This document shows positions 1 through 64,000 of a stretch of DNA of 64,000 bases, piece after piece (positions within the stretch are counted from its first letter, which is position 1; the number at the start of each line of letters is the position of its first letter). Source of the stretch: Candidatus Latescibacterota bacterium (lineage in GTDB: Bacteria; Latescibacterota; UBA2968; UBA8231); the NCBI GenBank assembly GCA_965261395.1, contig OZ253462.1, forward strand, positions 1,792,001-1,856,000, written 5' to 3'. A model generated the notes under the pieces. That model saw only the letters and a program-made list of their open reading frames with translations. It did not search any database and had not been told where the DNA came from. The translations under genes were made by a program, and so were the position numbers.

Positions 1-150
1 TACTTCGCCGACAGGACTGGGTGCAAGATCGTCTGTATCCACCACAGCCCCAGAGACCGACAACTGCGCTGCCGCCGGACTCGCACACAGAAAAACGCCG
101 AGTCCCAACAAGGCCAAACTCGCGATAGCTCCCTTTATGCCTTTCGACAT
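1..150 (-). CDS. 5' end of a secreted protein (runs off window edge)
   Basis: Not in ORF track. ATG at 150 with SD GAGGAG upstream reads MSKGIKGAIASLALLGLGVFLCASPAAAQLSVSGAVV..., a signal peptide with an AxA cleavage site, open to position 1. Confidence 0.75.
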   Translation of the reverse strand, partial: MSKGIKGAIASLALLGLGVFLCASPAAAQLSVSGAVVDTDDLAPSPVGEV

Positions 151-300
151 ATCTGATCTCCTCCTCTTAATGCTCAATGGGTCAAATTCTGATTTGGCCC
201 CAGCATAGGCCATGAATAAACGTTTAATTTATCAATAATACCAACAGTTCGCTACAAACTCAAGGAATTAACGCAAATTAGCGACGCTAATTGCACTTTC

Positions 301-329
301 TTGACCCGGTTAATGGGCTGCCATATTTT
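301..329 (+). promoter_or_regulatory. Putative sigma70 promoter for dnaG
   Basis: TTGACC-17 nt-TATTTT in an AT-rich divergent intergenic region. Confidence 0.4.
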
Positions 330-374
330 ACGTCAAAGACGCTGGTAATATAGAGAAAAAGGGCCCTGTTAGCA

Positions 375-2210
375 ATGCCGCGCATCCCCGAAGACATCCT
401 CCAACGCATCCGCGACGCCACCGACATCGTCGACTTGGTCTCTGAACACGTCCAACTCGTCAAAAAGGGCCACAATTACTCCGGTCTCTGCCCCTTCCAC
501 GACGAAAAAACCCCCTCTTTCAGCGTTGATCCCGACCGCCAATTCTACCACTGCTTCGGCTGTGGCGTTGGGGGCAATGTATTCAAATTCATCCAAGAGA
601 TCGACCGCGTCACTTTTGTCGAAGCGGCCAAATTCCTCGCCGAGCGTACCGGCATCGCCCTGCCCGAGCGTTCGGGGCTATCGCGCGAGGAGGACGTAGC
701 AGCCGACGAACTCTACCGGGCCAACGACCTAGCGCGAAAGTACTTTCACCATCTGTTGCTTAACGACGATGTCGGCGCTAGTGCCCGCACGTATCTACAG
801 ACCCGCCGCCTCTCAGGCGAAACCATCGAGCGCTTCGGCTTGGGCTATGCGCCGCCGGAGTGGGACGCTTTGCTCAAAGTGGCCGGTCGCCGAGGCTTGA
901 ATCCCCAGGTCTTGGAGCGGGCGGGGTTGGCTCTGCCGCGCTCCACAGACAGCGGCCACTACGACCGCTTTCGCGACCGAGTCACTTTTCCCATTGCCAA
1001 TCTCTCCAATCGGACCATCGCCTTTGGTGCCCGCGCCCTCCAGCCCGACCAAGAGCCTAAATACTTGAACTCGCCCGAGACGCCCATCTATCACAAGGGC
1101 CGAGTGCTCTATGGCCTGTCCGACACCCGTGACGCTATTCGTCGCCAAGATGCTGTACTAGTAGTCGAAGGCTACATGGACCTCATCAGCCTAGCGCAGG
1201 CCGGCATCCAGCACGTGGTCGCCACCTCGGGCACGGCCCTGACCGAAGACCAGTGCCTCACTCTCGCCCGCTATGCCCGCCAAGTCGTGCTACTGTTCGA
1301 CGGTGATGCGGCCGGTTCCACGGCTGCCATGCGTGGCCTAGCAGTACTCTTGGGCACCGGCCTACCTAGCCTAGCGGTATTTTTGAGCAAAGGCCTAGAC
1401 GTCCGCTTCATTTCGCTGCCCGCTGGGCACGACCCCGACAGTTTCGTGCAAAAACACGGCCCAGATGCGCTGCTCAACCAGGCCGAAGAAGCCCAGTCGG
1501 TCCTCAATTTCTACCTCGAACAACTCGCCCAGCAGCACGACCTCTCCAGCGTCGAGGGCAGGAGCCGCGCAATAGAAACGTTCAAACCGCTCATCGCCAA
1601 GTTGAACAAACCCGAAGATCTAATCTTCCGCGATCTGCTGCTGAGAGAAGTCTCCCAGCGCCTTCCGGTTGACGAACAATTCCTGCGCGATAAGCTGCAA
1701 GCCTCAATGCGCCGTCCTCACCCATCGCGCAAGGCACTGGCCGAGCCGCCTCCAACGGATGTACCCGACCTGCCGCGTCACGAGCTCGAATTCATCGGCT
1801 TGTTGATCAAATTCCCGCAGTTTATACCTCAAACCGTCCGGGGATTCGCTCCTGACTTGCTAAGCGACGACCGCACTCAGGCCCTGTGTCGCACGCTCTT
1901 TGACCGCCATGCCCAAGGCAAAGCCATCGATCTTGGAATGATCATCAGCGGGCTAGAGGACGACGCACTCGCACGCCTAGCCGCCCAATGCGCGGCCCAA
2001 GGTTCCGACGAGGAACAAGTCGAGCGGCAATGGCGCGACTATTTGCTTTACTTTCAGAAAAATGCGCTGGACAAGCTCATCACCAACGCGCGTCAAGCCC
2101 TCGCCGAGGCATCCAACGCATCCGACGACAGCGAAATTGCGCGTATCAGCGCCGAACTTGTAGCGCTCAATCAAGAGCGTCAAGCGGTCGCTGCCCAACA
2201 AAGCTCTTGA
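375..2210 (+). CDS. dnaG: DNA primase
   Basis: CHC2 zinc finger (CPFHDEKTPSF...CFGCG), KYLNSPET, TOPRIM EGYMD and FDGDAAG. Confidence 0.97.
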   Translation: MPRIPEDILQRIRDATDIVDLVSEHVQLVKKGHNYSGLCPFHDEKTPSFSVDPDRQFYHCFGCGVGGNVFKFIQEIDRVTFVEAAKFLAERTGIALPERSGLSREEDVAADELYRANDLARKYFHHLLLNDDVGASARTYLQTRRLSGETIERFGLGYAPPEWDALLKVAGRRGLNPQVLERAGLALPRSTDSGHYDRFRDRVTFPIANLSNRTIAFGARALQPDQEPKYLNSPETPIYHKGRVLYGLSDTRDAIRRQDAVLVVEGYMDLISLAQAGIQHVVATSGTALTEDQCLTLARYARQVVLLFDGDAAGSTAAMRGLAVLLGTGLPSLAVFLSKGLDVRFISLPAGHDPDSFVQKHGPDALLNQAEEAQSVLNFYLEQLAQQHDLSSVEGRSRAIETFKPLIAKLNKPEDLIFRDLLLREVSQRLPVDEQFLRDKLQASMRRPHPSRKALAEPPPTDVPDLPRHELEFIGLLIKFPQFIPQTVRGFAPDLLSDDRTQALCRTLFDRHAQGKAIDLGMIISGLEDDALARLAAQCAAQGSDEEQVERQWRDYLLYFQKNALDKLITNARQALAEASNASDDSEIARISAELVALNQERQAVAAQQSS

Positions 2211-2250
2211 CCTACTTGGGAAAAATCCTAGGTTTTTAGCTAACCTTAAT

Positions 2251-2327
<77 letters not shown>

Positions 2328-2391
2328 TTACTTTTGCGATATGCGCGGTTACGAGGATTGGGGCAGCCAATTTTTGTAGCCGTTTTTTATT

Positions 2392-4587
2392 ATGCAGAGC
2401 GTTATAGCCATCCTTCTATGGGCCACAGCCGTCTTGGGGCAGGTGGACGCCGGCGTCGATCGCGGGGATTCGCGTTTTATGGCGACGGTGCTGGCGCGCC
2501 TTGCCCAGCGGGCCGATCCCATTGCCAACATATATCTGAACCAAGCCCGCGCGGAGGGCCTTAGTTCTCTGCTGAGGCAACCGATGAGCGCGGGCAAGCG
2601 GCTGAATATGCGCCTGCGGATTGCCCAAGAGCGGGTGCGGGCCGGAGATTTGCGCTCAGGTATCGAAGAGATGCAAGACATTCTAGCTGCCGTAGAGGCC
2701 GGGCAGGTACCGGCGACCGAGGGCTTCGTCTATGGGCTGCACGACCAGCTCGCCATCGCCTATCTGCGCCTCGGGGAGCAGGAGAACTGTCTGCGTAACC
2801 ACACCACGAATTCCTGCTTGATCCCGATCCGCGACGACGGCGTCCATCGCTTACAGGAAGGCTCCCGCCGCGCCATCGAGCACTACACCATAAACCTGGA
2901 CAAGCGCCCAAGCGATCTGGGAACGCGCTGGCTGCTGAACTTGGCGTACATGACCTTAGGCGAATACCCGGAAGGGGTGCCAGACCCCTGGCGCATTCCC
3001 CCGCGTGTATTCGACGGCCACAGCGGTGGGATCCAGCGCTTCCGCGACGTGGCACCGGCGGCTGGAGTCGCGGCTGTGGGCCTAGCAGGCGGCAGCGCGG
3101 TCGAGGACTTCGACGGCGACGGTCTGCTGGATATCGCAGTCTCCTCGTGGGGGCTGCGCGATCCCCTACGCTACTTCCACAACGAGGGCGACGGCACCTT
3201 TATCGAGGCCACGACAGCGGCCGGGCTAAGCGGGCAAATCGGGGGGATCAACCTAGAGCAGGCCGACTACGACAACGACGGCGATGTCGATCTGCTCGTT
3301 TTGCGCGGTGCCTGGATGGGGGAAGAGGGCCGCATGCCCAACTCCTTGTTGCGCAACAACGGCGACGGCACCTTTGCGGACGTGACGCGGCAGGCAGGCT
3401 TGTTCACCTTGCACCCGACCCACGCAGCGGCCTTTGCCGACTACGATAACGACGGCTGGTTGGATCTGTTCGTCGGCAACGAATCCGGCAAGCGGCCCCA
3501 CCCATGCCAGTTGTTTCGCAACCAAGGGGACGGCCGTTTTGTCGATGTAGCCCCCGCGGTCGGCGTCAATCACGTGGGCTTTATAAAGGGGGTTGCCTGG
3601 GGCGATATAGACAACGACGGTTTGATCGACCTGTATGTATCTCAGTTCTACCGCGAAAACGTCCTCTACCGCAACCTCGGCGACGCGCCGGAGGGCTGGC
3701 GCTTTGCGGCAACGGTCGTCGCGCCGGGGCCGACTGAGAGCTTTCCCACTTGGTTTTGGGACTACGACAACGACGGCTGGCTCGATTTGTTTACCGGCGG
3801 CTACAACATGGACGACCTCGGCGATATGGCGCGCGCGTACCTCGGCGAGGAATTTGCCGCCGACCGCGCACGCGTGTACCGCAACGACGGCGACGGAACC
3901 TTCACCGAGGTCACCGAATCGCTGGGGGGCTTTGGGCAAGTCATCCTAGCTATGGGTGCCAACTACGGCGACTTGGACAACGACGGGTTCCCCGACTGCT
4001 ACGTGGGCACCGGGATTCCCGATCTGCGCTCGCTCACGCCCAATCGCATGCTGCGCAACGACGGTGGCGCTCGGTTTTTGGACGTCACCACAACAGGCGG
4101 TTTCGGCAACGTGCAGAAAGGACACGGCGTGTCCTTTGCAGACTTCGACAACGATGGAGACCAAGACGTCTTCGAGGTCATGGGCGGCGCCTTTGAAGGC
4201 GACCTCTACCAGAACGTACTCTACGAAAATCCCGGGCACGGCAATCGGTGGCTGCGGCTGTTTCCCCAAGGCGTGCAGTCGAACCGAGGTGCTATTGGCG
4301 GCCGCGTGCGCGTGCGCGTGCGGCGACCGGACGGCAGCACTCGCGACATCCACCACCTCATCGGCTCGGGCGGCAGCTTTGGGGCCAACCCACTCGCACC
4401 GCAACTCGGGCTGGGGGACGCTGTGGCATTGGAGTTTGTAGAAATCACCTGGCCGGCGACTCATCAGACGCAGCGCTGGCAGGAGCTGAAGCTCGACCGA
4501 GCGTATCGCCTGCGCGAGGGCCACCAGTCGGCGACTGAAGTAACCCTGCCGAAATTCCACTTTGCCACCAGGCACAACGGACATTGA
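2392..4587 (+). CDS. CRTAC1 / FG-GAP repeat + ASPIC-UnbV domain secreted protein
   Basis: Signal peptide, repeated DxDNDGxxDL motifs, C-terminal NRGAIGGRVRV...LGLGDA...ITWP. Confidence 0.88.
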   Translation: MQSVIAILLWATAVLGQVDAGVDRGDSRFMATVLARLAQRADPIANIYLNQARAEGLSSLLRQPMSAGKRLNMRLRIAQERVRAGDLRSGIEEMQDILAAVEAGQVPATEGFVYGLHDQLAIAYLRLGEQENCLRNHTTNSCLIPIRDDGVHRLQEGSRRAIEHYTINLDKRPSDLGTRWLLNLAYMTLGEYPEGVPDPWRIPPRVFDGHSGGIQRFRDVAPAAGVAAVGLAGGSAVEDFDGDGLLDIAVSSWGLRDPLRYFHNEGDGTFIEATTAAGLSGQIGGINLEQADYDNDGDVDLLVLRGAWMGEEGRMPNSLLRNNGDGTFADVTRQAGLFTLHPTHAAAFADYDNDGWLDLFVGNESGKRPHPCQLFRNQGDGRFVDVAPAVGVNHVGFIKGVAWGDIDNDGLIDLYVSQFYRENVLYRNLGDAPEGWRFAATVVAPGPTESFPTWFWDYDNDGWLDLFTGGYNMDDLGDMARAYLGEEFAADRARVYRNDGDGTFTEVTESLGGFGQVILAMGANYGDLDNDGFPDCYVGTGIPDLRSLTPNRMLRNDGGARFLDVTTTGGFGNVQKGHGVSFADFDNDGDQDVFEVMGGAFEGDLYQNVLYENPGHGNRWLRLFPQGVQSNRGAIGGRVRVRVRRPDGSTRDIHHLIGSGGSFGANPLAPQLGLGDAVALEFVEITWPATHQTQRWQELKLDRAYRLREGHQSATEVTLPKFHFATRHNGH

Positions 4588-4612
4588 CTCAGTAGCCATG
4601 GGAGGCTAATTT
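4584..4612 (+). promoter_or_regulatory. Putative sigma70 promoter for tRNA-Val
   Basis: TTGACT-17 nt-TAATTT just upstream of the tRNA. Confidence 0.55.
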
Positions 4613-4625
4613 AAAAAATGCTCTT

Positions 4626-4702
4626 GGGCGATTAGCTCAGTTGGTTAGAGCGCCGGTCTCACATACCGGAGGTCCGCAGTTCAAATCTGCGATTGCCCAC
4701 CA
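4626..4702 (+). tRNA. tRNA-Val(CAC)
   Basis: GGGCGAT/ATTGCCC acceptor stem, anticodon arm CCGGT-CT-CAC-AT-ACCGG, encoded CCA. Confidence 0.93.
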
Positions 4703-4708
4703 TCCGCA

Positions 4709-4757
4709 AAGGCCGTGCGAAGCGCATCTTTGCTTCCACGGCCTTTTTCTTTTTTTT
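4709..4757 (+). terminator. Intrinsic terminator after tRNA-Val
   Basis: GGCCGTG..GAAGC / GCTTC.CACGGCC hairpin followed by a long T tract. Confidence 0.7.
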
Positions 4758-4760
4758 GCT

Positions 4761-4794
4761 AAAAAAGGCACCTACCCGCAAGTAGGTGCCTTTT
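4761..4794. terminator. Bidirectional intrinsic terminator
   Basis: AAAAGGCACCTAC-ccgcaa-GTAGGTGCCTTTT. Confidence 0.8.
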
Positions 4795-4809
4795 GTTCTG
4801 CAATCCGCA

Positions 4810-5484
4810 CTATGGGTATAGACGCTCTTTTACTAAGGCCCAAGGCGTCGGTAAAATGTTCGTTCCCATGACGCGCTCGGGCGCTTCACCCCCGTCCAAA
4901 AGCAGGTAGGAGGGAATGGATCCCGGCGTGCCCAACTCGCTGGCGCCCGCATCCCAGCCGCTTTGTTCGGTCGCCGTCGCCCAGCTTTCGGGCTGGTCGC
5001 CGGGCTGATCCAAGGCAATGCGCACCATGGCGCTTTTGTTGGCCGAATCGCCGGCGAAAGGAGCTCCGCGGCCATCGTCGGCCACGTCGATGAGCTGGCC
5101 TCCAGCTTGCGGGTCGCCGTCGTACAGATGTAAGAGCAGCTTGGTGTTGGGCAGCGAAACGGCTGCGTCAACGCGCTGAGGCTCGACGGCGAGGAGGGAT
5201 TTTTGGTGATCAGCGGCGTAGTTGGCGATGAGAAAGGTCTCTCCGGCGGGGATCGCAGCGGCCTCGAGGACGAGCATTACCTTGTCCTCGTCGCCGCTGC
5301 GGTAGGTCAAGGTCCAGCCGGCTAGATCAACCGTTGCCTCGCTGGAGTTGTAGAGTTCGATCCACTCGTCGGCAGTAGATGCCGTACTACCCGTCCACAT
5401 CAGTTCGGAGATGACGACCGGGCCGGCTTGGGCCGAGATAGGTGCGGCGAGAGCGAAAAATACAAAGGCGATAAAAGGGCGCAT
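4810..5484 (-). CDS. Secreted lamin-tail domain (LTD) protein
   Basis: Start reassigned to MRPFIAF (SD GGAGG, signal peptide). Motifs VVISELMW, DEWIELYN, VDLAGWTL, GTPG. Confidence 0.85.
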   Translation of the reverse strand: MRPFIAFVFFALAAPISAQAGPVVISELMWTGSTASTADEWIELYNSSEATVDLAGWTLTYRSGDEDKVMLVLEAAAIPAGETFLIANYAADHQKSLLAVEPQRVDAAVSLPNTKLLLHLYDGDPQAGGQLIDVADDGRGAPFAGDSANKSAMVRIALDQPGDQPESWATATEQSGWDAGASELGTPGSIPSYLLLDGGEAPERVMGTNILPTPWALVKERLYP

Positions 5485-5648
5485 GGCAGCCTCCAGGTTG
5501 GGGTGAGATGGCAATTGCCATGCGTTTAATGCAATATGCGTGCCTACGATTTTATTTTTTATAACATATTGTAAAACATATAAATATAAAATTCGCACTG
5601 CGCACCCTACCCGCGCTTAGCGCATCTGTTCGGCAACAGTTCTGACAC

Positions 5649-7076
5649 CTAGTCGATACAGGGCGCGCGGGCTGTGAGCGCTGCGCACAGCTTCTGTTGC
5701 AGGCCGCCGAAACCGCCATTGCTCATAAAAACCACCAAATCGCCCGGGCGGGCTTCCGCAGTCAAAAAAGCGACCATCGATTCGGTGTCGGGCAGATAGT
5801 GCGCCGGCTTGCCGGTAGCGCGGAGACGCTCCACTAAGCGCTCGGGCGAGAAAGGCTCGTCCTTTCGGGCGCGTTCGGGACGGGGGACCGGGGTTGCGAC
5901 GAACGCGTCGGCCAAGGCGAACGCCTCGACATAGCGGTCCTCAAAGATAGCGCGAGCGTTGGTCGCGCTGGCTGGCTCGAAAACCGCGACGAGCCTGCGG
6001 TCGGGATGGGATCGGCGCAGCCCCTCTAGGGTGTGGGCAACCGCGGTGGGATGATGGGCGAAGTCGTCGATGAGGAGAATGTCGTCGATGAGGCCAAGCT
6101 GCTCTTGTCGGCGCTTGACGCCGGCAAAGCTGGCCAAGGCCGCGTGCAGATCACCGGCCGTCAGGCCAGCGCGGAAACCAGCGGCCAAGCTGGCGAGAGC
6201 ATTGCAGACGTTGTAGTCGCCGCTCAGCGGCAGGTCGAAATCCCCCACCTCTTGCCCTGCCCGACACAAGGTGAAGCGCGTGCCCTCGGCACGGGCCTGG
6301 AGGTTGGTGGCGCGCCAAAATGCGCCTTCTTCGAGGCCAAAGGTCTCTACGGGTGCTAGCGCGTTGGGAAGCAGTTCGGCGATATTGGGATCGGTGCCGT
6401 AGGCTAGAATCAGGCCGTTTTGCGGCACCATGTTGACGAGTTGGCGGAAGGCTTTGACGATTTCGCCAAGGTCTTGGTAAATGTCGGCGTGGTCGAATTC
6501 GATGTTGTTGACGATTAGTACATCGGGCAAGTAGTAGAAGAATTTCGCCCACTTGGCAAAGAAGGCACTGTCGTATTCGTCGCCTTCGACGATGAAGTGA
6601 GTGCCTTGGCCGAGCCGGTAGGAGCGGTCGAAGTTTTGCGGCACCCCGGCAACGAGAAAGGAAGGGTCTAGGTCGCAAGCGGTGAAGAGGTGGGCGATGA
6701 GTGCGGTAGTGGTAGTCTTGCCGTGGGTTCCGGTTACTACCACCGAGCATTTGCCGCGGATGAAGAAATCGCGCAGCACTTCCGGTAGCGACAGGTACGG
6801 GATCCGGCGCGAGAGCACGGCCTCGGCCTCTGGGTTACCACGCGAGACTGCGTTGCCAATGACGACCAAATCCGGTGCTGGCACTAAGTGATCCGCCGAG
6901 AAGCCGGCCTGCACGTCGATCCCCAAATCCGCGAGCAGGGTGCTCATCGGAGGATAGACGTGGCTGTCCGACCCGGAGACGCGATACCCCCGCTCGCGCA
7001 ACATGCCGGCCAAAGACCCCATGGCCGTGCCACAAGCGCCAATCAAATGAATGTGGGAACCCAAGGGAAGCTGCAT
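5649..7076 (-). CDS. mpl: UDP-N-acetylmuramate:L-Ala-gamma-D-Glu-mDAP ligase (murein tripeptide ligase)
   Basis: GACGTAMGSLA, YPPMST, GTHGKTTT, EGDEYDSAFF, DDFAHHPTA. Start set at MQLPLG. Confidence 0.92.
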   Translation of the reverse strand: MQLPLGSHIHLIGACGTAMGSLAGMLRERGYRVSGSDSHVYPPMSTLLADLGIDVQAGFSADHLVPAPDLVVIGNAVSRGNPEAEAVLSRRIPYLSLPEVLRDFFIRGKCSVVVTGTHGKTTTTALIAHLFTACDLDPSFLVAGVPQNFDRSYRLGQGTHFIVEGDEYDSAFFAKWAKFFYYLPDVLIVNNIEFDHADIYQDLGEIVKAFRQLVNMVPQNGLILAYGTDPNIAELLPNALAPVETFGLEEGAFWRATNLQARAEGTRFTLCRAGQEVGDFDLPLSGDYNVCNALASLAAGFRAGLTAGDLHAALASFAGVKRRQEQLGLIDDILLIDDFAHHPTAVAHTLEGLRRSHPDRRLVAVFEPASATNARAIFEDRYVEAFALADAFVATPVPRPERARKDEPFSPERLVERLRATGKPAHYLPDTESMVAFLTAEARPGDLVVFMSNGGFGGLQQKLCAALTARAPCID

Positions 7077-7187
7077 GTCCGTATATACCGTTGGGGGGAC
7101 GCAGGTGTCAAGAGAATCGAGCCGGTTTGTGTTCGGCAATCGGCGATTGTTTTATTGGTGGGACACTTGCTTGCAAGAGAGGAGACC

Positions 7188-8156
7188 ATGGGCCAAGAGA
7201 AAGAAGCGGCAGGGGAGGTTTTTCTTTCCCTCGTCATTCCCGTTTTTAACGAAGAGGAAAGCCTGCCCCATCTGTGGGTCCAGATTGACCGCGCTCTCGC
7301 AACCGCGGAATGGGCTTGGGAGGCCATTTTCGTGGACGACGGGAGCACGGACGCCTCGTTTGCGGTCTTGGGAGAGTTGGCCAAACAGCATCCACAAGTG
7401 CGCGCCTTGCGCTTCCGCCGCAACTACCGCAAGGCCGCGGCTCTCGCCGCCGGCTTCAAGCAGTCGCGCGGCCAAGTCATCGTCACTATGGACGCCGACC
7501 TGCAAGACGACCCGCGCGAAATTCCCCGGCTGCTGGCCGAGCTCAACCGAGATTACGACTTGGTTTCGGGCTGGAAGGCAAAGCGCCGCGACCCCTTGAG
7601 CAAGACCCTCCCCTCCCGCTTGTTCAACTGGATCACCTCGCTGGTCTCCGGGGTTCGCCTGCGCGATTTCAACTGCGGCCTCAAGGCATATCGGCGCGAG
7701 GTAGCCGAAGACGCGCTGCCTTACCTTTACGGAGAATTGTATCGGTTTTTGCCCGCCGTGGCCCACTGGATGGGCTATCGAGTCGGCGAGATTCCGGTGC
7801 AACACCACCCCCGCCGCTTCGGCCATTCCAAATTCGGGGCCAAGCGGTTGCTAAACGGGTTTTTGGACCTGCTGACCGTGACCTTTGTGGTGCGCTTTAT
7901 GACCATGCCCATGCACATCTTCGGCACTTTGGGGCTTGGCTCCACGCTTTGCGGATCGGTCATCTGCGCCTATGTGGCCTTGTTGCGCTACGAGCACGGC
8001 AACATCCAAAACCGCTATCCCCTGCTCATGCTGGGTATCCTGCTGATCATCGTCGGCATTCAGTGCTTCTCCATCGGTTTCTTGGGAGACATGATCGCCA
8101 GCATGCACCAGCGCGGCGGGCGTACCCCGCGCATTGCCGAGCGCTTAAACGGGTGA
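7188..8156 (+). CDS. Glycosyltransferase family 2 (polyprenyl-phosphate sugar transferase, ArnC/DPM-like)
   Basis: VIPVFNEE, VDDGSTD, MDADLQDDP, two C-terminal TM helices. Start at ATG 7188 after SD GAGGAG. Confidence 0.9.
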   Translation: MGQEKEAAGEVFLSLVIPVFNEEESLPHLWVQIDRALATAEWAWEAIFVDDGSTDASFAVLGELAKQHPQVRALRFRRNYRKAAALAAGFKQSRGQVIVTMDADLQDDPREIPRLLAELNRDYDLVSGWKAKRRDPLSKTLPSRLFNWITSLVSGVRLRDFNCGLKAYRREVAEDALPYLYGELYRFLPAVAHWMGYRVGEIPVQHHPRRFGHSKFGAKRLLNGFLDLLTVTFVVRFMTMPMHIFGTLGLGSTLCGSVICAYVALLRYEHGNIQNRYPLLMLGILLIIVGIQCFSIGFLGDMIASMHQRGGRTPRIAERLNG

Positions 8157-9209
8157 CAGCTCTTTTAGGGCGGTCAGTAACGCGGCGATCTCCGCGTCCG
8201 TGCCCACCGAGATGCGCAGGCAGTCGGCCAAGCGCGACGGTGCGGCAAAGTAGCGCACCAAGATCCGGCGCTCTTTGAGCTGCTCGTAGAGCGCATCAGC
8301 GGCGCAGTTGGCCCAGCGCTCACCGAGCTTGGCGAGCACGAAGTTCGCCTGCGAATCCCACACGTAAAAACCCAACGCCCGCAGCCCAGCACACAGGCGT
8401 GAGCGCGTCGCGCAGACGCGGGCGGCGTTCGCGCGCATTGCGTCGATATCTTCTAGGGCAGCCTCGGCGGCCACCAAGCTCAGCCGATTGAGGTTGTAGT
8501 GGTCCTTGACCTTCCACATCCCCTCGATTAGCGCGGCCGGAGCAAAGGCAAAGCCAATGCGCATGCCGGCGAGGGAAAAGGATTTGGACATGGTGCGCAC
8601 GACGATGGCGTTGGGGTGTTCCTCGATGAGCTGAACGCAGCCACCCTGCGAAAAATCGACATACGCTTCATCCACGACCAAGACGCCGTCAACCCGCGCA
8701 CAGAGCGCGGCGACCTCGTCGTAGGGCACGAGAGTGCCCGAGGGCGCATTGGGATTGGCGAAAAAGGTGATGCGGGCCCCGGGCACGGCCATGCCCTCGG
8801 GAAGGGCGAAGTCCTCTCCAAACTCGACCGGGACCGCCTCAGCTCCCTGGATGTCGATCAGCGGCTTGTAGTAGCCGTACGTGGGATGAGGATAGGCGAT
8901 TTTGTCGCCCTCGCCGGCGAAGCTGCGGATGATGACATTGAGCAACTCATCCGAGCCGTTGCCGACCATAATCTGTTGGGGGGCAGTGGCGAATAGCTCG
9001 CCTAGCTTGTGGCGCAGGGCCCAAGCATCTGGGTCGGGATAGAGGCGCAGATCAGCTGAGCAGGCATCGCGCAGCCGCGCTAGCACTAAGGGGGAGGGCG
9101 GATAGGGGTTTTCGTTGGTATTGAGCTTGATATAGCCCTTGTCGCGAGGCTGTTCCCCGGGGACATAGCCGCGCAGACGGGCGATATTGGGGCGAAACAG
9201 GTCCGACAC
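8145..9209 (-). CDS. hisC: Histidinol-phosphate aminotransferase
   Basis: KLNTNENPYPPS, GNGSDE, DEAY, RTMSKSFSLAGMRIG. Confidence 0.93.
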   Translation of the reverse strand: MSDLFRPNIARLRGYVPGEQPRDKGYIKLNTNENPYPPSPLVLARLRDACSADLRLYPDPDAWALRHKLGELFATAPQQIMVGNGSDELLNVIIRSFAGEGDKIAYPHPTYGYYKPLIDIQGAEAVPVEFGEDFALPEGMAVPGARITFFANPNAPSGTLVPYDEVAALCARVDGVLVVDEAYVDFSQGGCVQLIEEHPNAIVVRTMSKSFSLAGMRIGFAFAPAALIEGMWKVKDHYNLNRLSLVAAEAALEDIDAMRANAARVCATRSRLCAGLRALGFYVWDSQANFVLAKLGERWANCAADALYEQLKERRILVRYFAAPSRLADCLRISVGTDAEIAALLTALKELSPV

Positions 9210-9211
9210 AG

Positions 9212-11413
9212 CTAAGGCAGCAGGTCGCCGTTTGCAGGCTCATCCACGCGCAGCACTTCCAAAACGCCCTCGATGCGCTCGATTTGATCTATGGCCTGGC
9301 GCAGTTGCTCGCTGTCGGTGACGTCGATCCAGAAGTCCTGTTCGGCGATGTGGCCATCGGTGCGGGTAGTGGAGTCGCGGATGTTGGAGCCAGCGTCGCT
9401 GATCGCCCGCGAGATGTCCGCGAGCAAGTACGTGCGGTCCCAGCTACGGGTGCGTAGCTGAACGGTAACGGCCGGTTCGTCCTCTATTTTCCACTCGACC
9501 GCGAGCAGGCGGTCTGGCTCGGCGGAAATCCGGCCGATGTTGGGGCAGTTGGTGCGGTGGACCGTGACACCTCGGCCTCGGGTGACTAGGCCGACAATAT
9601 CGTCGCCCGGGATGGGACCACAGCACTTGCCGAAGAGGATCATCAGGTTTTGCATACCTTGGATGCGGATGTCTCTGCGGTCTTGGGGCCGGAGCGCGCG
9701 CCGCTTGGGTTCGGGCGGAGCTATTTTGCCGATGACCTTGCCGATTGACAGGTCCCCGTTGCCTAAGGCCGCGTAGAGGTGCTCGGCGTTGCTAAACCCG
9801 AACTCCTTGGCCACAGCACTGAGGTCGGGTGGGTCGCCGGCCTGATCGGGCTTCAGCCCCCTGTCGAGTGCCTCCTTGCCGAGGCGCACGTTGTGGTCGT
9901 ATTGCTCCTCCCGCAGCCAGCGGCGGATGGCTTGGCGGGCCTTGGCGGTCTTGACTTGATCCAGCCACGTGAGTCTGGGCTTTTGCTGCGACGCGGTGAC
10001 AATCTCCACGGTTTCGCCGCTGCTCAACGTCGCGCTCAGCGGCACGACTTGATCGTTTACTTTGGCGGTCGAACAGTGCAGCCCGATGTCGGTGTGGATG
10101 GCAAAGGCGAAGTCGATCGGTGTGGCCCCCTTGGGCAACTGGTGTAGGTCCCCTTTGGGGGTGAAGACGAAAATCTCGTCCTGAGACGCCAGCTCGGTCT
10201 TCAGGTTTTCCATGAATTCGACCGGGTCGGTGGCCTCTTGTTGCCAGTCCATGAGTTGGTGCAGCCAACTCATGTGTTGGTCTAAATCGCTGGGACCCGT
10301 GTCATTGGATTTGTAACGCCAGTGGGCGGCGATGCCGATTTCGGCTGTGTGGTGCATCTGCGCGGTGCGGATTTGCACTTCGACATATTGGCCTTTAGGA
10401 CCAATTACCGAAGTGTGCAGCGACTGGTACATATTGCTCTTGGGAGTCGATATATAGTCTTTGAAACGTCCGGGGATGGGGGTGTAAATTTGGTGGACCC
10501 AGCCGAGAATTTGATAGCATTCGCGCTCGGTGCTGGTGATGATGCGCATAGCCAGCAGGTCGTAGATTTCGTCAAAGGGCCTACCCCGCGCCTTCATCTT
10601 GTTGTAGATGCTGTAGAAGTTCTTGGCGCGGCTCGTAAACTCGGCTTTAATGCCATTGGCGTGCAGGCTCTCTTCGATCGGGACCTTAAATTCCTTTATA
10701 TAGTCTTCGCGCTCCCGGCGCGTCATGGCCACGTTTTCGCGCAGTTCTTGGTAAGTTTCGGGTTCGAGGAATTTGAGGCTTTGGTCCTCTAGCTGCCAGC
10801 GGATTCGGGCCAGCCCAAAGCGGTGGGCCAGCGGGGCGTACACTTCGAGCGTTTCGCTCGCGGTCCGCTTGCGGGATTCGGGACTTAGGTATTGGAGCGT
10901 GCGCATGTTGTGCAAGCGGTCGGACAGCTTGATGAGCATGACGCGGATGTCCTTGACCATGGAGAGCAGCATCTTGCGATAGGTCTCGGCTTGGCGCGCC
11001 TCGCGGCTCTCGTAGGTTATCTGATCAATTTTGGTAACCCCGGCGATCAGTTCGGCGATCTTGTCGCCAAATTGCTCGGCGACCTCCTCATACGTGGCCG
11101 GTGTATCTTCGATGACGTCGTGCAAAAGCCCGGCTGCAACCGTAGTGTGATTCAAGCCCAACTGGGCTAGGAGCCGAGCCACTTCGACGCAGTGGGCTAG
11201 GAACGGCTCGCCGGACTTGCGAATCTGGCCCTTGTGATGCTCCTTGGCGAAGTGGTAGGCGCGGTTGATCAGCGCGAAATCGGCTTGGTCGTTGCAGGAG
11301 GAGACCTCGATCAGCAGCATCGACAGCCGCAGTTCGTCGCCTCCCTGCTCGACGAGCTCGTCCAGGTAGGTATTCGGGAGGGCCGGAAGAGGCGTGGGAG
11401 TGGTTTCGACCAT
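9212..11413 (-). CDS. relA: Bifunctional (p)ppGpp synthetase/hydrolase (long RSH)
   Basis: HD motif LLHDVIED, DRLHNMRTL, RFKDY, YQSLHT, EVQIRT, TGS and ACT domains. Confidence 0.95.
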   Translation of the reverse strand: MVETTPTPLPALPNTYLDELVEQGGDELRLSMLLIEVSSCNDQADFALINRAYHFAKEHHKGQIRKSGEPFLAHCVEVARLLAQLGLNHTTVAAGLLHDVIEDTPATYEEVAEQFGDKIAELIAGVTKIDQITYESREARQAETYRKMLLSMVKDIRVMLIKLSDRLHNMRTLQYLSPESRKRTASETLEVYAPLAHRFGLARIRWQLEDQSLKFLEPETYQELRENVAMTRREREDYIKEFKVPIEESLHANGIKAEFTSRAKNFYSIYNKMKARGRPFDEIYDLLAMRIITSTERECYQILGWVHQIYTPIPGRFKDYISTPKSNMYQSLHTSVIGPKGQYVEVQIRTAQMHHTAEIGIAAHWRYKSNDTGPSDLDQHMSWLHQLMDWQQEATDPVEFMENLKTELASQDEIFVFTPKGDLHQLPKGATPIDFAFAIHTDIGLHCSTAKVNDQVVPLSATLSSGETVEIVTASQQKPRLTWLDQVKTAKARQAIRRWLREEQYDHNVRLGKEALDRGLKPDQAGDPPDLSAVAKEFGFSNAEHLYAALGNGDLSIGKVIGKIAPPEPKRRALRPQDRRDIRIQGMQNLMILFGKCCGPIPGDDIVGLVTRGRGVTVHRTNCPNIGRISAEPDRLLAVEWKIEDEPAVTVQLRTRSWDRTYLLADISRAISDAGSNIRDSTTRTDGHIAEQDFWIDVTDSEQLRQAIDQIERIEGVLEVLRVDEPANGDLLP

Positions 11414-11551
11414 GGGATCCTTCGTTCTCTATTTGCCCGTCAATATAAACAAGCATATAGAAAAAAAACAAGTACATACAAGCAGAAGTTCCTCGCTCGT
11501 TTGCACGCGCGGTAGAAGTTAAATTAAAATGGGAAGAGAACAGGACGCAGG

Positions 11552-11941
11552 ATGTGGCGGCTAAATACCGAAAACGCACCAGTGCTGACGCGAGCGGATA
11601 AAATCCTCGCGCTCGTCGTGGGCTTGAGTGCGATCGGGCTGGTACTCTACGGCCGCTACACGGCCGAAGCCGGCGGCGTGCTCATCGTCGAGTTGGCGGG
11701 GGCCACGCCTGCCACACATGCCCTCTCCAACTACGGAACTTTGTCGGTTGTAGGACCTTTGGGAGCGAGCGAGATTGAGATCGGCCCCAAGGGCGCGCGC
11801 GTGATTTTCGCGCCCTGCGTCCACAAGATCTGCATGCGGCAAGGCTGGATGCAGCGGGCGGGTGCCGTGACCGCGTGCGTGCCCAACGGCCTAGTGCTGA
11901 GGATCGCTGGAGCCGCGCCCCTAGACGCGATGATTCGCTGA
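11552..11941 (+). CDS. NusG domain II (DUF1312 / Lin0431-like) membrane-anchored protein
   Basis: N-terminal TM, then GPLGASEIEI...APCVHKICMRQGW...ACVPN. Confidence 0.85.
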   Translation: MWRLNTENAPVLTRADKILALVVGLSAIGLVLYGRYTAEAGGVLIVELAGATPATHALSNYGTLSVVGPLGASEIEIGPKGARVIFAPCVHKICMRQGWMQRAGAVTACVPNGLVLRIAGAAPLDAMIR

Positions 11942-12462
11942 TGTTTGCGCGACCTAGAGACGTGGCCCGCTTGGGGCTTATGGCTAGTGCGGCCATTGTG
12001 CTCTTCGCCTTTGAATCGCTGGTGCCCAAACCCTTGCCCTGGATGAAGTTGGGGCTTGGCAATTTGCCGGTTTTGGTCGCACTGGTGAGCTTTGGCGGCC
12101 GCCCGGCGTTGGCGATTAGTGCCACCAAGCTCGCAGTCGGCGGCTTGCTCAGCGGGGGCTTTGCCGGTCCGGCCTTTGTCATCGGCGGTGGGGCTAGCTT
12201 GACGAGCTGGCTGGTCATGGTTGCGGTCCGCCGCATGGGAACGCGGCTTTTCAGCGTCGTGGGCCTGAGCATCTGGGGCGCGTTGGCGCACCAGCTCAGC
12301 CAGCTCGTTATCGCCGCTGGCTATATCGGCCATAGCGGTCTGTTCGCGCTTTTGCCGCTGGCCTTGTTTAGCGCTTTAGTGAGCGGGGGCGCGATCGGCC
12401 TGTTGGCTTGGTGGACCTTGGAGCAACTAGCGAAAATAGGCTGGTTGGACCAGGATCAGTAA
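11941..12462 (+). CDS. Gx transporter family protein (so-called heptaprenyl diphosphate synthase component I)
   Basis: FESLVPKPLPWMKLGLGN, SVVGLSIWGALAHQLSQL. TGATG coupling with the upstream gene. Confidence 0.85.
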   Translation: MFARPRDVARLGLMASAAIVLFAFESLVPKPLPWMKLGLGNLPVLVALVSFGGRPALAISATKLAVGGLLSGGFAGPAFVIGGGASLTSWLVMVAVRRMGTRLFSVVGLSIWGALAHQLSQLVIAAGYIGHSGLFALLPLALFSALVSGGAIGLLAWWTLEQLAKIGWLDQDQ

Positions 12463-12495
12463 ATGTACATGCCTTTTCTCCTATAGATCGTATCA

Positions 12496-14460
12496 ATGCC
12501 GCAAGAGCCTACCTTTCAGGCCCCAGCACGAGCCGAGACGGTCTTCAGCGCCAAAGCGCTAGTGGCGGGCACGCTAGGATCGCTGTGCATCGCCGTGGGA
12601 GCACCGTACGGCAACACGGTCATCCGCGGCTCCTACATGTCGATTGATTTCAGCGCGGCGGGTGCCCTATTCCTCTTCTTCGTACTGACGGGCTTGTTCA
12701 ATGCCTTGCTGACTCGCCTCGCCGCTCCTGTGGCCCTCGGGCGCGGCGAGCTCATCGTCGCGTACATTATGATGCTGACGGCCTCGGCCATCCCCACGAT
12801 GGGCCTCAGCGAGTACTGGCTAACGATCATCACCGGCGCCCAGTACTACGCCACCCCGGAAAACGAGTGGGCCTTGCACATCCTGCCGCACCTTCCCGAG
12901 TGGATCGCGCCGCAGGATCCCGAGTCGATCAAGTGGTTTTACGAAGGAGCACCACGCACCGCTGGGGTGCCTTGGGCCGTCTGGGTCGGCCCGCTGTGCT
13001 ATTGGGCCGTGCTAATCGTGGCCCTGTACTTGGTTATGATCTCGTCGATGGTCATTCTGCGCCGCCAGTGGGTGGAGCGGGAGCGGCTGGTTTACCCGCT
13101 GGTGCAAGTGCCCTTGGCTATGGTGGAGAGCGGAGGCCGCGGACAGGCGCTAGGTCCTTTCTTCAAAAACCCGATCATGTGGATCGGCTTTGCCCTGCCC
13201 GTGTTCGTCAGCAGCCTCAACGCCCTACACGCGTACTTCAACTTCATTCCCGCCATCCAGCTCGTCTCCTCTGTGCCGATCCTGCGCAACACCACCAGCC
13301 TGATCTTCCGCCTGAGCTTTCCCATGGTGGGGTTCGCCTATCTAATCAACCTCGACATCGCCTTCAGCTTGTGGTTTTTCAACACCATTGCCAAGCTGAT
13401 CCGAGGGGGGCTGGGGATTTTAGGGGTCGGCAGCACCGAAAAGCTGGGCATCTACGGTGCTCCTAGCGAGCCAATTCTCGCCCACCAAGGGCAGGGGGCG
13501 ATGATCGTCTTAGTGCTTTTCGGCCTATGGGTCGGCCGCGAGCACCTGCGTGATGTGCTGCGCAAGGCCTTCAAGGGCGACGACCGCATCAACGACAGCG
13601 GCGAGATGCTCTCCTATCGAGCGGCGGTCTTAACCTGGCTCGCCGGAGTCGCGGTGATGACCATCTGGCTGTGGCAGTCCGGCTTGCCGCTGTGGGCGGC
13701 CTTTTTGACCCTGATGCTGGCCATCCTTATCTTCGTTGGCCTAACCCGGGTGGTAGTAGAAGGAGGCGTGGCCGCGGCAGTCGGGCCGATGATTTCTTCG
13801 TCGGCCTTGGTCTCGGCCGTAGGCTCTTCGGCGCTCGGCCCGGCGGGCATGGTGGGCCTCGCGTACACCTATGTGTGGGCGGCGGATATCCGCACGTTTG
13901 TCATGGCTTCCTGCGCGCACGGCCTTAAATTGGGCGAGGAACTGGGGCCGCGGCTGCGCCCGCTTTTTTGGTACATGCTGCTGGCGATTTTTGTCAGCAT
14001 TGTCGGTTCGGTCGCAGCGATTTTGTACCTCGCCTACGAATACGGCGGCATCAATCTCAACGGGTGGTTTTTTGGTGGTGGAACTCGCGCCCCTTTTGAT
14101 TATATTACCACCAAGTTAAGCGCGCCCACCAAGCCGAACATCGATGGCTGGATTCACACTTTTGTCGGCGGGGGCATCATGGCCCTGCTCATGTGGGCGC
14201 GCCAGCGGCTCTTGTGGTGGCCGCTGCATCCCATTGGATACCCCATTGGTGCCGTATGGCTGATGGATCAGTTGTGGTTTAGCATTGCCCTTGCTTGGCT
14301 CTTAAAGCTATTGGCGATGAAATACGGCGGTCCCAGCCTTTTTCGCCGGGCGCGTCCCTTCTTTTTAGGCCTGATCATAGGCCAGTTTTTCATCGCCGGG
14401 CTTTGGTTGATTATCGACTTTTTTATGGGCATGACCGACAATGTGGTCTTCTGGATCTGA
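12496..14460 (+). CDS. Large polytopic membrane protein, DUF6785/DUF6784 (OPT-like) family
   Basis: 654 aa, many TM helices. Motifs LRRQWVERERLVYPL, WWPLHPIGY, KYGG...ARPFFLGLIIG. Confidence 0.75.
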   Translation: MPQEPTFQAPARAETVFSAKALVAGTLGSLCIAVGAPYGNTVIRGSYMSIDFSAAGALFLFFVLTGLFNALLTRLAAPVALGRGELIVAYIMMLTASAIPTMGLSEYWLTIITGAQYYATPENEWALHILPHLPEWIAPQDPESIKWFYEGAPRTAGVPWAVWVGPLCYWAVLIVALYLVMISSMVILRRQWVERERLVYPLVQVPLAMVESGGRGQALGPFFKNPIMWIGFALPVFVSSLNALHAYFNFIPAIQLVSSVPILRNTTSLIFRLSFPMVGFAYLINLDIAFSLWFFNTIAKLIRGGLGILGVGSTEKLGIYGAPSEPILAHQGQGAMIVLVLFGLWVGREHLRDVLRKAFKGDDRINDSGEMLSYRAAVLTWLAGVAVMTIWLWQSGLPLWAAFLTLMLAILIFVGLTRVVVEGGVAAAVGPMISSSALVSAVGSSALGPAGMVGLAYTYVWAADIRTFVMASCAHGLKLGEELGPRLRPLFWYMLLAIFVSIVGSVAAILYLAYEYGGINLNGWFFGGGTRAPFDYITTKLSAPTKPNIDGWIHTFVGGGIMALLMWARQRLLWWPLHPIGYPIGAVWLMDQLWFSIALAWLLKLLAMKYGGPSLFRRARPFFLGLIIGQFFIAGLWLIIDFFMGMTDNVVFWI

Positions 14461-14477
14461 GAAAGGCACTTACAATT

Positions 14478-17400
14478 ATGCCTAAGTTCGCGGTGAGGTG
14501 GATGGCCTTTGGCTGGGTTCTGGCCGGCGCAACACTAGCCCAAGCCGAGGTCGATTTTGCCGAGTTGGCGCGCACGACCCCAGTCGAGCGCGTGCAGCAG
14601 ACGATGGACACCTTTGCCAGCTTGGGATCTAGAATCGCCGGCTACCCAGGTGCCGACCAAGCGGCCCAGATCGTGCAGGAGCGCTTCCGCGCAATCGGCC
14701 TCGACGACATCACAATCCACGAATACGATGTATCGATTCCTGTCGATAAGGGCGGATTCCTGCGGGTCGTCGAAAGTGGCGAACAAGTGCCAATTCACGG
14801 CCTCTGGCCCAATCTAGTCAAAACCTCGACGCTGCCCGAAGGCGGGGTGACCGGGCGCTTGATCGACGCCGGCGCGGGCGAGTACGCGGATATGGACGGC
14901 AAACAAGTCGAAGGAGCCGTGGCCCTGATGGACTTCAATTCGGGCGACGCCTGGCTCAATGCCGCCTATCTCGGAGCGCAGGCCATCGTCTTTATCGAGC
15001 CAGATTCCACCGTGTACTTGGAGGGCGAAAAGAAATTCCTCTCCATGCCGCTCGACCTGCCGAGGTTCTGGATCAATCGCCAAGCCGGTCAGCACTTGCG
15101 CCGCCAGTTGGCCGCCGAGGGCGAGCAGACGCTCCACCTAGAGTACCGCATGGATTGGGAGCGACGTCCCGCTTGGAATATCCTCGGCACGATCCCCGGA
15201 TACGATCCCTTGATGAAAGAGGACGTAATCGTGCTGGAGGCGTACTACGACGCCATGTCGGTCGTGCCGGCCCTCGCCCCGGGTGCCGAGCAGGCCTCCA
15301 GCATTACTGCGCTGTTGGAACTAGCGCGCTATTTCCGCGCAAACCCGCCGGCGCGCACGGTCGTCTTCCTCGCCACTTCGGCCCACCACTTGGGCTTGCG
15401 CGGGGTCGATGATTTCATCCAGCGCTATTTGCGCAAAGAGGATCCCTTTATCGAACACATGCTGGTGCGGCGGGTCGTCGATGCCGCACTCGCGCGGAAC
15501 ATGATCGCCCAAGACGGCATCCACTACGCCATCGGCGAGGAGGAGTTTACCGGCAAGGAAGCCCTCGTGCGAAGCGTTGCCGAAGGGCGCACCGACTTGG
15601 CCGCGCACATTGCCGCCGCCGCCCTCACCGAAGGGCTGCTGGGCCAAGAGGAAGACGCATCCAGCAGTTCATGGGGCTTGTGGAAGAAGACAATAGAGGG
15701 CATTAAGGGGCTGCTGAGTCGAGGAGAAGGCGCACTGCACCTCGCTGGCAAGCAATTCGAAAACCGCCACGAACTGGTTGACCAGCTAGACTCGGACGAC
15801 GACTTGCGCCTCGCCCTCTACAAGCGCTGGGTTGATCCCAAAGTCGATTCGCTCGCGGTCAAGCTCTTCATTAGCCTCGACCTTTCGTCGCAGACCGACG
15901 AGCTCGGGGTCTGGAATAGCAATACCAGCTTTTACTACAAGCGCTACTTCGCGCCCTTCGGCAAAAACTTCATGGCTTATGCGCGCAAGATCAGCCGCGA
16001 GCTGAACTACCAGCGGCGCGACGTGCTGGTCAATGGCATCAGTCCCGAAGGCGGGATGAGCTGGCAGACCTTTGTGCCGGGCGAAATATCGGTCAACAGC
16101 GAATTGGTGTTGGCGACCGGTACGCCGGCATTGGCCTTTGTCACCGTCAACGACGCGCGCTTCCTCGTCGATACGCCCTTAGACCGAGCTGAGCACGTCA
16201 ACCACGCCAATCTCGCCAAACAGATCCGGGTGCTCGCCGGCATGTTCGAGATGGCCTTTGAAGACCCAGAGCTTTTCCCGGATTTCAAGATGCGCCTGCG
16301 CGACAATCTGCGCTCGCTGCGCGGCCGGACTATGGTCTTTCCGCGCCGCAGCATCATTCCCGACCTACCGCGCGCAGACGCAGTGGCCGTCGTGCGCAAC
16401 GGCAAGAAAAAGTCGTACAAAGGCGTGCGCGGAGAATACTACGAAGTCGTCGATGATAAGGGGGCCTTTTACGTAAATCGGGTGCGGGTCAACAACGTGC
16501 AGATCGAGGGCTACTACATGGACCCGATCACCGGGCGCATTACCTATGCCCCGGACCGCGGCGTGCAAGGCGACGAGATCTACCCGATGAAGGTCTCCAT
16601 GGACTGGCGCGACAAGCAGTGGATGGTCATCCTCTTCCCCTGCGTGCCCTACAATTTCTTCGACATCGTCGATCCGCGCTATCTCACCAAACTATCCAAC
16701 GTGCAGGTCTTTGACGAGACGAACGGCGCGCCCGTGGAGTACGGTTACACCATCGGCGAAGGTCCCTCGGCCCAAAACGAGCCAGTTGGAGTGCTCTTCG
16801 CGCGGCCTGGCTCGCGCATAAAGATGGGTTTTGGCGCTGGCTTACTCGGTTTCCGCTCGCTATTGCTCAACGCCACCAGCGCCACCGACAAAGACAAGGC
16901 CGAGGGCGAGGGCTTTGAGATCCGCCCCGGCACCTCTTTTGCCCGCACGACCTTCCAAGCCGCCCAAGACATGTGGAATCTCGACGAGTCGCGGATGCGC
17001 GAGTTGCGGAGCTTTGCGATTGAGAACCAGCGTCTCAACGACCTCCACTACCGGGCCAAGACCGAGTTAGATCAAGCCGCGACGGCGGGTGCCGAGCAGC
17101 GTTGGCGCGACTTTGTGCGTCACACGCGCGCGGGCTTTGGGCTGGAGTCGCGCGCCTATCCAGACGTCAAATCCACCCAAAACGACGTCGTTCAGGGCAT
17201 TATCTTCTTTATGGCCCTCGTCATTCCCTGCGCCTTTTTTACCGAGCGACTCATTTTTACCGCCGCCACGATCCGCAATCAGATCATCGGATTCGTCGGG
17301 GTATTTCTAGTGATCTGGATCGTGCTGTGGATGGTGCATCCGGCCTTTCAGCTTTCCAATCCCTTCGTCATTCTGCTGGCCTTCATCATCATCGCGCTGG

Positions 17401-19304
17401 CCGTTCTCGTGATGTCGATCATCTCCGGCCGCTTCAACGAGCAGATGAAGAAGCTGCGCACCGAGGTGGCCGTGATCCACGACACGGACGTCAGCCGCTC
17501 TTCGGCTTCGGTGACGGCTTTCCAGCTCGGGATTTCCAATATGAAGCGGCGCAAGACGCGCACGGTTCTCACCTTTACCACGCTGTTGCTGCTGACCTTT
17601 ACGGTGCTCTCCTTCACTTCCATCCGCACGGGCCTGCGGTTCAACCAAATCAACCGCGACAATGAGGGTCTCTACGAGGGCATCCTAATCCGCAGTAAGG
17701 CGTGGAATCCGATGGAGGATTCAGTCCTCGAATACGCCCGCAGCAATTTCGGTGATCGGGCCGCAGTCGCGCCGCGCAGTTGGTATAGCAACAAGGCCAA
17801 GGCGCACATCAAAATAAAACACGGCGACAAGGCCCATAACGCGCTCGGCGTCCTCGGATTGACCCCGGAGGAAACCGAGGTCACCGGGCTGCACCAAGCC
17901 CTAGTCGCCGGGCGGTGGTTTGAGCCGGGCGAGGGCAAGGTCTGCATCCTGCCCATCGACATGGTCAAAGAGGCCCATCTCGACATCGACCTCGCCGATG
18001 TCGGCCAAGCGCAGGTCCGCATTTTCGGCGACTTGTTCACGGTCGTTGGCGTCCTCGACTCCAAGCGGATGAAGGACCTCAAAGACCTCGACGATGAAAT
18101 CCTGACGCCAGCCGACTTCGCCGTCACCGGCGGCCAAGCCGTGCAGGAAATCGCCGAGGAAGAAAAGCGCGAGAAGCAGGGCTTGGAGGACGCCAAGGTC
18201 GTCATCAAGCCCTTTGTCCATCTAGAACCGGCCAACATCCTAATCGCGCCCTACCACACGCTGCGCAACGTCGGCAGCGGCAACCCCCTGCAATCCGTGG
18301 CCGTGCGCTTTCCCGAGGGCAGCGACGTGCGCGGCGAGGTCGAGGAGTTCCTCTCGCGCCTCGCGGTGACGCTGTTCGCCGGAGTCAAGGAGCCCGGCGA
18401 TGAATACATCAAGGTGTCGATCTATTCATCGCTGGGGATGACCTCCTTTTCCGGGATGAGCAACTTGTTCATACCCATGCTGATCGCCTCGCTAATCGTG
18501 CTCAACACCATGATGGGCAGCGTGTACGAGCGCTTCCGCGAAATCGGCATCTATTCTTCGGTGGGCCTAGCCCCCGGCCATATCTCTTGGCTCTTTATCG
18601 CCGAGAGCTGCGTCTATTCGGTGCTGGGCGTCGTCGCCGGTTATCTCAGCGGCCAAGTAGTCGCCAAAGTGCTCATCGAGTTCGACCTGCTGGGTGGCTT
18701 CACGCTCAACTACTCCTCAGTGGCCGCGGTGCTCTCCTGTATGCTGGTGATGGCCGTGGTCATGCTCTCGACGATCTATCCAGCGCGCAAGGCTTCGCAG
18801 ATGGCCGTGCCGGACGTGACCCGCAAGTGGAAGCTGCCGCCGCCCGACGGCGACCAATGGGATTTCGAGTTCCCTTTTACGGTCAGCGGCCACGAGGTCT
18901 TGGGCTTGAGCGTATTCCTCATTGGCTACTTCGACTCCTACAGCGAGGAGTCCATCGGCACCTTCTACACCGACGGTGCCCAGCTAAGCCGCGAAGAAAC
19001 GCCCAACGGCGAAGGGTACCTCATCGACATGAATATCTGGCTGGCTCCTTTCGATTTGGGCGTCAGCCAACACGTCACCGTGCAGGCTATGCCAGAGGCC
19101 GAGCACAACATTTACGCAGTCGGCCTGCAAATCAAGCGACTCAGCGGCGAGGACGCCTCGTGGCGGAGGGTCAACCAGCGCTTTATGAACGTCATCCGCA
19201 AACAGTTCCTCATCTGGCGCACGGTGGATGCCGAGGCCAAAGAAGGCTACCGCCAACAGGGTGCGGAAATTTTGCAAGGACTGCGCAGCGAAGTGTCGGC
19301 GTAA
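14478..19304 (+). CDS. Fusion: signal peptide + PA/M28 peptidase-like ectodomain + MacB/FtsX-like permease
   Basis: Start at MPKFAVR (SD AAGG). M28-fold motifs NILGTIPG, VIVLEAYYD, ALLELAR, SLDL. Permease motifs ISNMKRRKTRTVLT and LNTMMGSVYERFREIGIYSSVGL. Confidence 0.82.
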   Translation: MPKFAVRWMAFGWVLAGATLAQAEVDFAELARTTPVERVQQTMDTFASLGSRIAGYPGADQAAQIVQERFRAIGLDDITIHEYDVSIPVDKGGFLRVVESGEQVPIHGLWPNLVKTSTLPEGGVTGRLIDAGAGEYADMDGKQVEGAVALMDFNSGDAWLNAAYLGAQAIVFIEPDSTVYLEGEKKFLSMPLDLPRFWINRQAGQHLRRQLAAEGEQTLHLEYRMDWERRPAWNILGTIPGYDPLMKEDVIVLEAYYDAMSVVPALAPGAEQASSITALLELARYFRANPPARTVVFLATSAHHLGLRGVDDFIQRYLRKEDPFIEHMLVRRVVDAALARNMIAQDGIHYAIGEEEFTGKEALVRSVAEGRTDLAAHIAAAALTEGLLGQEEDASSSSWGLWKKTIEGIKGLLSRGEGALHLAGKQFENRHELVDQLDSDDDLRLALYKRWVDPKVDSLAVKLFISLDLSSQTDELGVWNSNTSFYYKRYFAPFGKNFMAYARKISRELNYQRRDVLVNGISPEGGMSWQTFVPGEISVNSELVLATGTPALAFVTVNDARFLVDTPLDRAEHVNHANLAKQIRVLAGMFEMAFEDPELFPDFKMRLRDNLRSLRGRTMVFPRRSIIPDLPRADAVAVVRNGKKKSYKGVRGEYYEVVDDKGAFYVNRVRVNNVQIEGYYMDPITGRITYAPDRGVQGDEIYPMKVSMDWRDKQWMVILFPCVPYNFFDIVDPRYLTKLSNVQVFDETNGAPVEYGYTIGEGPSAQNEPVGVLFARPGSRIKMGFGAGLLGFRSLLLNATSATDKDKAEGEGFEIRPGTSFARTTFQAAQDMWNLDESRMRELRSFAIENQRLNDLHYRAKTELDQAATAGAEQRWRDFVRHTRAGFGLESRAYPDVKSTQNDVVQGIIFFMALVIPCAFFTERLIFTAATIRNQIIGFVGVFLVIWIVLWMVHPAFQLSNPFVILLAFIIIALAVLVMSIISGRFNEQMKKLRTEVAVIHDTDVSRSSASVTAFQLGISNMKRRKTRTVLTFTTLLLLTFTVLSFTSIRTGLRFNQINRDNEGLYEGILIRSKAWNPMEDSVLEYARSNFGDRAAVAPRSWYSNKAKAHIKIKHGDKAHNALGVLGLTPEETEVTGLHQALVAGRWFEPGEGKVCILPIDMVKEAHLDIDLADVGQAQVRIFGDLFTVVGVLDSKRMKDLKDLDDEILTPADFAVTGGQAVQEIAEEEKREKQGLEDAKVVIKPFVHLEPANILIAPYHTLRNVGSGNPLQSVAVRFPEGSDVRGEVEEFLSRLAVTLFAGVKEPGDEYIKVSIYSSLGMTSFSGMSNLFIPMLIASLIVLNTMMGSVYERFREIGIYSSVGLAPGHISWLFIAESCVYSVLGVVAGYLSGQVVAKVLIEFDLLGGFTLNYSSVAAVLSCMLVMAVVMLSTIYPARKASQMAVPDVTRKWKLPPPDGDQWDFEFPFTVSGHEVLGLSVFLIGYFDSYSEESIGTFYTDGAQLSREETPNGEGYLIDMNIWLAPFDLGVSQHVTVQAMPEAEHNIYAVGLQIKRLSGEDASWRRVNQRFMNVIRKQFLIWRTVDAEAKEGYRQQGAEILQGLRSEVSA

Positions 19305-19317
19305 GGGAGGATAGCGA

Positions 19318-21738
19318 GTGCTCGGAAGCAAAAATAGAAACCCGAACCAAGAGATCGAAGAATATCGGGATCTAATGCAGGTCCCGGACCGCTTCGAGAA
19401 CGGCTTTACGATCAAGGCCATCCTCGGCGTGTTCTTCGTTGCCTTTATCATGGTGCCGGGCAACATGTACTTGAGCCTGATGATCGGCGGCTCGCTAGGG
19501 GCGGCGGCCGAGTGGGTGACGATCATCCTCTTCGCCGAAATCACCAAGCGCTCCTTTTCCACCCTCCGGCGCCAAGAAGTCTACGTGCTGTTCTACGTGG
19601 CCGCCTCGCTGATTGCCGCTGAGACCGGTGCCTTTGAGGGCTTGCTCTACAACCAGTACTTGGTGCAATCGCCAGCGGCCAAGCAGTTTGGCATCGCCAA
19701 GCTGATCCCCACCTGGGTGGCACCGCCAGTCGACTCCCAAGCCATCCTCGAGCGGACCTTTCTGCACGCGGATTGGGCGATGCCGATCGTACTCTTGGTC
19801 TTGGGGATGATCATCTGGCGCGTCAACTGGTTTACCATGTCGTACGCGCTCTTCCGGCTCAACTCCGACTACGAGCGCCTGCCCTTTCCCTTCGCGCCCG
19901 TAAACGCCCAAGGCGCTACGGCACTGGCCGAGACTACCCAAGGACTTGAGACTTGGCGCTGGCGGGTATTCTCGGCGGGGGCAATGATCGGCTTGGTTTT
20001 TGGCACGATCTACGTGGCCCTGCCGGCGATTACCGGCGCACTGCTGACCGAGCCGATCCAACTCATACCCATTCCCTTTGTTGACTTCACGCAAGTCACC
20101 GGCAACTTCATCCCGGCAACTCCGCTGGGATTTACCGCGCACTTGGGGCCGATCTTCGTCGGTTTAGTAGTGCCGTTCTGGGGCGTGGTTGGCACCTTTA
20201 TCGGCATCGTCGTCGCCGCCATTGCCAACCCGCTGCTCTATACTTGGACGCCTTCGTGGCGCGAGGAGCCTTACCTGAACCTGTGGCGGCAAGGCATGGG
20301 CTCGATAGATACCTTCTTCGTCAACAACGTTGATTTCTGGATGAGCTTTGGCATCGGCACCACCATCGCTATCGCCATCATCGGCATCTATCAGGTAGTT
20401 CAGAGCGTGCGTGGAGCCAGGGCCAACACCGGGGAGGAAGGCGAGCCCAAGCGCAGTTTCGCCACCCCCGAGGGCCGCGGCGATTTTCCCATCTGGGTGG
20501 CGCTAGCCCTGTACGCCTTGGCCACGGCCGGCCTGATCGGCATCGCCGCTTGGCTGCTGCCGGGCATTGCCCAATTTATATGGTTTTTCCTCTTTTTTGG
20601 TTTCGTATTCACGCCCTTTCAGTCCTTTGTCAACGCTCGCCTAGTCGGGATGGTAGGGCAGACGGTGGACATCCCCTTCGTGCGCGAGGCGACGATTATT
20701 CTCTCTGGGTATCGCGGCGTTGACATCTGGTTCATTCCGTTTCCCTTGGGCAACTACGGTGCCCAGACCCAGAAGTTCCGCGAGATCGAATTAACCGGCA
20801 CCCAGTTTACCAGCATCATCCGCGCCGAGATTTTCATGGTGCCAATCGTGCTCTTTACCAGTTTTCTCTACGGCTCCTATATCTGGAAACTGGCACCGAT
20901 CCCATCGGCATCCTATCCCTATGCCCAGCTATTCTGGCGGCTGCGGGCCTATCAGCAATGCCTCTTTATTACCGGCACCATGCGCAGCGAACTCGCCATA
21001 GACAACGATCGGGCGGGATGGACCCCGGCTAACCTGATCGAGAACGAGTGGTGGTACTGGCGGGTGCGGTTGGTGGATCAGGAGTGGCTGGACTCCAATG
21101 GCAAGCTCGGTCAAATCGGCCCGTGGATGCCGACCCAAGTTTTCTACTCGTACTTCGACCAAGGGTCACCCGACATCGTCGCCGAACGCTACCTGCGCGA
21201 CGAGCAGCTAGCCGAAGAGGACATTGTCGCGGGCTTGCCGGCAATTGCGCCGCTAGGGCCGGCCATGGACACCGTCATCCGCGACCCCCGCCCAACCCTC
21301 GAAGTGAAGGTCGGGCGAGCCGTGCCCGCGGGATGGTCCTTCTACTTCGAGGTCGATGCCGATCCGCTCTTTACCAGTTCCTGGATCCAGCGTTCCACCG
21401 ACGAGCCTTGGCTGTATAAAGCGCTCAAGCCAGAGGTCATGGCCTTCGGAGCCGGCTTCGGGCTGGTGAGTTTCATTCTGCTCTCCATCCTCGGGCTGCC
21501 GATCCTGTTGATCTTTGGCTTCGTGCGCTCGCTGACGGTCCTGCCGCATCTTGTGGTGACCGAGATCGTCGGCGCGCTCTTGGCTCGCTACTACTTCTGG
21601 AACAAGTACGGGCGACAGGAGTGGCGACAGTTTGCCCCGATTCTGGCGGTGGGCTTCTCCTGCGGCATGGCATTGATGGGGATGGCGGCGGTGGGGGTCG
21701 CCCTGATCCAGAAATCGGTCTCCGTGCTGATCTTCTAG
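19318..21738 (+). CDS. OPT-like polytopic membrane protein with inserted beta-sandwich domain
   Basis: 806 aa, many TMs, DYERLPFPFAPV motif parallel to ERLVYPL of 12496..14460. GTG start with SD GGAGG. Confidence 0.72.
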   Translation: MLGSKNRNPNQEIEEYRDLMQVPDRFENGFTIKAILGVFFVAFIMVPGNMYLSLMIGGSLGAAAEWVTIILFAEITKRSFSTLRRQEVYVLFYVAASLIAAETGAFEGLLYNQYLVQSPAAKQFGIAKLIPTWVAPPVDSQAILERTFLHADWAMPIVLLVLGMIIWRVNWFTMSYALFRLNSDYERLPFPFAPVNAQGATALAETTQGLETWRWRVFSAGAMIGLVFGTIYVALPAITGALLTEPIQLIPIPFVDFTQVTGNFIPATPLGFTAHLGPIFVGLVVPFWGVVGTFIGIVVAAIANPLLYTWTPSWREEPYLNLWRQGMGSIDTFFVNNVDFWMSFGIGTTIAIAIIGIYQVVQSVRGARANTGEEGEPKRSFATPEGRGDFPIWVALALYALATAGLIGIAAWLLPGIAQFIWFFLFFGFVFTPFQSFVNARLVGMVGQTVDIPFVREATIILSGYRGVDIWFIPFPLGNYGAQTQKFREIELTGTQFTSIIRAEIFMVPIVLFTSFLYGSYIWKLAPIPSASYPYAQLFWRLRAYQQCLFITGTMRSELAIDNDRAGWTPANLIENEWWYWRVRLVDQEWLDSNGKLGQIGPWMPTQVFYSYFDQGSPDIVAERYLRDEQLAEEDIVAGLPAIAPLGPAMDTVIRDPRPTLEVKVGRAVPAGWSFYFEVDADPLFTSSWIQRSTDEPWLYKALKPEVMAFGAGFGLVSFILLSILGLPILLIFGFVRSLTVLPHLVVTEIVGALLARYYFWNKYGRQEWRQFAPILAVGFSCGMALMGMAAVGVALIQKSVSVLIF

Positions 21739-21739
21739 C

Positions 21740-22732
21740 ATGAGCGATCGGGTGGATTTTGCTTGGCAAGGACTGCGGTTGTCCGTGCCTGACGACTGGA
21801 ATCTCGGCCGAGTTGACGGGGATTTTGAAAAGGGCTATGCCCGCCTCGACGACGCCGAAATCGTGCGCGCCGAGATCGAATGGCGGCGTCTCAAAGGCCG
21901 CGGCGAGGCCCTGCGCCTGACCGAGCTGGTAGATCGCTACTTGGCCAACTTGCAAAAGAAGGCCCAAAAGGTCGATGCCCCCTTTGAGGTCCAGCGCCGC
22001 GCCCGATTCCTCAAAAACAAGAAATTCCTCGAAGGCCGCGACTACGAGGTCTTCATCTGGGAGGCCGACTTTCGCGCATACAATCTAGCGCTCGCCTTGA
22101 AGTCCGGGCGGGTAGTGCTCCTGAGAGTGCTGGCTAGGCTAGACGAGTCCCTGCCCGAGCAAGCCGAGGCCGTGTTCAGCTCGCTCGTCGACCAAGAAGG
22201 CGAGGCCGCCTACCTGTGGAGCGTGTACGGCTTGCGGTTTTTCGCGCCCAGCGACCTCAAGCTACAAAGCCATGCCCTCAAGTCGGGCCACATCCAGCTA
22301 GAGTTTACCCTCGGCAAACAGGTTCTGCGGGTGCATCGGTTGAGCATGGCCCGAATCATGCTCAAAGAAGCGCACATTCAAGACTGGTATCCGGTTTTTT
22401 TTAAGAAGCAATTGCGCGACTTCGTGGTGGACATTGCTCCAGAGGCCGTGCAGGAACACGAGGGCATTCGCGTCGAGGGGCGGCCGCGCAGCCGCTGGCG
22501 TCAGTTGATCCGTCCCCTGCCCTTTATGAACCCGAGGCCGCGCCTGTATCTGCGAGGGCGCGTCTGGCGCGATGCTAGCCTCGACAAGATCTTCATCGTC
22601 GAGCACCTCTACCGCAAGAAAGACACAGCAGACGAGCTAGTCTCCAAGGTAGTAGATGGGCATTTTATCGAAAGACAAGGGACCCAAGCTGAGCCGGGCC
22701 GCCATGCTGGCGTCGCGGCCAACACGCAATGA
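21740..22732 (+). CDS. Hypothetical soluble protein with two similar halves
   Basis: 330-aa ORF starting 1 nt after the previous stop. No TM or signal peptide. Confidence 0.75.
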   Translation: MSDRVDFAWQGLRLSVPDDWNLGRVDGDFEKGYARLDDAEIVRAEIEWRRLKGRGEALRLTELVDRYLANLQKKAQKVDAPFEVQRRARFLKNKKFLEGRDYEVFIWEADFRAYNLALALKSGRVVLLRVLARLDESLPEQAEAVFSSLVDQEGEAAYLWSVYGLRFFAPSDLKLQSHALKSGHIQLEFTLGKQVLRVHRLSMARIMLKEAHIQDWYPVFFKKQLRDFVVDIAPEAVQEHEGIRVEGRPRSRWRQLIRPLPFMNPRPRLYLRGRVWRDASLDKIFIVEHLYRKKDTADELVSKVVDGHFIERQGTQAEPGRHAGVAANTQ

Positions 22733-23087
22733 GTCCCTGAGTTGGGAGAACAACGACAACGGCGAGGTTCAGGTCTCAATAAAGCGCCAAGAGACCTGGA
22801 AGGTGAGGCTGCTGTCCAAGTTTTTCTACATACCCAGGCAGCGCAAAATCACCCTCGACGAGGTCGGCAGCGAGGTCTGGCGGATGTGCAACGGCCGCAG
22901 TTCGGTCGGCGAGATGATAGAAGAGCTCAGCGACAAGTACCAGCTCAACCGCAAGGAGGCCGAGGTCTCTCTGCTCCAATATTTGAAAACTCTCGGGCAG
23001 AAGCGCTTTATCGGCTTTGTGCTAGCAGGCGACGAGAGGCCGCCCGATCGCGGCACGGCCAGCGGCAAAAAATGGCAAAAGAAATAG
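22656..23087 (+). CDS. PqqD family / RiPP-recognition-element-like protein
   Basis: ITLDEVGSEVWRMCNGRSSVGEMIEELSDKYQL...LLQYLKTLGQKRFI winged-helix signature. Confidence 0.85.
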   Translation: MGILSKDKGPKLSRAAMLASRPTRNESLSWENNDNGEVQVSIKRQETWKVRLLSKFFYIPRQRKITLDEVGSEVWRMCNGRSSVGEMIEELSDKYQLNRKEAEVSLLQYLKTLGQKRFIGFVLAGDERPPDRGTASGKKWQKK

Positions 23088-23692
23088 AGAGGGGCGAGCA
23101 ATTAGCTCGTCCCTCTTTTAGTCTGCACCCGCACCGAGTCGCACGCTTCCTCTCGCACTTGCTCAATCCCGCGTTGTTGGCGCTGTTGGTCTTTGGCGTC
23201 CAAGCGCACGTGCTGGGCGACTGGCGCGGTGGCGCGGTGGCCATTGGCACCTTCTCTGTTGTACCTGGGTTGCTACTCTGGCACTTGGTGCGCTCGGGCT
23301 ATCTCGATAAAGCCTATACAGACGACCGCAACAAACGCGGCACCCTGCTCTTGTTGGGCGCTTGTTGCTACGCTTTGGGGGGAGCGGCCCTTTACGGGAT
23401 CAGTGTCCCGCCCCTGATGCTGGTCACAGCCGCGTCCTGTGTCATCAACACGCTCTTGGTCTGGTGGATCAATCGCTCCTATAAGATCAGCATTCACGCG
23501 GCTGGCGTCGGAGGGGCGACCTACATATTGTTGATCAGCGTCGGCAGTGCGGCGTGGCCCTTTTTGCTAAGTTGGCCGGCCGTCGCCTGGGCGCGGCTTT
23601 ACTTGCGGGCGCATACTCCCATGCAACTCGGCGCGGGCGGTGCGCTGGGCGTTGGGAGTACGGCACTACTGTACAATGCTTTCATGTTGTGA
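23072..23692 (+). CDS. PAP2-like membrane protein
   Basis: About 6 TMs, KISIHAAG and VAWARLYLRAHT motifs. Start reassigned to ATG 23072 (uncertain). Confidence 0.65.
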   Translation: MAKEIERGEQLARPSFSLHPHRVARFLSHLLNPALLALLVFGVQAHVLGDWRGGAVAIGTFSVVPGLLLWHLVRSGYLDKAYTDDRNKRGTLLLLGACCYALGGAALYGISVPPLMLVTAASCVINTLLVWWINRSYKISIHAAGVGGATYILLISVGSAAWPFLLSWPAVAWARLYLRAHTPMQLGAGGALGVGSTALLYNAFML

Positions 23693-23701
23693 GCACGGCA
23701 C

Positions 23702-25876
23702 ATGAACCAATCGTATAAGGGCTTTATAGATCGCCTGACCTACCACAACCCGGAAAACGGCTATACCATTGCGCGCTTAGTCGTCGAGGGCCAGCGGGAG
23801 CGGATCGCCATCGTGGGGGCTATTGCCTCCATCCAAGAGGGCGAGAGCATCGAAGTCGAAGGCGTGTGGACCAATCATCCCCAATACGGCAAACAGCTCA
23901 AGGTGGAGCGCTATAAGGCCGTTTATCCCTCGACCCTCGAGGGGATGCAAAAGTACCTCGGGTCCGGTTTGATCAAAGGCGTCGGGCCGAGGTCGGCCAA
24001 GCGCATCGTCGATCACTTTGGCGCGGAAACGCTCGACATCATCGACGCGGATCCCCACCGGCTAGCGGAGGTGCCCAAGCTGGGCAAAAAGAGAGTCGAG
24101 CTGATTGCCGAGGCTTGGGACGAGCAGCGGCACATCAAGGACGTGATGGTCTTTTTGCAGTCGCACGGGATTACCACCGGCTACGCGGTGAAAATTTTCA
24201 AGACCTACGGCCAAGAGGCCATTCACAAGGTGCGCAGCGATCCCTATCGCCTAGAGCGCGATGTGGATGGGATCGGCTTCCGCATCGCCGACCGCATTGC
24301 CCAGCGCTTGGGCCTAGACCACGATGCACCCGAGCGCGTGCAGGCCGGCATCCGCTACCTGCTCTCCGAAGCGGCCGACGAAGGCCACGTGTATCTGCCG
24401 GCCGTCGAAATGATGGAGCGGGCCGTCGAAATTTTGGACATCAACGCCGAACTGCTGCCGCAGGCATTAGAGGCCCTGCGCGCCAGTGACGGAGCAGTCA
24501 CCGAAGATCTGCGATACTATCTGCCGCCGCTTCACCGCTCCGAAGTGGGTGCAGCATCGTCGCTAAAGCGGCTTTTGCGAGCGCCGGCCGAAGCGTTGGC
24601 CGTGCCCGCAGAAGCGGAGGACGGGCTGGAATTGGCCCCGGCGCAAATACAGGCCGTGGAACTGGTCGCCACCAGCAAGGTGCTGGTGCTAACCGGCGGG
24701 CCGGGCACCGGCAAGACTACGGTCACGCGGCGCATTTTGCACCTCTTGGAGGAAGGTGGCCTCAAAGTCGGGCTGTGTTCGCCTACGGGCCGCGCCGCCA
24801 AGCGACTGAGCGAGGCCAGCGGGCGCGAGGCCAAGACCATTCATCGGCTGCTGGGATTTCAGCCGGGTGAGCGGCAATTCAAAAAGGGCTACGACGACCG
24901 CCTCGAACTCGATGCGCTGATCGTCGACGAGGCTTCGATGATCGACGTGGTGCTGATGAACGCGCTCCTGCGCTCCCTGCCCGACCACGCTCGGCTGGTG
25001 CTAGTCGGCGACATCGACCAGTTGCCCTCGGTGGGGCCGGGCAACGTGCTCCGCGACATCATCGACTCTGCAAAAGTGCCGGTGGTGCGCCTGACGCAGA
25101 TTTTTCGCCAAGCCGAAAAAAGCCACATCATCCGCAACGCGCACCGCATCAACAGTGGTGAGATGCCCATCGTCGAGAACCATGCGGACGCGGATTTCTA
25201 CTTCATCCAAGAAGGCGACCCAGAGCGGGTAGTCGAGCTGGTGGAAGAGTTGTGCGCCACGCGGCTGCCCAGCTATCGGGAGTGGGATCGGCGCGCCGAC
25301 ATCCAAGTGCTTGCGCCCATGTACCGCGGCGAGACCGGCGCGCTCAACCTCAACCAGCGGCTGCAACAGCGCCTCAACCCGCACGGCCAAGTGCACCGCC
25401 ATCGCGGGGCTGAGTTCCGGGTCGGCGACAAGGTCATGCAGGTCAAAAACAACTACGACAAGGGCGTTTTTAACGGCGACATCGGCACGGTCGAGCGGCT
25501 CGACGCAGAAAAGCAGGTCCTCTACGTGCGCTTTGACTACACCTTGGAATACGATCAAGTCGATCTCGACCAGCTCACCCTCGCCTACGCCATCAGCATC
25601 CACCGCTCTCAGGGGTCGGAATTTCCCGTGGTGGTGCTGCCGCTAACGACGCAGCACTACGTGATGCTCCAGCGCAACCTGCTCTACACGGCGATTACCC
25701 GCGCCAAGCAAATGGTTGTCATCGTCGGCACCCCCAAGGCCCTCAAGCTGGCCATTGCCAACGACAAGGTCGCCCAGCGCTACACCACGCTCAAAGAGCG
25801 GCTGCGCGGCGAGGTCGGCGCGGTGATGGAAGCAGGACAAGCCATCCCGCTGGAACCGACACTGCCGAGCGATTGA
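23702..25876 (+). CDS. recD2: ATP-dependent RecD-like DNA helicase
   Basis: HhH region LIKGVGP, GGPGTGKTT, DEASM, GDIDQLPSVGPG, YAISIHRSQGSE, LLYTAITRAK. Confidence 0.95.
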   Translation: MNQSYKGFIDRLTYHNPENGYTIARLVVEGQRERIAIVGAIASIQEGESIEVEGVWTNHPQYGKQLKVERYKAVYPSTLEGMQKYLGSGLIKGVGPRSAKRIVDHFGAETLDIIDADPHRLAEVPKLGKKRVELIAEAWDEQRHIKDVMVFLQSHGITTGYAVKIFKTYGQEAIHKVRSDPYRLERDVDGIGFRIADRIAQRLGLDHDAPERVQAGIRYLLSEAADEGHVYLPAVEMMERAVEILDINAELLPQALEALRASDGAVTEDLRYYLPPLHRSEVGAASSLKRLLRAPAEALAVPAEAEDGLELAPAQIQAVELVATSKVLVLTGGPGTGKTTVTRRILHLLEEGGLKVGLCSPTGRAAKRLSEASGREAKTIHRLLGFQPGERQFKKGYDDRLELDALIVDEASMIDVVLMNALLRSLPDHARLVLVGDIDQLPSVGPGNVLRDIIDSAKVPVVRLTQIFRQAEKSHIIRNAHRINSGEMPIVENHADADFYFIQEGDPERVVELVEELCATRLPSYREWDRRADIQVLAPMYRGETGALNLNQRLQQRLNPHGQVHRHRGAEFRVGDKVMQVKNNYDKGVFNGDIGTVERLDAEKQVLYVRFDYTLEYDQVDLDQLTLAYAISIHRSQGSEFPVVVLPLTTQHYVMLQRNLLYTAITRAKQMVVIVGTPKALKLAIANDKVAQRYTTLKERLRGEVGAVMEAGQAIPLEPTLPSD

Positions 25877-25890
25877 TCCGTGGCGGGCCC

Positions 25891-28800
25891 TCAAGCGACT
25901 GAAACCTTGTCTTCCTCAACCGTTACCGCGCCGTCCTGCACCAGCTTTTTCAGCGCGGATCCTACCTTCCGATTCGCTTTGGCCGTTACGCGGCGAAAGC
26001 CCATCAGCGATAGGGCCTCAGAAATGGCCTCTTCTTCTGACATGCTAAAGGCCGCACGGATTGCCGAGATCAAGGCCGCACGAATTTCCTCGTCGGGCAC
26101 CAGTTCGATTTTCTTAACGGTGGGAGGCATGTCCGAGCGGTCTCGCACCCGTACAGGCTTATTGCTATCGGCAAACAGGAAGTCGCCTTCTAAGTGGAGA
26201 AAGCCGTTCCTTTGACCGTATTCGGCGGCCCGTTTTATATGCCCTAGCATTCTCGAACCCACACGGGCAAAACCGGCCGATTCAGCGAGTCGTCGCGCCG
26301 CCTCTGTCAGGTGAACGGAGCCTTCAATGTCAATCACCTTGCGCATGGCTTGAGCGACATTGCCTAGTGGCAACTCGTGGATTTCGGCGAATTCAGCAAT
26401 GCCCAAATCGCCCGTGGCCAACACATAGGCGTCGGCCCGCAAGGTTTTTTCCGTCGGCTCGTCGCGCTCGATGCGCTTGGGCTGCGCTGCGGCACGGGGT
26501 TGCTCGGCGTGGGTTTCTTCCGTCCCGTAAAAGCGTAGCGCTCGGTCAATAGAATCCTTGAGGCGCACGCTTTCTCCATGGGGGTCCCGGAACCAGTCGG
26601 TACTCCAAATGCGATGGAAGCGCCAGCCCAAGCCCTCTAGCACGCTTTGGCGCAAACGGTCGCGGTCGCGGGCCGTTGCCGAGCTGTGATAACTCGCGCC
26701 GTCGCACTCTACTGCCAAAATATAGCGGCCGGGCTTTTCGGGGTCGCGCACGGCAATGTCAATATAGAAGCCTGCCGAACCCACTTGCGGCTCAATGTCA
26801 TAGCCTAGATGGCGAATGGCGTCGCTCACGGCCTCTTCAAACGGCGAATCCGCCTCCTTCCCGGTTTCGTGGCGATGCTCTAATTCACCGGTCTGAGCGT
26901 AGTGCAAGAAGCTCTTCAAGGCGCGAACCCCAAACGGCGAATTGCTCTCGGTTTTAATGTCGTCCGCCATAAAATTGCTAAAGACCTCCATCGCCAAGCG
27001 TGCGCGCGTGATCAACACATTCAAGCGGCGCTCACCGCCCTCGCGGTTCACCGGACCAAAACTCGTGCTTATGTTGCCAGCGGCCGTACGGCCATAGCCA
27101 ATGCTGATGAAAATTACATCGCGCTCATCCCCCTGCACGTTCTCCAAGTTTTTTACAAAAAAGCCTTCTAGCGCGCCCGTAGTAAAAAATTCCTCACAAC
27201 TCGGCTCTAAACGCCGCAACCGCTCGATTTCCAACAAAATACAATCGCGTTGAGCCGTCGAAAACGCGACCACTCCCAAGGTCATATCCGGGTGCGCTTT
27301 GGCGTGGCGCATGACCGCCTCGGCTACGGCGCGCGCCTCCACCGGGTTAGTGCGCGAACTGCCGCGCTCGTACACTGACTCGGGCAGATGGTTAAATGTC
27401 AAGCCCTTGGCGTAGGGATTCACCCCGGGGCTGGGGAAGATCATCAAGCGGCCATCGTAAAATTCCCGATTGGAAACGGCAATTAGGGAATCGTGTCGGC
27501 TCCGATAGTGCCAGCGCAACATGGACTCCGGTACCCCTTGCGACAAGAACATACTCAGAATACTCTCAATGTCGGCGGTCTGACTCTCTTCGTCGTCTAG
27601 CTCCAAGGCTTTAGTAAAGAAGTCCGTCGGCGGCATCTGGCGCGTGTCCCCAACCACCACAACCTGTTTGCCACGCAGAATCGGGCCGATTGCATCCACT
27701 ACTTTCACTTGACTGGCTTCGTCAAATACCACCAAGTCAAAGTCCAACACCCCTTGCTCCAAGTAGGTCGCTACCGACATAGGGCTCATCATAAACACGG
27801 GCTTTATTTGCTGGATCGCGCGGCCGGCTTGGGTGATTAGCCGACGAATCGGCATGTGGCGGCGCTTCTTGTTTATCTCGCGGCGAATAATCGCCATCTC
27901 ACCAGCAGCGTTGGCCGCCGGCAAGCTGTGGTAGTGTTTCAAGACCAACTCTTCTTGGGCGTGATACAACAGATCTTCATCTAAGCGTCTAAATTCAGCG
28001 ATGGCGCTTTCGTGGCTCATCCGATTAAACCGCTTGAGCGTCTCACTCTTGTTATACGCCTCATTCACCAAGCCCTCGTAATAGGCTTTCTTCAGGGATG
28101 TCAGCAACAAAGCTGGTGGCCATGTCCAGTCGTAAGACAATCGGTCGATTTGTTCCAACTCGCTGGCGCAAAGTTTTTTTCTCAGATGGTTATAGCGCGC
28201 CATCTGCTCTAAGGTGCCGATTCGATCGCGCCAACGATTGAGCTCGTCTTCCATTGCGCCCAACGGTTGCTCTTCAATGGATCGCGCTTCCATCCCCAAA
28301 CGCTGGTTCACCTCGTCGATTAGCTTTTTCAGTTCGCCAGCGGTGCGCTCAAGCGCCTCCAACTGCTCCTCGCCGCCTTTGAGTTTTCTGCCGCTCTCCA
28401 AGAATTTTAGCAAGCCTTCCGGCACCGTGCCCTCGCCTACTTCTTTGTACAACTCGACGACCCAGGCACTAAGTACCTTCAGTGAACTCCAATCGCTACG
28501 CGGCCCTTTCCATTGTATCCCCAACAGGCTTTCGCCCAAGCACTCGTGCTCGGTGTATGGCTCGCGCAGGGCTTGGTATTTGAGAATGTCGTCGATGAGT
28601 GCCACGCATGCTTCCGCACCGGCTGGCAGTTCGCCTTTCACCAAACCTTGCAGAGTGCGTTGGGCTCGGCGGAAGCTGGGAAAAATAAAACGCCACCAGT
28701 GACGGCCCGTAGTGGCCCACGCTTGGCGCACACTCAACAGGTTGGCCTGCCAAGCCTGCTCGATCAATTGCTCGCGCCGCTTGTCTTGCAACGCCGTCAT

Positions 28801-30552
28801 TTCTTCGCCGGCTTGGATCAGAGCCTCAATTTGCTCACCGCGGTGTTTCCAATCCGAAGCGGTTAGCTGTACTCCCTCCAAGGACGGTGCATTCAGCACG
28901 CGCTCGCCAGCGCGGTAAATGGCCCTCATGTCGGCGAGGTTTTCTGGGCCGTCTAGACCCATCTCTTCGGACAGGGTGTCACCCAATTTCCAGCAGTCGC
29001 TGAGCGATGCGAGTGCTTTAGTCAAGCAAGTAACTACTTCGTTTTGCTCAATCGGTGAAATGTGCTCTAGTGTCGATTGGGCAAAAGGATTCTGGGCCGG
29101 AGTGCCCATCGCCTCTAAATGTTCAACCAGTTCGCGCACATTCGCGCAGGCGTTTGTAAAAGCATCCCCGTCCCAATGGCGGAACTCGGCAAAGTCCAGT
29201 GCTGGCACCTCGCGCTCACTAGCTTCTTCTTTCAGATTCAGGAGGTGCCCTTGGGCATTTATATAGCTCGTTCCCGAAATCAGAATGGGGCGGTTCACCT
29301 CGCTACAATACGCATCGAGTTGTTCGCGTAACTGGGTGTGGCGACGCTTTTTGGCTGCGTGATTCTCCACGGCCGGCGGGCCGAGTTCCAACGTGCGCTT
29401 CAGTTCTTGCAGAACGGCACTCTTATTGCTCTTGTGGCTGTGAAGCTCCAGCACGGCATCGCCCAAGTGGCATTCGTCGAGGCGACGTTTTACCACCTCT
29501 AAGGCAGCCATTTTTTCGGCTACAAAAAGCACAGTTTTTCCGTCGGCAAGGGCCTCGGCGATGATATTGGTAATGGTCTGCGATTTGCCCGTACCCGGAG
29601 GGCCTTGAATTACCAAATTGGCGTCTTGCTTCACCGCCATGACTGCTTGCGTTTGGCTGGAGTCCGCGTCTAACACAAAGTGGAGATCCGTGAGATCGAG
29701 CAACTCGGAGGACGTCTCTTCACTCGGCGTTGAGAGTAATCCATCGCCGACGCCCCCAAATCCGCTGTCGAGCAATCTTTGCAACACCTCGTGGTCGTAG
29801 GGCTTGTGGTCTTCAGGCCAATTATCCGGATCTAAGTCCTGATACATCTGGAACTTGCCAAAAGAAAAAAACCCGAGCGCGATCTCATCTGCCTGCACCA
29901 ACCAGCGCGGCTGGTGATCCACGCTATCGGCCACTTCTTTTAAGTACTCATCAATGTCCAACTCTTCCCCGAACTCCGGCAGCGTTATCTCGAACTCGCT
30001 TTTTAATTTGTTGGCAAGCGTCAGATTCGGGCCAAAATCGGCCTGAGTGTACGCTACCTTGTAGCGCGCTCTCGCACTGCCGCGCTCCAGAGCAACCGGC
30101 ACCAATACGAGCGGTGCTTTGCGGGGTATGGAGGAGCTTTCGTGTTCATACCAAGTCAAGAAGCCCAAGGCCAAATACAAAAGATCAACGCCCTGCTCTT
30201 GGTAGTAGCTCTCGGCCTCCGTGCTGATCTTCAGTAGGCTTTTATCCAGCGCATCCGCGGTGAGTTTGGTTTGCAGGCGGTTGTCGGTATGGCGGCGGTC
30301 TGCGTACTGGTCTTCCAAAATTTGGTGCAGTGCTTGCTGCTCGCTTTCGTCCTCCAGCGACGCGGGCACCGGAATAAATGCCATGGCTTTTTTTTGCTCA
30401 GCGACCAATATCCGAAACACCTCTCTCGACTTCTCGTCGATCACTTCAAGCGTTTTCGCGCCGGGACGAAAATTGAGCAGCGTATTACCACGCAGGCCCA
30501 TATCCAATAATTCCGACCGGCTGACTTTCAGTTTTTCTGCTAAAGATTGCAT
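25891..30552 (-). CDS. DUF4011 + SF1 (Upf1-like) helicase + Vsr-like nuclease + DUF3320 protein (Hhe-like anti-phage)
   Basis: LLDMGLRGNTLLNF, GPPGTGKSQT, DEASQ, VQGDERD, RRLNVLITRAR, ECDGASYHS...RDRLRQSVLEGLGW. Visibly more AT-rich than flanks. Confidence 0.85.
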   Translation of the reverse strand: MQSLAEKLKVSRSELLDMGLRGNTLLNFRPGAKTLEVIDEKSREVFRILVAEQKKAMAFIPVPASLEDESEQQALHQILEDQYADRRHTDNRLQTKLTADALDKSLLKISTEAESYYQEQGVDLLYLALGFLTWYEHESSSIPRKAPLVLVPVALERGSARARYKVAYTQADFGPNLTLANKLKSEFEITLPEFGEELDIDEYLKEVADSVDHQPRWLVQADEIALGFFSFGKFQMYQDLDPDNWPEDHKPYDHEVLQRLLDSGFGGVGDGLLSTPSEETSSELLDLTDLHFVLDADSSQTQAVMAVKQDANLVIQGPPGTGKSQTITNIIAEALADGKTVLFVAEKMAALEVVKRRLDECHLGDAVLELHSHKSNKSAVLQELKRTLELGPPAVENHAAKKRRHTQLREQLDAYCSEVNRPILISGTSYINAQGHLLNLKEEASEREVPALDFAEFRHWDGDAFTNACANVRELVEHLEAMGTPAQNPFAQSTLEHISPIEQNEVVTCLTKALASLSDCWKLGDTLSEEMGLDGPENLADMRAIYRAGERVLNAPSLEGVQLTASDWKHRGEQIEALIQAGEEMTALQDKRREQLIEQAWQANLLSVRQAWATTGRHWWRFIFPSFRRAQRTLQGLVKGELPAGAEACVALIDDILKYQALREPYTEHECLGESLLGIQWKGPRSDWSSLKVLSAWVVELYKEVGEGTVPEGLLKFLESGRKLKGGEEQLEALERTAGELKKLIDEVNQRLGMEARSIEEQPLGAMEDELNRWRDRIGTLEQMARYNHLRKKLCASELEQIDRLSYDWTWPPALLLTSLKKAYYEGLVNEAYNKSETLKRFNRMSHESAIAEFRRLDEDLLYHAQEELVLKHYHSLPAANAAGEMAIIRREINKKRRHMPIRRLITQAGRAIQQIKPVFMMSPMSVATYLEQGVLDFDLVVFDEASQVKVVDAIGPILRGKQVVVVGDTRQMPPTDFFTKALELDDEESQTADIESILSMFLSQGVPESMLRWHYRSRHDSLIAVSNREFYDGRLMIFPSPGVNPYAKGLTFNHLPESVYERGSSRTNPVEARAVAEAVMRHAKAHPDMTLGVVAFSTAQRDCILLEIERLRRLEPSCEEFFTTGALEGFFVKNLENVQGDERDVIFISIGYGRTAAGNISTSFGPVNREGGERRLNVLITRARLAMEVFSNFMADDIKTESNSPFGVRALKSFLHYAQTGELEHRHETGKEADSPFEEAVSDAIRHLGYDIEPQVGSAGFYIDIAVRDPEKPGRYILAVECDGASYHSSATARDRDRLRQSVLEGLGWRFHRIWSTDWFRDPHGESVRLKDSIDRALRFYGTEETHAEQPRAAAQPKRIERDEPTEKTLRADAYVLATGDLGIAEFAEIHELPLGNVAQAMRKVIDIEGSVHLTEAARRLAESAGFARVGSRMLGHIKRAAEYGQRNGFLHLEGDFLFADSNKPVRVRDRSDMPPTVKKIELVPDEEIRAALISAIRAAFSMSEEEAISEALSLMGFRRVTAKANRKVGSALKKLVQDGAVTVEEDKVSVA

Positions 30553-30554
30553 GT

Positions 30555-30589
30555 TAGTGAAGAGTGATGAGTGGTAAGTAGTGAGTGGA
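30555..30589. repeat. Five imperfect tandem heptamers (NAGTRRN)
   Basis: TAGTGAA GAGTGAT GAGTGGT AAGTAGT GAGTGGA. Confidence 0.6.
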
Positions 30590-30782
30590 TTCGTCCGCAC
30601 TGAGATCGCAATTTCAGCCTCTTAAAAATGCGTTTGGGGATGCTCTTGAAGCGTCAAAAAACGGCGTGCAGAACACGTCTTTCTTTTACCGATAGACGCG
30701 GACGATGTCGGCGGCCACTTTGTTCGGTGCAGCGACCCCCCCAAAACTACCGAGCCCGATCATCGCTAGCTACCGAGTTCCT

Positions 30783-31511
30783 CTACAAGGAGTCGCGCAG
30801 CAGCCAGCGCACGGCGTTCTGCTGCAACTTCTCGTAGGACGGGTTCCACAGCGCGGGGATGGTGTGCCCTGGTGACAGATAGCACACTCGGCCCGCGCCA
30901 TAATCGTAAGCCCAAGCCGCCTCGCAGGTAGTGCCCAAGTCCTGCCAAGTGTGCCCGTCGTCGTTGACGCTGACGGCCAAGACATGGGCTGGGTCCTTGT
31001 CGTAGTGCATGAAGTGCTGTTCGTCCTCGACGACAAAGTCCTCCACACCGCGCGTTATGGGGTGGTCTGTGCGCGTGATGTGAACTCGGTAGGGACGCAC
31101 CGCCGGGTGCCCTTGCGTAGCGGCCCCTAGCACGTGGCGGAAGTCGTCGCTGCCCGGGGCGATGTACGTGGAATTGTGGTAGAAAAGAGCCGCTCCGCCC
31201 GCCTCGACAAAGCTCCGCACGGCACGGCCTTGGTCCTCGGTAATCCACTGCACGGGACGGGATTCCTCGGCTTGGACGGGCGGCTCGCTGACGGACGCAG
31301 CCTCTATACCGTAGCCATTGGGCCAAATCATGCCGTCGCGGAAGACGATCAGCAGCCGGTAGCTCGACAGATGTTGGGCGTTGAGCAGGGTGAGCTCGTC
31401 GGTAAAATCAACGGACAATCCCATGCCTTGGACCAAGGTGCGGCCCAAAGCCGTGCGGATGTAATCAGACGTGTGATAACGGTCGCCCACTAGGGCAAAG
31501 GCCGTAGCCAT
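30783..31511 (-). CDS. ThuA-like domain protein (class I GATase-like fold)
   Basis: FVEAGGAALFYHNS, HPITRGVEDF, DEQH, YGAGRVCYLSPGH. Confidence 0.82.
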   Translation of the reverse strand: MATAFALVGDRYHTSDYIRTALGRTLVQGMGLSVDFTDELTLLNAQHLSSYRLLIVFRDGMIWPNGYGIEAASVSEPPVQAEESRPVQWITEDQGRAVRSFVEAGGAALFYHNSTYIAPGSDDFRHVLGAATQGHPAVRPYRVHITRTDHPITRGVEDFVVEDEQHFMHYDKDPAHVLAVSVNDDGHTWQDLGTTCEAAWAYDYGAGRVCYLSPGHTIPALWNPSYEKLQQNAVRWLLRDSL

Positions 31512-31565
31512 AAGTCGTCTCCTCAACGTAATTTCGCGTCTGCAACTGGCGGCGCGCTCGCCGCC

Positions 31566-33053
31566 TTAAAACCGTTCCAACTCCGGGAATTTTTCCTCGC
31601 CGCCATGCACGTGCATGGCCCCGCCTTCAGCGCACCGCCGCAAGGTGGGAAACACCTTGCCTGGATTCAATACCTGCTGCGGGTCAAACTCGGCCTTGAC
31701 TCGCTCTTGGGCGTCCAAATCCGCGTCCTTGAACATGCACGGCATCAAATCACGCTTCTCAATGCCAATCCCGTGTTCCCCACTCAACACGCCCCCCACC
31801 TCGACACAGAGCTTTAGGATCTCGGCCCCCAGCGACTCGGCCTTCTCCAGATCGCCCTCGACATTGCTGTCGTACAGCACGAGCGGGTGCAGGTTGCCAT
31901 CGCCCGCGTGGAAGACATTGGCTACCCGCAGGCCATACGCGGCCGACAGCTCTCCGATTCTCTGTAGCACTTGCGGCAGCGCGCCCCGAGGGATGGTCCC
32001 GTCCATGCAGTAGTAGTCGGGACTAATCCGGCCCATCGCCGGAAAAGCCGCTTTGCGGCCGGCCCACAGCTTTTGCCGCTCGGCCTCGGTGGTCGCGTGG
32101 GAAAGCGCGGTCGCGCCGGTCTGCCGCAACAGCGATTCCAGTGCGCGGCTGTGGTACTCGACCTCACTTTGCGGCCCGTCCAATTCGACCAGCAAGAGCG
32201 CCGCGACCCCGAGCGGATAGCCCGCGCCGACAAAGCCCTCAACCGCTTCAACAGATAGCTGATCCATGATTTCCATGCCGGCTGGCACCATGCCCGCGGC
32301 AATGATCTCGGCCACGGCCTGTCCGGCCGCGGCGACCGAATCGTACACCGCCATCACGGCCTGCGCCACTTCCGGCTTGGGCAAGATGCGCAGCGTGGCT
32401 TCCGTGGTAATGGCCAACAGCCCTTCCGAACCCGTCAGCAGCCCGAGCAAGTCGTAGCCCGCTTGGTCCATGCCCTTGCCGCCGACCCGCACGATCTCGC
32501 CGTCGGCCAACACCACCTCCAAGCCGAGGAGGTTGTTGGTCGTCGTGCCGTACTTGAGGCAGTGTACCCCGCCTGAATTTTCGGCGATATTGCCACCGAT
32601 CGAGCAGGCGATCTGGCTCGAAGGGTCGGGCGCGTAGTAGAAGCCGCTCCGCTCCACCGCCTCGGTCACGCTTCGGTTGGTCACGCCCGGCTGCACAGTC
32701 ACCGTGCGGTTTTCCAAGTCGATGTCAAGCACCGCTCGCATCCGTGCCGTGCTCAACACTACTCCATCTTCCCTCGGCAGCGCACCCCCCGAAAGTCCGG
32801 TGCCAGCGCCCCAAGGGACGATGGGAATGTCGAGATGGGAGCACGACCGGAGTACAGCCGCGACCTGCTCGGTACTATCCGGTAAGGCGACCAGCATGGG
32901 CCGCTGGCGATACGCCGATAGGCCGTCGCATTCATAGGCGACTAGGTCCTCGCGGCGGTGAATGATCTGATCGGCGCGCAAGTGCTTGCGCAGGAGGCTG
33001 ATGAGGGCTTTGCGCCGCTTGAAGCGGGTAGGGTCAGGTATGGGAAGCTGCAT
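31566..33053 (-). CDS. glcD: FAD-linked oxidase, glycolate oxidase subunit GlcD
   Basis: GAGTGLSGGA, PDPSSQIACSIGGN, GGVHCLKYG, FHAGDGNLHP, GEHGIG, LNPGK. Confidence 0.88.
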   Translation of the reverse strand: MQLPIPDPTRFKRRKALISLLRKHLRADQIIHRREDLVAYECDGLSAYRQRPMLVALPDSTEQVAAVLRSCSHLDIPIVPWGAGTGLSGGALPREDGVVLSTARMRAVLDIDLENRTVTVQPGVTNRSVTEAVERSGFYYAPDPSSQIACSIGGNIAENSGGVHCLKYGTTTNNLLGLEVVLADGEIVRVGGKGMDQAGYDLLGLLTGSEGLLAITTEATLRILPKPEVAQAVMAVYDSVAAAGQAVAEIIAAGMVPAGMEIMDQLSVEAVEGFVGAGYPLGVAALLLVELDGPQSEVEYHSRALESLLRQTGATALSHATTEAERQKLWAGRKAAFPAMGRISPDYYCMDGTIPRGALPQVLQRIGELSAAYGLRVANVFHAGDGNLHPLVLYDSNVEGDLEKAESLGAEILKLCVEVGGVLSGEHGIGIEKRDLMPCMFKDADLDAQERVKAEFDPQQVLNPGKVFPTLRRCAEGGAMHVHGGEEKFPELERF

Positions 33054-33056
33054 TAA

Positions 33057-34061
33057 TTAGTAGCCGAGGTCTTTGGCGTAGGCAAAAAGCGCGGGCGTGC
33101 CGCCGGTATGGAGAAAGATAAGGCGCTGTTCAGGACGCCACCAACCGGCGCGCACGTGCGCCAAAAGACCGGCCATGGCTTTGCTGGTGTAGGACGGATC
33201 GAGTAACAGTCCTTCCTGCTGCGCCACCAAGTGCAGGGCTTCGCAGCTCTCTGGAGTAACCACGCCGTAGTCCGGGCCGACAAACGCGGCGTAACTCTCG
33301 AAATCCTCCGCCTGCAGCGCTAGGTCCAAGCCCAGGACCGCAGCGCACTCACGCGCTAAGGCGAGGTGCCCCTCGGCGGCTTCGCGATCGTCGCGCGGCG
33401 AGGGACTGATACCCACCACCCGCATATCGATGCCCAGCGCCTTGAACGCCACCACCAATCCCACGTGGGTATGCGCCCCCGAACACAGATAGATCGCCGC
33501 TGGCGCAACGCCCTGTTCTTCGCATTGAGCCAAGAGTTCTAACGCCCCATCGACGTACGCTACACTACGGAAGATGCGCGCGTCCGAGCTGGTGTGGAAG
33601 GGGCGATGGCCAGCCGCGGTCAGCGCGGCCATCTTCGCAGCCACGGCCTGCGCCTGCTCCTCGGGTGCTGGCAGGTCCACCTCCGCGCCAAAGAGGTGGG
33701 TCAGCAGCAGGTTCCCCTGCGTCTGTGCGTGGGCATCGTCGCGGCCGACGACCACCGCAGATAGCCCCAATTTTGCGGCCACTGCGGCCGTCTGCCGCGA
33801 TTGATTCGACTGGGCGGCGGCCGAGTGTACCAGCACGTCGCAGCCCTGCTCTACGGCTTGGGCGATTTGGTATTCAAACTCGCGGATCTTGTTACCGCCA
33901 AAAGCCAAGCCGGTCAAATCGTCGCGCTTGACCCAAATCTGCGGGCCGGCTAGGTGGGCGCTGAGGCGCTTTAATTCCTCCAAGGGCGTGGGCAAGGACG
34001 CTAGCTGCAATCGCGGCAAGGCGGCCAACCGCCCTTTTAGTTCCTCTCGGCTAATAGCCAT
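33057..34061 (-). CDS. PLP enzyme, D-cysteine desulfhydrase / ACC deaminase family
   Basis: PTPLEEL, KRDDLTGLAFGGNKIR, QSN, LLLDPSYTSKA, FLHTGG. Start at MAISREEL. Confidence 0.85.
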   Translation of the reverse strand: MAISREELKGRLAALPRLQLASLPTPLEELKRLSAHLAGPQIWVKRDDLTGLAFGGNKIREFEYQIAQAVEQGCDVLVHSAAAQSNQSRQTAAVAAKLGLSAVVVGRDDAHAQTQGNLLLTHLFGAEVDLPAPEEQAQAVAAKMAALTAAGHRPFHTSSDARIFRSVAYVDGALELLAQCEEQGVAPAAIYLCSGAHTHVGLVVAFKALGIDMRVVGISPSPRDDREAAEGHLALARECAAVLGLDLALQAEDFESYAAFVGPDYGVVTPESCEALHLVAQQEGLLLDPSYTSKAMAGLLAHVRAGWWRPEQRLIFLHTGGTPALFAYAKDLGY

Positions 34062-34267
34062 AACCTTCCTCTTTTTGTTTGCTTTCAATACAACCATTAA
34101 ACGACCATCGGGCAAACTCATCATTCACTTCGGCCGCACCGTGTTTGCCCTTTTGATAAAAACCCTTAACTTTTACGTAGTGAGACCCACATAACCTACC
34201 GCCCCTCCTCGGAGCCTCACTCCTCCCCAATACAAATCGCTGTTTAAACGTAAGATATAGGGCCGTT

Positions 34268-36559
34268 TTGGATCTAGTCGAACCTATACCCGAACGTCTA
34301 TTGCCCCACATCCGCGGCGAATTGCAACCCGGCGAGCTGCTCATCGTCCTCCTCGCCGCCGACATTCGCCCCGACGGACAATACGGCGACTCTTGGTTTG
34401 CGCTCACCGACGAGCGGATACTCGTCTTTCACCCCAATGGCGCAGATACGCCCGAGACCGTGCGCCTCGGCTTGGACGAAGTGCAAGGCATCCAGACCCG
34501 CAACTATGTGGGCAGTGGTGCGCTCGTCGTCGAACTGGAGGATGAGACCGTCGAGCTGCTGCGCTTTTCGCAGAGTGCGTATTACAAATTCTCCGGCGTG
34601 CCCCAAGCCATCGAGGGCGCTGGCTTGGTCCAGGAAGAAGATGCCGAAGAGGGCGAGACGCTTCATGTCGATCCAGTCAAAGTAGTAGAGCACTGCCCCA
34701 CCTGCGGACTCGCCCTCCGCTCCGGCTCCAAAGTCTGCCCCAACTGCCTGCGTCAGACCGAGACCTTCTGGCGGTTGTTTTCCTACATCAAGCCTTATAA
34801 AAGCCAGGCATTGCTCGGGTTCGCGCTGACGATTGTGCTGACGGCCATCGGCCTGCTGCCGCCCCAGCTCAATCGCATCCTCATCGACGATGTCATCACC
34901 CCGGTCCTCGTCCAATACGAGATCGCGGACATCGCCGAGGGTGAAGCGACCACGCCCTCGGCCGCGGGCGTCCAACTCCTGCTGTGGGTCGTGCTCGGCC
35001 TGCTCGGTATCTATATCGGCCGCGGCATCATCAGCGGCGTGCGGATGTACGCCCTAGGGTGGATCGGCCAGCACATCCTTTACGATTTGCAGAGGCAAAT
35101 TTTCCAACATTTGCAATTGCTGTCGCTGACGTTTTACAACACGCTCAGCACCGGTCGAATTATGACCCGCGTCACCAGCGACACCGAGCGCATGCGCAGT
35201 TTTATCACCTCGGGGTTCCAAGATATTGTCATCAACGGGCTGACCATCATCGGCATCTGCGCGATGCTATTTGTAATGAATTGGGAATTGGCGCTTTTAT
35301 CGCTGATCCCAATCCCCTTCATGATCATCGGCACCATTATCTACCGCAACCGCATCCACTGGGTTTTCCACCGGATATGGCGTCGCATCGCCGAACTCAA
35401 CTCCATGCTCGCCGACTCCATCCCCGGCGTCAAGGTCGTCAAGGCCTTTGCCCAAGAAAACCGCGAGGTCGAGCGCTTCACCGAGCGCAATATCGAAGTG
35501 CGCGAATCGCAGATGACCTCGTTCAAGATGCGGTCCTATTACATTCCGACGATCTCCTTTACCGCCTCAGTCGGCTCGATCATCCTGTGGTGGTTTGGCG
35601 GCAATCGAGTGCTCGGCAATGAGCTGACCTTGGGCGAGTTGCAGGCTTTTATCTCCTACATGGTCATGTTCTACGCGCCGGTGCGCTCGCTGTGCACCCT
35701 CACCGAGCAGCTAGAGACCGCAGCGACAACGGCCGAGCGCGTCTTTGAGATCATCGACACCGAGCCCGAAGTCCAGGACGACCCCGACGCCATTGACCCC
35801 GGCCCGCTTACCGGCGAAGTAGAGTTCAGCAACGTCAGCTTCACGTACGACGGCTCGGCTAGGATCCTCGACCGCATCCACTTTAAGGCCGAGCCCGGCG
35901 AGATGATCGGCATTGTTGGCCCCAGCGGCGCGGGCAAGTCAACTCTGGTCAACCTCATTTCGCGGTTCTACGACGCCACTGACGGCCAAGTCCGCATCGA
36001 CGGGCAGCCCATTACCCGCCTCAAACAGCAGGCGCTGCGCAGCCAAATCGGCGTAGTCTTGCAGGAGCCGCTGCTGTTCCAAGGATCCATCGCCAGCAAT
36101 ATCGCCTACGGGCATCCCGACGCGACGCGCCAAGAGGTCATTGAGGCGGCCCGCGCGGCCAACGCCCACAAGTTCATCATGAATTTTCCCGATGGCTACG
36201 ACACCCAAGTCGGCGAGCGCGGCGGTCGGCTCTCCGGCGGCGAGCGCCAGCGCATCTCCATTGCCCGCGCCCTGATTGGCAACCCGCGCATCCTGATCCT
36301 CGACGAGGCCACCGCCTCGGTCGATACCCAGACCGAATTCGAGATTCAAGAAGCGCTTGAGCGGCTAGTCACTGGGCGCACCACCTTTGCCATCGCCCAC
36401 CGGCTCTCGACGCTCAAAAACGCCGACCGACTGCTGGTGTTGGAAAGAGGGCGCATTGCCGAGGTCGGCACCCACGAAGAGTTGCTCAATATGGAGGACG
36501 GCGTCTATCGCCGGCTGGTCAATATGCAAACCGAAATGGCGAAAGTACGGGCACTATGA
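34268..36559 (+). CDS. ABC exporter (fused TMD-NBD) with N-terminal extension and CxxC-CxxC motif
   Basis: [34 protein letters not shown]...CPNC before the TMD. Confidence 0.92.
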
Positions 36560-37059
36560 GCGAAGCACGCGGCTATTCCTACGAGGATTTCCTGCTCGAC
36601 CCACAAAAGATGAGCTTCAGCCGCTCCAAACGCGGCAGCTTGATCCTCAGGATCAACGGAGAGGAATACACCGGCCTCAAGATCCGCCGCGCCTTCCCGC
36701 TAGAGGAGGCCAACCGCTATATCGGCGTCTCTGCCGCCGAAGACCAAGAACTCGGCCTAATCGAAGACCCGCAACAGCTCGACGACCAAAGCCGCCAAGC
36801 GCTTATAGAGGAACTCGACAAGATATACTTTCAACCGCAGGTCCTCGCTTTCAACAACCTCGACGAGGAATTCGGGGTGCTGCGCGGCCAGATCGAAACC
36901 ACCAGCGGCCCCCGCAAGCTCGAAATTCGCAGCTATCGCACCAATGTACGCATGCTCTCCGGCGGCCGGGCCGTCATCGAGGATGTAGATGGCAACCGCT
37001 ATCTGATCGCCAACTGGTGCGCGTTGCCGCAAAAAACGCGCGAAATTCTGGGGCTGTAG
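36556..37059 (+). CDS. DUF1854 family protein
   Basis: RRAFPL, ELGLIED, EELDKIYFQP, ETTSGPR, IEDVDGNRY. ATGA overlap with the ABC gene. Confidence 0.78.
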   Translation: MSEARGYSYEDFLLDPQKMSFSRSKRGSLILRINGEEYTGLKIRRAFPLEEANRYIGVSAAEDQELGLIEDPQQLDDQSRQALIEELDKIYFQPQVLAFNNLDEEFGVLRGQIETTSGPRKLEIRSYRTNVRMLSGGRAVIEDVDGNRYLIANWCALPQKTREILGL

Positions 37060-37077
37060 AGCAGAGATGGACTGCGG

Positions 37078-37887
37078 TTAGCCAGCGAAATACGCCCGCA
37101 TCTTCTCCAAACCGATCCGGGCGACATCCGCCGGATTCTCCTCCCACAACTCCGGATTGAACAACTCCAGCGACACAAACCCCTCGTATCCCTGCGCTTG
37201 CGCCAGCCCCTCGATCTCGCGCAGCGGCCCGACTCCGTCGCCCGGCATCACCCGGTCGGCGTCGCTTTGTTCGGCAAAAGGCTTGTCGCCGGGGGCATCG
37301 TTCCAGTGCCAGACCGCGATCTTGTCGCCGGGCACCTTGGCAATGCTCGCAATAGGGCCGCCGCCGCGTAAGATGTGGAACGGGTCCATGATCAAACTTG
37401 CATCTGGATGGTCGGCGTCGGTGGCAATCTGCCAAGCTTGGTCAATGGTGTACACGCTTTGCACAAAGCCTAGGTACTCCATCGCCGGCCGCACGCCAAT
37501 TTCTTTGCCGATCTCCAGCAATTCGCGGTAATCGGCCCCGCCTCGGCTCAGGTCGCAGGAATCTAGCGGAGGGCTGGCGACAATAAACTCGGCCCCCACC
37601 GCTACGGCCTGCGCCATCCGCCGCCGCACCTCCTCCAACGCCTGCGCCCGCGCCGTGCCCTCAGCCCCCAGCCAGCCGTGGAGTGCAATAACCGTCGGCA
37701 CCGCCAACCCGTAGTCGGCCAGTGCCTGCCGCACGTCCGCGAGCGATCCTCCCTGCTGTTCGTGCGCAGTCAAGTCATCGTTCCACAACTCGATGCCCTG
37801 GTAGCCGGTCTGCCCGGCGATGCGGATTTTCTCCATCAGCGATGCCGGGCGGATCGTCGATGTGTTGAGCGCGTATTGCACCGTCAT
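37078..37887 (-). CDS. Sugar phosphate isomerase/epimerase (xylose-isomerase-like TIM barrel)
   Basis: GYQGIELW, AMEYLGF, MDPFH, HWND, RVMPGDG, SLELFN. Confidence 0.87.
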   Translation of the reverse strand: MTVQYALNTSTIRPASLMEKIRIAGQTGYQGIELWNDDLTAHEQQGGSLADVRQALADYGLAVPTVIALHGWLGAEGTARAQALEEVRRRMAQAVAVGAEFIVASPPLDSCDLSRGGADYRELLEIGKEIGVRPAMEYLGFVQSVYTIDQAWQIATDADHPDASLIMDPFHILRGGGPIASIAKVPGDKIAVWHWNDAPGDKPFAEQSDADRVMPGDGVGPLREIEGLAQAQGYEGFVSLELFNPELWEENPADVARIGLEKMRAYFAG

Positions 37888-37909
37888 ATTGCTTCCTTTC
37901 TCGTTTTTG

Positions 37910-38932
37910 TTAAGCCACACATAAAAAATCATTCCCCTCTAGCAGCCCCAATCCATCCAACGCCTCCCGAATCAGCGCCCGTGCCCCCCGCGACGCCACG
38001 GCCGCCAATAGAATCGGGCGCTCGTGGCGCGTCCACCAAGCCGGTAAGTCATCCGGTCCGATCACGGGCTTGCGCCGCAAGGTGCCGCCGATTTTCTTGG
38101 GCGCAATATCGACAAACACATCGGGCGCGCGACCTTCGCGCTCCAAATGCTTGGCGAGCCGACGGCCGGTCTTGCCCGCGCCCCAGACGGCTAGCCCATC
38201 CCGCTTTTGCAGTGGCCCAGCGCAAAGATAATGCGCTTTGGTGCGGAGGAAATTCTCCACCGAGTAGCGGCCCTGCACGTGGGTGGCCCGCCGTGGATGC
38301 TCGCGCCAGTAGTGCAAGACCTCCGGCACCTTGGCAAAGCGCCGGCCCGCCGCCCGATAGCGCAACCACAGATCGTAGTCTTCCGGCCATCCCCGATCTT
38401 GGTAGCCCCCCAAGGCCACCAACTCCTCGCGGCGCATCATGGCCGACGGATTGGCGATGGGACTCTCGACGAAAAACTCCCGCTCAATCGCCGCGCTATC
38501 CACCAAGCCGTTCAACCAAGCCTCGTACACCAACATCCCCTCCCCGGTCTCCTCGCGCGGAAAGATCTCCACCAAGCAACTCACTACGCTCAAGCCAAGA
38601 TCTCCTTCCAACCACGCGACTTGTTTTTCCAAGCGTTCGGGGTGCATCCGGTCGTCGGCGTCCATGCGCGCCACGTACGCACCCCGACACAAGGCCAAAC
38701 CTCGGTTAGGGGCCTCGACAATGCCTTGGTGGTCGGCGAGCAAAACTCTAAAGCGGGGATCGCAGCGGCACCATTCCAAGAGCAGGTCCCCGCTCTCGTC
38801 CTCCGAGCCGTCGTCTATGGCCACGACCTCAAAATCTTCGCAGCTCTGCGCTTGGATGCTCTCCAAGGTTTCCGCCAGTGTGGCGGCGGCGTTGAACACG
38901 GGTAGTAGTATCGATACGCGGGGCGCTTTCAT
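37910..38932 (-). CDS. Glycosyltransferase family 2
   Basis: VSILLPVFN, IDDGSED, RMDADD, EDYDLWLR. Confidence 0.9.
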   Translation of the reverse strand: MKAPRVSILLPVFNAAATLAETLESIQAQSCEDFEVVAIDDGSEDESGDLLLEWCRCDPRFRVLLADHQGIVEAPNRGLALCRGAYVARMDADDRMHPERLEKQVAWLEGDLGLSVVSCLVEIFPREETGEGMLVYEAWLNGLVDSAAIEREFFVESPIANPSAMMRREELVALGGYQDRGWPEDYDLWLRYRAAGRRFAKVPEVLHYWREHPRRATHVQGRYSVENFLRTKAHYLCAGPLQKRDGLAVWGAGKTGRRLAKHLEREGRAPDVFVDIAPKKIGGTLRRKPVIGPDDLPAWWTRHERPILLAAVASRGARALIREALDGLGLLEGNDFLCVA

Positions 38933-39014
38933 GGTCGTTAACTAGTTACATTTTCATGGTTGATAGGCATGAAAGCTTGACATTTTTCCGCTCAATGCCC
39001 GATTTTTAATCTCT

Positions 39015-39776
39015 ATGATATATCTCAAATCAGCCTTGGAAATCGACCGCATCCGCGCCAGTTGCCGCATTGCCGCCGAAGCCATGCTCCGCGTCGAAGA
39101 GGTCCTCGCGCCCGGGGTTACCACCCTCCACCTCGACCAAATAGCCGACCGCTACATCCGCAGCCAAGGGGCGGTTGCCAGTGCCTTGGGCTATCGTGGC
39201 TTTCCCCGCAGCATCTGCGTCTCCGTCAACGACGAAGTCGTCCACGGCATCCCCGGCGACCGCGTCCTGCAAGAAGGGGACATCCTCGCCGTTGACATTG
39301 CCGTTAAAAAGGATGGCTTTCACGGCGACATGAACGTCACTATGAAAGCCGGTTGTGTGGCCCCCAAAGCCCAGCACCTGCTCGACGTTACGCACCATAG
39401 CTTGGAGGAGGGGTTGGCCGCCTGCAGGCCCGGGCGACGCCTCGGCGACATTGGCCACGCCATCCAAAGCTATGTCGAAGCGCGCGGTTTTTCCATCGTG
39501 CGCGCGTACTGCGGCCACGGCATTGGCCGCAACTTCCACGAGGAACCCCAGTTGCTCCACTACGGCAAGGCCGGCACGGGCCGCCGCCTGCAAAACGGCA
39601 TGGTCTTCACCATCGAGCCGATGGTCAATGAGGGCGAACACGAAACGCGCGTGCTCGACGACGACTGGACGGCCGTCACAGCCGACGGCAAGCTCTCGGC
39701 TCAATACGAGCACACCGTGGCCATCACCAACGACGGGCCGGATGTGCTGTCGCGCTTTGCCGATCTGCCGTACTGA
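39015..39776 (+). CDS. map: Methionine aminopeptidase type I
   Basis: SVNDEVVHGIP, GHGIG, FTIEPM, SAQYEHT. Confidence 0.96.
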   Translation: MIYLKSALEIDRIRASCRIAAEAMLRVEEVLAPGVTTLHLDQIADRYIRSQGAVASALGYRGFPRSICVSVNDEVVHGIPGDRVLQEGDILAVDIAVKKDGFHGDMNVTMKAGCVAPKAQHLLDVTHHSLEEGLAACRPGRRLGDIGHAIQSYVEARGFSIVRAYCGHGIGRNFHEEPQLLHYGKAGTGRRLQNGMVFTIEPMVNEGEHETRVLDDDWTAVTADGKLSAQYEHTVAITNDGPDVLSRFADLPY

Positions 39777-39833
39777 ACTTGCTCAGCGGCGACATTTTCT
39801 TATTTTTTAAGTTCATTTCACAAGGAGAACAGC

Positions 39834-40127
39834 ATGGCAAGGCCGAAAAAAGTCCAATCCAACAGCGACGACGACAACGCTGAATTTTCGTTTGACCCTG
39901 GCACGCAGATCGAGCTAGAGATGGAAGACACCTGCTGCGTCACTGGCGAACCAGTCGAATTCAGCTTTTGTCGCTTCCCCGACTACAAAAGCGGCACGCT
40001 GATGGTCATGTCCAAAAGCGAGATGCTCAAGCACATGCGCGCCGGCGACTCCATCGCCAAATTCAAAGAAGTGCTGGTCAAGCGCCACGGCAAGAAAGTC
40101 TTAGCGGAGCACTACTCGAACTACTAG
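39834..40127 (+). CDS. Small hypothetical protein
   Basis: SD AAGGAG, 97 aa, followed by a terminator. Confidence 0.75.
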   Translation: MARPKKVQSNSDDDNAEFSFDPGTQIELEMEDTCCVTGEPVEFSFCRFPDYKSGTLMVMSKSEMLKHMRAGDSIAKFKEVLVKRHGKKVLAEHYSNY

Positions 40128-40150
40128 GCAACGCGCAATACCTACATGCA

Positions 40151-40188
40151 AAGAAGGGATGGTCCCACTGCGGACCATCCCTTCTTTT
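40151..40188. terminator. Bidirectional intrinsic terminator
   Basis: AAGAAGGGATGGTCC-loop-GGACCATCCCTTCTTTT between convergent genes. Confidence 0.8.
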
Positions 40189-40204
40189 GTTCTATACCGA
40201 CGCC

Positions 40205-40762
40205 CTAAGAGCGAGCCAACAGGGTCTCGATATCCTCGCCGAATACCCCACGGGGATTGAGCCGGCCGCTCCTGTCGCGTGGCACACCTACATGCGTCTT
40301 GTACACGCGGCCTTGGCGATCAAAAACAAAGGTGAGCGGCACGCCTACCCTCGCCAAGTTTTCTTTGTAGAAGGCGCGGAGTAGCTCGTGTTGGCTATCG
40401 TGCACCACCGGGTAGTTGATGGCCAAGCGCTCGACGAACTCGCCTATTAGAGGCAAGACGCGCTCGGTGGGGCCTTGATCTAGGGAAATGCCAATGATTG
40501 CCACCTGCTCGGGGTCGTACTCGTTGCTCATCTCGACTAAGGCTGGGATCTCGTAGCGGCACGGGCCGCACCAAGTCGCCCAGAAGTTGATCAGGACGAC
40601 CTTGCCCTCGTAATCGCGCAAATCCACGCTCTGGCCCTGATAGTCGTTCCACTTAGCAGACTGCGGAGGGAAGAGCTTGTCTCCTTGCGGCTCGGATGGG
40701 GCACAGCCCAGTGCTAGGAGTGCCAACCCGTTCACAAGCCCTTTGATAGCCATTGCGCGCAT
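40205..40762 (-). CDS. TlpA/ResA-family thioredoxin-like lipoprotein
   Basis: Lipobox-like LALGC, INFWATWCGPC, GVPLTFVFD. Confidence 0.9.
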   Translation of the reverse strand: MRAMAIKGLVNGLALLALGCAPSEPQGDKLFPPQSAKWNDYQGQSVDLRDYEGKVVLINFWATWCGPCRYEIPALVEMSNEYDPEQVAIIGISLDQGPTERVLPLIGEFVERLAINYPVVHDSQHELLRAFYKENLARVGVPLTFVFDRQGRVYKTHVGVPRDRSGRLNPRGVFGEDIETLLARS

Positions 40763-40775
40763 AATACGTCCTGTA

Positions 40776-43700
40776 TTAACTGGAATGGCGGAAGCCCACG
40801 GGTGCTTGTACCTTGGGCGTCAGCCGGGTGGATCGGGGGCCGATTAATTCCTCAATGCCGCGCAGCAAATCGTCGCAGGGATCGACGCGAATCGTCTTCG
40901 AGCGCACCATTTTGTCCTGCTCGTCGCCGTTTTTGAGCTGGAGCCATAGCTCGCAATCGCCCATGTGGCGCTCGCAGAGGTGGCGCAGCCGGCTGAGAAG
41001 GGGGTCGCCCGCTTTCTGGTAGGACAGGGACAGGGTGACGGACTTGGTCAGTTCCGCCCGCGCCGATTTGAGGGGCAGGGCGCGGTCGGCCTGTAAACTC
41101 AGGCGTCCGTTGCGCTCGCAAACGCGGCCCTCTACGAGGATGGTTTCGCCTTCCACGAGTAGCTGTTGGTGGTTGGCGAAGGCTTCGGCGAAAAACGCGA
41201 TATCACCCGTGCCTTTGAGGTCTTTGAGCGTGACAAAGGCAAAGGGATTGCCGCGGCGGTCGAAGAGCTTGCGCACCTCCTCGACTAGGCCGCCTACCCG
41301 CAGCGGCGCGCCGTTGTGCTGCCCGTCTATCTCGCTTAGGGGTCGCGCGAAGTTTTTTAAGTCGCGAGCGTAGGGCTTGAGCGGATGGCTAGAGATATAG
41401 AAGCCTAATAGGTCGCGTTCCTTGGCCAGCTTCTCGAGCTCGGACCACTCCTCGACATTGGGCAAGTCCTGTACCACCAGTTCGGACGAGCCGCCGCCGT
41501 CGAAGAGGCTGATCTGCCCTTTCTCGCGGGCTTCATGGGCCTTGCCCGCGGCCTTTAATGCCAGTTCTAGCGCCTCCATTTTCTGCGCGCGATGGCCTTC
41601 GAGGCCGTCCAATGCCCCAGCAGCAATCAGACTCTCGACCACGCGCCGGTTGACTGCGCGCAAGTCGATGCGCTCGCAGAACTCGAAGAGGGTGGTAAAA
41701 GGTCCGTCGGCAATCCGCGTATCGACCGTGCTCTGCGCCGCGCCCTCGCCGACGTTCTTGATCGCCGCCAAGCCATAGCGTATGCCCTCGTCAGTCGGCG
41801 TGAAGTTGAGCGTACTCTGGTTGATGTCCGGCGGCAGGACCCGGATACCTATGCGGCGGCATTCGTCGAGCAAGACGGTCAGCCGGTCGGTGTTGCCGCG
41901 CTCAATGGTCAGGCTGGCGGCCATGTACTCTTGGGGATAATTGGCCTTGAGGTACGCGTTTTTGTACGCGCCCTCGGCATAGCAGGCCGCGTGCGCCTTG
42001 TTGAAGCCATAGCCGGCAAAAATCTCGATCTCGCCGAACAGCTTGTTGGCCAATGTCTTTTCCACCTCGTGTGCGACGCAGCCGCCGACGAAGTCTTTTT
42101 TGACCTTGGCCATTTCCTCGGGCTTTTTCTTGCCCATTGCCTTGCGCAAAATATCGGCTTGGCCAAGAGTGAAACCGGCCAACTCTTGGGCAATGCGCAT
42201 GACCTGCTCCTGATAGACCATAACCCCATAGGTTGGCTCCAAAATCGACTCTAACTTGGGGTGGTCGTAGGCAACGGCCTCTTCGCCGTGCTTGCGGGCG
42301 ATGAAGGTCGGGATATTGTCCATCGGCCCTGGGCGGTACAGGGCATTCATGGCGATAATGTCTTCGATGGTGTCCGGCTTGAACTTGCTCAGATATTCGC
42401 GCATCCCCGCGGATTCAAACTGGAAAACGCCGATCGTCTCGCCGCGGCCGAACAAGTCGAAAGTGGCCCGGTCGTCCCACGGAATGACTTCCAAATCAAA
42501 GTCCGGCTCCTTGAGTTGAATCAGCCGCACGGCCTCATCGACCAGCGATAGCTCCTTCAAGCCCAAGATGTCAATCTTCAGCAAGCCGATGTCCATGCAG
42601 GTCTCGCCGACGAACTGGGTGGTTATCCTCCCGTCTTTGGGGGCGCGATAGAGCGGCACATAGTCGGTCAGTTCGCCGGGGGCGATAATGACAGCGCAGG
42701 CGTGGACCGAGGAGTGGCGCGCCATGCCTTCCAGCTTGCGGGCGTATTCGACCAGCTTGCCCTCGTTGCCAGACGCTTGGGCTATCTGCTGTAGCTCGGG
42801 CACCCGCTCGATGGCCTTGTCGAGGGTGATTTTCAGTTCGGTCGGCACCAGCTTGGCGATGCGAGCCACCTCGCCAATGGGCATACCCAAAACCCGCCCG
42901 ACATCGCGCACTACCGCTTTAGCCCCCATAGTCCCAAACGTGATGACCTGCGAGACGTTGTCCTTGCCGTACTTATCCACCACATAGCGCAGCACTTCGT
43001 CGCGCCGAGTGTCGTCAAAGTCGATGTCGATATCGGGCGGCTCAATGCGCTCGGGATTGAGGAAGCGCTCAAAGATTAGGTCGTACTTGATGGGATCTAC
43101 ATTGGTAATGCCGAGGCAATACGAGGCCAAGCAGCCAGCGGCTGAGCCGCGCCCCGGCCCCACGGAAATGCCCTCCTGGCGGGCGTAGCTGACGAGATCC
43201 CAGACGATGAGGAAATAGCCGGAAAAATCCTGGCTGGTGATGATGCTTAGCTCGTAGTCGAGCCGCTCCTGCACGGCCGGATCGACCGTGCCGTAGCGCT
43301 GCTCCAAACCCTCCTGCGCCAGTTGAGTCAGATAGTCGTCGCTAGAAGCGTAGCCAGCCGGGATCGGAAAATCCGGCATATAGGTTTTCCCGAACTCAAG
43401 CTCGACGTTGCATTTGTCGGCAATTTCGAGGGTCCGCTCCAGCGCGTCCGGCAAATCCGCAAACAGCGCCTGCATTTCTTCGGGACTCTTCATGTAGAGT
43501 CCGTCGGGATAGCACAGGCGATTTTTCTCGTCAACCGTCTTGCCGGTCTGAATGCAGATCAGGGCGTCGTGGGCATCGTGGTCGGTGGCGCGGAGGAAGT
43601 GGAAGTCGTTGGTGGCCACCAGCGGCACTCCCAGCTTGCGGTGCAGCTTGAGCAGGCCGTCGTTCACCTTGGCTTCGGGATCAATGTCGTGGCGCTGGAT

Positions 43701-44231
43701 CTCCAAGTAGTAGTCGTCGCCAAAGATATCCATAAATTCGCGGGCGACCGTTTCGGCTGCGGCTAGCCCTTCGCGCTGGATCAGATGCGGAATCTCGCCG
43801 CCGATGCAGGCCGACATGCATATTAGGCCCTCGGCGTGTTCGCGCAAAAGCTCCTTGTCTATGCGGGGATTGTAGTAGTAGCCTTCGAGATAGCCCTTGG
43901 AGACGAGCTTGGTCAGATTGCGGTAGCCGGTGGTGTCTTTGGCCAGCAAAATCAGGTGGTTGGAGGCGTGGGTTAGACCGCGAGCGGCCTGGCGCAAGTG
44001 GCGGCTATCAATCGCCACATAAACTTCGCAGCCGATGATGGGCTTAATACCAGCGGCTTGGCAGGTCTTGTAGTGCTCGATGACGCCGAAGAGGTTGCCG
44101 TGATCTGTGAGAGCTAAGGCAGGCATCCCCTGCTCGGCCGCCAACTCGGCCATCTCGCTAACCCGGCACCCTCCATCGAGCAGACTGTATTCGCTGTGAC
44201 CGTGTAAATGGACGAAATCAGCCGAAGCCAT
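40776..44231 (-). CDS. dnaE: DNA polymerase III alpha subunit
   Basis: PHP HLHGHSEYSLLDG, GRGSAAG, FERFLNPER, PDIDIDF, YGFNKAH. Confidence 0.97.
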   Translation of the reverse strand: MASADFVHLHGHSEYSLLDGGCRVSEMAELAAEQGMPALALTDHGNLFGVIEHYKTCQAAGIKPIIGCEVYVAIDSRHLRQAARGLTHASNHLILLAKDTTGYRNLTKLVSKGYLEGYYYNPRIDKELLREHAEGLICMSACIGGEIPHLIQREGLAAAETVAREFMDIFGDDYYLEIQRHDIDPEAKVNDGLLKLHRKLGVPLVATNDFHFLRATDHDAHDALICIQTGKTVDEKNRLCYPDGLYMKSPEEMQALFADLPDALERTLEIADKCNVELEFGKTYMPDFPIPAGYASSDDYLTQLAQEGLEQRYGTVDPAVQERLDYELSIITSQDFSGYFLIVWDLVSYARQEGISVGPGRGSAAGCLASYCLGITNVDPIKYDLIFERFLNPERIEPPDIDIDFDDTRRDEVLRYVVDKYGKDNVSQVITFGTMGAKAVVRDVGRVLGMPIGEVARIAKLVPTELKITLDKAIERVPELQQIAQASGNEGKLVEYARKLEGMARHSSVHACAVIIAPGELTDYVPLYRAPKDGRITTQFVGETCMDIGLLKIDILGLKELSLVDEAVRLIQLKEPDFDLEVIPWDDRATFDLFGRGETIGVFQFESAGMREYLSKFKPDTIEDIIAMNALYRPGPMDNIPTFIARKHGEEAVAYDHPKLESILEPTYGVMVYQEQVMRIAQELAGFTLGQADILRKAMGKKKPEEMAKVKKDFVGGCVAHEVEKTLANKLFGEIEIFAGYGFNKAHAACYAEGAYKNAYLKANYPQEYMAASLTIERGNTDRLTVLLDECRRIGIRVLPPDINQSTLNFTPTDEGIRYGLAAIKNVGEGAAQSTVDTRIADGPFTTLFEFCERIDLRAVNRRVVESLIAAGALDGLEGHRAQKMEALELALKAAGKAHEAREKGQISLFDGGGSSELVVQDLPNVEEWSELEKLAKERDLLGFYISSHPLKPYARDLKNFARPLSEIDGQHNGAPLRVGGLVEEVRKLFDRRGNPFAFVTLKDLKGTGDIAFFAEAFANHQQLLVEGETILVEGRVCERNGRLSLQADRALPLKSARAELTKSVTLSLSYQKAGDPLLSRLRHLCERHMGDCELWLQLKNGDEQDKMVRSKTIRVDPCDDLLRGIEELIGPRSTRLTPKVQAPVGFRHSS

Positions 44232-44318
44232 GACACCTCCGCTACCTGTATGCGCTAGAAAAAAATCTGGACACTACGACTGGCCAAACTGCCTGGGGAA
44301 GGGCATCGCCTCGGGTGA

Positions 44319-44347
44319 AACATAGCCAATTCAAAAGGGGATGTCAA
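44319..44347 (-). promoter_or_regulatory. Putative sigma70 promoter for dnaE
   Basis: TTGACA-17 nt-TATGTT on the minus strand. Confidence 0.6.
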
Positions 44348-44363
44348 CGGCTCACAGAGGGAA

Positions 44364-44410
44364 TTATTTTTTCATAATATGTTATTATTATTTCATTTAT
44401 GAAAAAATAA
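44364..44410. repeat. Perfect 14-bp AT-rich inverted repeat
   Basis: TTATTTTTTCATAA-19 nt-TTATGAAAAAATAA. Confidence 0.75.
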
Positions 44411-44516
44411 ATTTGTTGTACACCGCTGACAAAAAAGACCGTATCCGCCCGCACCGCGAACTTGTCGCTGGCAGCAGATCGGTCTATCTTTGGTTTTTTT
44501 CAAGGAGGTATATCTA

Positions 44517-44765
44517 ATGATCGACAAAGAACTGTTGGCGATTCTCGCCTGTCCCGAGACTAAGGAGCCGGTCGCTCTCGCCGAGGAAGAACTCATCGCC
44601 GAGCTCAACAGCCGCATCGCGCGCGGGGAAGTCAAAAATCGGGCTGGCAAGACCATCGAAGGCAAAATTGACGGCGGGCTGGTGCGCGCAGATGGCGCGT
44701 ACCTCTATCCGATACAGGACGAAATCCCCATCCTGCTCCTCGACGAGGCCATTCCACTACGCTAG
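44517..44765 (+). CDS. Trm112-like (YcaR) family protein
   Basis: MIDKELLAILACPETK...YPIQDEIPILLLDEAI. SD AAGGAGG. Confidence 0.88.
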   Translation: MIDKELLAILACPETKEPVALAEEELIAELNSRIARGEVKNRAGKTIEGKIDGGLVRADGAYLYPIQDEIPILLLDEAIPLR

Positions 44766-44785
44766 CGCCTGCGCCGCGCTCAAAT

Positions 44786-44818
44786 AAAAAAGGGACTGTA
44801 CGATTGTACAGTCCCTTT
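44786..44818. terminator. Bidirectional intrinsic terminator
   Basis: AAAGGGACTGTAC-gatt-GTACAGTCCCTTT. Confidence 0.8.
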
Positions 44819-44834
44819 GCTAACTTACACATTA

Positions 44835-44919
44835 TGGTGCCGAAGCGGGGATTCGAACCCCGACGCCCTAAGGCACTGCCCCCTCAAGACAGCGTGTCTA
44901 CCAATTTCACCACTTCGGC
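44835..44919 (-). tRNA. tRNA-Leu(GAG)
   Basis: Reverse complement GCCGAAGTGGTGAAATTGGTAGACACG-CTGTC-TT-GAG-GG-GGCAG...TTCGGCACCA with a long variable arm. Lies downstream of secG as usual. Confidence 0.93.
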
Positions 44920-44939
44920 ACAAAAACTAGGCTGGCCTG

Positions 44940-45332
44940 CTACTGAGCTTCGGCCGGTGGCTCCTCAGCGGTTCCGGCCTCAGCCGGCTTTTCCTCCTCG
45001 CCTAGCAGGTGCTCTGCCTCCGGGATGGCGGGCACCGCTGCCGGCACCTGTTCCTCGGCCATCGTCCGTTGCGTTGCCGTCGTCGGGGTGGTCTCGGCCG
45101 TCTGAAAGGCCACCGACTGCACTAAACAGCTAAGCATAAAGGCCGTGGCCAGAATGGTCGTGGCCTTAGTCAGAAACGTGGCTGCGGTGCGACCGCCCAA
45201 CACTGAGGAAGAGGCTAAGCCACCGCCGATCGATCCGGCCAAGCCGCCCCCCTTGCCCGCCTGCAAGAGCACGGTCACGACTAGGAGCAAGCAAATCAGC
45301 ACGTGAAAAATCGTAAATAGAATCTCAAACAT
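44940..45332 (-). CDS. secG: Preprotein translocase subunit SecG
   Basis: VLLQAGKGGGL...FLTKAT, tpi-secG-tRNA-Leu synteny. Confidence 0.92.
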   Translation of the reverse strand: MFEILFTIFHVLICLLLVVTVLLQAGKGGGLAGSIGGGLASSSVLGGRTAATFLTKATTILATAFMLSCLVQSVAFQTAETTPTTATQRTMAEEQVPAAVPAIPEAEHLLGEEEKPAEAGTAEEPPAEAQ

Positions 45333-45428
45333 AGTCTTATGATGGTTCCCAAGTATAGGAATTGCGAATTGCGAATTAGCACCGCCTCAACTCGTAATTC
45401 CCAATTAGTAATAGGAATAAATTTAAGG

Positions 45429-46181
45429 TTAAAGGGCGGCCTTCACAATAGCGGCAAACTGCCCGGCGTCTAGCGCGGCACCGCCGATCAAGCCCCCGTC
45501 GATGTTGTCTTGGGCAAAGAGCTCGGCGGCGTTTTCGGGTTTGACGCTGCCGCCGTACTGGATGCGCACCTCGTCGGCGTCGGCTTTTCCCAAGTGCCCA
45601 GCGAGGAAGTGGCGGATCATCGCATGGACCTCTTCGGCTTGCGCGGCCGTCGCCGTCACGCCCGTGCCAATCGCCCAAACCGGCTCGTACGCCCACAGTA
45701 CCGCGCTAGCGGCGCTCGCCTCAATCCCAGTTAGAGCACCTTCCACTTGGCCGAGGACGACCTCCTCAATTCGGCTGGCTTCGCGCTCTTGCAGGATCTC
45801 GCCGACGCAGACGATTGGGCAAAGGCCGGCTCGGAGGGCGCAGACTAGCTTGCGATTGACCTGCGAATCGTCCTCGCCGCAAAACTGCCTTCTCTCGGAG
45901 TGCCCTAGCAACACATAAGAGCAACCGGCCACCAAGAGCATGTCGGAGGATATTTCTCCGGTGAAAGCTCCCTGCCGCTCCCAGTGCATGTTCTGGGCCC
46001 CCAGTCCAATGGCGCTGTCGGCAAGGACCGTGCGCACGGGTTCCAAGCAGGTGAAGGGCGGGCAGACAACGACTTCTACGTCGAGTCCCGCGACGAGCGG
46101 CTTAATCCCTGCGACCAGCTCGACGGCCTCCGCAGCGGTCTTGTGCATCTTCCAGTTGCCAGCTACAATGGGTCGGCGCAT
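45429..46181 (-). CDS. tpiA: Triosephosphate isomerase
   Basis: AGNWKM, GHSERR, AYEPVWAIGTG, YGGSVKP. Confidence 0.97.
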   Translation of the reverse strand: MRRPIVAGNWKMHKTAAEAVELVAGIKPLVAGLDVEVVVCPPFTCLEPVRTVLADSAIGLGAQNMHWERQGAFTGEISSDMLLVAGCSYVLLGHSERRQFCGEDDSQVNRKLVCALRAGLCPIVCVGEILQEREASRIEEVVLGQVEGALTGIEASAASAVLWAYEPVWAIGTGVTATAAQAEEVHAMIRHFLAGHLGKADADEVRIQYGGSVKPENAAELFAQDNIDGGLIGGAALDAGQFAAIVKAAL

Positions 46182-46182
46182 T

Positions 46183-47384
46183 TCAGCTTTCCTCGTCGTC
46201 TAAGACCGCCACCCCGGGCAAGATCCGCCCACTCATGTACTCCAAGGAAGCTCCGCCCCCAGTGGAGATGTGAGTCACCGCCTGGGCCAAGCCGGCCTGG
46301 GCTACCGCCGCGGCCGTGTCCCCGCCGCCAATAATGCTCACGGCACCCTCGCGGGTGGCGGCCGCTAGGGCTTGGGCGACCTGTTGGGTACCCTGGGCAA
46401 AGGGCACCATCTCACAGACTCCGAGGGGGCCGTTCCACACTATGGTGCCCCCGCGAGCGATCTGGTCGGCATAGCGCTGCCGGGTCTGGGGCCGATGTCC
46501 ATGCCCTGCCAACCGCGTGGTATGGCGTCGCGGGCGACCACTTGCACTTGGACGTCGGCGGCAAAGCGGTCGGCGACCACGCAATCCACCGGAAGCTGGA
46601 GATCCAATCCACCCTTTTCGACTCGGGTCAATAGCTGTCGGGCTGTATCTAGGCGGTCCTCTTCGAGCAGCGAATCCCCGATCTCCAACCCCATAGCTTT
46701 GAAAAAGGTATAGGCCATACCACCGCCGATAAGCAGGGCGTCCACTCGGTCGAGCAAGTGCTCAATCAGCTCGATCTTGCCCGAGATCTTGGCCCCGCCC
46801 AAAACGGCGGTAAATGGCCGCTGCGGACAGCGCAGCGTCTCGTCGAGATAGGCAATTTCCCGCTCCATCAACAGGCCGCTGGCCCCCGCGCCCATACAGC
46901 GCGGCACCCCCTCAGTCGAGGCATGGGCCCGGTGCGCCGCCCCAAAGGCGTCGTTGACGTACGCATCGCCCAATTCGGCTAAGTGCTGCGCAAAAGTCCG
47001 CTCGTTTTGTTCCTCTTGCGGGTGGAAGCGCACATTCTCTAAGAGCAGGACCTGCCCCGGCTGCAAGGCCGCGGCTTGGGCTGCAACCTCGGTCCCCACG
47101 CAATCTGGGGCCATGCCCACCGCGCGTCCCAACAACTGGCTTAAGCGCTCGGCTACCGGGGCCAGCGATAGCGCGGGGACTCGTCGGCCACGGGGGCGAC
47201 CCAAGTGCGACATCAGAATTACGGACGCACCCTGCGCCAACAAGTGCTCAACCGTTGGCAGAGCGGCGCGAATCCGCGTGTCGTCGACGATTCGGCCAGC
47301 TTCGTCGAGCGGCACGTTGAAATCCACTCGCACGAGGACCCGCTTGCCAGCCACATCGAGCTCCCTGATGGTGCGCTTAGCCAT
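46183..47384 (-). pseudogene. pgk: Phosphoglycerate kinase with one frameshift (true pseudogene or sequencing error)
   Basis: VRVDFNVP...DIGP in one frame, [23 protein letters not shown]...STGGGASLE in another. One base missing at the G run 46488-46491. Confidence 0.85.
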
Positions 47385-47388
47385 GCGA

Positions 47389-48441
47389 TCAACCGAAGAA
47401 TACTGTCGCTAGGTCGTATAGCTCTTGGTCCACGAGCTTGAGCTGATTGACCGCCTCGGCCAGTGGGATCGCCACGATTTCATTGCCTTGCAGACTCACC
47501 ATCTTGCCGAAGTCGCCGGCGTGAACCAAGTCGATGGCGGCAATGCCAAAGCGCGTACCCAAGACGCGATCGAAGGCCGTGGGTGTCCCCCCGCGCTGCA
47601 AGTGCCCTAGCACAGTCACCCGCGTCTCATAGCTCGTTCCCTCCTCGACCGCGTGGGCGACAAGTTGGCCGATGCCGCCTAGCTTGACGTGGCCGAACTC
47701 GTCGAGGCCCCCCTTGGAGACCACGTATTCGTTCTCCCCGCCTTCCTCGGAAACTAGTTGCGCTCCCTCGGCGACTACCACAATCGAAAAGTCCTTGCCG
47801 CGCTCGTGTCGCTTGCGGATGGTGCTGACGATTTCCTGGATGGTGTATTTCTGCTCGGGGATGAGGATCATATCCGCGCCACCGGCCAAGCCAGCGTGGA
47901 GGGCGATCCAACCACTGTGTCGCCCCATGACCTCGATGACCATCACTCGGTCGTGGGATTCGGCCGTGGTATGGATCCGGTCGATGGCCTCGGTGACGAT
48001 ATTGACCGCGGTGTCAAAGCCAAAAGTGTAGTCCGTGCCGTTCAGGTCGTTGTCGATGGTCTTGGGCACACCTACGATCGGCACGCTCATGTTCGCTAGC
48101 TTGTTGGCCACCCCCAGCGTGTCCTCGCCGCCGATGGCCACGAGCGCAGCCAACTTCATCCGCCGCATATTATCGACGACGATTTCGCCGCCGTCTTCTT
48201 CTCTGAACGGATTGGTGCGCGACGTACCGAGGATGGTGCCGCCCTTGGGCAAAATGCCGGAAATTTCCTCCAGACCCAAAGGCTCCCAGTCGCATTCCAT
48301 CATCCCTTTCCAGCCCTTGAGGATGCCGCGAAAGCGGTATCGGTATGCAGTAATGCCCTTGCGCACCACAGCGCGAATGACGGCGTTGAGGCCCGGACAG
48401 TCGCCTCCTCCGGTCAATATGCCGATCGTCTTTTCGGCCAT
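47389..48441 (-). CDS. pfkA: Phosphofructokinase (group III, probably PPi-dependent)
   Basis: GGGDCPGLN, GGEDT, PKTIDND, EVMGR, LGHLQRGG. Confidence 0.92.
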   Translation of the reverse strand: MAEKTIGILTGGGDCPGLNAVIRAVVRKGITAYRYRFRGILKGWKGMMECDWEPLGLEEISGILPKGGTILGTSRTNPFREEDGGEIVVDNMRRMKLAALVAIGGEDTLGVANKLANMSVPIVGVPKTIDNDLNGTDYTFGFDTAVNIVTEAIDRIHTTAESHDRVMVIEVMGRHSGWIALHAGLAGGADMILIPEQKYTIQEIVSTIRKRHERGKDFSIVVVAEGAQLVSEEGGENEYVVSKGGLDEFGHVKLGGIGQLVAHAVEEGTSYETRVTVLGHLQRGGTPTAFDRVLGTRFGIAAIDLVHAGDFGKMVSLQGNEIVAIPLAEAVNQLKLVDQELYDLATVFFG

Positions 48442-48529
48442 GTTCGGACTCCTTGGCTCGCGGCCAACTCTGAGTATAGCTTGGAGATGGGGGATTTCAA
48501 AAAGGTCTAAATGTAGGCAATTATTAGAA

Positions 48530-49198
48530 TTAGGTCAATAGATCGCCCGCGCCCGAGCGCGCCAAGACAACGGCCCACAGGCGGTCGCTCCCCACAGCTT
48601 GGGCACAAGCAGCCATGGTCTCGCCGGTCGTCCACACGTCATCTACTATGCCAATCCGAGTGCCTGCCGGCAGCGCGCCCACGAGCGCAAAGGCACCGCG
48701 GAGATTGGCGCGGCGTTCCTCGGCCGACAAGAGGGCTTGCTGCCGAGTATTTTTCCGCCGCCGCACGACCCCGTGGTACACGGGCACGCCGAGCGCGGCT
48801 CCCAATCCAGCGGCGATTTCCGCGCTCTGATTGTAGCCGCGCTCCCGCCGCCGAGCCGGGTGCAAGGGCACGGGCAACAAGCAATCCAGCGGAGCGAATT
48901 GCTCGGCCAAGCACTGACCCATGCGCTGGCCCAATGCCTCTCCTAATCGCACTTGGTTGCGAAATTTAAGCGCGTAAATGGCCTGTTGCAGCACGCCGGT
49001 AAACGGCCCGAGGGAGACGACCTTTTCAAACGCACGTCCTCCGTCCTCGGGCCGAGGACGCGGATGGTGCGGCACAATCTCCGCCCAGCACGACCCGCAC
49101 AGCAGCGCGGCGGCCTCGATGTCCGCTTCGCACACCGCGCAGTGCGGCGGATAGGCAAAGTCCAATAGGGCGCGGCCCCACGTCTGTAGTGTTTCCAT
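48530..49198 (-). CDS. comF: ComF family protein
   Basis: CxxC...CxxC, PVPLH...RGYNQ, VDDVWTTGET. Confidence 0.88.
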   Translation of the reverse strand: METLQTWGRALLDFAYPPHCAVCEADIEAAALLCGSCWAEIVPHHPRPRPEDGGRAFEKVVSLGPFTGVLQQAIYALKFRNQVRLGEALGQRMGQCLAEQFAPLDCLLPVPLHPARRRERGYNQSAEIAAGLGAALGVPVYHGVVRRRKNTRQQALLSAEERRANLRGAFALVGALPAGTRIGIVDDVWTTGETMAACAQAVGSDRLWAVVLARSGAGDLLT

Positions 49199-49380
49199 TT
49201 TACCCGCTGCTCGTTACCCAAGGACTACGCCATAGGCGCTCCGAACCACCTTAGGTACAACAAAGAAAAAAACGTGCCACGCCAACGCGCTGCACGCTTT
49301 TTTGCGGACTTGCCATAATTCACCCCTTTTTCGTATTTCCGATGATCCGTTACACACATACCCCGAACAGAGGATTGGTT

Positions 49381-52269
49381 ATGCCCCTGCTGTACGCGCT
49401 TTTCTTTCTCGTCTTGGCCCAGGCCCTTCCCGCCGAGTACAAACTGCTCCACGGCCCGGATCCCAAAGACCCCATGGCGGCCCATATCTACCAATTGGAC
49501 AACGGCCTGACGGTCTATTTAACCCAAAACAGCGAAGAACCTCGCTTCTACGCCGAAATCGCCGTTCGCGCTGGTTCCAAGCACGACCCCCAAGACGCCA
49601 CCGGCATCGCCCATTATCTGGAACACATGCTCTTCAAGGGCAGCCAAAAAATCGGCACCCTCGACTACGAAAAGGAGCAGGTCCACCTCGACCGCATCGA
49701 GGCGCTCTACGAGCAGCACTTCAGCGAGACTGACCCGGAAAAAAGGGCCGCAATCTACGCACAGATCAACGCTGAAAACCAACTCGCCTCGGCCTACGCC
49801 ATTCCCAATGAACTCGACCGCCTCTACACTGCGATGGGCGAGCGCAGCCTCAACGCCCACACGTGGGTTGAGGAAACCGTCTATAAGGTGGAACTACCAG
49901 CCAATCGCCTAGCGCAATGGGCCAAAATCGAGGCCGAGCGCTTTCACGAGCCCGTCTTCCGCCTCTTCCAAACCGAGCTGGAAACCGTCTATGAGGAAAA
50001 AAACCGCTCCCTCGACAACAAGGGCCGCGTCATCCACAAAGCCGTGCAGGAGCAGTTCTACAAGGTCCATCCCTACCGCGTCACTACGCTAGGCACAGTA
50101 GAGCACCTGAAAAACCCCTCGCTAGAGCGCATGTACGAGTTTTACCACACGTATTACGTACCCAACAACATGGCGATCTTCATTTCGGGCGACATCGACA
50201 TCGACGAGACCATCCAGCTCATCGACCGCGAATTCTCGCTCTGGGAACGCGGGGAACTGCCTCAATTCCCCAAATACAAAGAGCCTGCAATCGACGAAGT
50301 GGAACGAGTCGAGGTCAATTATCCCGGTGAGGAATACGTACTTTTGGCCTTTCGCACGGCGCAGCGCACACACGGAGACGCCGAGGCCCTGCAGATCCTC
50401 GACATGATCCTCGACAACGCCACCGCTGGGCTGATCAACCTCAACCTCAATCAGCAGCAGAAGGTGCGCGAAGCCGGCTCCTATCCCTATCTACTCAACG
50501 ACTATGGTGCCCAGTACTTGTGGGGCATCCCCAAACAGGACCAGACCCTTGCGGAAGTCGAAGCCCTGCTCTTGGAGCAGATTGACCTGATCAAGGAGGG
50601 GCAATTCGAGGATTGGATCATCCCGGCCATTGTCACCGATTTCAAGAAGAGCGTAAAGCAGGGGCAGGAAAACAACAGTTCGCGGGTCAGCTCCATGCGC
50701 GATTCGTATCTCGGGTTTGAGGAATGGAGCCACGCGCTGCGTGCCCTCGACCGCATGGCCGAGATCGACAAGCAGGACATCGTCAAAGTCGCCAATAAGT
50801 ACTTCAACGGAACGTATGTCGCCGGCTACCGCCGCGATGGCGAACAGGACATACCCGAGATCGCCAAGCCGCCCATCGACAAAATCGACATCGATGCCTC
50901 GCGCCAATCGGCCTTTTCCGCCGAGGTCATGGCCATGCCCTTTGCGGAGGTCGAGCCGGCCTACCTTGTGCCCGAGCGCGACTTCACTACCCGCGAACTA
51001 GCGGGCGGCAGCAAGCTCTACTACGCCCGCAACCCACTCAACGACCTCTTTGAATTCTCTGTCGCCATCGACATCGGCTCCCTAACCGAAAATCGCCTGC
51101 CCGTGGCCCGCGAACTGCTCGACAAGTCGGGCACCCCGCGCTTTACCTCCGAAGAGCTAAAAAAGGAGTGGTACAAGTTGGGCACCGACTTTAGGATGAG
51201 CGTCGACGACCAAGAGACCACGATTTCCATTTCGGGCCTCGACGAACATTTCGCTGCGTCGCTCGCCTTGTTATCCGAGCTGATGCACGGCCCGACCACC
51301 GACGACGCCACCCTAGCCGAGCTTCAGTCCATCATCATCGCTCGGCGCGACGACGCGCTCAAAGATCACCGCACCATCCACGAAGCTCTCTACCGCTACC
51401 ACCGCTTGGGCGACATGGCGTACTACCGCCGGGTCCGCTCCAACGAGGAAGTTCGCGCTCTGGGGCGCGAAGAGCTTATCGACCTACTCAGCAGCTTGCT
51501 CTCCTATCGCCAGACCCTCAGCTACACCGGATCGCAACCCATCGAGGACGTACAAGCTATCCTCGACCAGCACTATCCGCTGCCTGAGTCTCCAGTCGAG
51601 CCACCACCCTATCAGGTTTTGGAATTTACCCAGCCCGAAAAAACCCAGATCTACTTCTTCAACAAGGAAATGGCCCAAGCCCTAGTGAGGATCGAATACG
51701 TGGACGTGCCCTATCAAGCGGCGCTCGAGCCAGCAGTCGAGTTGTTCAACGACTACTTCTACGGCGGCATGGCCGGCATCGTATTCCAAGAGATTCGCGA
51801 AGCGCGGGCCTTGGCCTACTCGGTGGGTGCCCTCTACTTCAACGGTCGCGACAAAGCCGACTACAACTACATGGTCGGCGGCATGGGCACGCAAGCCGAC
51901 AAGACGCCCGAAGCGGTTACGGCCTTCGTCGGCCTGCTCGACGACATTCCCTCCTCGCCCGAGCGCTTTACCGCCGCACAGCTTTCAGTACTCAACAAGT
52001 ACCGCACGGAGCGGCTCGGGTTCCGCTCGGTGCTGGGGGCCGTGCGCGGCTGGGAGCGCAAGGGGCTGACCGGCGACCCACGCTCTTGGCGCTTTGAGCA
52101 GCTCCAAGCCAGCGACCTCGACGAGGTGCTCGAATTCTACCGCCAACACATCCAAGGCCGCCCCAAGCTGATTTCGATCACAGGCGACAAGAGCAAAATG
52201 GACTTAGAGGCCCTAGCAGCGCAGGGTGAGCTCGTCGAGCTAGGCCTCGACGCGCTTTTTGCCTTTTGA
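49381..52269 (+). CDS. M16 (insulinase/pitrilysin) zinc protease, secreted
   Basis: GIAHYLEHMLFKG (HxxEH), YVPNNM, EIREARALAYS. Start 49381 (SD GAGG) or 49342. Confidence 0.9.
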   Translation: MPLLYALFFLVLAQALPAEYKLLHGPDPKDPMAAHIYQLDNGLTVYLTQNSEEPRFYAEIAVRAGSKHDPQDATGIAHYLEHMLFKGSQKIGTLDYEKEQVHLDRIEALYEQHFSETDPEKRAAIYAQINAENQLASAYAIPNELDRLYTAMGERSLNAHTWVEETVYKVELPANRLAQWAKIEAERFHEPVFRLFQTELETVYEEKNRSLDNKGRVIHKAVQEQFYKVHPYRVTTLGTVEHLKNPSLERMYEFYHTYYVPNNMAIFISGDIDIDETIQLIDREFSLWERGELPQFPKYKEPAIDEVERVEVNYPGEEYVLLAFRTAQRTHGDAEALQILDMILDNATAGLINLNLNQQQKVREAGSYPYLLNDYGAQYLWGIPKQDQTLAEVEALLLEQIDLIKEGQFEDWIIPAIVTDFKKSVKQGQENNSSRVSSMRDSYLGFEEWSHALRALDRMAEIDKQDIVKVANKYFNGTYVAGYRRDGEQDIPEIAKPPIDKIDIDASRQSAFSAEVMAMPFAEVEPAYLVPERDFTTRELAGGSKLYYARNPLNDLFEFSVAIDIGSLTENRLPVARELLDKSGTPRFTSEELKKEWYKLGTDFRMSVDDQETTISISGLDEHFAASLALLSELMHGPTTDDATLAELQSIIIARRDDALKDHRTIHEALYRYHRLGDMAYYRRVRSNEEVRALGREELIDLLSSLLSYRQTLSYTGSQPIEDVQAILDQHYPLPESPVEPPPYQVLEFTQPEKTQIYFFNKEMAQALVRIEYVDVPYQAALEPAVELFNDYFYGGMAGIVFQEIREARALAYSVGALYFNGRDKADYNYMVGGMGTQADKTPEAVTAFVGLLDDIPSSPERFTAAQLSVLNKYRTERLGFRSVLGAVRGWERKGLTGDPRSWRFEQLQASDLDEVLEFYRQHIQGRPKLISITGDKSKMDLEALAAQGELVELGLDALFAF

Positions 52270-52275
52270 TGCCTG

Positions 52276-52304
52276 TTGACAAGAAACGCTCCGCCGTCTA
52301 GCTT
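52276..52304 (+). promoter_or_regulatory. Putative sigma70 promoter for tRNA-Met
   Basis: TTGACA-17 nt-TAGCTT. Confidence 0.65.
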
Positions 52305-52318
52305 TTAGACACATTTTT

Positions 52319-52395
52319 GGCGGCGTAGCTCAGTTGGTTAGAGCAGTGGAATCATAATCCATGGGTCGGGGGTTCGAGTCCCTTCGCCGCTACCA
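52319..52395 (+). tRNA. tRNA-Met(CAT), elongator
   Basis: GGCGGCG/CGCCGCT-ACCA acceptor, GTGGA-AT-CAT-AA-TCCAT arm. Lacks the initiator GGG/CCC anticodon stem. Confidence 0.88.
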
Positions 52396-52435
52396 TATTT
52401 CCTGCCGCTAACTTTGGCGGTTTGTCGTTTAACAC

Positions 52436-52468
52436 AAGCCCCCGGGGGTCGCCTCCTCGGGGGCTTTT
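52436..52468 (+). terminator. Intrinsic terminator after tRNA-Met
   Basis: AAGCCCCCGGGG...CCTCGGGGGCTTTT. Confidence 0.75.
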
Positions 52469-52574
52469 CATATCTGGCTTTTTTCAAGCTGGCTGGACAA
52501 GCGCTAGTGTCCATTCCCCTGATTCGTCCTTCAGGTCGCATGGGCCACCTAGATGATGCGGCCGGCCGGCAGCC

Positions 52575-53645
52575 TCAGCCCGTTATCTCCAACAGCTCAA
52601 CCTGCCGCCCTTCCTTCCCCGCCAGATCCGCCGCCGCCAGAATCTGAACGCATTCCCTGCCGTCATACATCGTGATCGGCATCTCCTCCCCGTTGGCTAG
52701 GGCGTCGAAGAATTTGCAGAACACGCTGTATCCCGGTGGGACGAAGCTGCGGTGGAATTCTGACAAGGGTTGCCAAGCTTCGGTTTCCCTTGTGTAGAGC
52801 ATCAGCGTGGCCGGGTCGCCGAAATCCAGCTTGGTGGAGGGATGGTCGCCCCTGACCTGCACCAACGCACCTTTGTGACCGTAGATCTCGGTGGCTAGGG
52901 GAGCCCGAGTTTCCGTCTCGCTCGTATGGAGAGTTACGATTGGACCATTGGCGTAGCGGAAGACGGCGGCATTGTTGTCCTCGACCGGGAGTCCTTTGAC
53001 GCTCGAGACGCCCAGGGAAACGACGCTCTCGGGCATGCCGAACATCCACTGCATCCAGAAAGCGGAGTGGGAACCAGCGTGGTAAAGCGAGCTGCGGCCT
53101 TCCGCATCCGCGTCGAACCATGGATCGACGGGGTCGTTCTGGATTCTCTGCGCAGCGAAATCCTGGGCGCTGTACTTGTCGTGCCCGTGGCGCCGCCGCA
53201 CCTGCACGATGGGTCCGAGCACACCGGAGTCGACGATTTCCTTCATGCGCTCATGCGCAGGGGAGAAGCGCAGGTTGTGGACGGGCATGACCTGGACGCC
53301 CGCTTTCTCAGCCGCGGCGATCGCTTCGTCCGCCTGCTCGGGGGTGCGGGTGAACGGCTTTTCGACCATGCAGTGTTTGCCCGCTTCGGCGGCACGGATG
53401 ATGTGTTCACCGTGAAGCTGGGTTTCCGAGGCAATGCCAACGGCATCGATGTCATCGCGGGCGAGAAGCTCATCTAGGTCGGGGGTGAATTCGACGCCGA
53501 AGTGATCGGCGGCGGCCTGTCCGCGCTTGGCGTCGGCGTCCCAGATTGCGATGAGATCGACGCTGTCGTGTTTCTGCGCGGCGTTGCAGATGCCGTGCGC
53601 GTGACCGAACCAAAAGGAGAGCTGGGCGAATCGGATGTTTGGCAT
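52575..53645 (-). CDS. Gfo/Idh/MocA family oxidoreductase
   Basis: AGKHCMVEKP, HNLRFSP, VDSGVLG, VEDN. Confidence 0.88.
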   Translation of the reverse strand: MPNIRFAQLSFWFGHAHGICNAAQKHDSVDLIAIWDADAKRGQAAADHFGVEFTPDLDELLARDDIDAVGIASETQLHGEHIIRAAEAGKHCMVEKPFTRTPEQADEAIAAAEKAGVQVMPVHNLRFSPAHERMKEIVDSGVLGPIVQVRRRHGHDKYSAQDFAAQRIQNDPVDPWFDADAEGRSSLYHAGSHSAFWMQWMFGMPESVVSLGVSSVKGLPVEDNNAAVFRYANGPIVTLHTSETETRAPLATEIYGHKGALVQVRGDHPSTKLDFGDPATLMLYTRETEAWQPLSEFHRSFVPPGYSVFCKFFDALANGEEMPITMYDGRECVQILAAADLAGKEGRQVELLEITG

Positions 53646-53895
53646 GGTTGCTCCTTGTCTCTATCGGGGCGCTACCCCATCTGTAGATCATACTCCCAAT
53701 CGAAGAAAGTAGTGTCAAGGCCTTTTTTCGAGACCTTGTAACCTCGTCGGCGCAAACCCGTCGTCGAACGCCAGACGGACTTGCTCGCGTCGGCTACCGA
53801 ACGATATTGGCCCTTATTATCATAGTCCTGCGGATGAGGCAGTTCAGAGGATGGAGGTCTTCTGAGCCAATGCAGAATTTGATACATTCAGACCC

Positions 53896-55449
53896 ATGAT
53901 CGACGAACTGGCACAGACCTACGCGCACTATGTGGCATTGCGGCGCGAACTCTCGCTGTGGGTCGAGCAGAGCATTCGCCGCGACGGGCCGGACAGAAAC
54001 CAAGGCGGCGAGGACGAGGCCAATTTCGCGCTGGCCTTCTTTCCGCATTATCTGGTCAGCGGCGACGAGCGGATCGCGGTGCGGTTTCACTCGCTGGCCA
54101 ATGACCTCAAGGCCTGGGTTAGAGCCGAGTGCCTGCACGGGTACGAGCCCGAAGCCGAGGCCCATCACGGCACCGAGCCCTTTTTGTTGTTTCTGCCCCG
54201 CTATCTGGGACTCTTTCCCGACGACAGAGAAGCCGCCGCCCTACTCGACGACGTAGCGCACCACATCGGCAACTGGATCGAGGGTGTGCCCGCTTGGTAC
54301 GACTGGACGCGCGACGTCTTTTTGAGCTACTGGATCGGCACGCGGACCGTCGGTGGGGCGCACGGCGAGCGCGAGTTGGCCGAGCACTTCCGCTTTTTGC
54401 ACCTTGCGCTGGCCGCCTGGCGCGTCACGGGTGAGGCGCGCTACCGCGACTGGGCGCTGCGCTATGGGCGCAAGCGGGCCGAGCGGTTGCTGGCGGAGGA
54501 CGGACCGATGCCCGTGTTGTGGGATCTGGACGGGCGTGGATTGCAGCCGGAGGATTTGCAGACCCGCACAGAGCAGGGGATGGCCGCCAACAACCACCAC
54601 ATCGCCGGCGACCCGCTCGCTGGTATCGAAAATCTGCTGGCGTCGGGCGCGGTCTACGCGCTGGGCGATCTCTTTTTGCTGGAGGGCGACGATATCTTTC
54701 GCCGCGCGGCCAAGAGAATCGTCGAGCCGCTAATCGGCGAATTGCTCGATCCCTACGCCGACTCAGCCGCCGCCGCGCTCTCCTACTATCGCCGGACCTT
54801 CGCCGATTCCTCGCTGGACGACGCGATGTGTGCGGTACTGGCGCGACAACCCGCCGAGTCGGAAGCACCGTGGGCGATGGTCTTTGCCCAAGAGCGGAAG
54901 CGTCGCGAGCCGGGGGTGGGCAAACGCAGCGACATGATTTACTGGGGCCATTGGGCAGAAGACGGCTCGGTGCAGCCCTCGCGCGAGCCGAGCACGGCGG
55001 CATTGGCGCTGGGGTATCAATTGACGGGCGAGTGGACCATGGCCCGGCGGGCGCTGGGGGCGGCGGCGGCCAAATTCGCCATGGCCCGGCGGGTGTTGCG
55101 CGGCGGGCGCGAACACGCCGATATGGGCGGGGCGATTTGCTCGGTGGCCGCGGGACACGGGCGCAATTGGGGCTGCGGGGCGGTGACGGGTTGCTATGGG
55201 CCGTTGTTGATGGGCACGCGCGAGATACAGGGCGCGGTGGTGCCGCTGGTCGAGTGGGCCGCAGGCCATTTGCCCGAGCAGATCCTGGCGCTTTTGCAAC
55301 CGCCGGTTGGTGGGCTAGGCACAGCGCTGTTTTACAATGGGGGCGAGGAGCGGCAGGCGCTGGAGTGGCGCATGGCGGGGGTGGCCGATTGGCAGCGCGT
55401 TGAGCTGGCACCGGGCGAGGTGCGGGAATACTCACTGGAGGAGGACTAA
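53896..55449 (+). CDS. Hypothetical protein, helical (possible alpha/alpha-barrel enzyme)
   Basis: 517-aa ORF with repeated aromatic-xx-TG/SG-E/D helix turns (YLVSGDE, WRVTGEARY, YQLTGE). Confidence 0.7.
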   Translation: MIDELAQTYAHYVALRRELSLWVEQSIRRDGPDRNQGGEDEANFALAFFPHYLVSGDERIAVRFHSLANDLKAWVRAECLHGYEPEAEAHHGTEPFLLFLPRYLGLFPDDREAAALLDDVAHHIGNWIEGVPAWYDWTRDVFLSYWIGTRTVGGAHGERELAEHFRFLHLALAAWRVTGEARYRDWALRYGRKRAERLLAEDGPMPVLWDLDGRGLQPEDLQTRTEQGMAANNHHIAGDPLAGIENLLASGAVYALGDLFLLEGDDIFRRAAKRIVEPLIGELLDPYADSAAAALSYYRRTFADSSLDDAMCAVLARQPAESEAPWAMVFAQERKRREPGVGKRSDMIYWGHWAEDGSVQPSREPSTAALALGYQLTGEWTMARRALGAAAAKFAMARRVLRGGREHADMGGAICSVAAGHGRNWGCGAVTGCYGPLLMGTREIQGAVVPLVEWAAGHLPEQILALLQPPVGGLGTALFYNGGEERQALEWRMAGVADWQRVELAPGEVREYSLEED

Positions 55450-55604
55450 TGCGCCTGTACACCTACCTGCTAAAGCTCCAACTGCTCAACGCGCTGGCCT
55501 ACCGCTTCGAGTATCTGTCCTCCATTGGGCGGAATTTGTGGATTGAGCGCCTTAGCCGTATCGAACAGCGCCTAGGCATAGAATCAAGGAGGGAGCAGAC
55601 ATGA
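55449..55604 (+). pseudogene. Truncated N-terminus of an ABC-2 (DUF990-type) permease fused to foreign sequence
   Basis: Not in ORF track. TAATG-coupled ORF MRLYTYLLKLQLLNALAYRFEYLSSIGRNLW then IERLSRIEQRLG...*. Confidence 0.6.
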
Positions 55605-56185
55605 AACACGGGCAGCAATGTCTCATCTTTATGAGCGTTTGGGCTTTGGCAGCTTTGAGCTTGCCAGCCCCCCTTTTCGGCCAAAGCGTCGGCGAACGTG
55701 TTCGGGCGACAGGAAAAGGGGACAAAATTATTGGGACCATTCAGATGATGAACCAAAGCTCGTTTGTTCTCAAAACGTCGGGTGGTAATACTACATCTCG
55801 CTTAGTCCGAATCCGCTACAGCAATATAATACGGCTGGAGCGGAGTAAAGAAAGGGGAAACTACTGGAAACACGGTGCCAGGACTGGATTCTTGATAGGG
55901 GCACTACCAGGGGCTTTTATCGGCCTTTTCGTGGCGAACTTTTGTCTTTCCGGTAATTGTTCGCCTTCTCCTGAGGCGTCAGGTATGGCGGTGGCGGGCA
56001 CTTTTCTTTTGGGTGTTCCTTCCGCGGTTTTGGGCATGGGCATAGGTGCCCTGCTTAAGAGGGAGAAATGGGAGCCTATCCCAATCCCGTCTACGATTGG
56101 ACGCTTTCAGATCAGTCCCAAGATTAGCGTGACCTCTATTGGTGGTGATCGGTATCCGATGCTAGGGGCCAGCGTCCGATTCTGA
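55601..56185 (+). CDS. Lower-GC secreted/membrane hypothetical protein with glycine-zipper helices
   Basis: SD AGGAGG, signal peptide, GARTGFLIGALPGAFIG and LGMGIGA. Atypical codon usage. Confidence 0.78.
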   Translation: MKHGQQCLIFMSVWALAALSLPAPLFGQSVGERVRATGKGDKIIGTIQMMNQSSFVLKTSGGNTTSRLVRIRYSNIIRLERSKERGNYWKHGARTGFLIGALPGAFIGLFVANFCLSGNCSPSPEASGMAVAGTFLLGVPSAVLGMGIGALLKREKWEPIPIPSTIGRFQISPKISVTSIGGDRYPMLGASVRF

Positions 56186-56392
56186 TGCGGTCAAACTCGT
56201 CAACCACGCCCACGCAGAGATCCTCGAACGGCGAGACAGTGTCGCCGCATCCGCTTTGCGAGGAGCCAGGTGTCTGCGTCGGCGCTGATCTCGGAGCTGT
56301 CGGCCCGCTACCCGGTGTGCGACGTGTCCGTCCAGGAGCCCGACATCGAGGACGTGATTCGCACGGTCTACGGGCGCGACGTGGGGGGATAG
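56186..56392 (+). pseudogene. C-terminal remnant of an ABC-2-type ATP-binding subunit
   Basis: Frame from 56246 reads RIRFARSQVSASALISELSARYPVCDVSVQEPDIEDVIRTVYGRDVGG*. No start codon or Walker motifs. Confidence 0.65.
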
Positions 56393-56602
56393 ACGCAGTC
56401 AGCCGGTCCTAGCTGATCGATTCAGTTTGCCGATTGGCTCGATCCGGCGTACCCAGTGCAACGGCTCCTCGACTTGGTGCGAGAACCCCATTCCGGCCCC
56501 TACTAGCCACGCCCCATCAGCGCCAGAGCGAATGACGTCTGGAACGACGACCCGGATACCCTAGGAGTTAAGAGGGTTGCGGTCGGCCTACCATTGGCCC
56601 AC

Positions 56603-56643
56603 GCAAAAGGCACTTGCGAACCGCAGTCGCAAGTGCCTTTTGC
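56603..56643. terminator. Terminator of the atp operon
   Basis: GCAAAAGGCACTTGCGA-loop-TCGCAAGTGCCTTTTGC. Confidence 0.85.
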
Positions 56644-56665
56644 TTTGCAGGTACTCCTATAAAAA

Positions 56666-57073
56666 TTAACTACTCGTGCGGAGGCGATTGAGGGCGCGTG
56701 ATAGCGCCGCTTCGGCGCGCGCTGCGTCGATCTCCTCTTGCCCGGTGCGCGCCTTGGCGAGGCGCTCCTCAGCGCGCTGGCGCGAAGACTCGGCCCGCTC
56801 AACGTCGATCTCCTCGATGCGTTCGACTGTCTCGGCCAGCACCGCGACTTGCTCGCGCCCGACCTCGACAAAGCCACCGCTGATGGCCATTTGGACCTCG
56901 CTGCCGTCCTCCTCGACAAAGCGCAACTGCCCGATCTGCAATCCGGTCAAAAGCGGGATGTGGCCGGCGAGGACGCCGAAACTCCCCTCGCTACCGGGCG
57001 CTTGCAGGCTGGCGACCTGCCCCGAGTAGGCCACCCGCTCTGGAGTGACTACCTCTAAGCCAAAGGAGGGCAT
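56666..57073 (-). CDS. atpC: ATP synthase epsilon
   Basis: LEVVTPER, GSFGVLAGHIP, SGGFVEV. Confidence 0.95.
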   Translation of the reverse strand: MPSFGLEVVTPERVAYSGQVASLQAPGSEGSFGVLAGHIPLLTGLQIGQLRFVEEDGSEVQMAISGGFVEVGREQVAVLAETVERIEEIDVERAESSRQRAEERLAKARTGQEEIDAARAEAALSRALNRLRTSS

Positions 57074-57076
57074 GGA

Positions 57077-59354
<2,278 letters not shown>

Positions 59355-59362
59355 AGCTCAGC

Positions 59363-60889
<1,527 letters not shown>

Positions 60890-60904
60890 AGATCCTCCTA
60901 CTGA

Positions 60905-61441
60905 CTAACCGGCCAGACGCGCTTGTAGGCGCTCTAGATAGGTGTTCACACTGCCGTCGAATACGGTGTCGCCGACGCGGACGACCGCGCCGCCCCGCAG
61001 GCTGGTATCGACTTGGACATCCAAGCGTACTTTGCGGCCGCTGTGGTGCTCTAAGCGCGCTTGTAGGCGCTGGCACTGCTCCTCGCTCAACGCCACGGCC
61101 GAGCGCACTTCAGCGCCAATTATGCCCTCGCGCTCGGCGACCTGATCGAGAAAATTTCCGAGTGCCGCGCCGACGATAGAGGCGCGGCCCCTGACCGCCA
61201 TGAGCCGGAGGAAGTTCAGGGTCAGCACCTCAACCTTGCCGCTGAAAAGCTCCCGCAGAACATTGGCTTGAGCTTGGCTGTCGGCTAGGGGGTTGGACAA
61301 AAACTCGACCAACTCGTCGGATTGGCGCACAGTATCCAAAAGCCGCTCGACGTCGCGCTGCACTGCCGCGGTCGCGCCCGTTTCATCGGCGGCTTCCAAC
61401 AGCGTAGCCGCGTAGCGTCGCACTACCTCGGGTGCGTTCAT
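60905..61441 (-). CDS. atpH: ATP synthase delta
   Basis: VRRYAATL, VDTSLRGG...GDTVFDGS, operon position. Confidence 0.92.
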   Translation of the reverse strand: MNAPEVVRRYAATLLEAADETGATAAVQRDVERLLDTVRQSDELVEFLSNPLADSQAQANVLRELFSGKVEVLTLNFLRLMAVRGRASIVGAALGNFLDQVAEREGIIGAEVRSAVALSEEQCQRLQARLEHHSGRKVRLDVQVDTSLRGGAVVRVGDTVFDGSVNTYLERLQARLAG

Positions 61442-61463
61442 TGTCCTGCTCGCACGGTGGCGT

Positions 61464-61955
61464 TCAATTGGATTCGGGAATTTTGGCGATCAAGTCGTCG
61501 ACGAGGCCGCGGTTTTTCTCATCGTCCAAATTGGCGTCAATCAGCACGCCAGCGGCTTGGACCGCGAGATTGGCCGTCTCGCGCCGCAACTCGGCGATGG
61601 CAGCGCGCTTCTCGCTTTCAATACTGGTCCGCGCTTGGTCGAGCATCCGCTCCGCCTCTTCCCGCGCTTGGGAGACGATTGTCTGCCGCACGTTTGCCCC
61701 GGCCGCGCGAGCCTCGGCGACGATCTTCCGCGCCTCTTCTTCGGCGGCGGCGATCTTCTGCCGATGCTCCTGTAAGACCTCTTCGGCCTCTTGGCGCGCC
61801 TGCTCGGCCGCGGCGAGCGCATCGCTGATGCGTTTCTCGCGCTCGTCGAGGGACGCCAAAAGCTGGGGCCAAGCGAACTTTTTGAGGACGAGCAGCACCA
61901 CCAAAAAGGTGATGATCGTCCATATTATGAGCCCCACATGGGGATCAAGTAACAT
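61464..61955 (-). CDS. atpF: ATP synthase b
   Basis: N-terminal TM, KKFAWP...LDEREKRI coiled coil. Confidence 0.93.
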   Translation of the reverse strand: MLLDPHVGLIIWTIITFLVVLLVLKKFAWPQLLASLDEREKRISDALAAAEQARQEAEEVLQEHRQKIAAAEEEARKIVAEARAAGANVRQTIVSQAREEAERMLDQARTSIESEKRAAIAELRRETANLAVQAAGVLIDANLDDEKNRGLVDDLIAKIPESN

Positions 61956-61965
61956 AAGACTTGTA

Positions 61966-63056
<1,091 letters not shown>

Positions 63057-63115
63057 TTACTGCCTTGTGAAATGTCTAAAAATAGGAGGGAATCTGTCGC
63101 AGTAATCAACCAAAT

Positions 63116-63144
63116 AAATTAATTAGGCCGCAAATTTCTGTCAA
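63116..63144 (-). promoter_or_regulatory. Putative internal sigma70 promoter upstream of atpB
   Basis: TTGACA-17 nt-TAATTT on the minus strand in the atpI-atpB gap. Confidence 0.6.
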
Positions 63145-63148
63145 CACC

Positions 63149-63454
63149 TCACGGGCTTTTAGAGCGGGGCTTTGAACGACCTTGTAGCTTGAGTACGTAA
63201 AGGATTTCAAACACCAGAAAAAGCAAGTACGCGGCCACTAGCGCGATGACGTAACTCGCGGGGTGGAACTCGGCCCATTTGAGCGCCAATGCCGAGAGGA
63301 CCGCCACGGCGATAAACCTCGCGATCATCCCTCCGAAGAAGGCGATCATAAAGACCTGCATGCCCTTGCCCCATCCCCAGCGAATCACCGCCAGCGCGAG
63401 CGCGCCGTTGACCCCAGCGACCGCCAAGCCAGCGATGATGCTGTCCCACTTCAC
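63149..63454 (-). CDS. AtpI-like small membrane protein
   Basis: About 3 TMs, GGMIARF, position upstream of atpB. Confidence 0.7.
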   Translation of the reverse strand: MKWDSIIAGLAVAGVNGALALAVIRWGWGKGMQVFMIAFFGGMIARFIAVAVLSALALKWAEFHPASYVIALVAAYLLFLVFEILYVLKLQGRSKPRSKSP

Positions 63455-63693
63455 CGTCCGTCCTCCCGCTTGCGCCGCTCATCTAAGTCCATCAGCGTCC
63501 GATAGAGTTTGTAAAACCCACCCCCCGCGCCGAGCAGGGTGCCCAACAAGAGAAAGAGCGGCGTAGTTGCAAACTTGTCGTCGAGCCACCAGCCGAGAAA
63601 CACGAAGATCAGGATCGTCGCCGCGAATTGAATCCCTAGGCTGGCGTACGAACCAATACCCGCGTATGCCCCGGTCTTTTTTTTGGCGACCAT
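63451..63693 (-). CDS. AtpZ/AtpI family protein
   Basis: LGIQFA...GWWLDDKFATTPLFLLLG. Start at MVAKKK. Confidence 0.85.
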   Translation of the reverse strand: MVAKKKTGAYAGIGSYASLGIQFAATILIFVFLGWWLDDKFATTPLFLLLGTLLGAGGGFYKLYRTLMDLDERRKREDGR

Positions 63694-63763
63694 ATTTTCT
63701 ACGAGCAAAGAAAAACGGCGGTGGCAACCCGCCGTTCTAACAAGTGTTTCCGCGCTTAAACGC

Positions 63764-63961
63764 TCAGCTCGTCTCCGACCCAGCATCCCCACACGAGCTG
63801 GGTGCCTGACCGCACTCGCACATAGGCTCGCCCAACGCATCGCGCATAGTGCCCAGCCCACCGCACGAACCCTGGATACGACGATTGCTGAAAATCACGC
63901 CGACGGCCATGGCGGCCATGACCAGCCCAAAGGCGGTGAAAGCAACGATAAGCGTGCTCAT
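63764..63961 (-). CDS. nqrM: Na+-NQR maturation factor NqrM (DUF539)
   Basis: [20 protein letters not shown]...CEC...C. Confidence 0.82.
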
Positions 63962-63976
63962 AGTCATCCTCGTTTC

Positions 63977-64000
63977 TCAAAACTCGTCAAAGCGGATCAT
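63977..64000 (-). CDS. 3' end of the upstream gene, probably NqrF
   Basis: ...MIRFDEF* resembles the NqrF C-terminus (I-x-x-D-D-F) and sits directly before nqrM. Only 8 codons are visible. Confidence 0.5.
   Translation of the reverse strand: MIRFDEF

What the first reader, a model, noticed from the sequence alone, without database searches (positions are those of the whole stretch)
12496..23692. Candidate undescribed membrane system: two OPT-like proteins + pseudo-peptidase-FtsX fusion + PqqD/RRE, with no ATPase
Seen: six co-oriented genes with gaps of 17, 13 and 1 nt or overlaps. They encode a 654-aa DUF6785/6784-type membrane protein, a ~1600-aa M28-like + MacB/FtsX fusion, an 806-aa OPT-like protein, a 330-aa soluble protein, a PqqD-family protein and a PAP2-like protein (whose membership is least certain). 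Known: MacB/FtsX permeases normally work with a LolD/FtsE-type ATPase, OPT proteins are secondary peptide/metal-chelate carriers, and PqqD/RRE domains bind peptides. No ATPase, precursor peptide or tailoring enzyme is in the operon. Inference: a multi-subunit, possibly ion-gradient-driven complex that captures peptides outside (peptidase-fold receptor), moves them through the OPT-like pair and hands them to a cytoplasmic RRE. An alternative is a membrane-protein biogenesis or signalling platform. I know of no characterised system with this architecture.
Basis: partly seen in the sequence, partly recalled or inferred. Interest (0 to 1): 0.88.

Follow-up and report, generated by a model that had tools for sequence, protein, structure and literature searches.

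The report
MacB-type ABC machine with DUF6785 partners
The gene cluster is real and belongs to a widespread, undescribed membrane machine, but it is very probably driven by an ATPase that this genome encodes elsewhere, not by an ion gradient.

Summary
The six co-oriented genes and their domain content are confirmed. "No ATPase" holds only for the locus.

In other phyla, relatives of the giant M28-like/MacB-FtsX fusion (g2) and its OPT-like neighbour (g3) sit beside a minimal 4-TM FtsX permease (sFtsX) and a LolD-class ATPase, usually with a PqqD gene. This genome has one orthologous sFtsX-ATPase pair, 1.2 Mb away.

Co-occurrence of g2 with sFtsX (both / g2 only / sFtsX only / neither):
- Armatimonadota: 97/1/0/23 of 121 genomes.
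- Latescibacterota: 130/7/1/13 of 151.

DUF6785 (g1's family) has 56 copies here and tracks g2 just as closely. A g2::DUF6785 fusion is conserved in four genera. g3 is a distant DUF6785 homologue (hhalign 95%).

Best reading: a new modular type VII ABC system in which few g2 copies and one PqqD-sFtsX-ATPase module serve many DUF6785-type membrane partners. Substrate and direction are unknown; uptake is inferred. No paper in the searched library mentions it.

The parts
12496..14460 (+). g1: polytopic membrane protein, DUF6785 + DUF6784 (654 aa, at least 11 hydrophobic segments). It is one of 56 DUF6785 genes in this genome.
   Evidence: Pfam 4e-126 and 8e-31. 56 matches in the own genome. Hydropathy. 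A g1-type gene is adjacent to all 7 g2 paralogues and fused to one of them.
14478..19304 (+). g2: giant fusion (1608 aa). In order: signal-like N-terminus; periplasmic PA/M28-like pseudo-aminopeptidase; beta-rich domain and helical stalk; 3 TM; MacB-type TM1-PCD-TM2-4; cytoplasmic C-terminal domain.
   Evidence: Pfam. PDB sequence matches to the aminopeptidase entry 6hc6 (3.5e-9) and MacB 5lil (1.8e-9). AF2 model of residues 1-905, pLDDT 83.5. Foldseek. Hydropathy gives 7 TM. 7 paralogues in the genome.
14550..16277 (+). g2 residues about 25-600: PA-domain M28 fold with a degenerate metal and catalytic site. The window copy has an inserted low-confidence segment at about 330-460.
   Evidence: Foldseek top hits: 2ek8 (1.1e-20), BSAP 6hc6, PaAP 8acg, transferrin receptor 3kas, GCPII 2pvv. 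Motif AYYD / PGAE / S-x-H-H in 20 of 20 aligned relatives.
17187..17423 (+). g2 residues 904-982: three extra transmembrane helices before the MacB module.
   Evidence: Hydropathy scan.
17562..18803 (+). g2 residues 1029-1442: MacB/FtsX module (TM1, periplasmic core domain, TM2-TM4 with the ERFREIG loop).
   Evidence: MacB_PCD residues 1029-1215 and FtsX residues 1331-1442. MacB 5lil match over residues 1255-1442.
18810..19301 (+). g2 residues 1445-1608: conserved C-terminal domain of no known family. It should be cytoplasmic if the topology is MacB-like.
   Evidence: Invariant columns such as W1521-L-A-P-x-D-x-G in 7 paralogues. The WLAP[FYL]D motif retrieved 584 relatives. No Pfam match.
19318..21738 (+). 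g3: polytopic membrane protein (806 aa, at least 13 hydrophobic segments) with no Pfam family. It is a distant homologue of DUF6785 with a weak OPT-like C-terminus.
   Evidence: hhalign of g1 and g3 profiles: 95.4%, E 1.8e-8, 447 columns. Sub-threshold OPT matches. Lies directly downstream of g2 in 52 of 70 related loci with enough downstream sequence. 5 copies in the genome.
21740..22732 (+). g4: soluble 330-aa protein with a tandem PsbP/Mog1-like fold. Single copy in the genome; an accessory restricted to some lineages.
   Evidence: AF2 pLDDT 83.9, pTM 0.81. Foldseek: TplEi/Tli4 5h7z (2.8e-6), PsbP entries with TMt 0.5-0.65, SciW. No TM segments. Present in 24 of 30 close orthologous loci and in 1 of 8 distant ones.
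22656..23087 (+). g5: PqqD/RRE-family protein (143 aa). Single copy in the genome. In other phyla it is encoded next to the minimal FtsX permease and the ATPase.
   Evidence: Pfam PqqD 8e-12. One copy. Gene orders [g3][PqqD][sFtsX][ABC] in L090 and L098 and [PqqD][sFtsX][ABC] in L114. Found in 95 of 121 Armatimonadota genomes and adjacent to sFtsX in 85 of those 95.
23072..23692 (+). g6: small polytopic protein with a weak PAP2-like match. It is a neighbour and its membership is doubtful.
   Evidence: PAP2 E 1.1e-3, 19.2 bits, below the 27.2 cut-off. Found in 23 of 30 close orthologous loci but at variable distance, and not detected in the more distant groups.

Best explanation
The cluster is one locus of a widespread, uncharacterised type VII (MacB/FtsX-class) ABC machine whose engine is encoded elsewhere in this genome.

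Core parts, shown by linkage, fusion and co-occurrence:
1. g2, a giant protein. Its MacB-type 4-TM module and periplasmic core domain are extended by three TM helices, a helical stalk, a beta-rich domain and a transferrin-receptor-like, catalytically degenerate PA/M28 ectodomain.
2. One or two polytopic partners of the DUF6785 superfamily (g1 and the divergent g3).
3. A cytoplasmic PqqD/RRE protein (g5).
4. A minimal 233-aa FtsX permease with almost no periplasmic domain (sFtsX).
5. A 256-aa LolD-class ATPase.
Parts 4 and 5 are encoded once, at G000:3040659-3042151.

Inferred mechanism: an ATPase dimer docks on a g2/sFtsX permease pair (heterodimer by analogy with LolC/LolE). ATP binding and hydrolysis are transmitted through the stalk helices to the periplasmic domains. 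That movement is coupled to a DUF6785-type partner, which provides the path through the membrane.

This genome has 7 g2 genes, 5 g3 genes and 56 DUF6785 genes, but one sFtsX, one cognate ATPase and one PqqD. So the engine is probably shared among many substrate-specific membrane modules, in the manner of group II ECF transporters.

The direction is most likely uptake of organic nutrients, because most DUF6785 copies lie among catabolic genes. Direction and substrate are inferred, not shown. g4 is an accessory restricted to some lineages. g6 and the flanking genes are neighbours.
For: Linked engine:
- 9 of the 19 most distant g2 loci carry sFtsX plus an ATPase 70-74% identical to this genome's. 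They occur in two gene orders: [sFtsX][ABC][g2][g3] and [g2][g3][(g4)/PqqD][sFtsX][ABC].
- All 5 genomes whose g2 locus lacks the pair have sFtsX elsewhere, with the ATPase directly downstream in 5 of 5.
- The own genome has one orthologous pair.

Co-occurrence of g2 with sFtsX (both / g2 only / sFtsX only / neither):
- Armatimonadota: 97/1/0/23 of 121, and within 12 kb in 53 of 97.
- Latescibacterota: 130/7/1/13 of 151. All 7 'g2 only' genomes are at most 89% complete.
- PqqD: found in 95 of 121 Armatimonadota genomes, all of them sFtsX-positive, and within 2.5 kb of sFtsX in 85 of 95.

DUF6785 link:
- All 7 own g2 paralogues sit beside a DUF6785 gene.
- A g2::DUF6785 fusion is read without stops in ORFs of 2100-2661 aa in 13 further genomes of 4 genera and is confirmed by Pfam in P0012.
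- In Armatimonadota, DUF6785 is present in exactly the same 98 genomes as g2.
- In Latescibacterota the counts are 136 both, 1 and 1 singly, 13 neither.
- g3 is a DUF6785 homologue.
- The g2-linked DUF6785 copies are scattered through the paralogue tree, not one clade.

No local ATPase at any of the 7 g2 copies, whereas every other FtsX gene has one nearby.

Catabolic neighbours of unlinked DUF6785 copies: sulfatase, GFO/IDH/MocA, MR_MLE, aldo-keto reductase and PhyH clusters.

Family size: 989 clusters at 50% identity match the g2-specific middle region at E<=1e-10.

RNA-library contigs of related strains bridge every junction from g1 to g6.
Against: - No physical interaction was shown, and the heterodimer is an analogy.
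- In Latescibacterota the absences come from one family (f10, 0 of 13), so that phylum contributes about one evolutionary event. The kinship of the Armatimonadota genomes is not told, so the independence of those counts is unknown.
- In the third phylum the system is nearly universal (DUF6785 60 of 65, g2 59 of 65, with 5 mismatches), so it tests little.
- Four well-flanked loci (L045, L047, L053, L060) have g2 with no g1 or g3 within 10 kb.
- Neighbours of the six paralogous g2 loci are heterogeneous and mostly on the other strand.
- Known type VII ABC systems act on periplasmic or outer-leaflet substrates, and none is known to me as an importer (recalled). So uptake has no precedent in this class.
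- A near-universal single copy in 0.9-2.7 Mb genomes, and FtsY, LptF/G and MlaD neighbours in one lineage, fit a housekeeping envelope role as well as uptake.
- RNA contigs also bridge into the flanking genes, and the libraries may hold DNA.
- Pfam describes DUF6785 as also archaeal (recalled). I could not test whether such genomes have g2.
Confidence: 0.6

Rival explanations
1. Envelope-maintenance machine rather than a nutrient transporter. The ATP-driven g2/sFtsX pair does mechanical work in the periplasm or outer leaflet, as FtsEX-EnvC, LolCDE or YbbAP-TesA do. It might extract, hand over or activate something, with the DUF6785/g3 proteins as clients or scaffolds and the dead M28/PA domain as a docking platform.
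For: - Every characterised type VII ABC system listed (I saw only the search listing and the starts of abstracts) acts in the envelope.
- g2 is near-universal and single copy in a phylum of 0.9-2.7 Mb genomes (59 of 65).
- In L088, L090 and L098 the genes lie between FtsY and LptF/LptG/MlaD genes.
- One long relative (P0021) carries N-terminal LysM repeats, and two others (P0043, P0087) carry Big_5 domains.
- No FtsX_ECD match and no FtsE match above cut-off in this genome.
- The own sFtsX-ATPase pair follows glycosyltransferase and sugar-epimerase-like genes.
Against: - It does not explain 56 DUF6785 copies scattered among sulfatase, dehydratase and oxidoreductase genes.
- It does not explain why DUF6785 copy number runs from 1 to more than 50 while the engine stays at one copy.
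- The FtsY/Lpt context is one lineage, so one observation.
Confidence: 0.2
2. Peptide (RiPP-like or signal peptide) exporter. The PqqD/RRE protein binds a leader peptide in the cytoplasm, the DUF6785/g3 protein or the MacB module moves the peptide out, and the M28-like ectodomain handles it outside.
For: - PqqD is a core, single-copy component next to sFtsX and the ATPase.
- g5 matches peptide-chaperone NCBIfam models at 1e-7 to 4e-7, below their cut-offs.
- The ATPase also scores on a darobactin-export ATPase model, below its cut-off.
- A conserved 68-77-aa ORF precedes g2 in L088, L090 and L098. It was not examined further.
Against: - No precursor, radical-SAM, cyclase or other maturase gene recurs among the neighbour clusters of the 80 loci.
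- The M28 site is degenerate in all lineages.
- The expansion of DUF6785 inside catabolic loci does not fit export of one peptide.
Confidence: 0.08
3. One reading: an ATPase-less, ion-gradient-driven complex. It captures peptides with the peptidase-fold receptor, moves them through the two OPT-like proteins and hands them to the RRE.
For: - No ABC ATPase lies within 17 kb of any of the 7 g2 copies in this genome.
- Automatic 'peptide transporter' names and weak OPT-like signals for g1 and g3.
Against: - The cognate sFtsX-ATPase pair is linked in other phyla and co-occurs almost perfectly with g2.
- g2 keeps the ERFREIG loop between TM2 and TM3, also present in sFtsX. That this loop is where MacB-type permeases contact their ATPase is recalled.
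Confidence: 0.05
4. Two separate systems. sFtsX-ATPase-PqqD is a self-contained small transporter, and g2 with DUF6785/g3 is something else. They merely share phyletic range and are often neighbours.
For: - In this genome, and in most Latescibacterota loci fetched, the two sets are unlinked.
- sFtsX alone could form a homodimeric minimal MacB-type permease.
Against: - g2 would then be a MacB-type permease with no ATPase in any genome.
- sFtsX was never found without g2 among 121 Armatimonadota genomes, and only once among 151 Latescibacterota genomes, in one that is 57% complete.
- Adjacency is kept in two different gene orders.
Confidence: 0.07

Closest known systems
MacB (MacAB-TolC) and the type VII ABC superfamily
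   Same: FtsX 4-TM module plus a MacB periplasmic core domain in g2 (PDB 5lil 1.8e-9). The partner ATPase is of the LolD/MacB/FtsE class. The expected principle is mechanotransmission.
   Different: The ATPase is not fused and not even linked in this genome. No membrane-fusion or outer-membrane partner recurs among the neighbours. g2 adds about 1000 residues of ectodomain and 3 TM helices. A second permease lacks a periplasmic domain. Obligatory DUF6785-type and PqqD partners have no counterpart.
LolCDE
   Same: Two different FtsX-type permeases with one separate ATPase gene. This is the model for the proposed g2/sFtsX heterodimer. NCBIfam lolCE and LolD models give the best partial scores for sFtsX and the ATPase.
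   Different: All scores are far below the equivalog cut-offs (53.5 against 362 bits; 228.9 against 307.75 bits). One partner is minimal and the other giant. The genome has several other LolC/E-like sets, each with its own ATPase.
FtsEX-EnvC and YbbAP-TesA
   Same: A type VII ABC engine that works on a periplasmic enzyme-fold partner. EnvC is a degenerate LytM protein (recalled). For both papers I saw only the search listing and the starts of abstracts: PMC7668044 and PMC12646458.
   Different: Here the dead enzyme fold (M28/PA) is fused to the permease. No FtsX_ECD and no FtsE above cut-off. No hydrolase partner is known.
Group II ECF transporters (an analogy of logic only)
   Same: One energising module encoded once, and many substrate-specific membrane components scattered through the genome next to the genes that use the substrate. 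Here: 1 sFtsX, 1 ATPase and 1 PqqD against 56 DUF6785 genes.
   Different: The folds are unrelated. Sharing is inferred from copy numbers and co-occurrence only. An intermediate layer of 7 g2 genes has no ECF counterpart.
OPT family (Pfam PF03169, TIGR00728)
   Same: Large polytopic proteins of similar size. Weak C-terminal matches of g3-type proteins (6e-5; 7e-5 and 5e-4). A cluster in which 31% of members carry OPT is the fourth look-alike of g1, at score 0.77.
   Different: No match reaches a curated cut-off, and no DUF6785 gene matches the OPT model at E<=1. OPT proteins are secondary carriers that need no ABC partner (recalled).
Non-catalytic M28/PA receptors: transferrin receptor, nicastrin, nicalin
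   Same: PA plus M28 fold with lost catalytic residues, exposed outside the membrane as a binding platform. Foldseek hits to TfR1 (3kas 2.4e-17, 1cx8) and a faint sequence hit to nicalin (0.09).
   Different: Those are eukaryotic single-pass proteins and are not fused to an ABC permease. What g2 binds is unknown.
PqqD / RiPP recognition elements
   Same: g5 passes the Pfam PqqD cut-off (45.8 against 23.4 bits).
   Different: No RiPP precursor or maturase is linked. It is encoded with an FtsX permease and an ABC ATPase, a context I did not find described.

Membership tests
Type VII ABC transporter (MacB/FtsX class) | FtsX-type 4-TM permease module with a periplasmic domain between TM1 and TM2 | tested here: met
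   g2: FtsX 56.8 bits (cut-off 25.5) and MacB_PCD 33.9 bits (cut-off 27). The MacB structure 5lil matches residues 1255-1442. Four hydrophobic segments lie at the expected places.
Type VII ABC transporter (MacB/FtsX class) | Cognate LolD/MacB/FtsE-class ATPase | tested here: met
   Not in the locus. Linked in 9 of the 19 most distant loci and in 5 of 5 extra loci. One orthologue in the own genome, 70-74% identical to the linked ones. It scores on LolD, MacB and FtsE models, below their equivalog cut-offs. That the ATPase pairs with g2 is inferred from linkage and co-occurrence.
Type VII ABC transporter (MacB/FtsX class) | Dimeric permease bound to two ATPase subunits, with ATP-dependent conformational work | not testable with these tools
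   Needs biochemistry or a structure.
Peptidase M28 (active aminopeptidase) | M28 fold | tested here: met
   Foldseek 2ek8 1.1e-20 and 6hc6 2.8e-18 on an AF2 model of pLDDT 83.5. Pfam 36.2 bits (cut-off 21.3), over profile positions 1-79 only.
Peptidase M28 (active aminopeptidase) | His/Asp/Glu/Asp/His zinc ligands and a catalytic Glu (residue list recalled) | tested here: not met
   AYYD in place of the His motif and S-x-H-H/F in place of Glu-Glu in 20 of 20 aligned relatives. The bridging Asp is Glu in most. It is not filed as an active peptidase.
DUF6785 / DUF6784 | Pfam gathering scores | tested here: met
   g1: 421.9 and 106.6 bits. g3 does not match either model, but its profile aligns to the g1 profile at 95.4% probability, E 1.8e-8. 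So g3 is a distant relative, not a member as the family is defined.
OPT oligopeptide transporter family | Pfam PF03169 or TIGR00728 cut-off | tested here: not met
   g3: 21.8 bits against 128.35. Genome scan: 23.3 and 20.6 bits against 25.8, both at g3-type C-termini; no DUF6785 gene matched at E<=1.
PqqD / RRE | Pfam PqqD cut-off | tested here: met
   g5: 45.8 bits against 23.4. All specific NCBIfam models score below their cut-offs. Peptide binding was not testable.
PAP2 phosphatase | Pfam PAP2 cut-off | tested here: not met
   g6: 19.2 bits against 27.2, E 1.1e-3. The catalytic motifs were not examined.
PsbP/Mog1-like fold (g4) | Structural similarity of a confident model | tested here: inconclusive
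   Model pLDDT 83.9. Foldseek probability 1.00 to two-domain TplEi/Tli4 (TM 0.36-0.40) and to single-domain PsbP (target-normalised TM 0.5-0.65), with 7-17% identity. This is a fold resemblance only.
ECF-type modular transporter | EcfT/EcfA module and S-components | not tested
   Not a member. Cited only as an analogy for a shared engine.

The most novel reading that the evidence does not exclude
DUF6785 proteins (and g3) are exchangeable, substrate-specific membrane modules of a previously unrecognised class of ABC importer. Its engine is a MacB-type mechanotransmission pair (g2 plus a minimal FtsX) with one shared ATPase. A PqqD/RRE subunit recognises a peptide segment of whichever module docks. 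This would be the first importer in the type VII class, and a second, independent invention of the 'one engine, many modules' design known from ECF transporters. It would serve as a main nutrient-uptake system of Latescibacterota, Armatimonadota and related uncultured phyla.
Probability: 0.3. Interest if true: 0.95.

Novelty: new variant of a known kind. Interest (0 to 1): 0.8.

Why it matters
- It assigns a context, and a testable role, to two Pfam families of unknown function. They reach 56 copies in one 6.5-Mb genome and were not mentioned in any paper of the searched library.
- It adds a large family to the type VII ABC superfamily, about 1000 clusters at 50% identity. The architecture differs from MacAB, LolCDE, FtsEX, BceAB and YbbAP.
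- It gives the PqqD/RRE fold a conserved place outside peptide maturation.
- If the shared-engine reading holds, it changes how transport capacity is read from genomes of uncultured, polysaccharide-degrading phyla, where these genes are now annotated as unrelated hypothetical proteins.
- It is also a caution: a missing ATPase in a locus is weak evidence that a system has none.

Tried and rejected
- Complex prediction of g2 residues 985-1608 with sFtsX: no verdict. The score was 0.31 against a mark of 0.32, and the controls were not run. It is used neither for nor against binding.
- BLASTP of g1 against g3 found nothing (E 0.44). The relationship appeared only with profiles.
- PDB sequence searches of g1 and g3 gave nothing useful.
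- The protein atlas gave only automatic 'peptide transporter' names and a 0.77 OPT lead. No structural search was possible.
- My greedy ORF caller put some genes on the wrong strand. The sFtsX and ATPase genes were hidden, and one search gave 12 false 'none' loci. I replaced it with the ORF listing and a six-frame HMM scan. Counts are not used.
- Neighbour-cluster counts rest on the same caller, so they are approximate. Only 10 cluster representatives were annotated, although 14 were fetched.
- The consensus promoter and terminator scan gave no operon boundary: 2 promoter-like sites against 3.7 expected, and 21 terminator-like sites against 14.3 expected.
- RNA contigs cannot show a single transcript, strand or level. 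Uncovered bins and the fall in depth after about 23.2 kb are not used as evidence.
- Literature: 'DUF6785' and 'DUF6784' gave 0 papers. 'Latescibacteria' + 'oligopeptide transporter' + 'ABC transporter' gave 0. 'FtsX'/'M28'/'PqqD' gave 1 irrelevant paper. The 'type VII ABC transporter' search listed only known systems, and I read only the listing and the starts of abstracts. No paper was opened. Supplements are closed and were not requested.
- Rejected idea: that the sFtsX-ATPase pair is canonical FtsEX. There is no FtsX_ECD match and all FtsE scores are below cut-off. A functional analogue is not excluded.
- Not followed: the four g2-only loci (L045 type), the extra ATPase paralogue near g1-g2 in L067 and L079-L081, the small ORF before g2 in L088/L090/L098, and the g2 C-terminal domain.

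Full report
**1. The observation**

The window is G000:C1:1792001-1856000 of a single-contig 6.55-Mb genome with about 60% G+C. Its closest public relatives are records titled Candidatus Latescibacterota/Latescibacteria MAGs, with g2 up to 96% identical.

Six co-oriented ORFs lie at the reported coordinates, with gaps of 17, 13 and 1 nt followed by overlaps of 77 and 16 nt.

- g1: DUF6785 + DUF6784.
- g2: Peptidase_M28 (N-terminal part of the profile only) + MacB_PCD + FtsX.
- g3: no Pfam family, and only a sub-threshold OPT match at the C-terminus.
- g4: nothing.
- g5: PqqD.
- g6: PAP2 below cut-off.

The co-oriented run also includes two upstream genes (NusG_II, Hpre_diP_synt_I) and a downstream RecD2 helicase gene.

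**2. Anatomy of g2**

Hydropathy gives seven TM segments: three at residues 904-982 and the four of the MacB module. With the signal-like N-terminus, residues about 25-900 and the PCD face the periplasm. The last about 165 residues face the cytoplasm.

An AF2 model of residues 1-905 (pLDDT 83.5, pTM 0.84) matches PA-domain M28 aminopeptidases: 2ek8 at 1.1e-20, BSAP and PaAP. It also matches the non-catalytic transferrin receptor and GCPII. A beta-rich domain and three long helices leading into the membrane follow.

In 20 of 20 aligned relatives from several phyla, the first His ligand is Tyr and the Glu-Glu pair is x-His. The degeneracy is therefore ancient and conserved, with its own invariant residues (D258, E271, H303 among the 7 paralogues).

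**3. Paralogues in the same genome**

- DUF6785 matches 56 places in the genome.
- g2 has 7 copies, g3 has 5, and g4, g5 and g6 have one each.
- Every g2 copy lies beside a DUF6785 gene, and four of the other six also have a g3-type gene.
- At G000:5207158-5213532, g2 and a DUF6785 protein form one 2124-aa ORF.
- The junction of that fusion is read through without stops in ORFs of 2100-2148 aa in 6 genomes of the same genus. It is also read through in ORFs of 2123-2135 aa in 4 genomes of a second genus (61-64% identity), and of 2280-2661 aa in 3 genomes of two more genera.
- A representative fusion protein (P0012) carries FtsX + DUF6785 + DUF6784 by Pfam.

This is 'Rosetta stone' evidence that g2 and DUF6785 proteins work together physically.

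The other roughly 49 DUF6785 genes lie among TPR, FlgD_ig-containing, PhyH, GFO/IDH/MocA, sulfatase, MR_MLE and aldo-keto-reductase genes. A FastTree of the paralogues places the seven g2-linked copies scattered among unlinked ones. Linkage therefore does not mark a specialised subfamily.

**4. g3 and the 'OPT-like' label**

BLASTP finds no similarity between g1 and g3. Profiles of 52 g1 paralogues and 30 g3 relatives align at 95.4% probability, E 1.8e-8, over 447 columns, including a shared ERL-x-(Y/F)-P motif.

The OPT Pfam model finds only two sub-threshold C-terminal matches in the genome, both in g3-type genes. So the two polytopic proteins are distant homologues of each other. Their kinship to OPT is an untested lead.

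**5. The missing ATPase**

None of the 7 g2 FtsX domains lies within 17 kb of an ABC_tran match. All 23 other FtsX matches lie within 8.5 kb of one.

A scan of species-representative genomes with the g2 alignment found 584 relatives, and 80 loci were fetched.

- In 9 of the 19 loci with g2 at 50% identity or less, a small FtsX-only protein (214-273 aa) and an ABC ATPase are adjacent.
- The order is [sFtsX][ABC][g2][g3] in records titled Armatimonadota or unclassified.
- The order is [g2][g3][(g4)/PqqD][sFtsX][ABC] in another lineage.
- These ATPases are 70-74% identical to one ATPase of the window's genome (L109:9381-10151, 256 aa).
- That ATPase is preceded by a 233-aa FtsX-only protein (L109:8659-9360), 42-52% identical to the linked sFtsX proteins by tblastn.
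- By NCBIfam the ATPase is of the LolD/MacB/FtsE class, and sFtsX has only the FtsX domain.
- sFtsX has four TM segments and about 50 residues between TM1 and TM2.

**6. Co-occurrence**

Latescibacterota, 151 genomes:
- g2 was found in 137 at E<=1e-30. It was found in 0 of 13 genomes of family f10.
- A full-length sFtsX orthologue (E<=1e-30) was found in 131. Family f10 gave only weak partial FtsX hits.
- The 2x2 table is 130 both / 7 g2 only (60-89% complete) / 1 sFtsX only (57% complete) / 13 neither.

Armatimonadota, 121 genomes:
- sFtsX in 97 and g2 in 98: 97 both / 1 g2 only / 0 sFtsX only / 23 neither.
- The two lie within 12 kb in 53 of 97 genomes, with a median of 5.7 kb between match starts.

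Other checks:
- Five of five genomes whose g2 locus lacked the pair have sFtsX elsewhere, with the ATPase directly downstream in all five.
- DUF6785 follows the same pattern. In Latescibacterota it is in 137 of 151 genomes: 136 both, 1 and 1 singly, 13 neither. In Armatimonadota it is in exactly the same 98 handles as g2.
- In a third phylum of 65 small genomes, DUF6785 is in 60 and g2 in 59 (57 both, 3, 2, 3). g2 is nearly always single copy.

Related genomes are not independent, so these are not significance tests. In Latescibacterota the absences amount to one event.

**7. PqqD, g4 and g6**

- Among close orthologous loci (g2 at 63% or more), g3, g4, g5 and g6 are found in 28 of 33, 24 of 30, 24 of 30 and 23 of 30 loci with enough downstream sequence. 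This holds even where g1 is absent.
- A PqqD orthologue sits between g3 and sFtsX in L090 and L098.
- A PqqD orthologue sits directly upstream of sFtsX-ABC in L114.
- In the Armatimonadota sample it is present in 95 of 121 genomes, all of them sFtsX-positive, as one match per genome.
- It lies within 2.5 kb of sFtsX in 85 of those 95.
- PqqD-sFtsX-ATPase is therefore a conserved trio. In this genome the PqqD gene has stayed with one g2 locus, while sFtsX and the ATPase lie elsewhere.
- g4 folds confidently (pLDDT 83.9) as a tandem PsbP/Mog1-like protein. It resembles the two-domain T6SS immunity protein TplEi/Tli4, PsbP and the chaperone SciW. It has no TM or signal segment and is restricted to some lineages.
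- g6 is a weakly PAP2-like neighbour at variable distance.

**8. Expression**

Fourteen RNA-library runs hold part of the stretch; the 19 rows listed come from 6 studies. Some runs carry the label sponge metagenome.

Contigs from four of those runs (three studies), 95-99% identical to the window, bridge g1|g2, g2|g3, g3|g4|g5 and g5|g6. They also bridge Hpre_diP_synt_I|g1 and g6|RecD2.

This is compatible with expression and co-transcription. It is not proof, because contigs show no single transcript and DNA may be present in the libraries.

**9. Reading**

Shown:
- composition;
- the g2-DUF6785 fusion;
- linkage of the engine in other phyla;
- tight co-occurrence of g2, sFtsX, PqqD and DUF6785;
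- copy numbers of 7 g2, 5 g3 and 56 DUF6785 genes against 1 sFtsX, 1 ATPase and 1 PqqD.

Inferred:
- a g2/sFtsX heterodimer with two ATPase subunits, as in LolCDE;
- ATP-driven movement of the ectodomains coupled to a DUF6785-type partner;
- one engine shared by many modules;
- uptake as the direction, from the catabolic neighbours.

The main rival is an envelope-maintenance role. It fits the class's known biology, the near-universal single copy in small genomes, the FtsY/Lpt/Mla context in one lineage and the LysM or Big_5 extensions in long relatives.

**10. Novelty**

The g2-specific middle region matches 989 clusters at 50% identity at E<=1e-10. No paper in the searched library names DUF6785 or DUF6784. 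The other searches found only the known type VII systems (listings only).

I file it as a new variant within the type VII ABC superfamily. The bolder reading, a new modular importer class, is kept at about 0.3.

Noticed in passing
whole genome G000 (for example G000:C1:4797488-4801046, 4814593-4818126, 5383438-5386915): DUF6785 is expanded to 56 matches in a 6.55-Mb genome, with several tandem pairs or triplets. Neighbour clusters include sulfatases, GFO/IDH/MocA oxidoreductases, enolase-superfamily dehydratases, aldo-keto reductases, PhyH and TPR proteins.
   Followed up: partly
G000:C1:4897252-4898001 (-), outside the window: An orphan LolD-class ATPase (249 aa) next to a UvrB-like gene, with no FtsX match nearby. 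It is 51-57% identical to the ATPases linked to g2 in other phyla and is the second-best hit after the sFtsX-linked one. It could be a second ATPase subunit or unrelated.
   Followed up: no
window 11552-12462 (+): A NusG_II-domain gene and a gene of the Hpre_diP_synt_I membrane-protein family overlap each other and end 33 nt before g1. The 196-aa protein recurs upstream in 16 of the 80 related loci, all close relatives. One RNA-library contig bridges into g1.
   Followed up: partly
window 23702-25876 (+) and 25891-30600 (-): A RecD2-type helicase gene starts 9 nt after g6. A convergent 1569-aa ORF with helicase-like motifs follows. I saw its translation only and did not annotate it.
   Followed up: no
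whole genome G000: No FtsX_ECD match and no FtsE match above the curated cut-off. The only FtsX-family protein under 400 aa is the sFtsX described here.
   Followed up: partly
L067:3694-4485, L079:6227-7015, L080:6173-6961, L081 (about 6163): Some Latescibacterota loci carry an extra ATPase paralogue (59-60% identical to the sFtsX-linked one) 3-6 kb upstream of g1-g2, with no sFtsX detected beside it.
   Followed up: no
L045, L047, L053, L060 (g2 at 10001 to about 14740): One subgroup of g2 orthologues (67-68% identity) has no g1- or g3-type gene within 10 kb. A 939-aa ORF follows g2 in L045.
   Followed up: no
P0021, P0043, P0087 (representative proteins): Long g2 relatives (2451-3053 aa) carry N-terminal LysM repeats or Big_5 Ig-like domains in front of the M28-like domain.
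   Followed up: partly
L088:9627-9833, L090:9633-9866, L098:9634-9867: A conserved small ORF (68-77 aa, no Pfam family for the L090 copy) lies between an FtsY-like gene and g2 in one lineage. In that lineage the system is flanked by ETF, FtsY, GGDEF, LptF/LptG, MlaD and PilZ-ABC genes.
   Followed up: partly
window 14000-23700: Near-identical sequence (up to 70% of sampled words) is held by metatranscriptome runs of several studies. Some of those runs are labelled sponge metagenome.
   Followed up: partly
window 35867-36316 (G000:1827867-1828316): The nearest ABC_tran match to the cluster lies in a 791-aa ORF 16.5 kb downstream. It is too long to be a stand-alone LolD-type ATPase and was not examined.
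   Followed up: no
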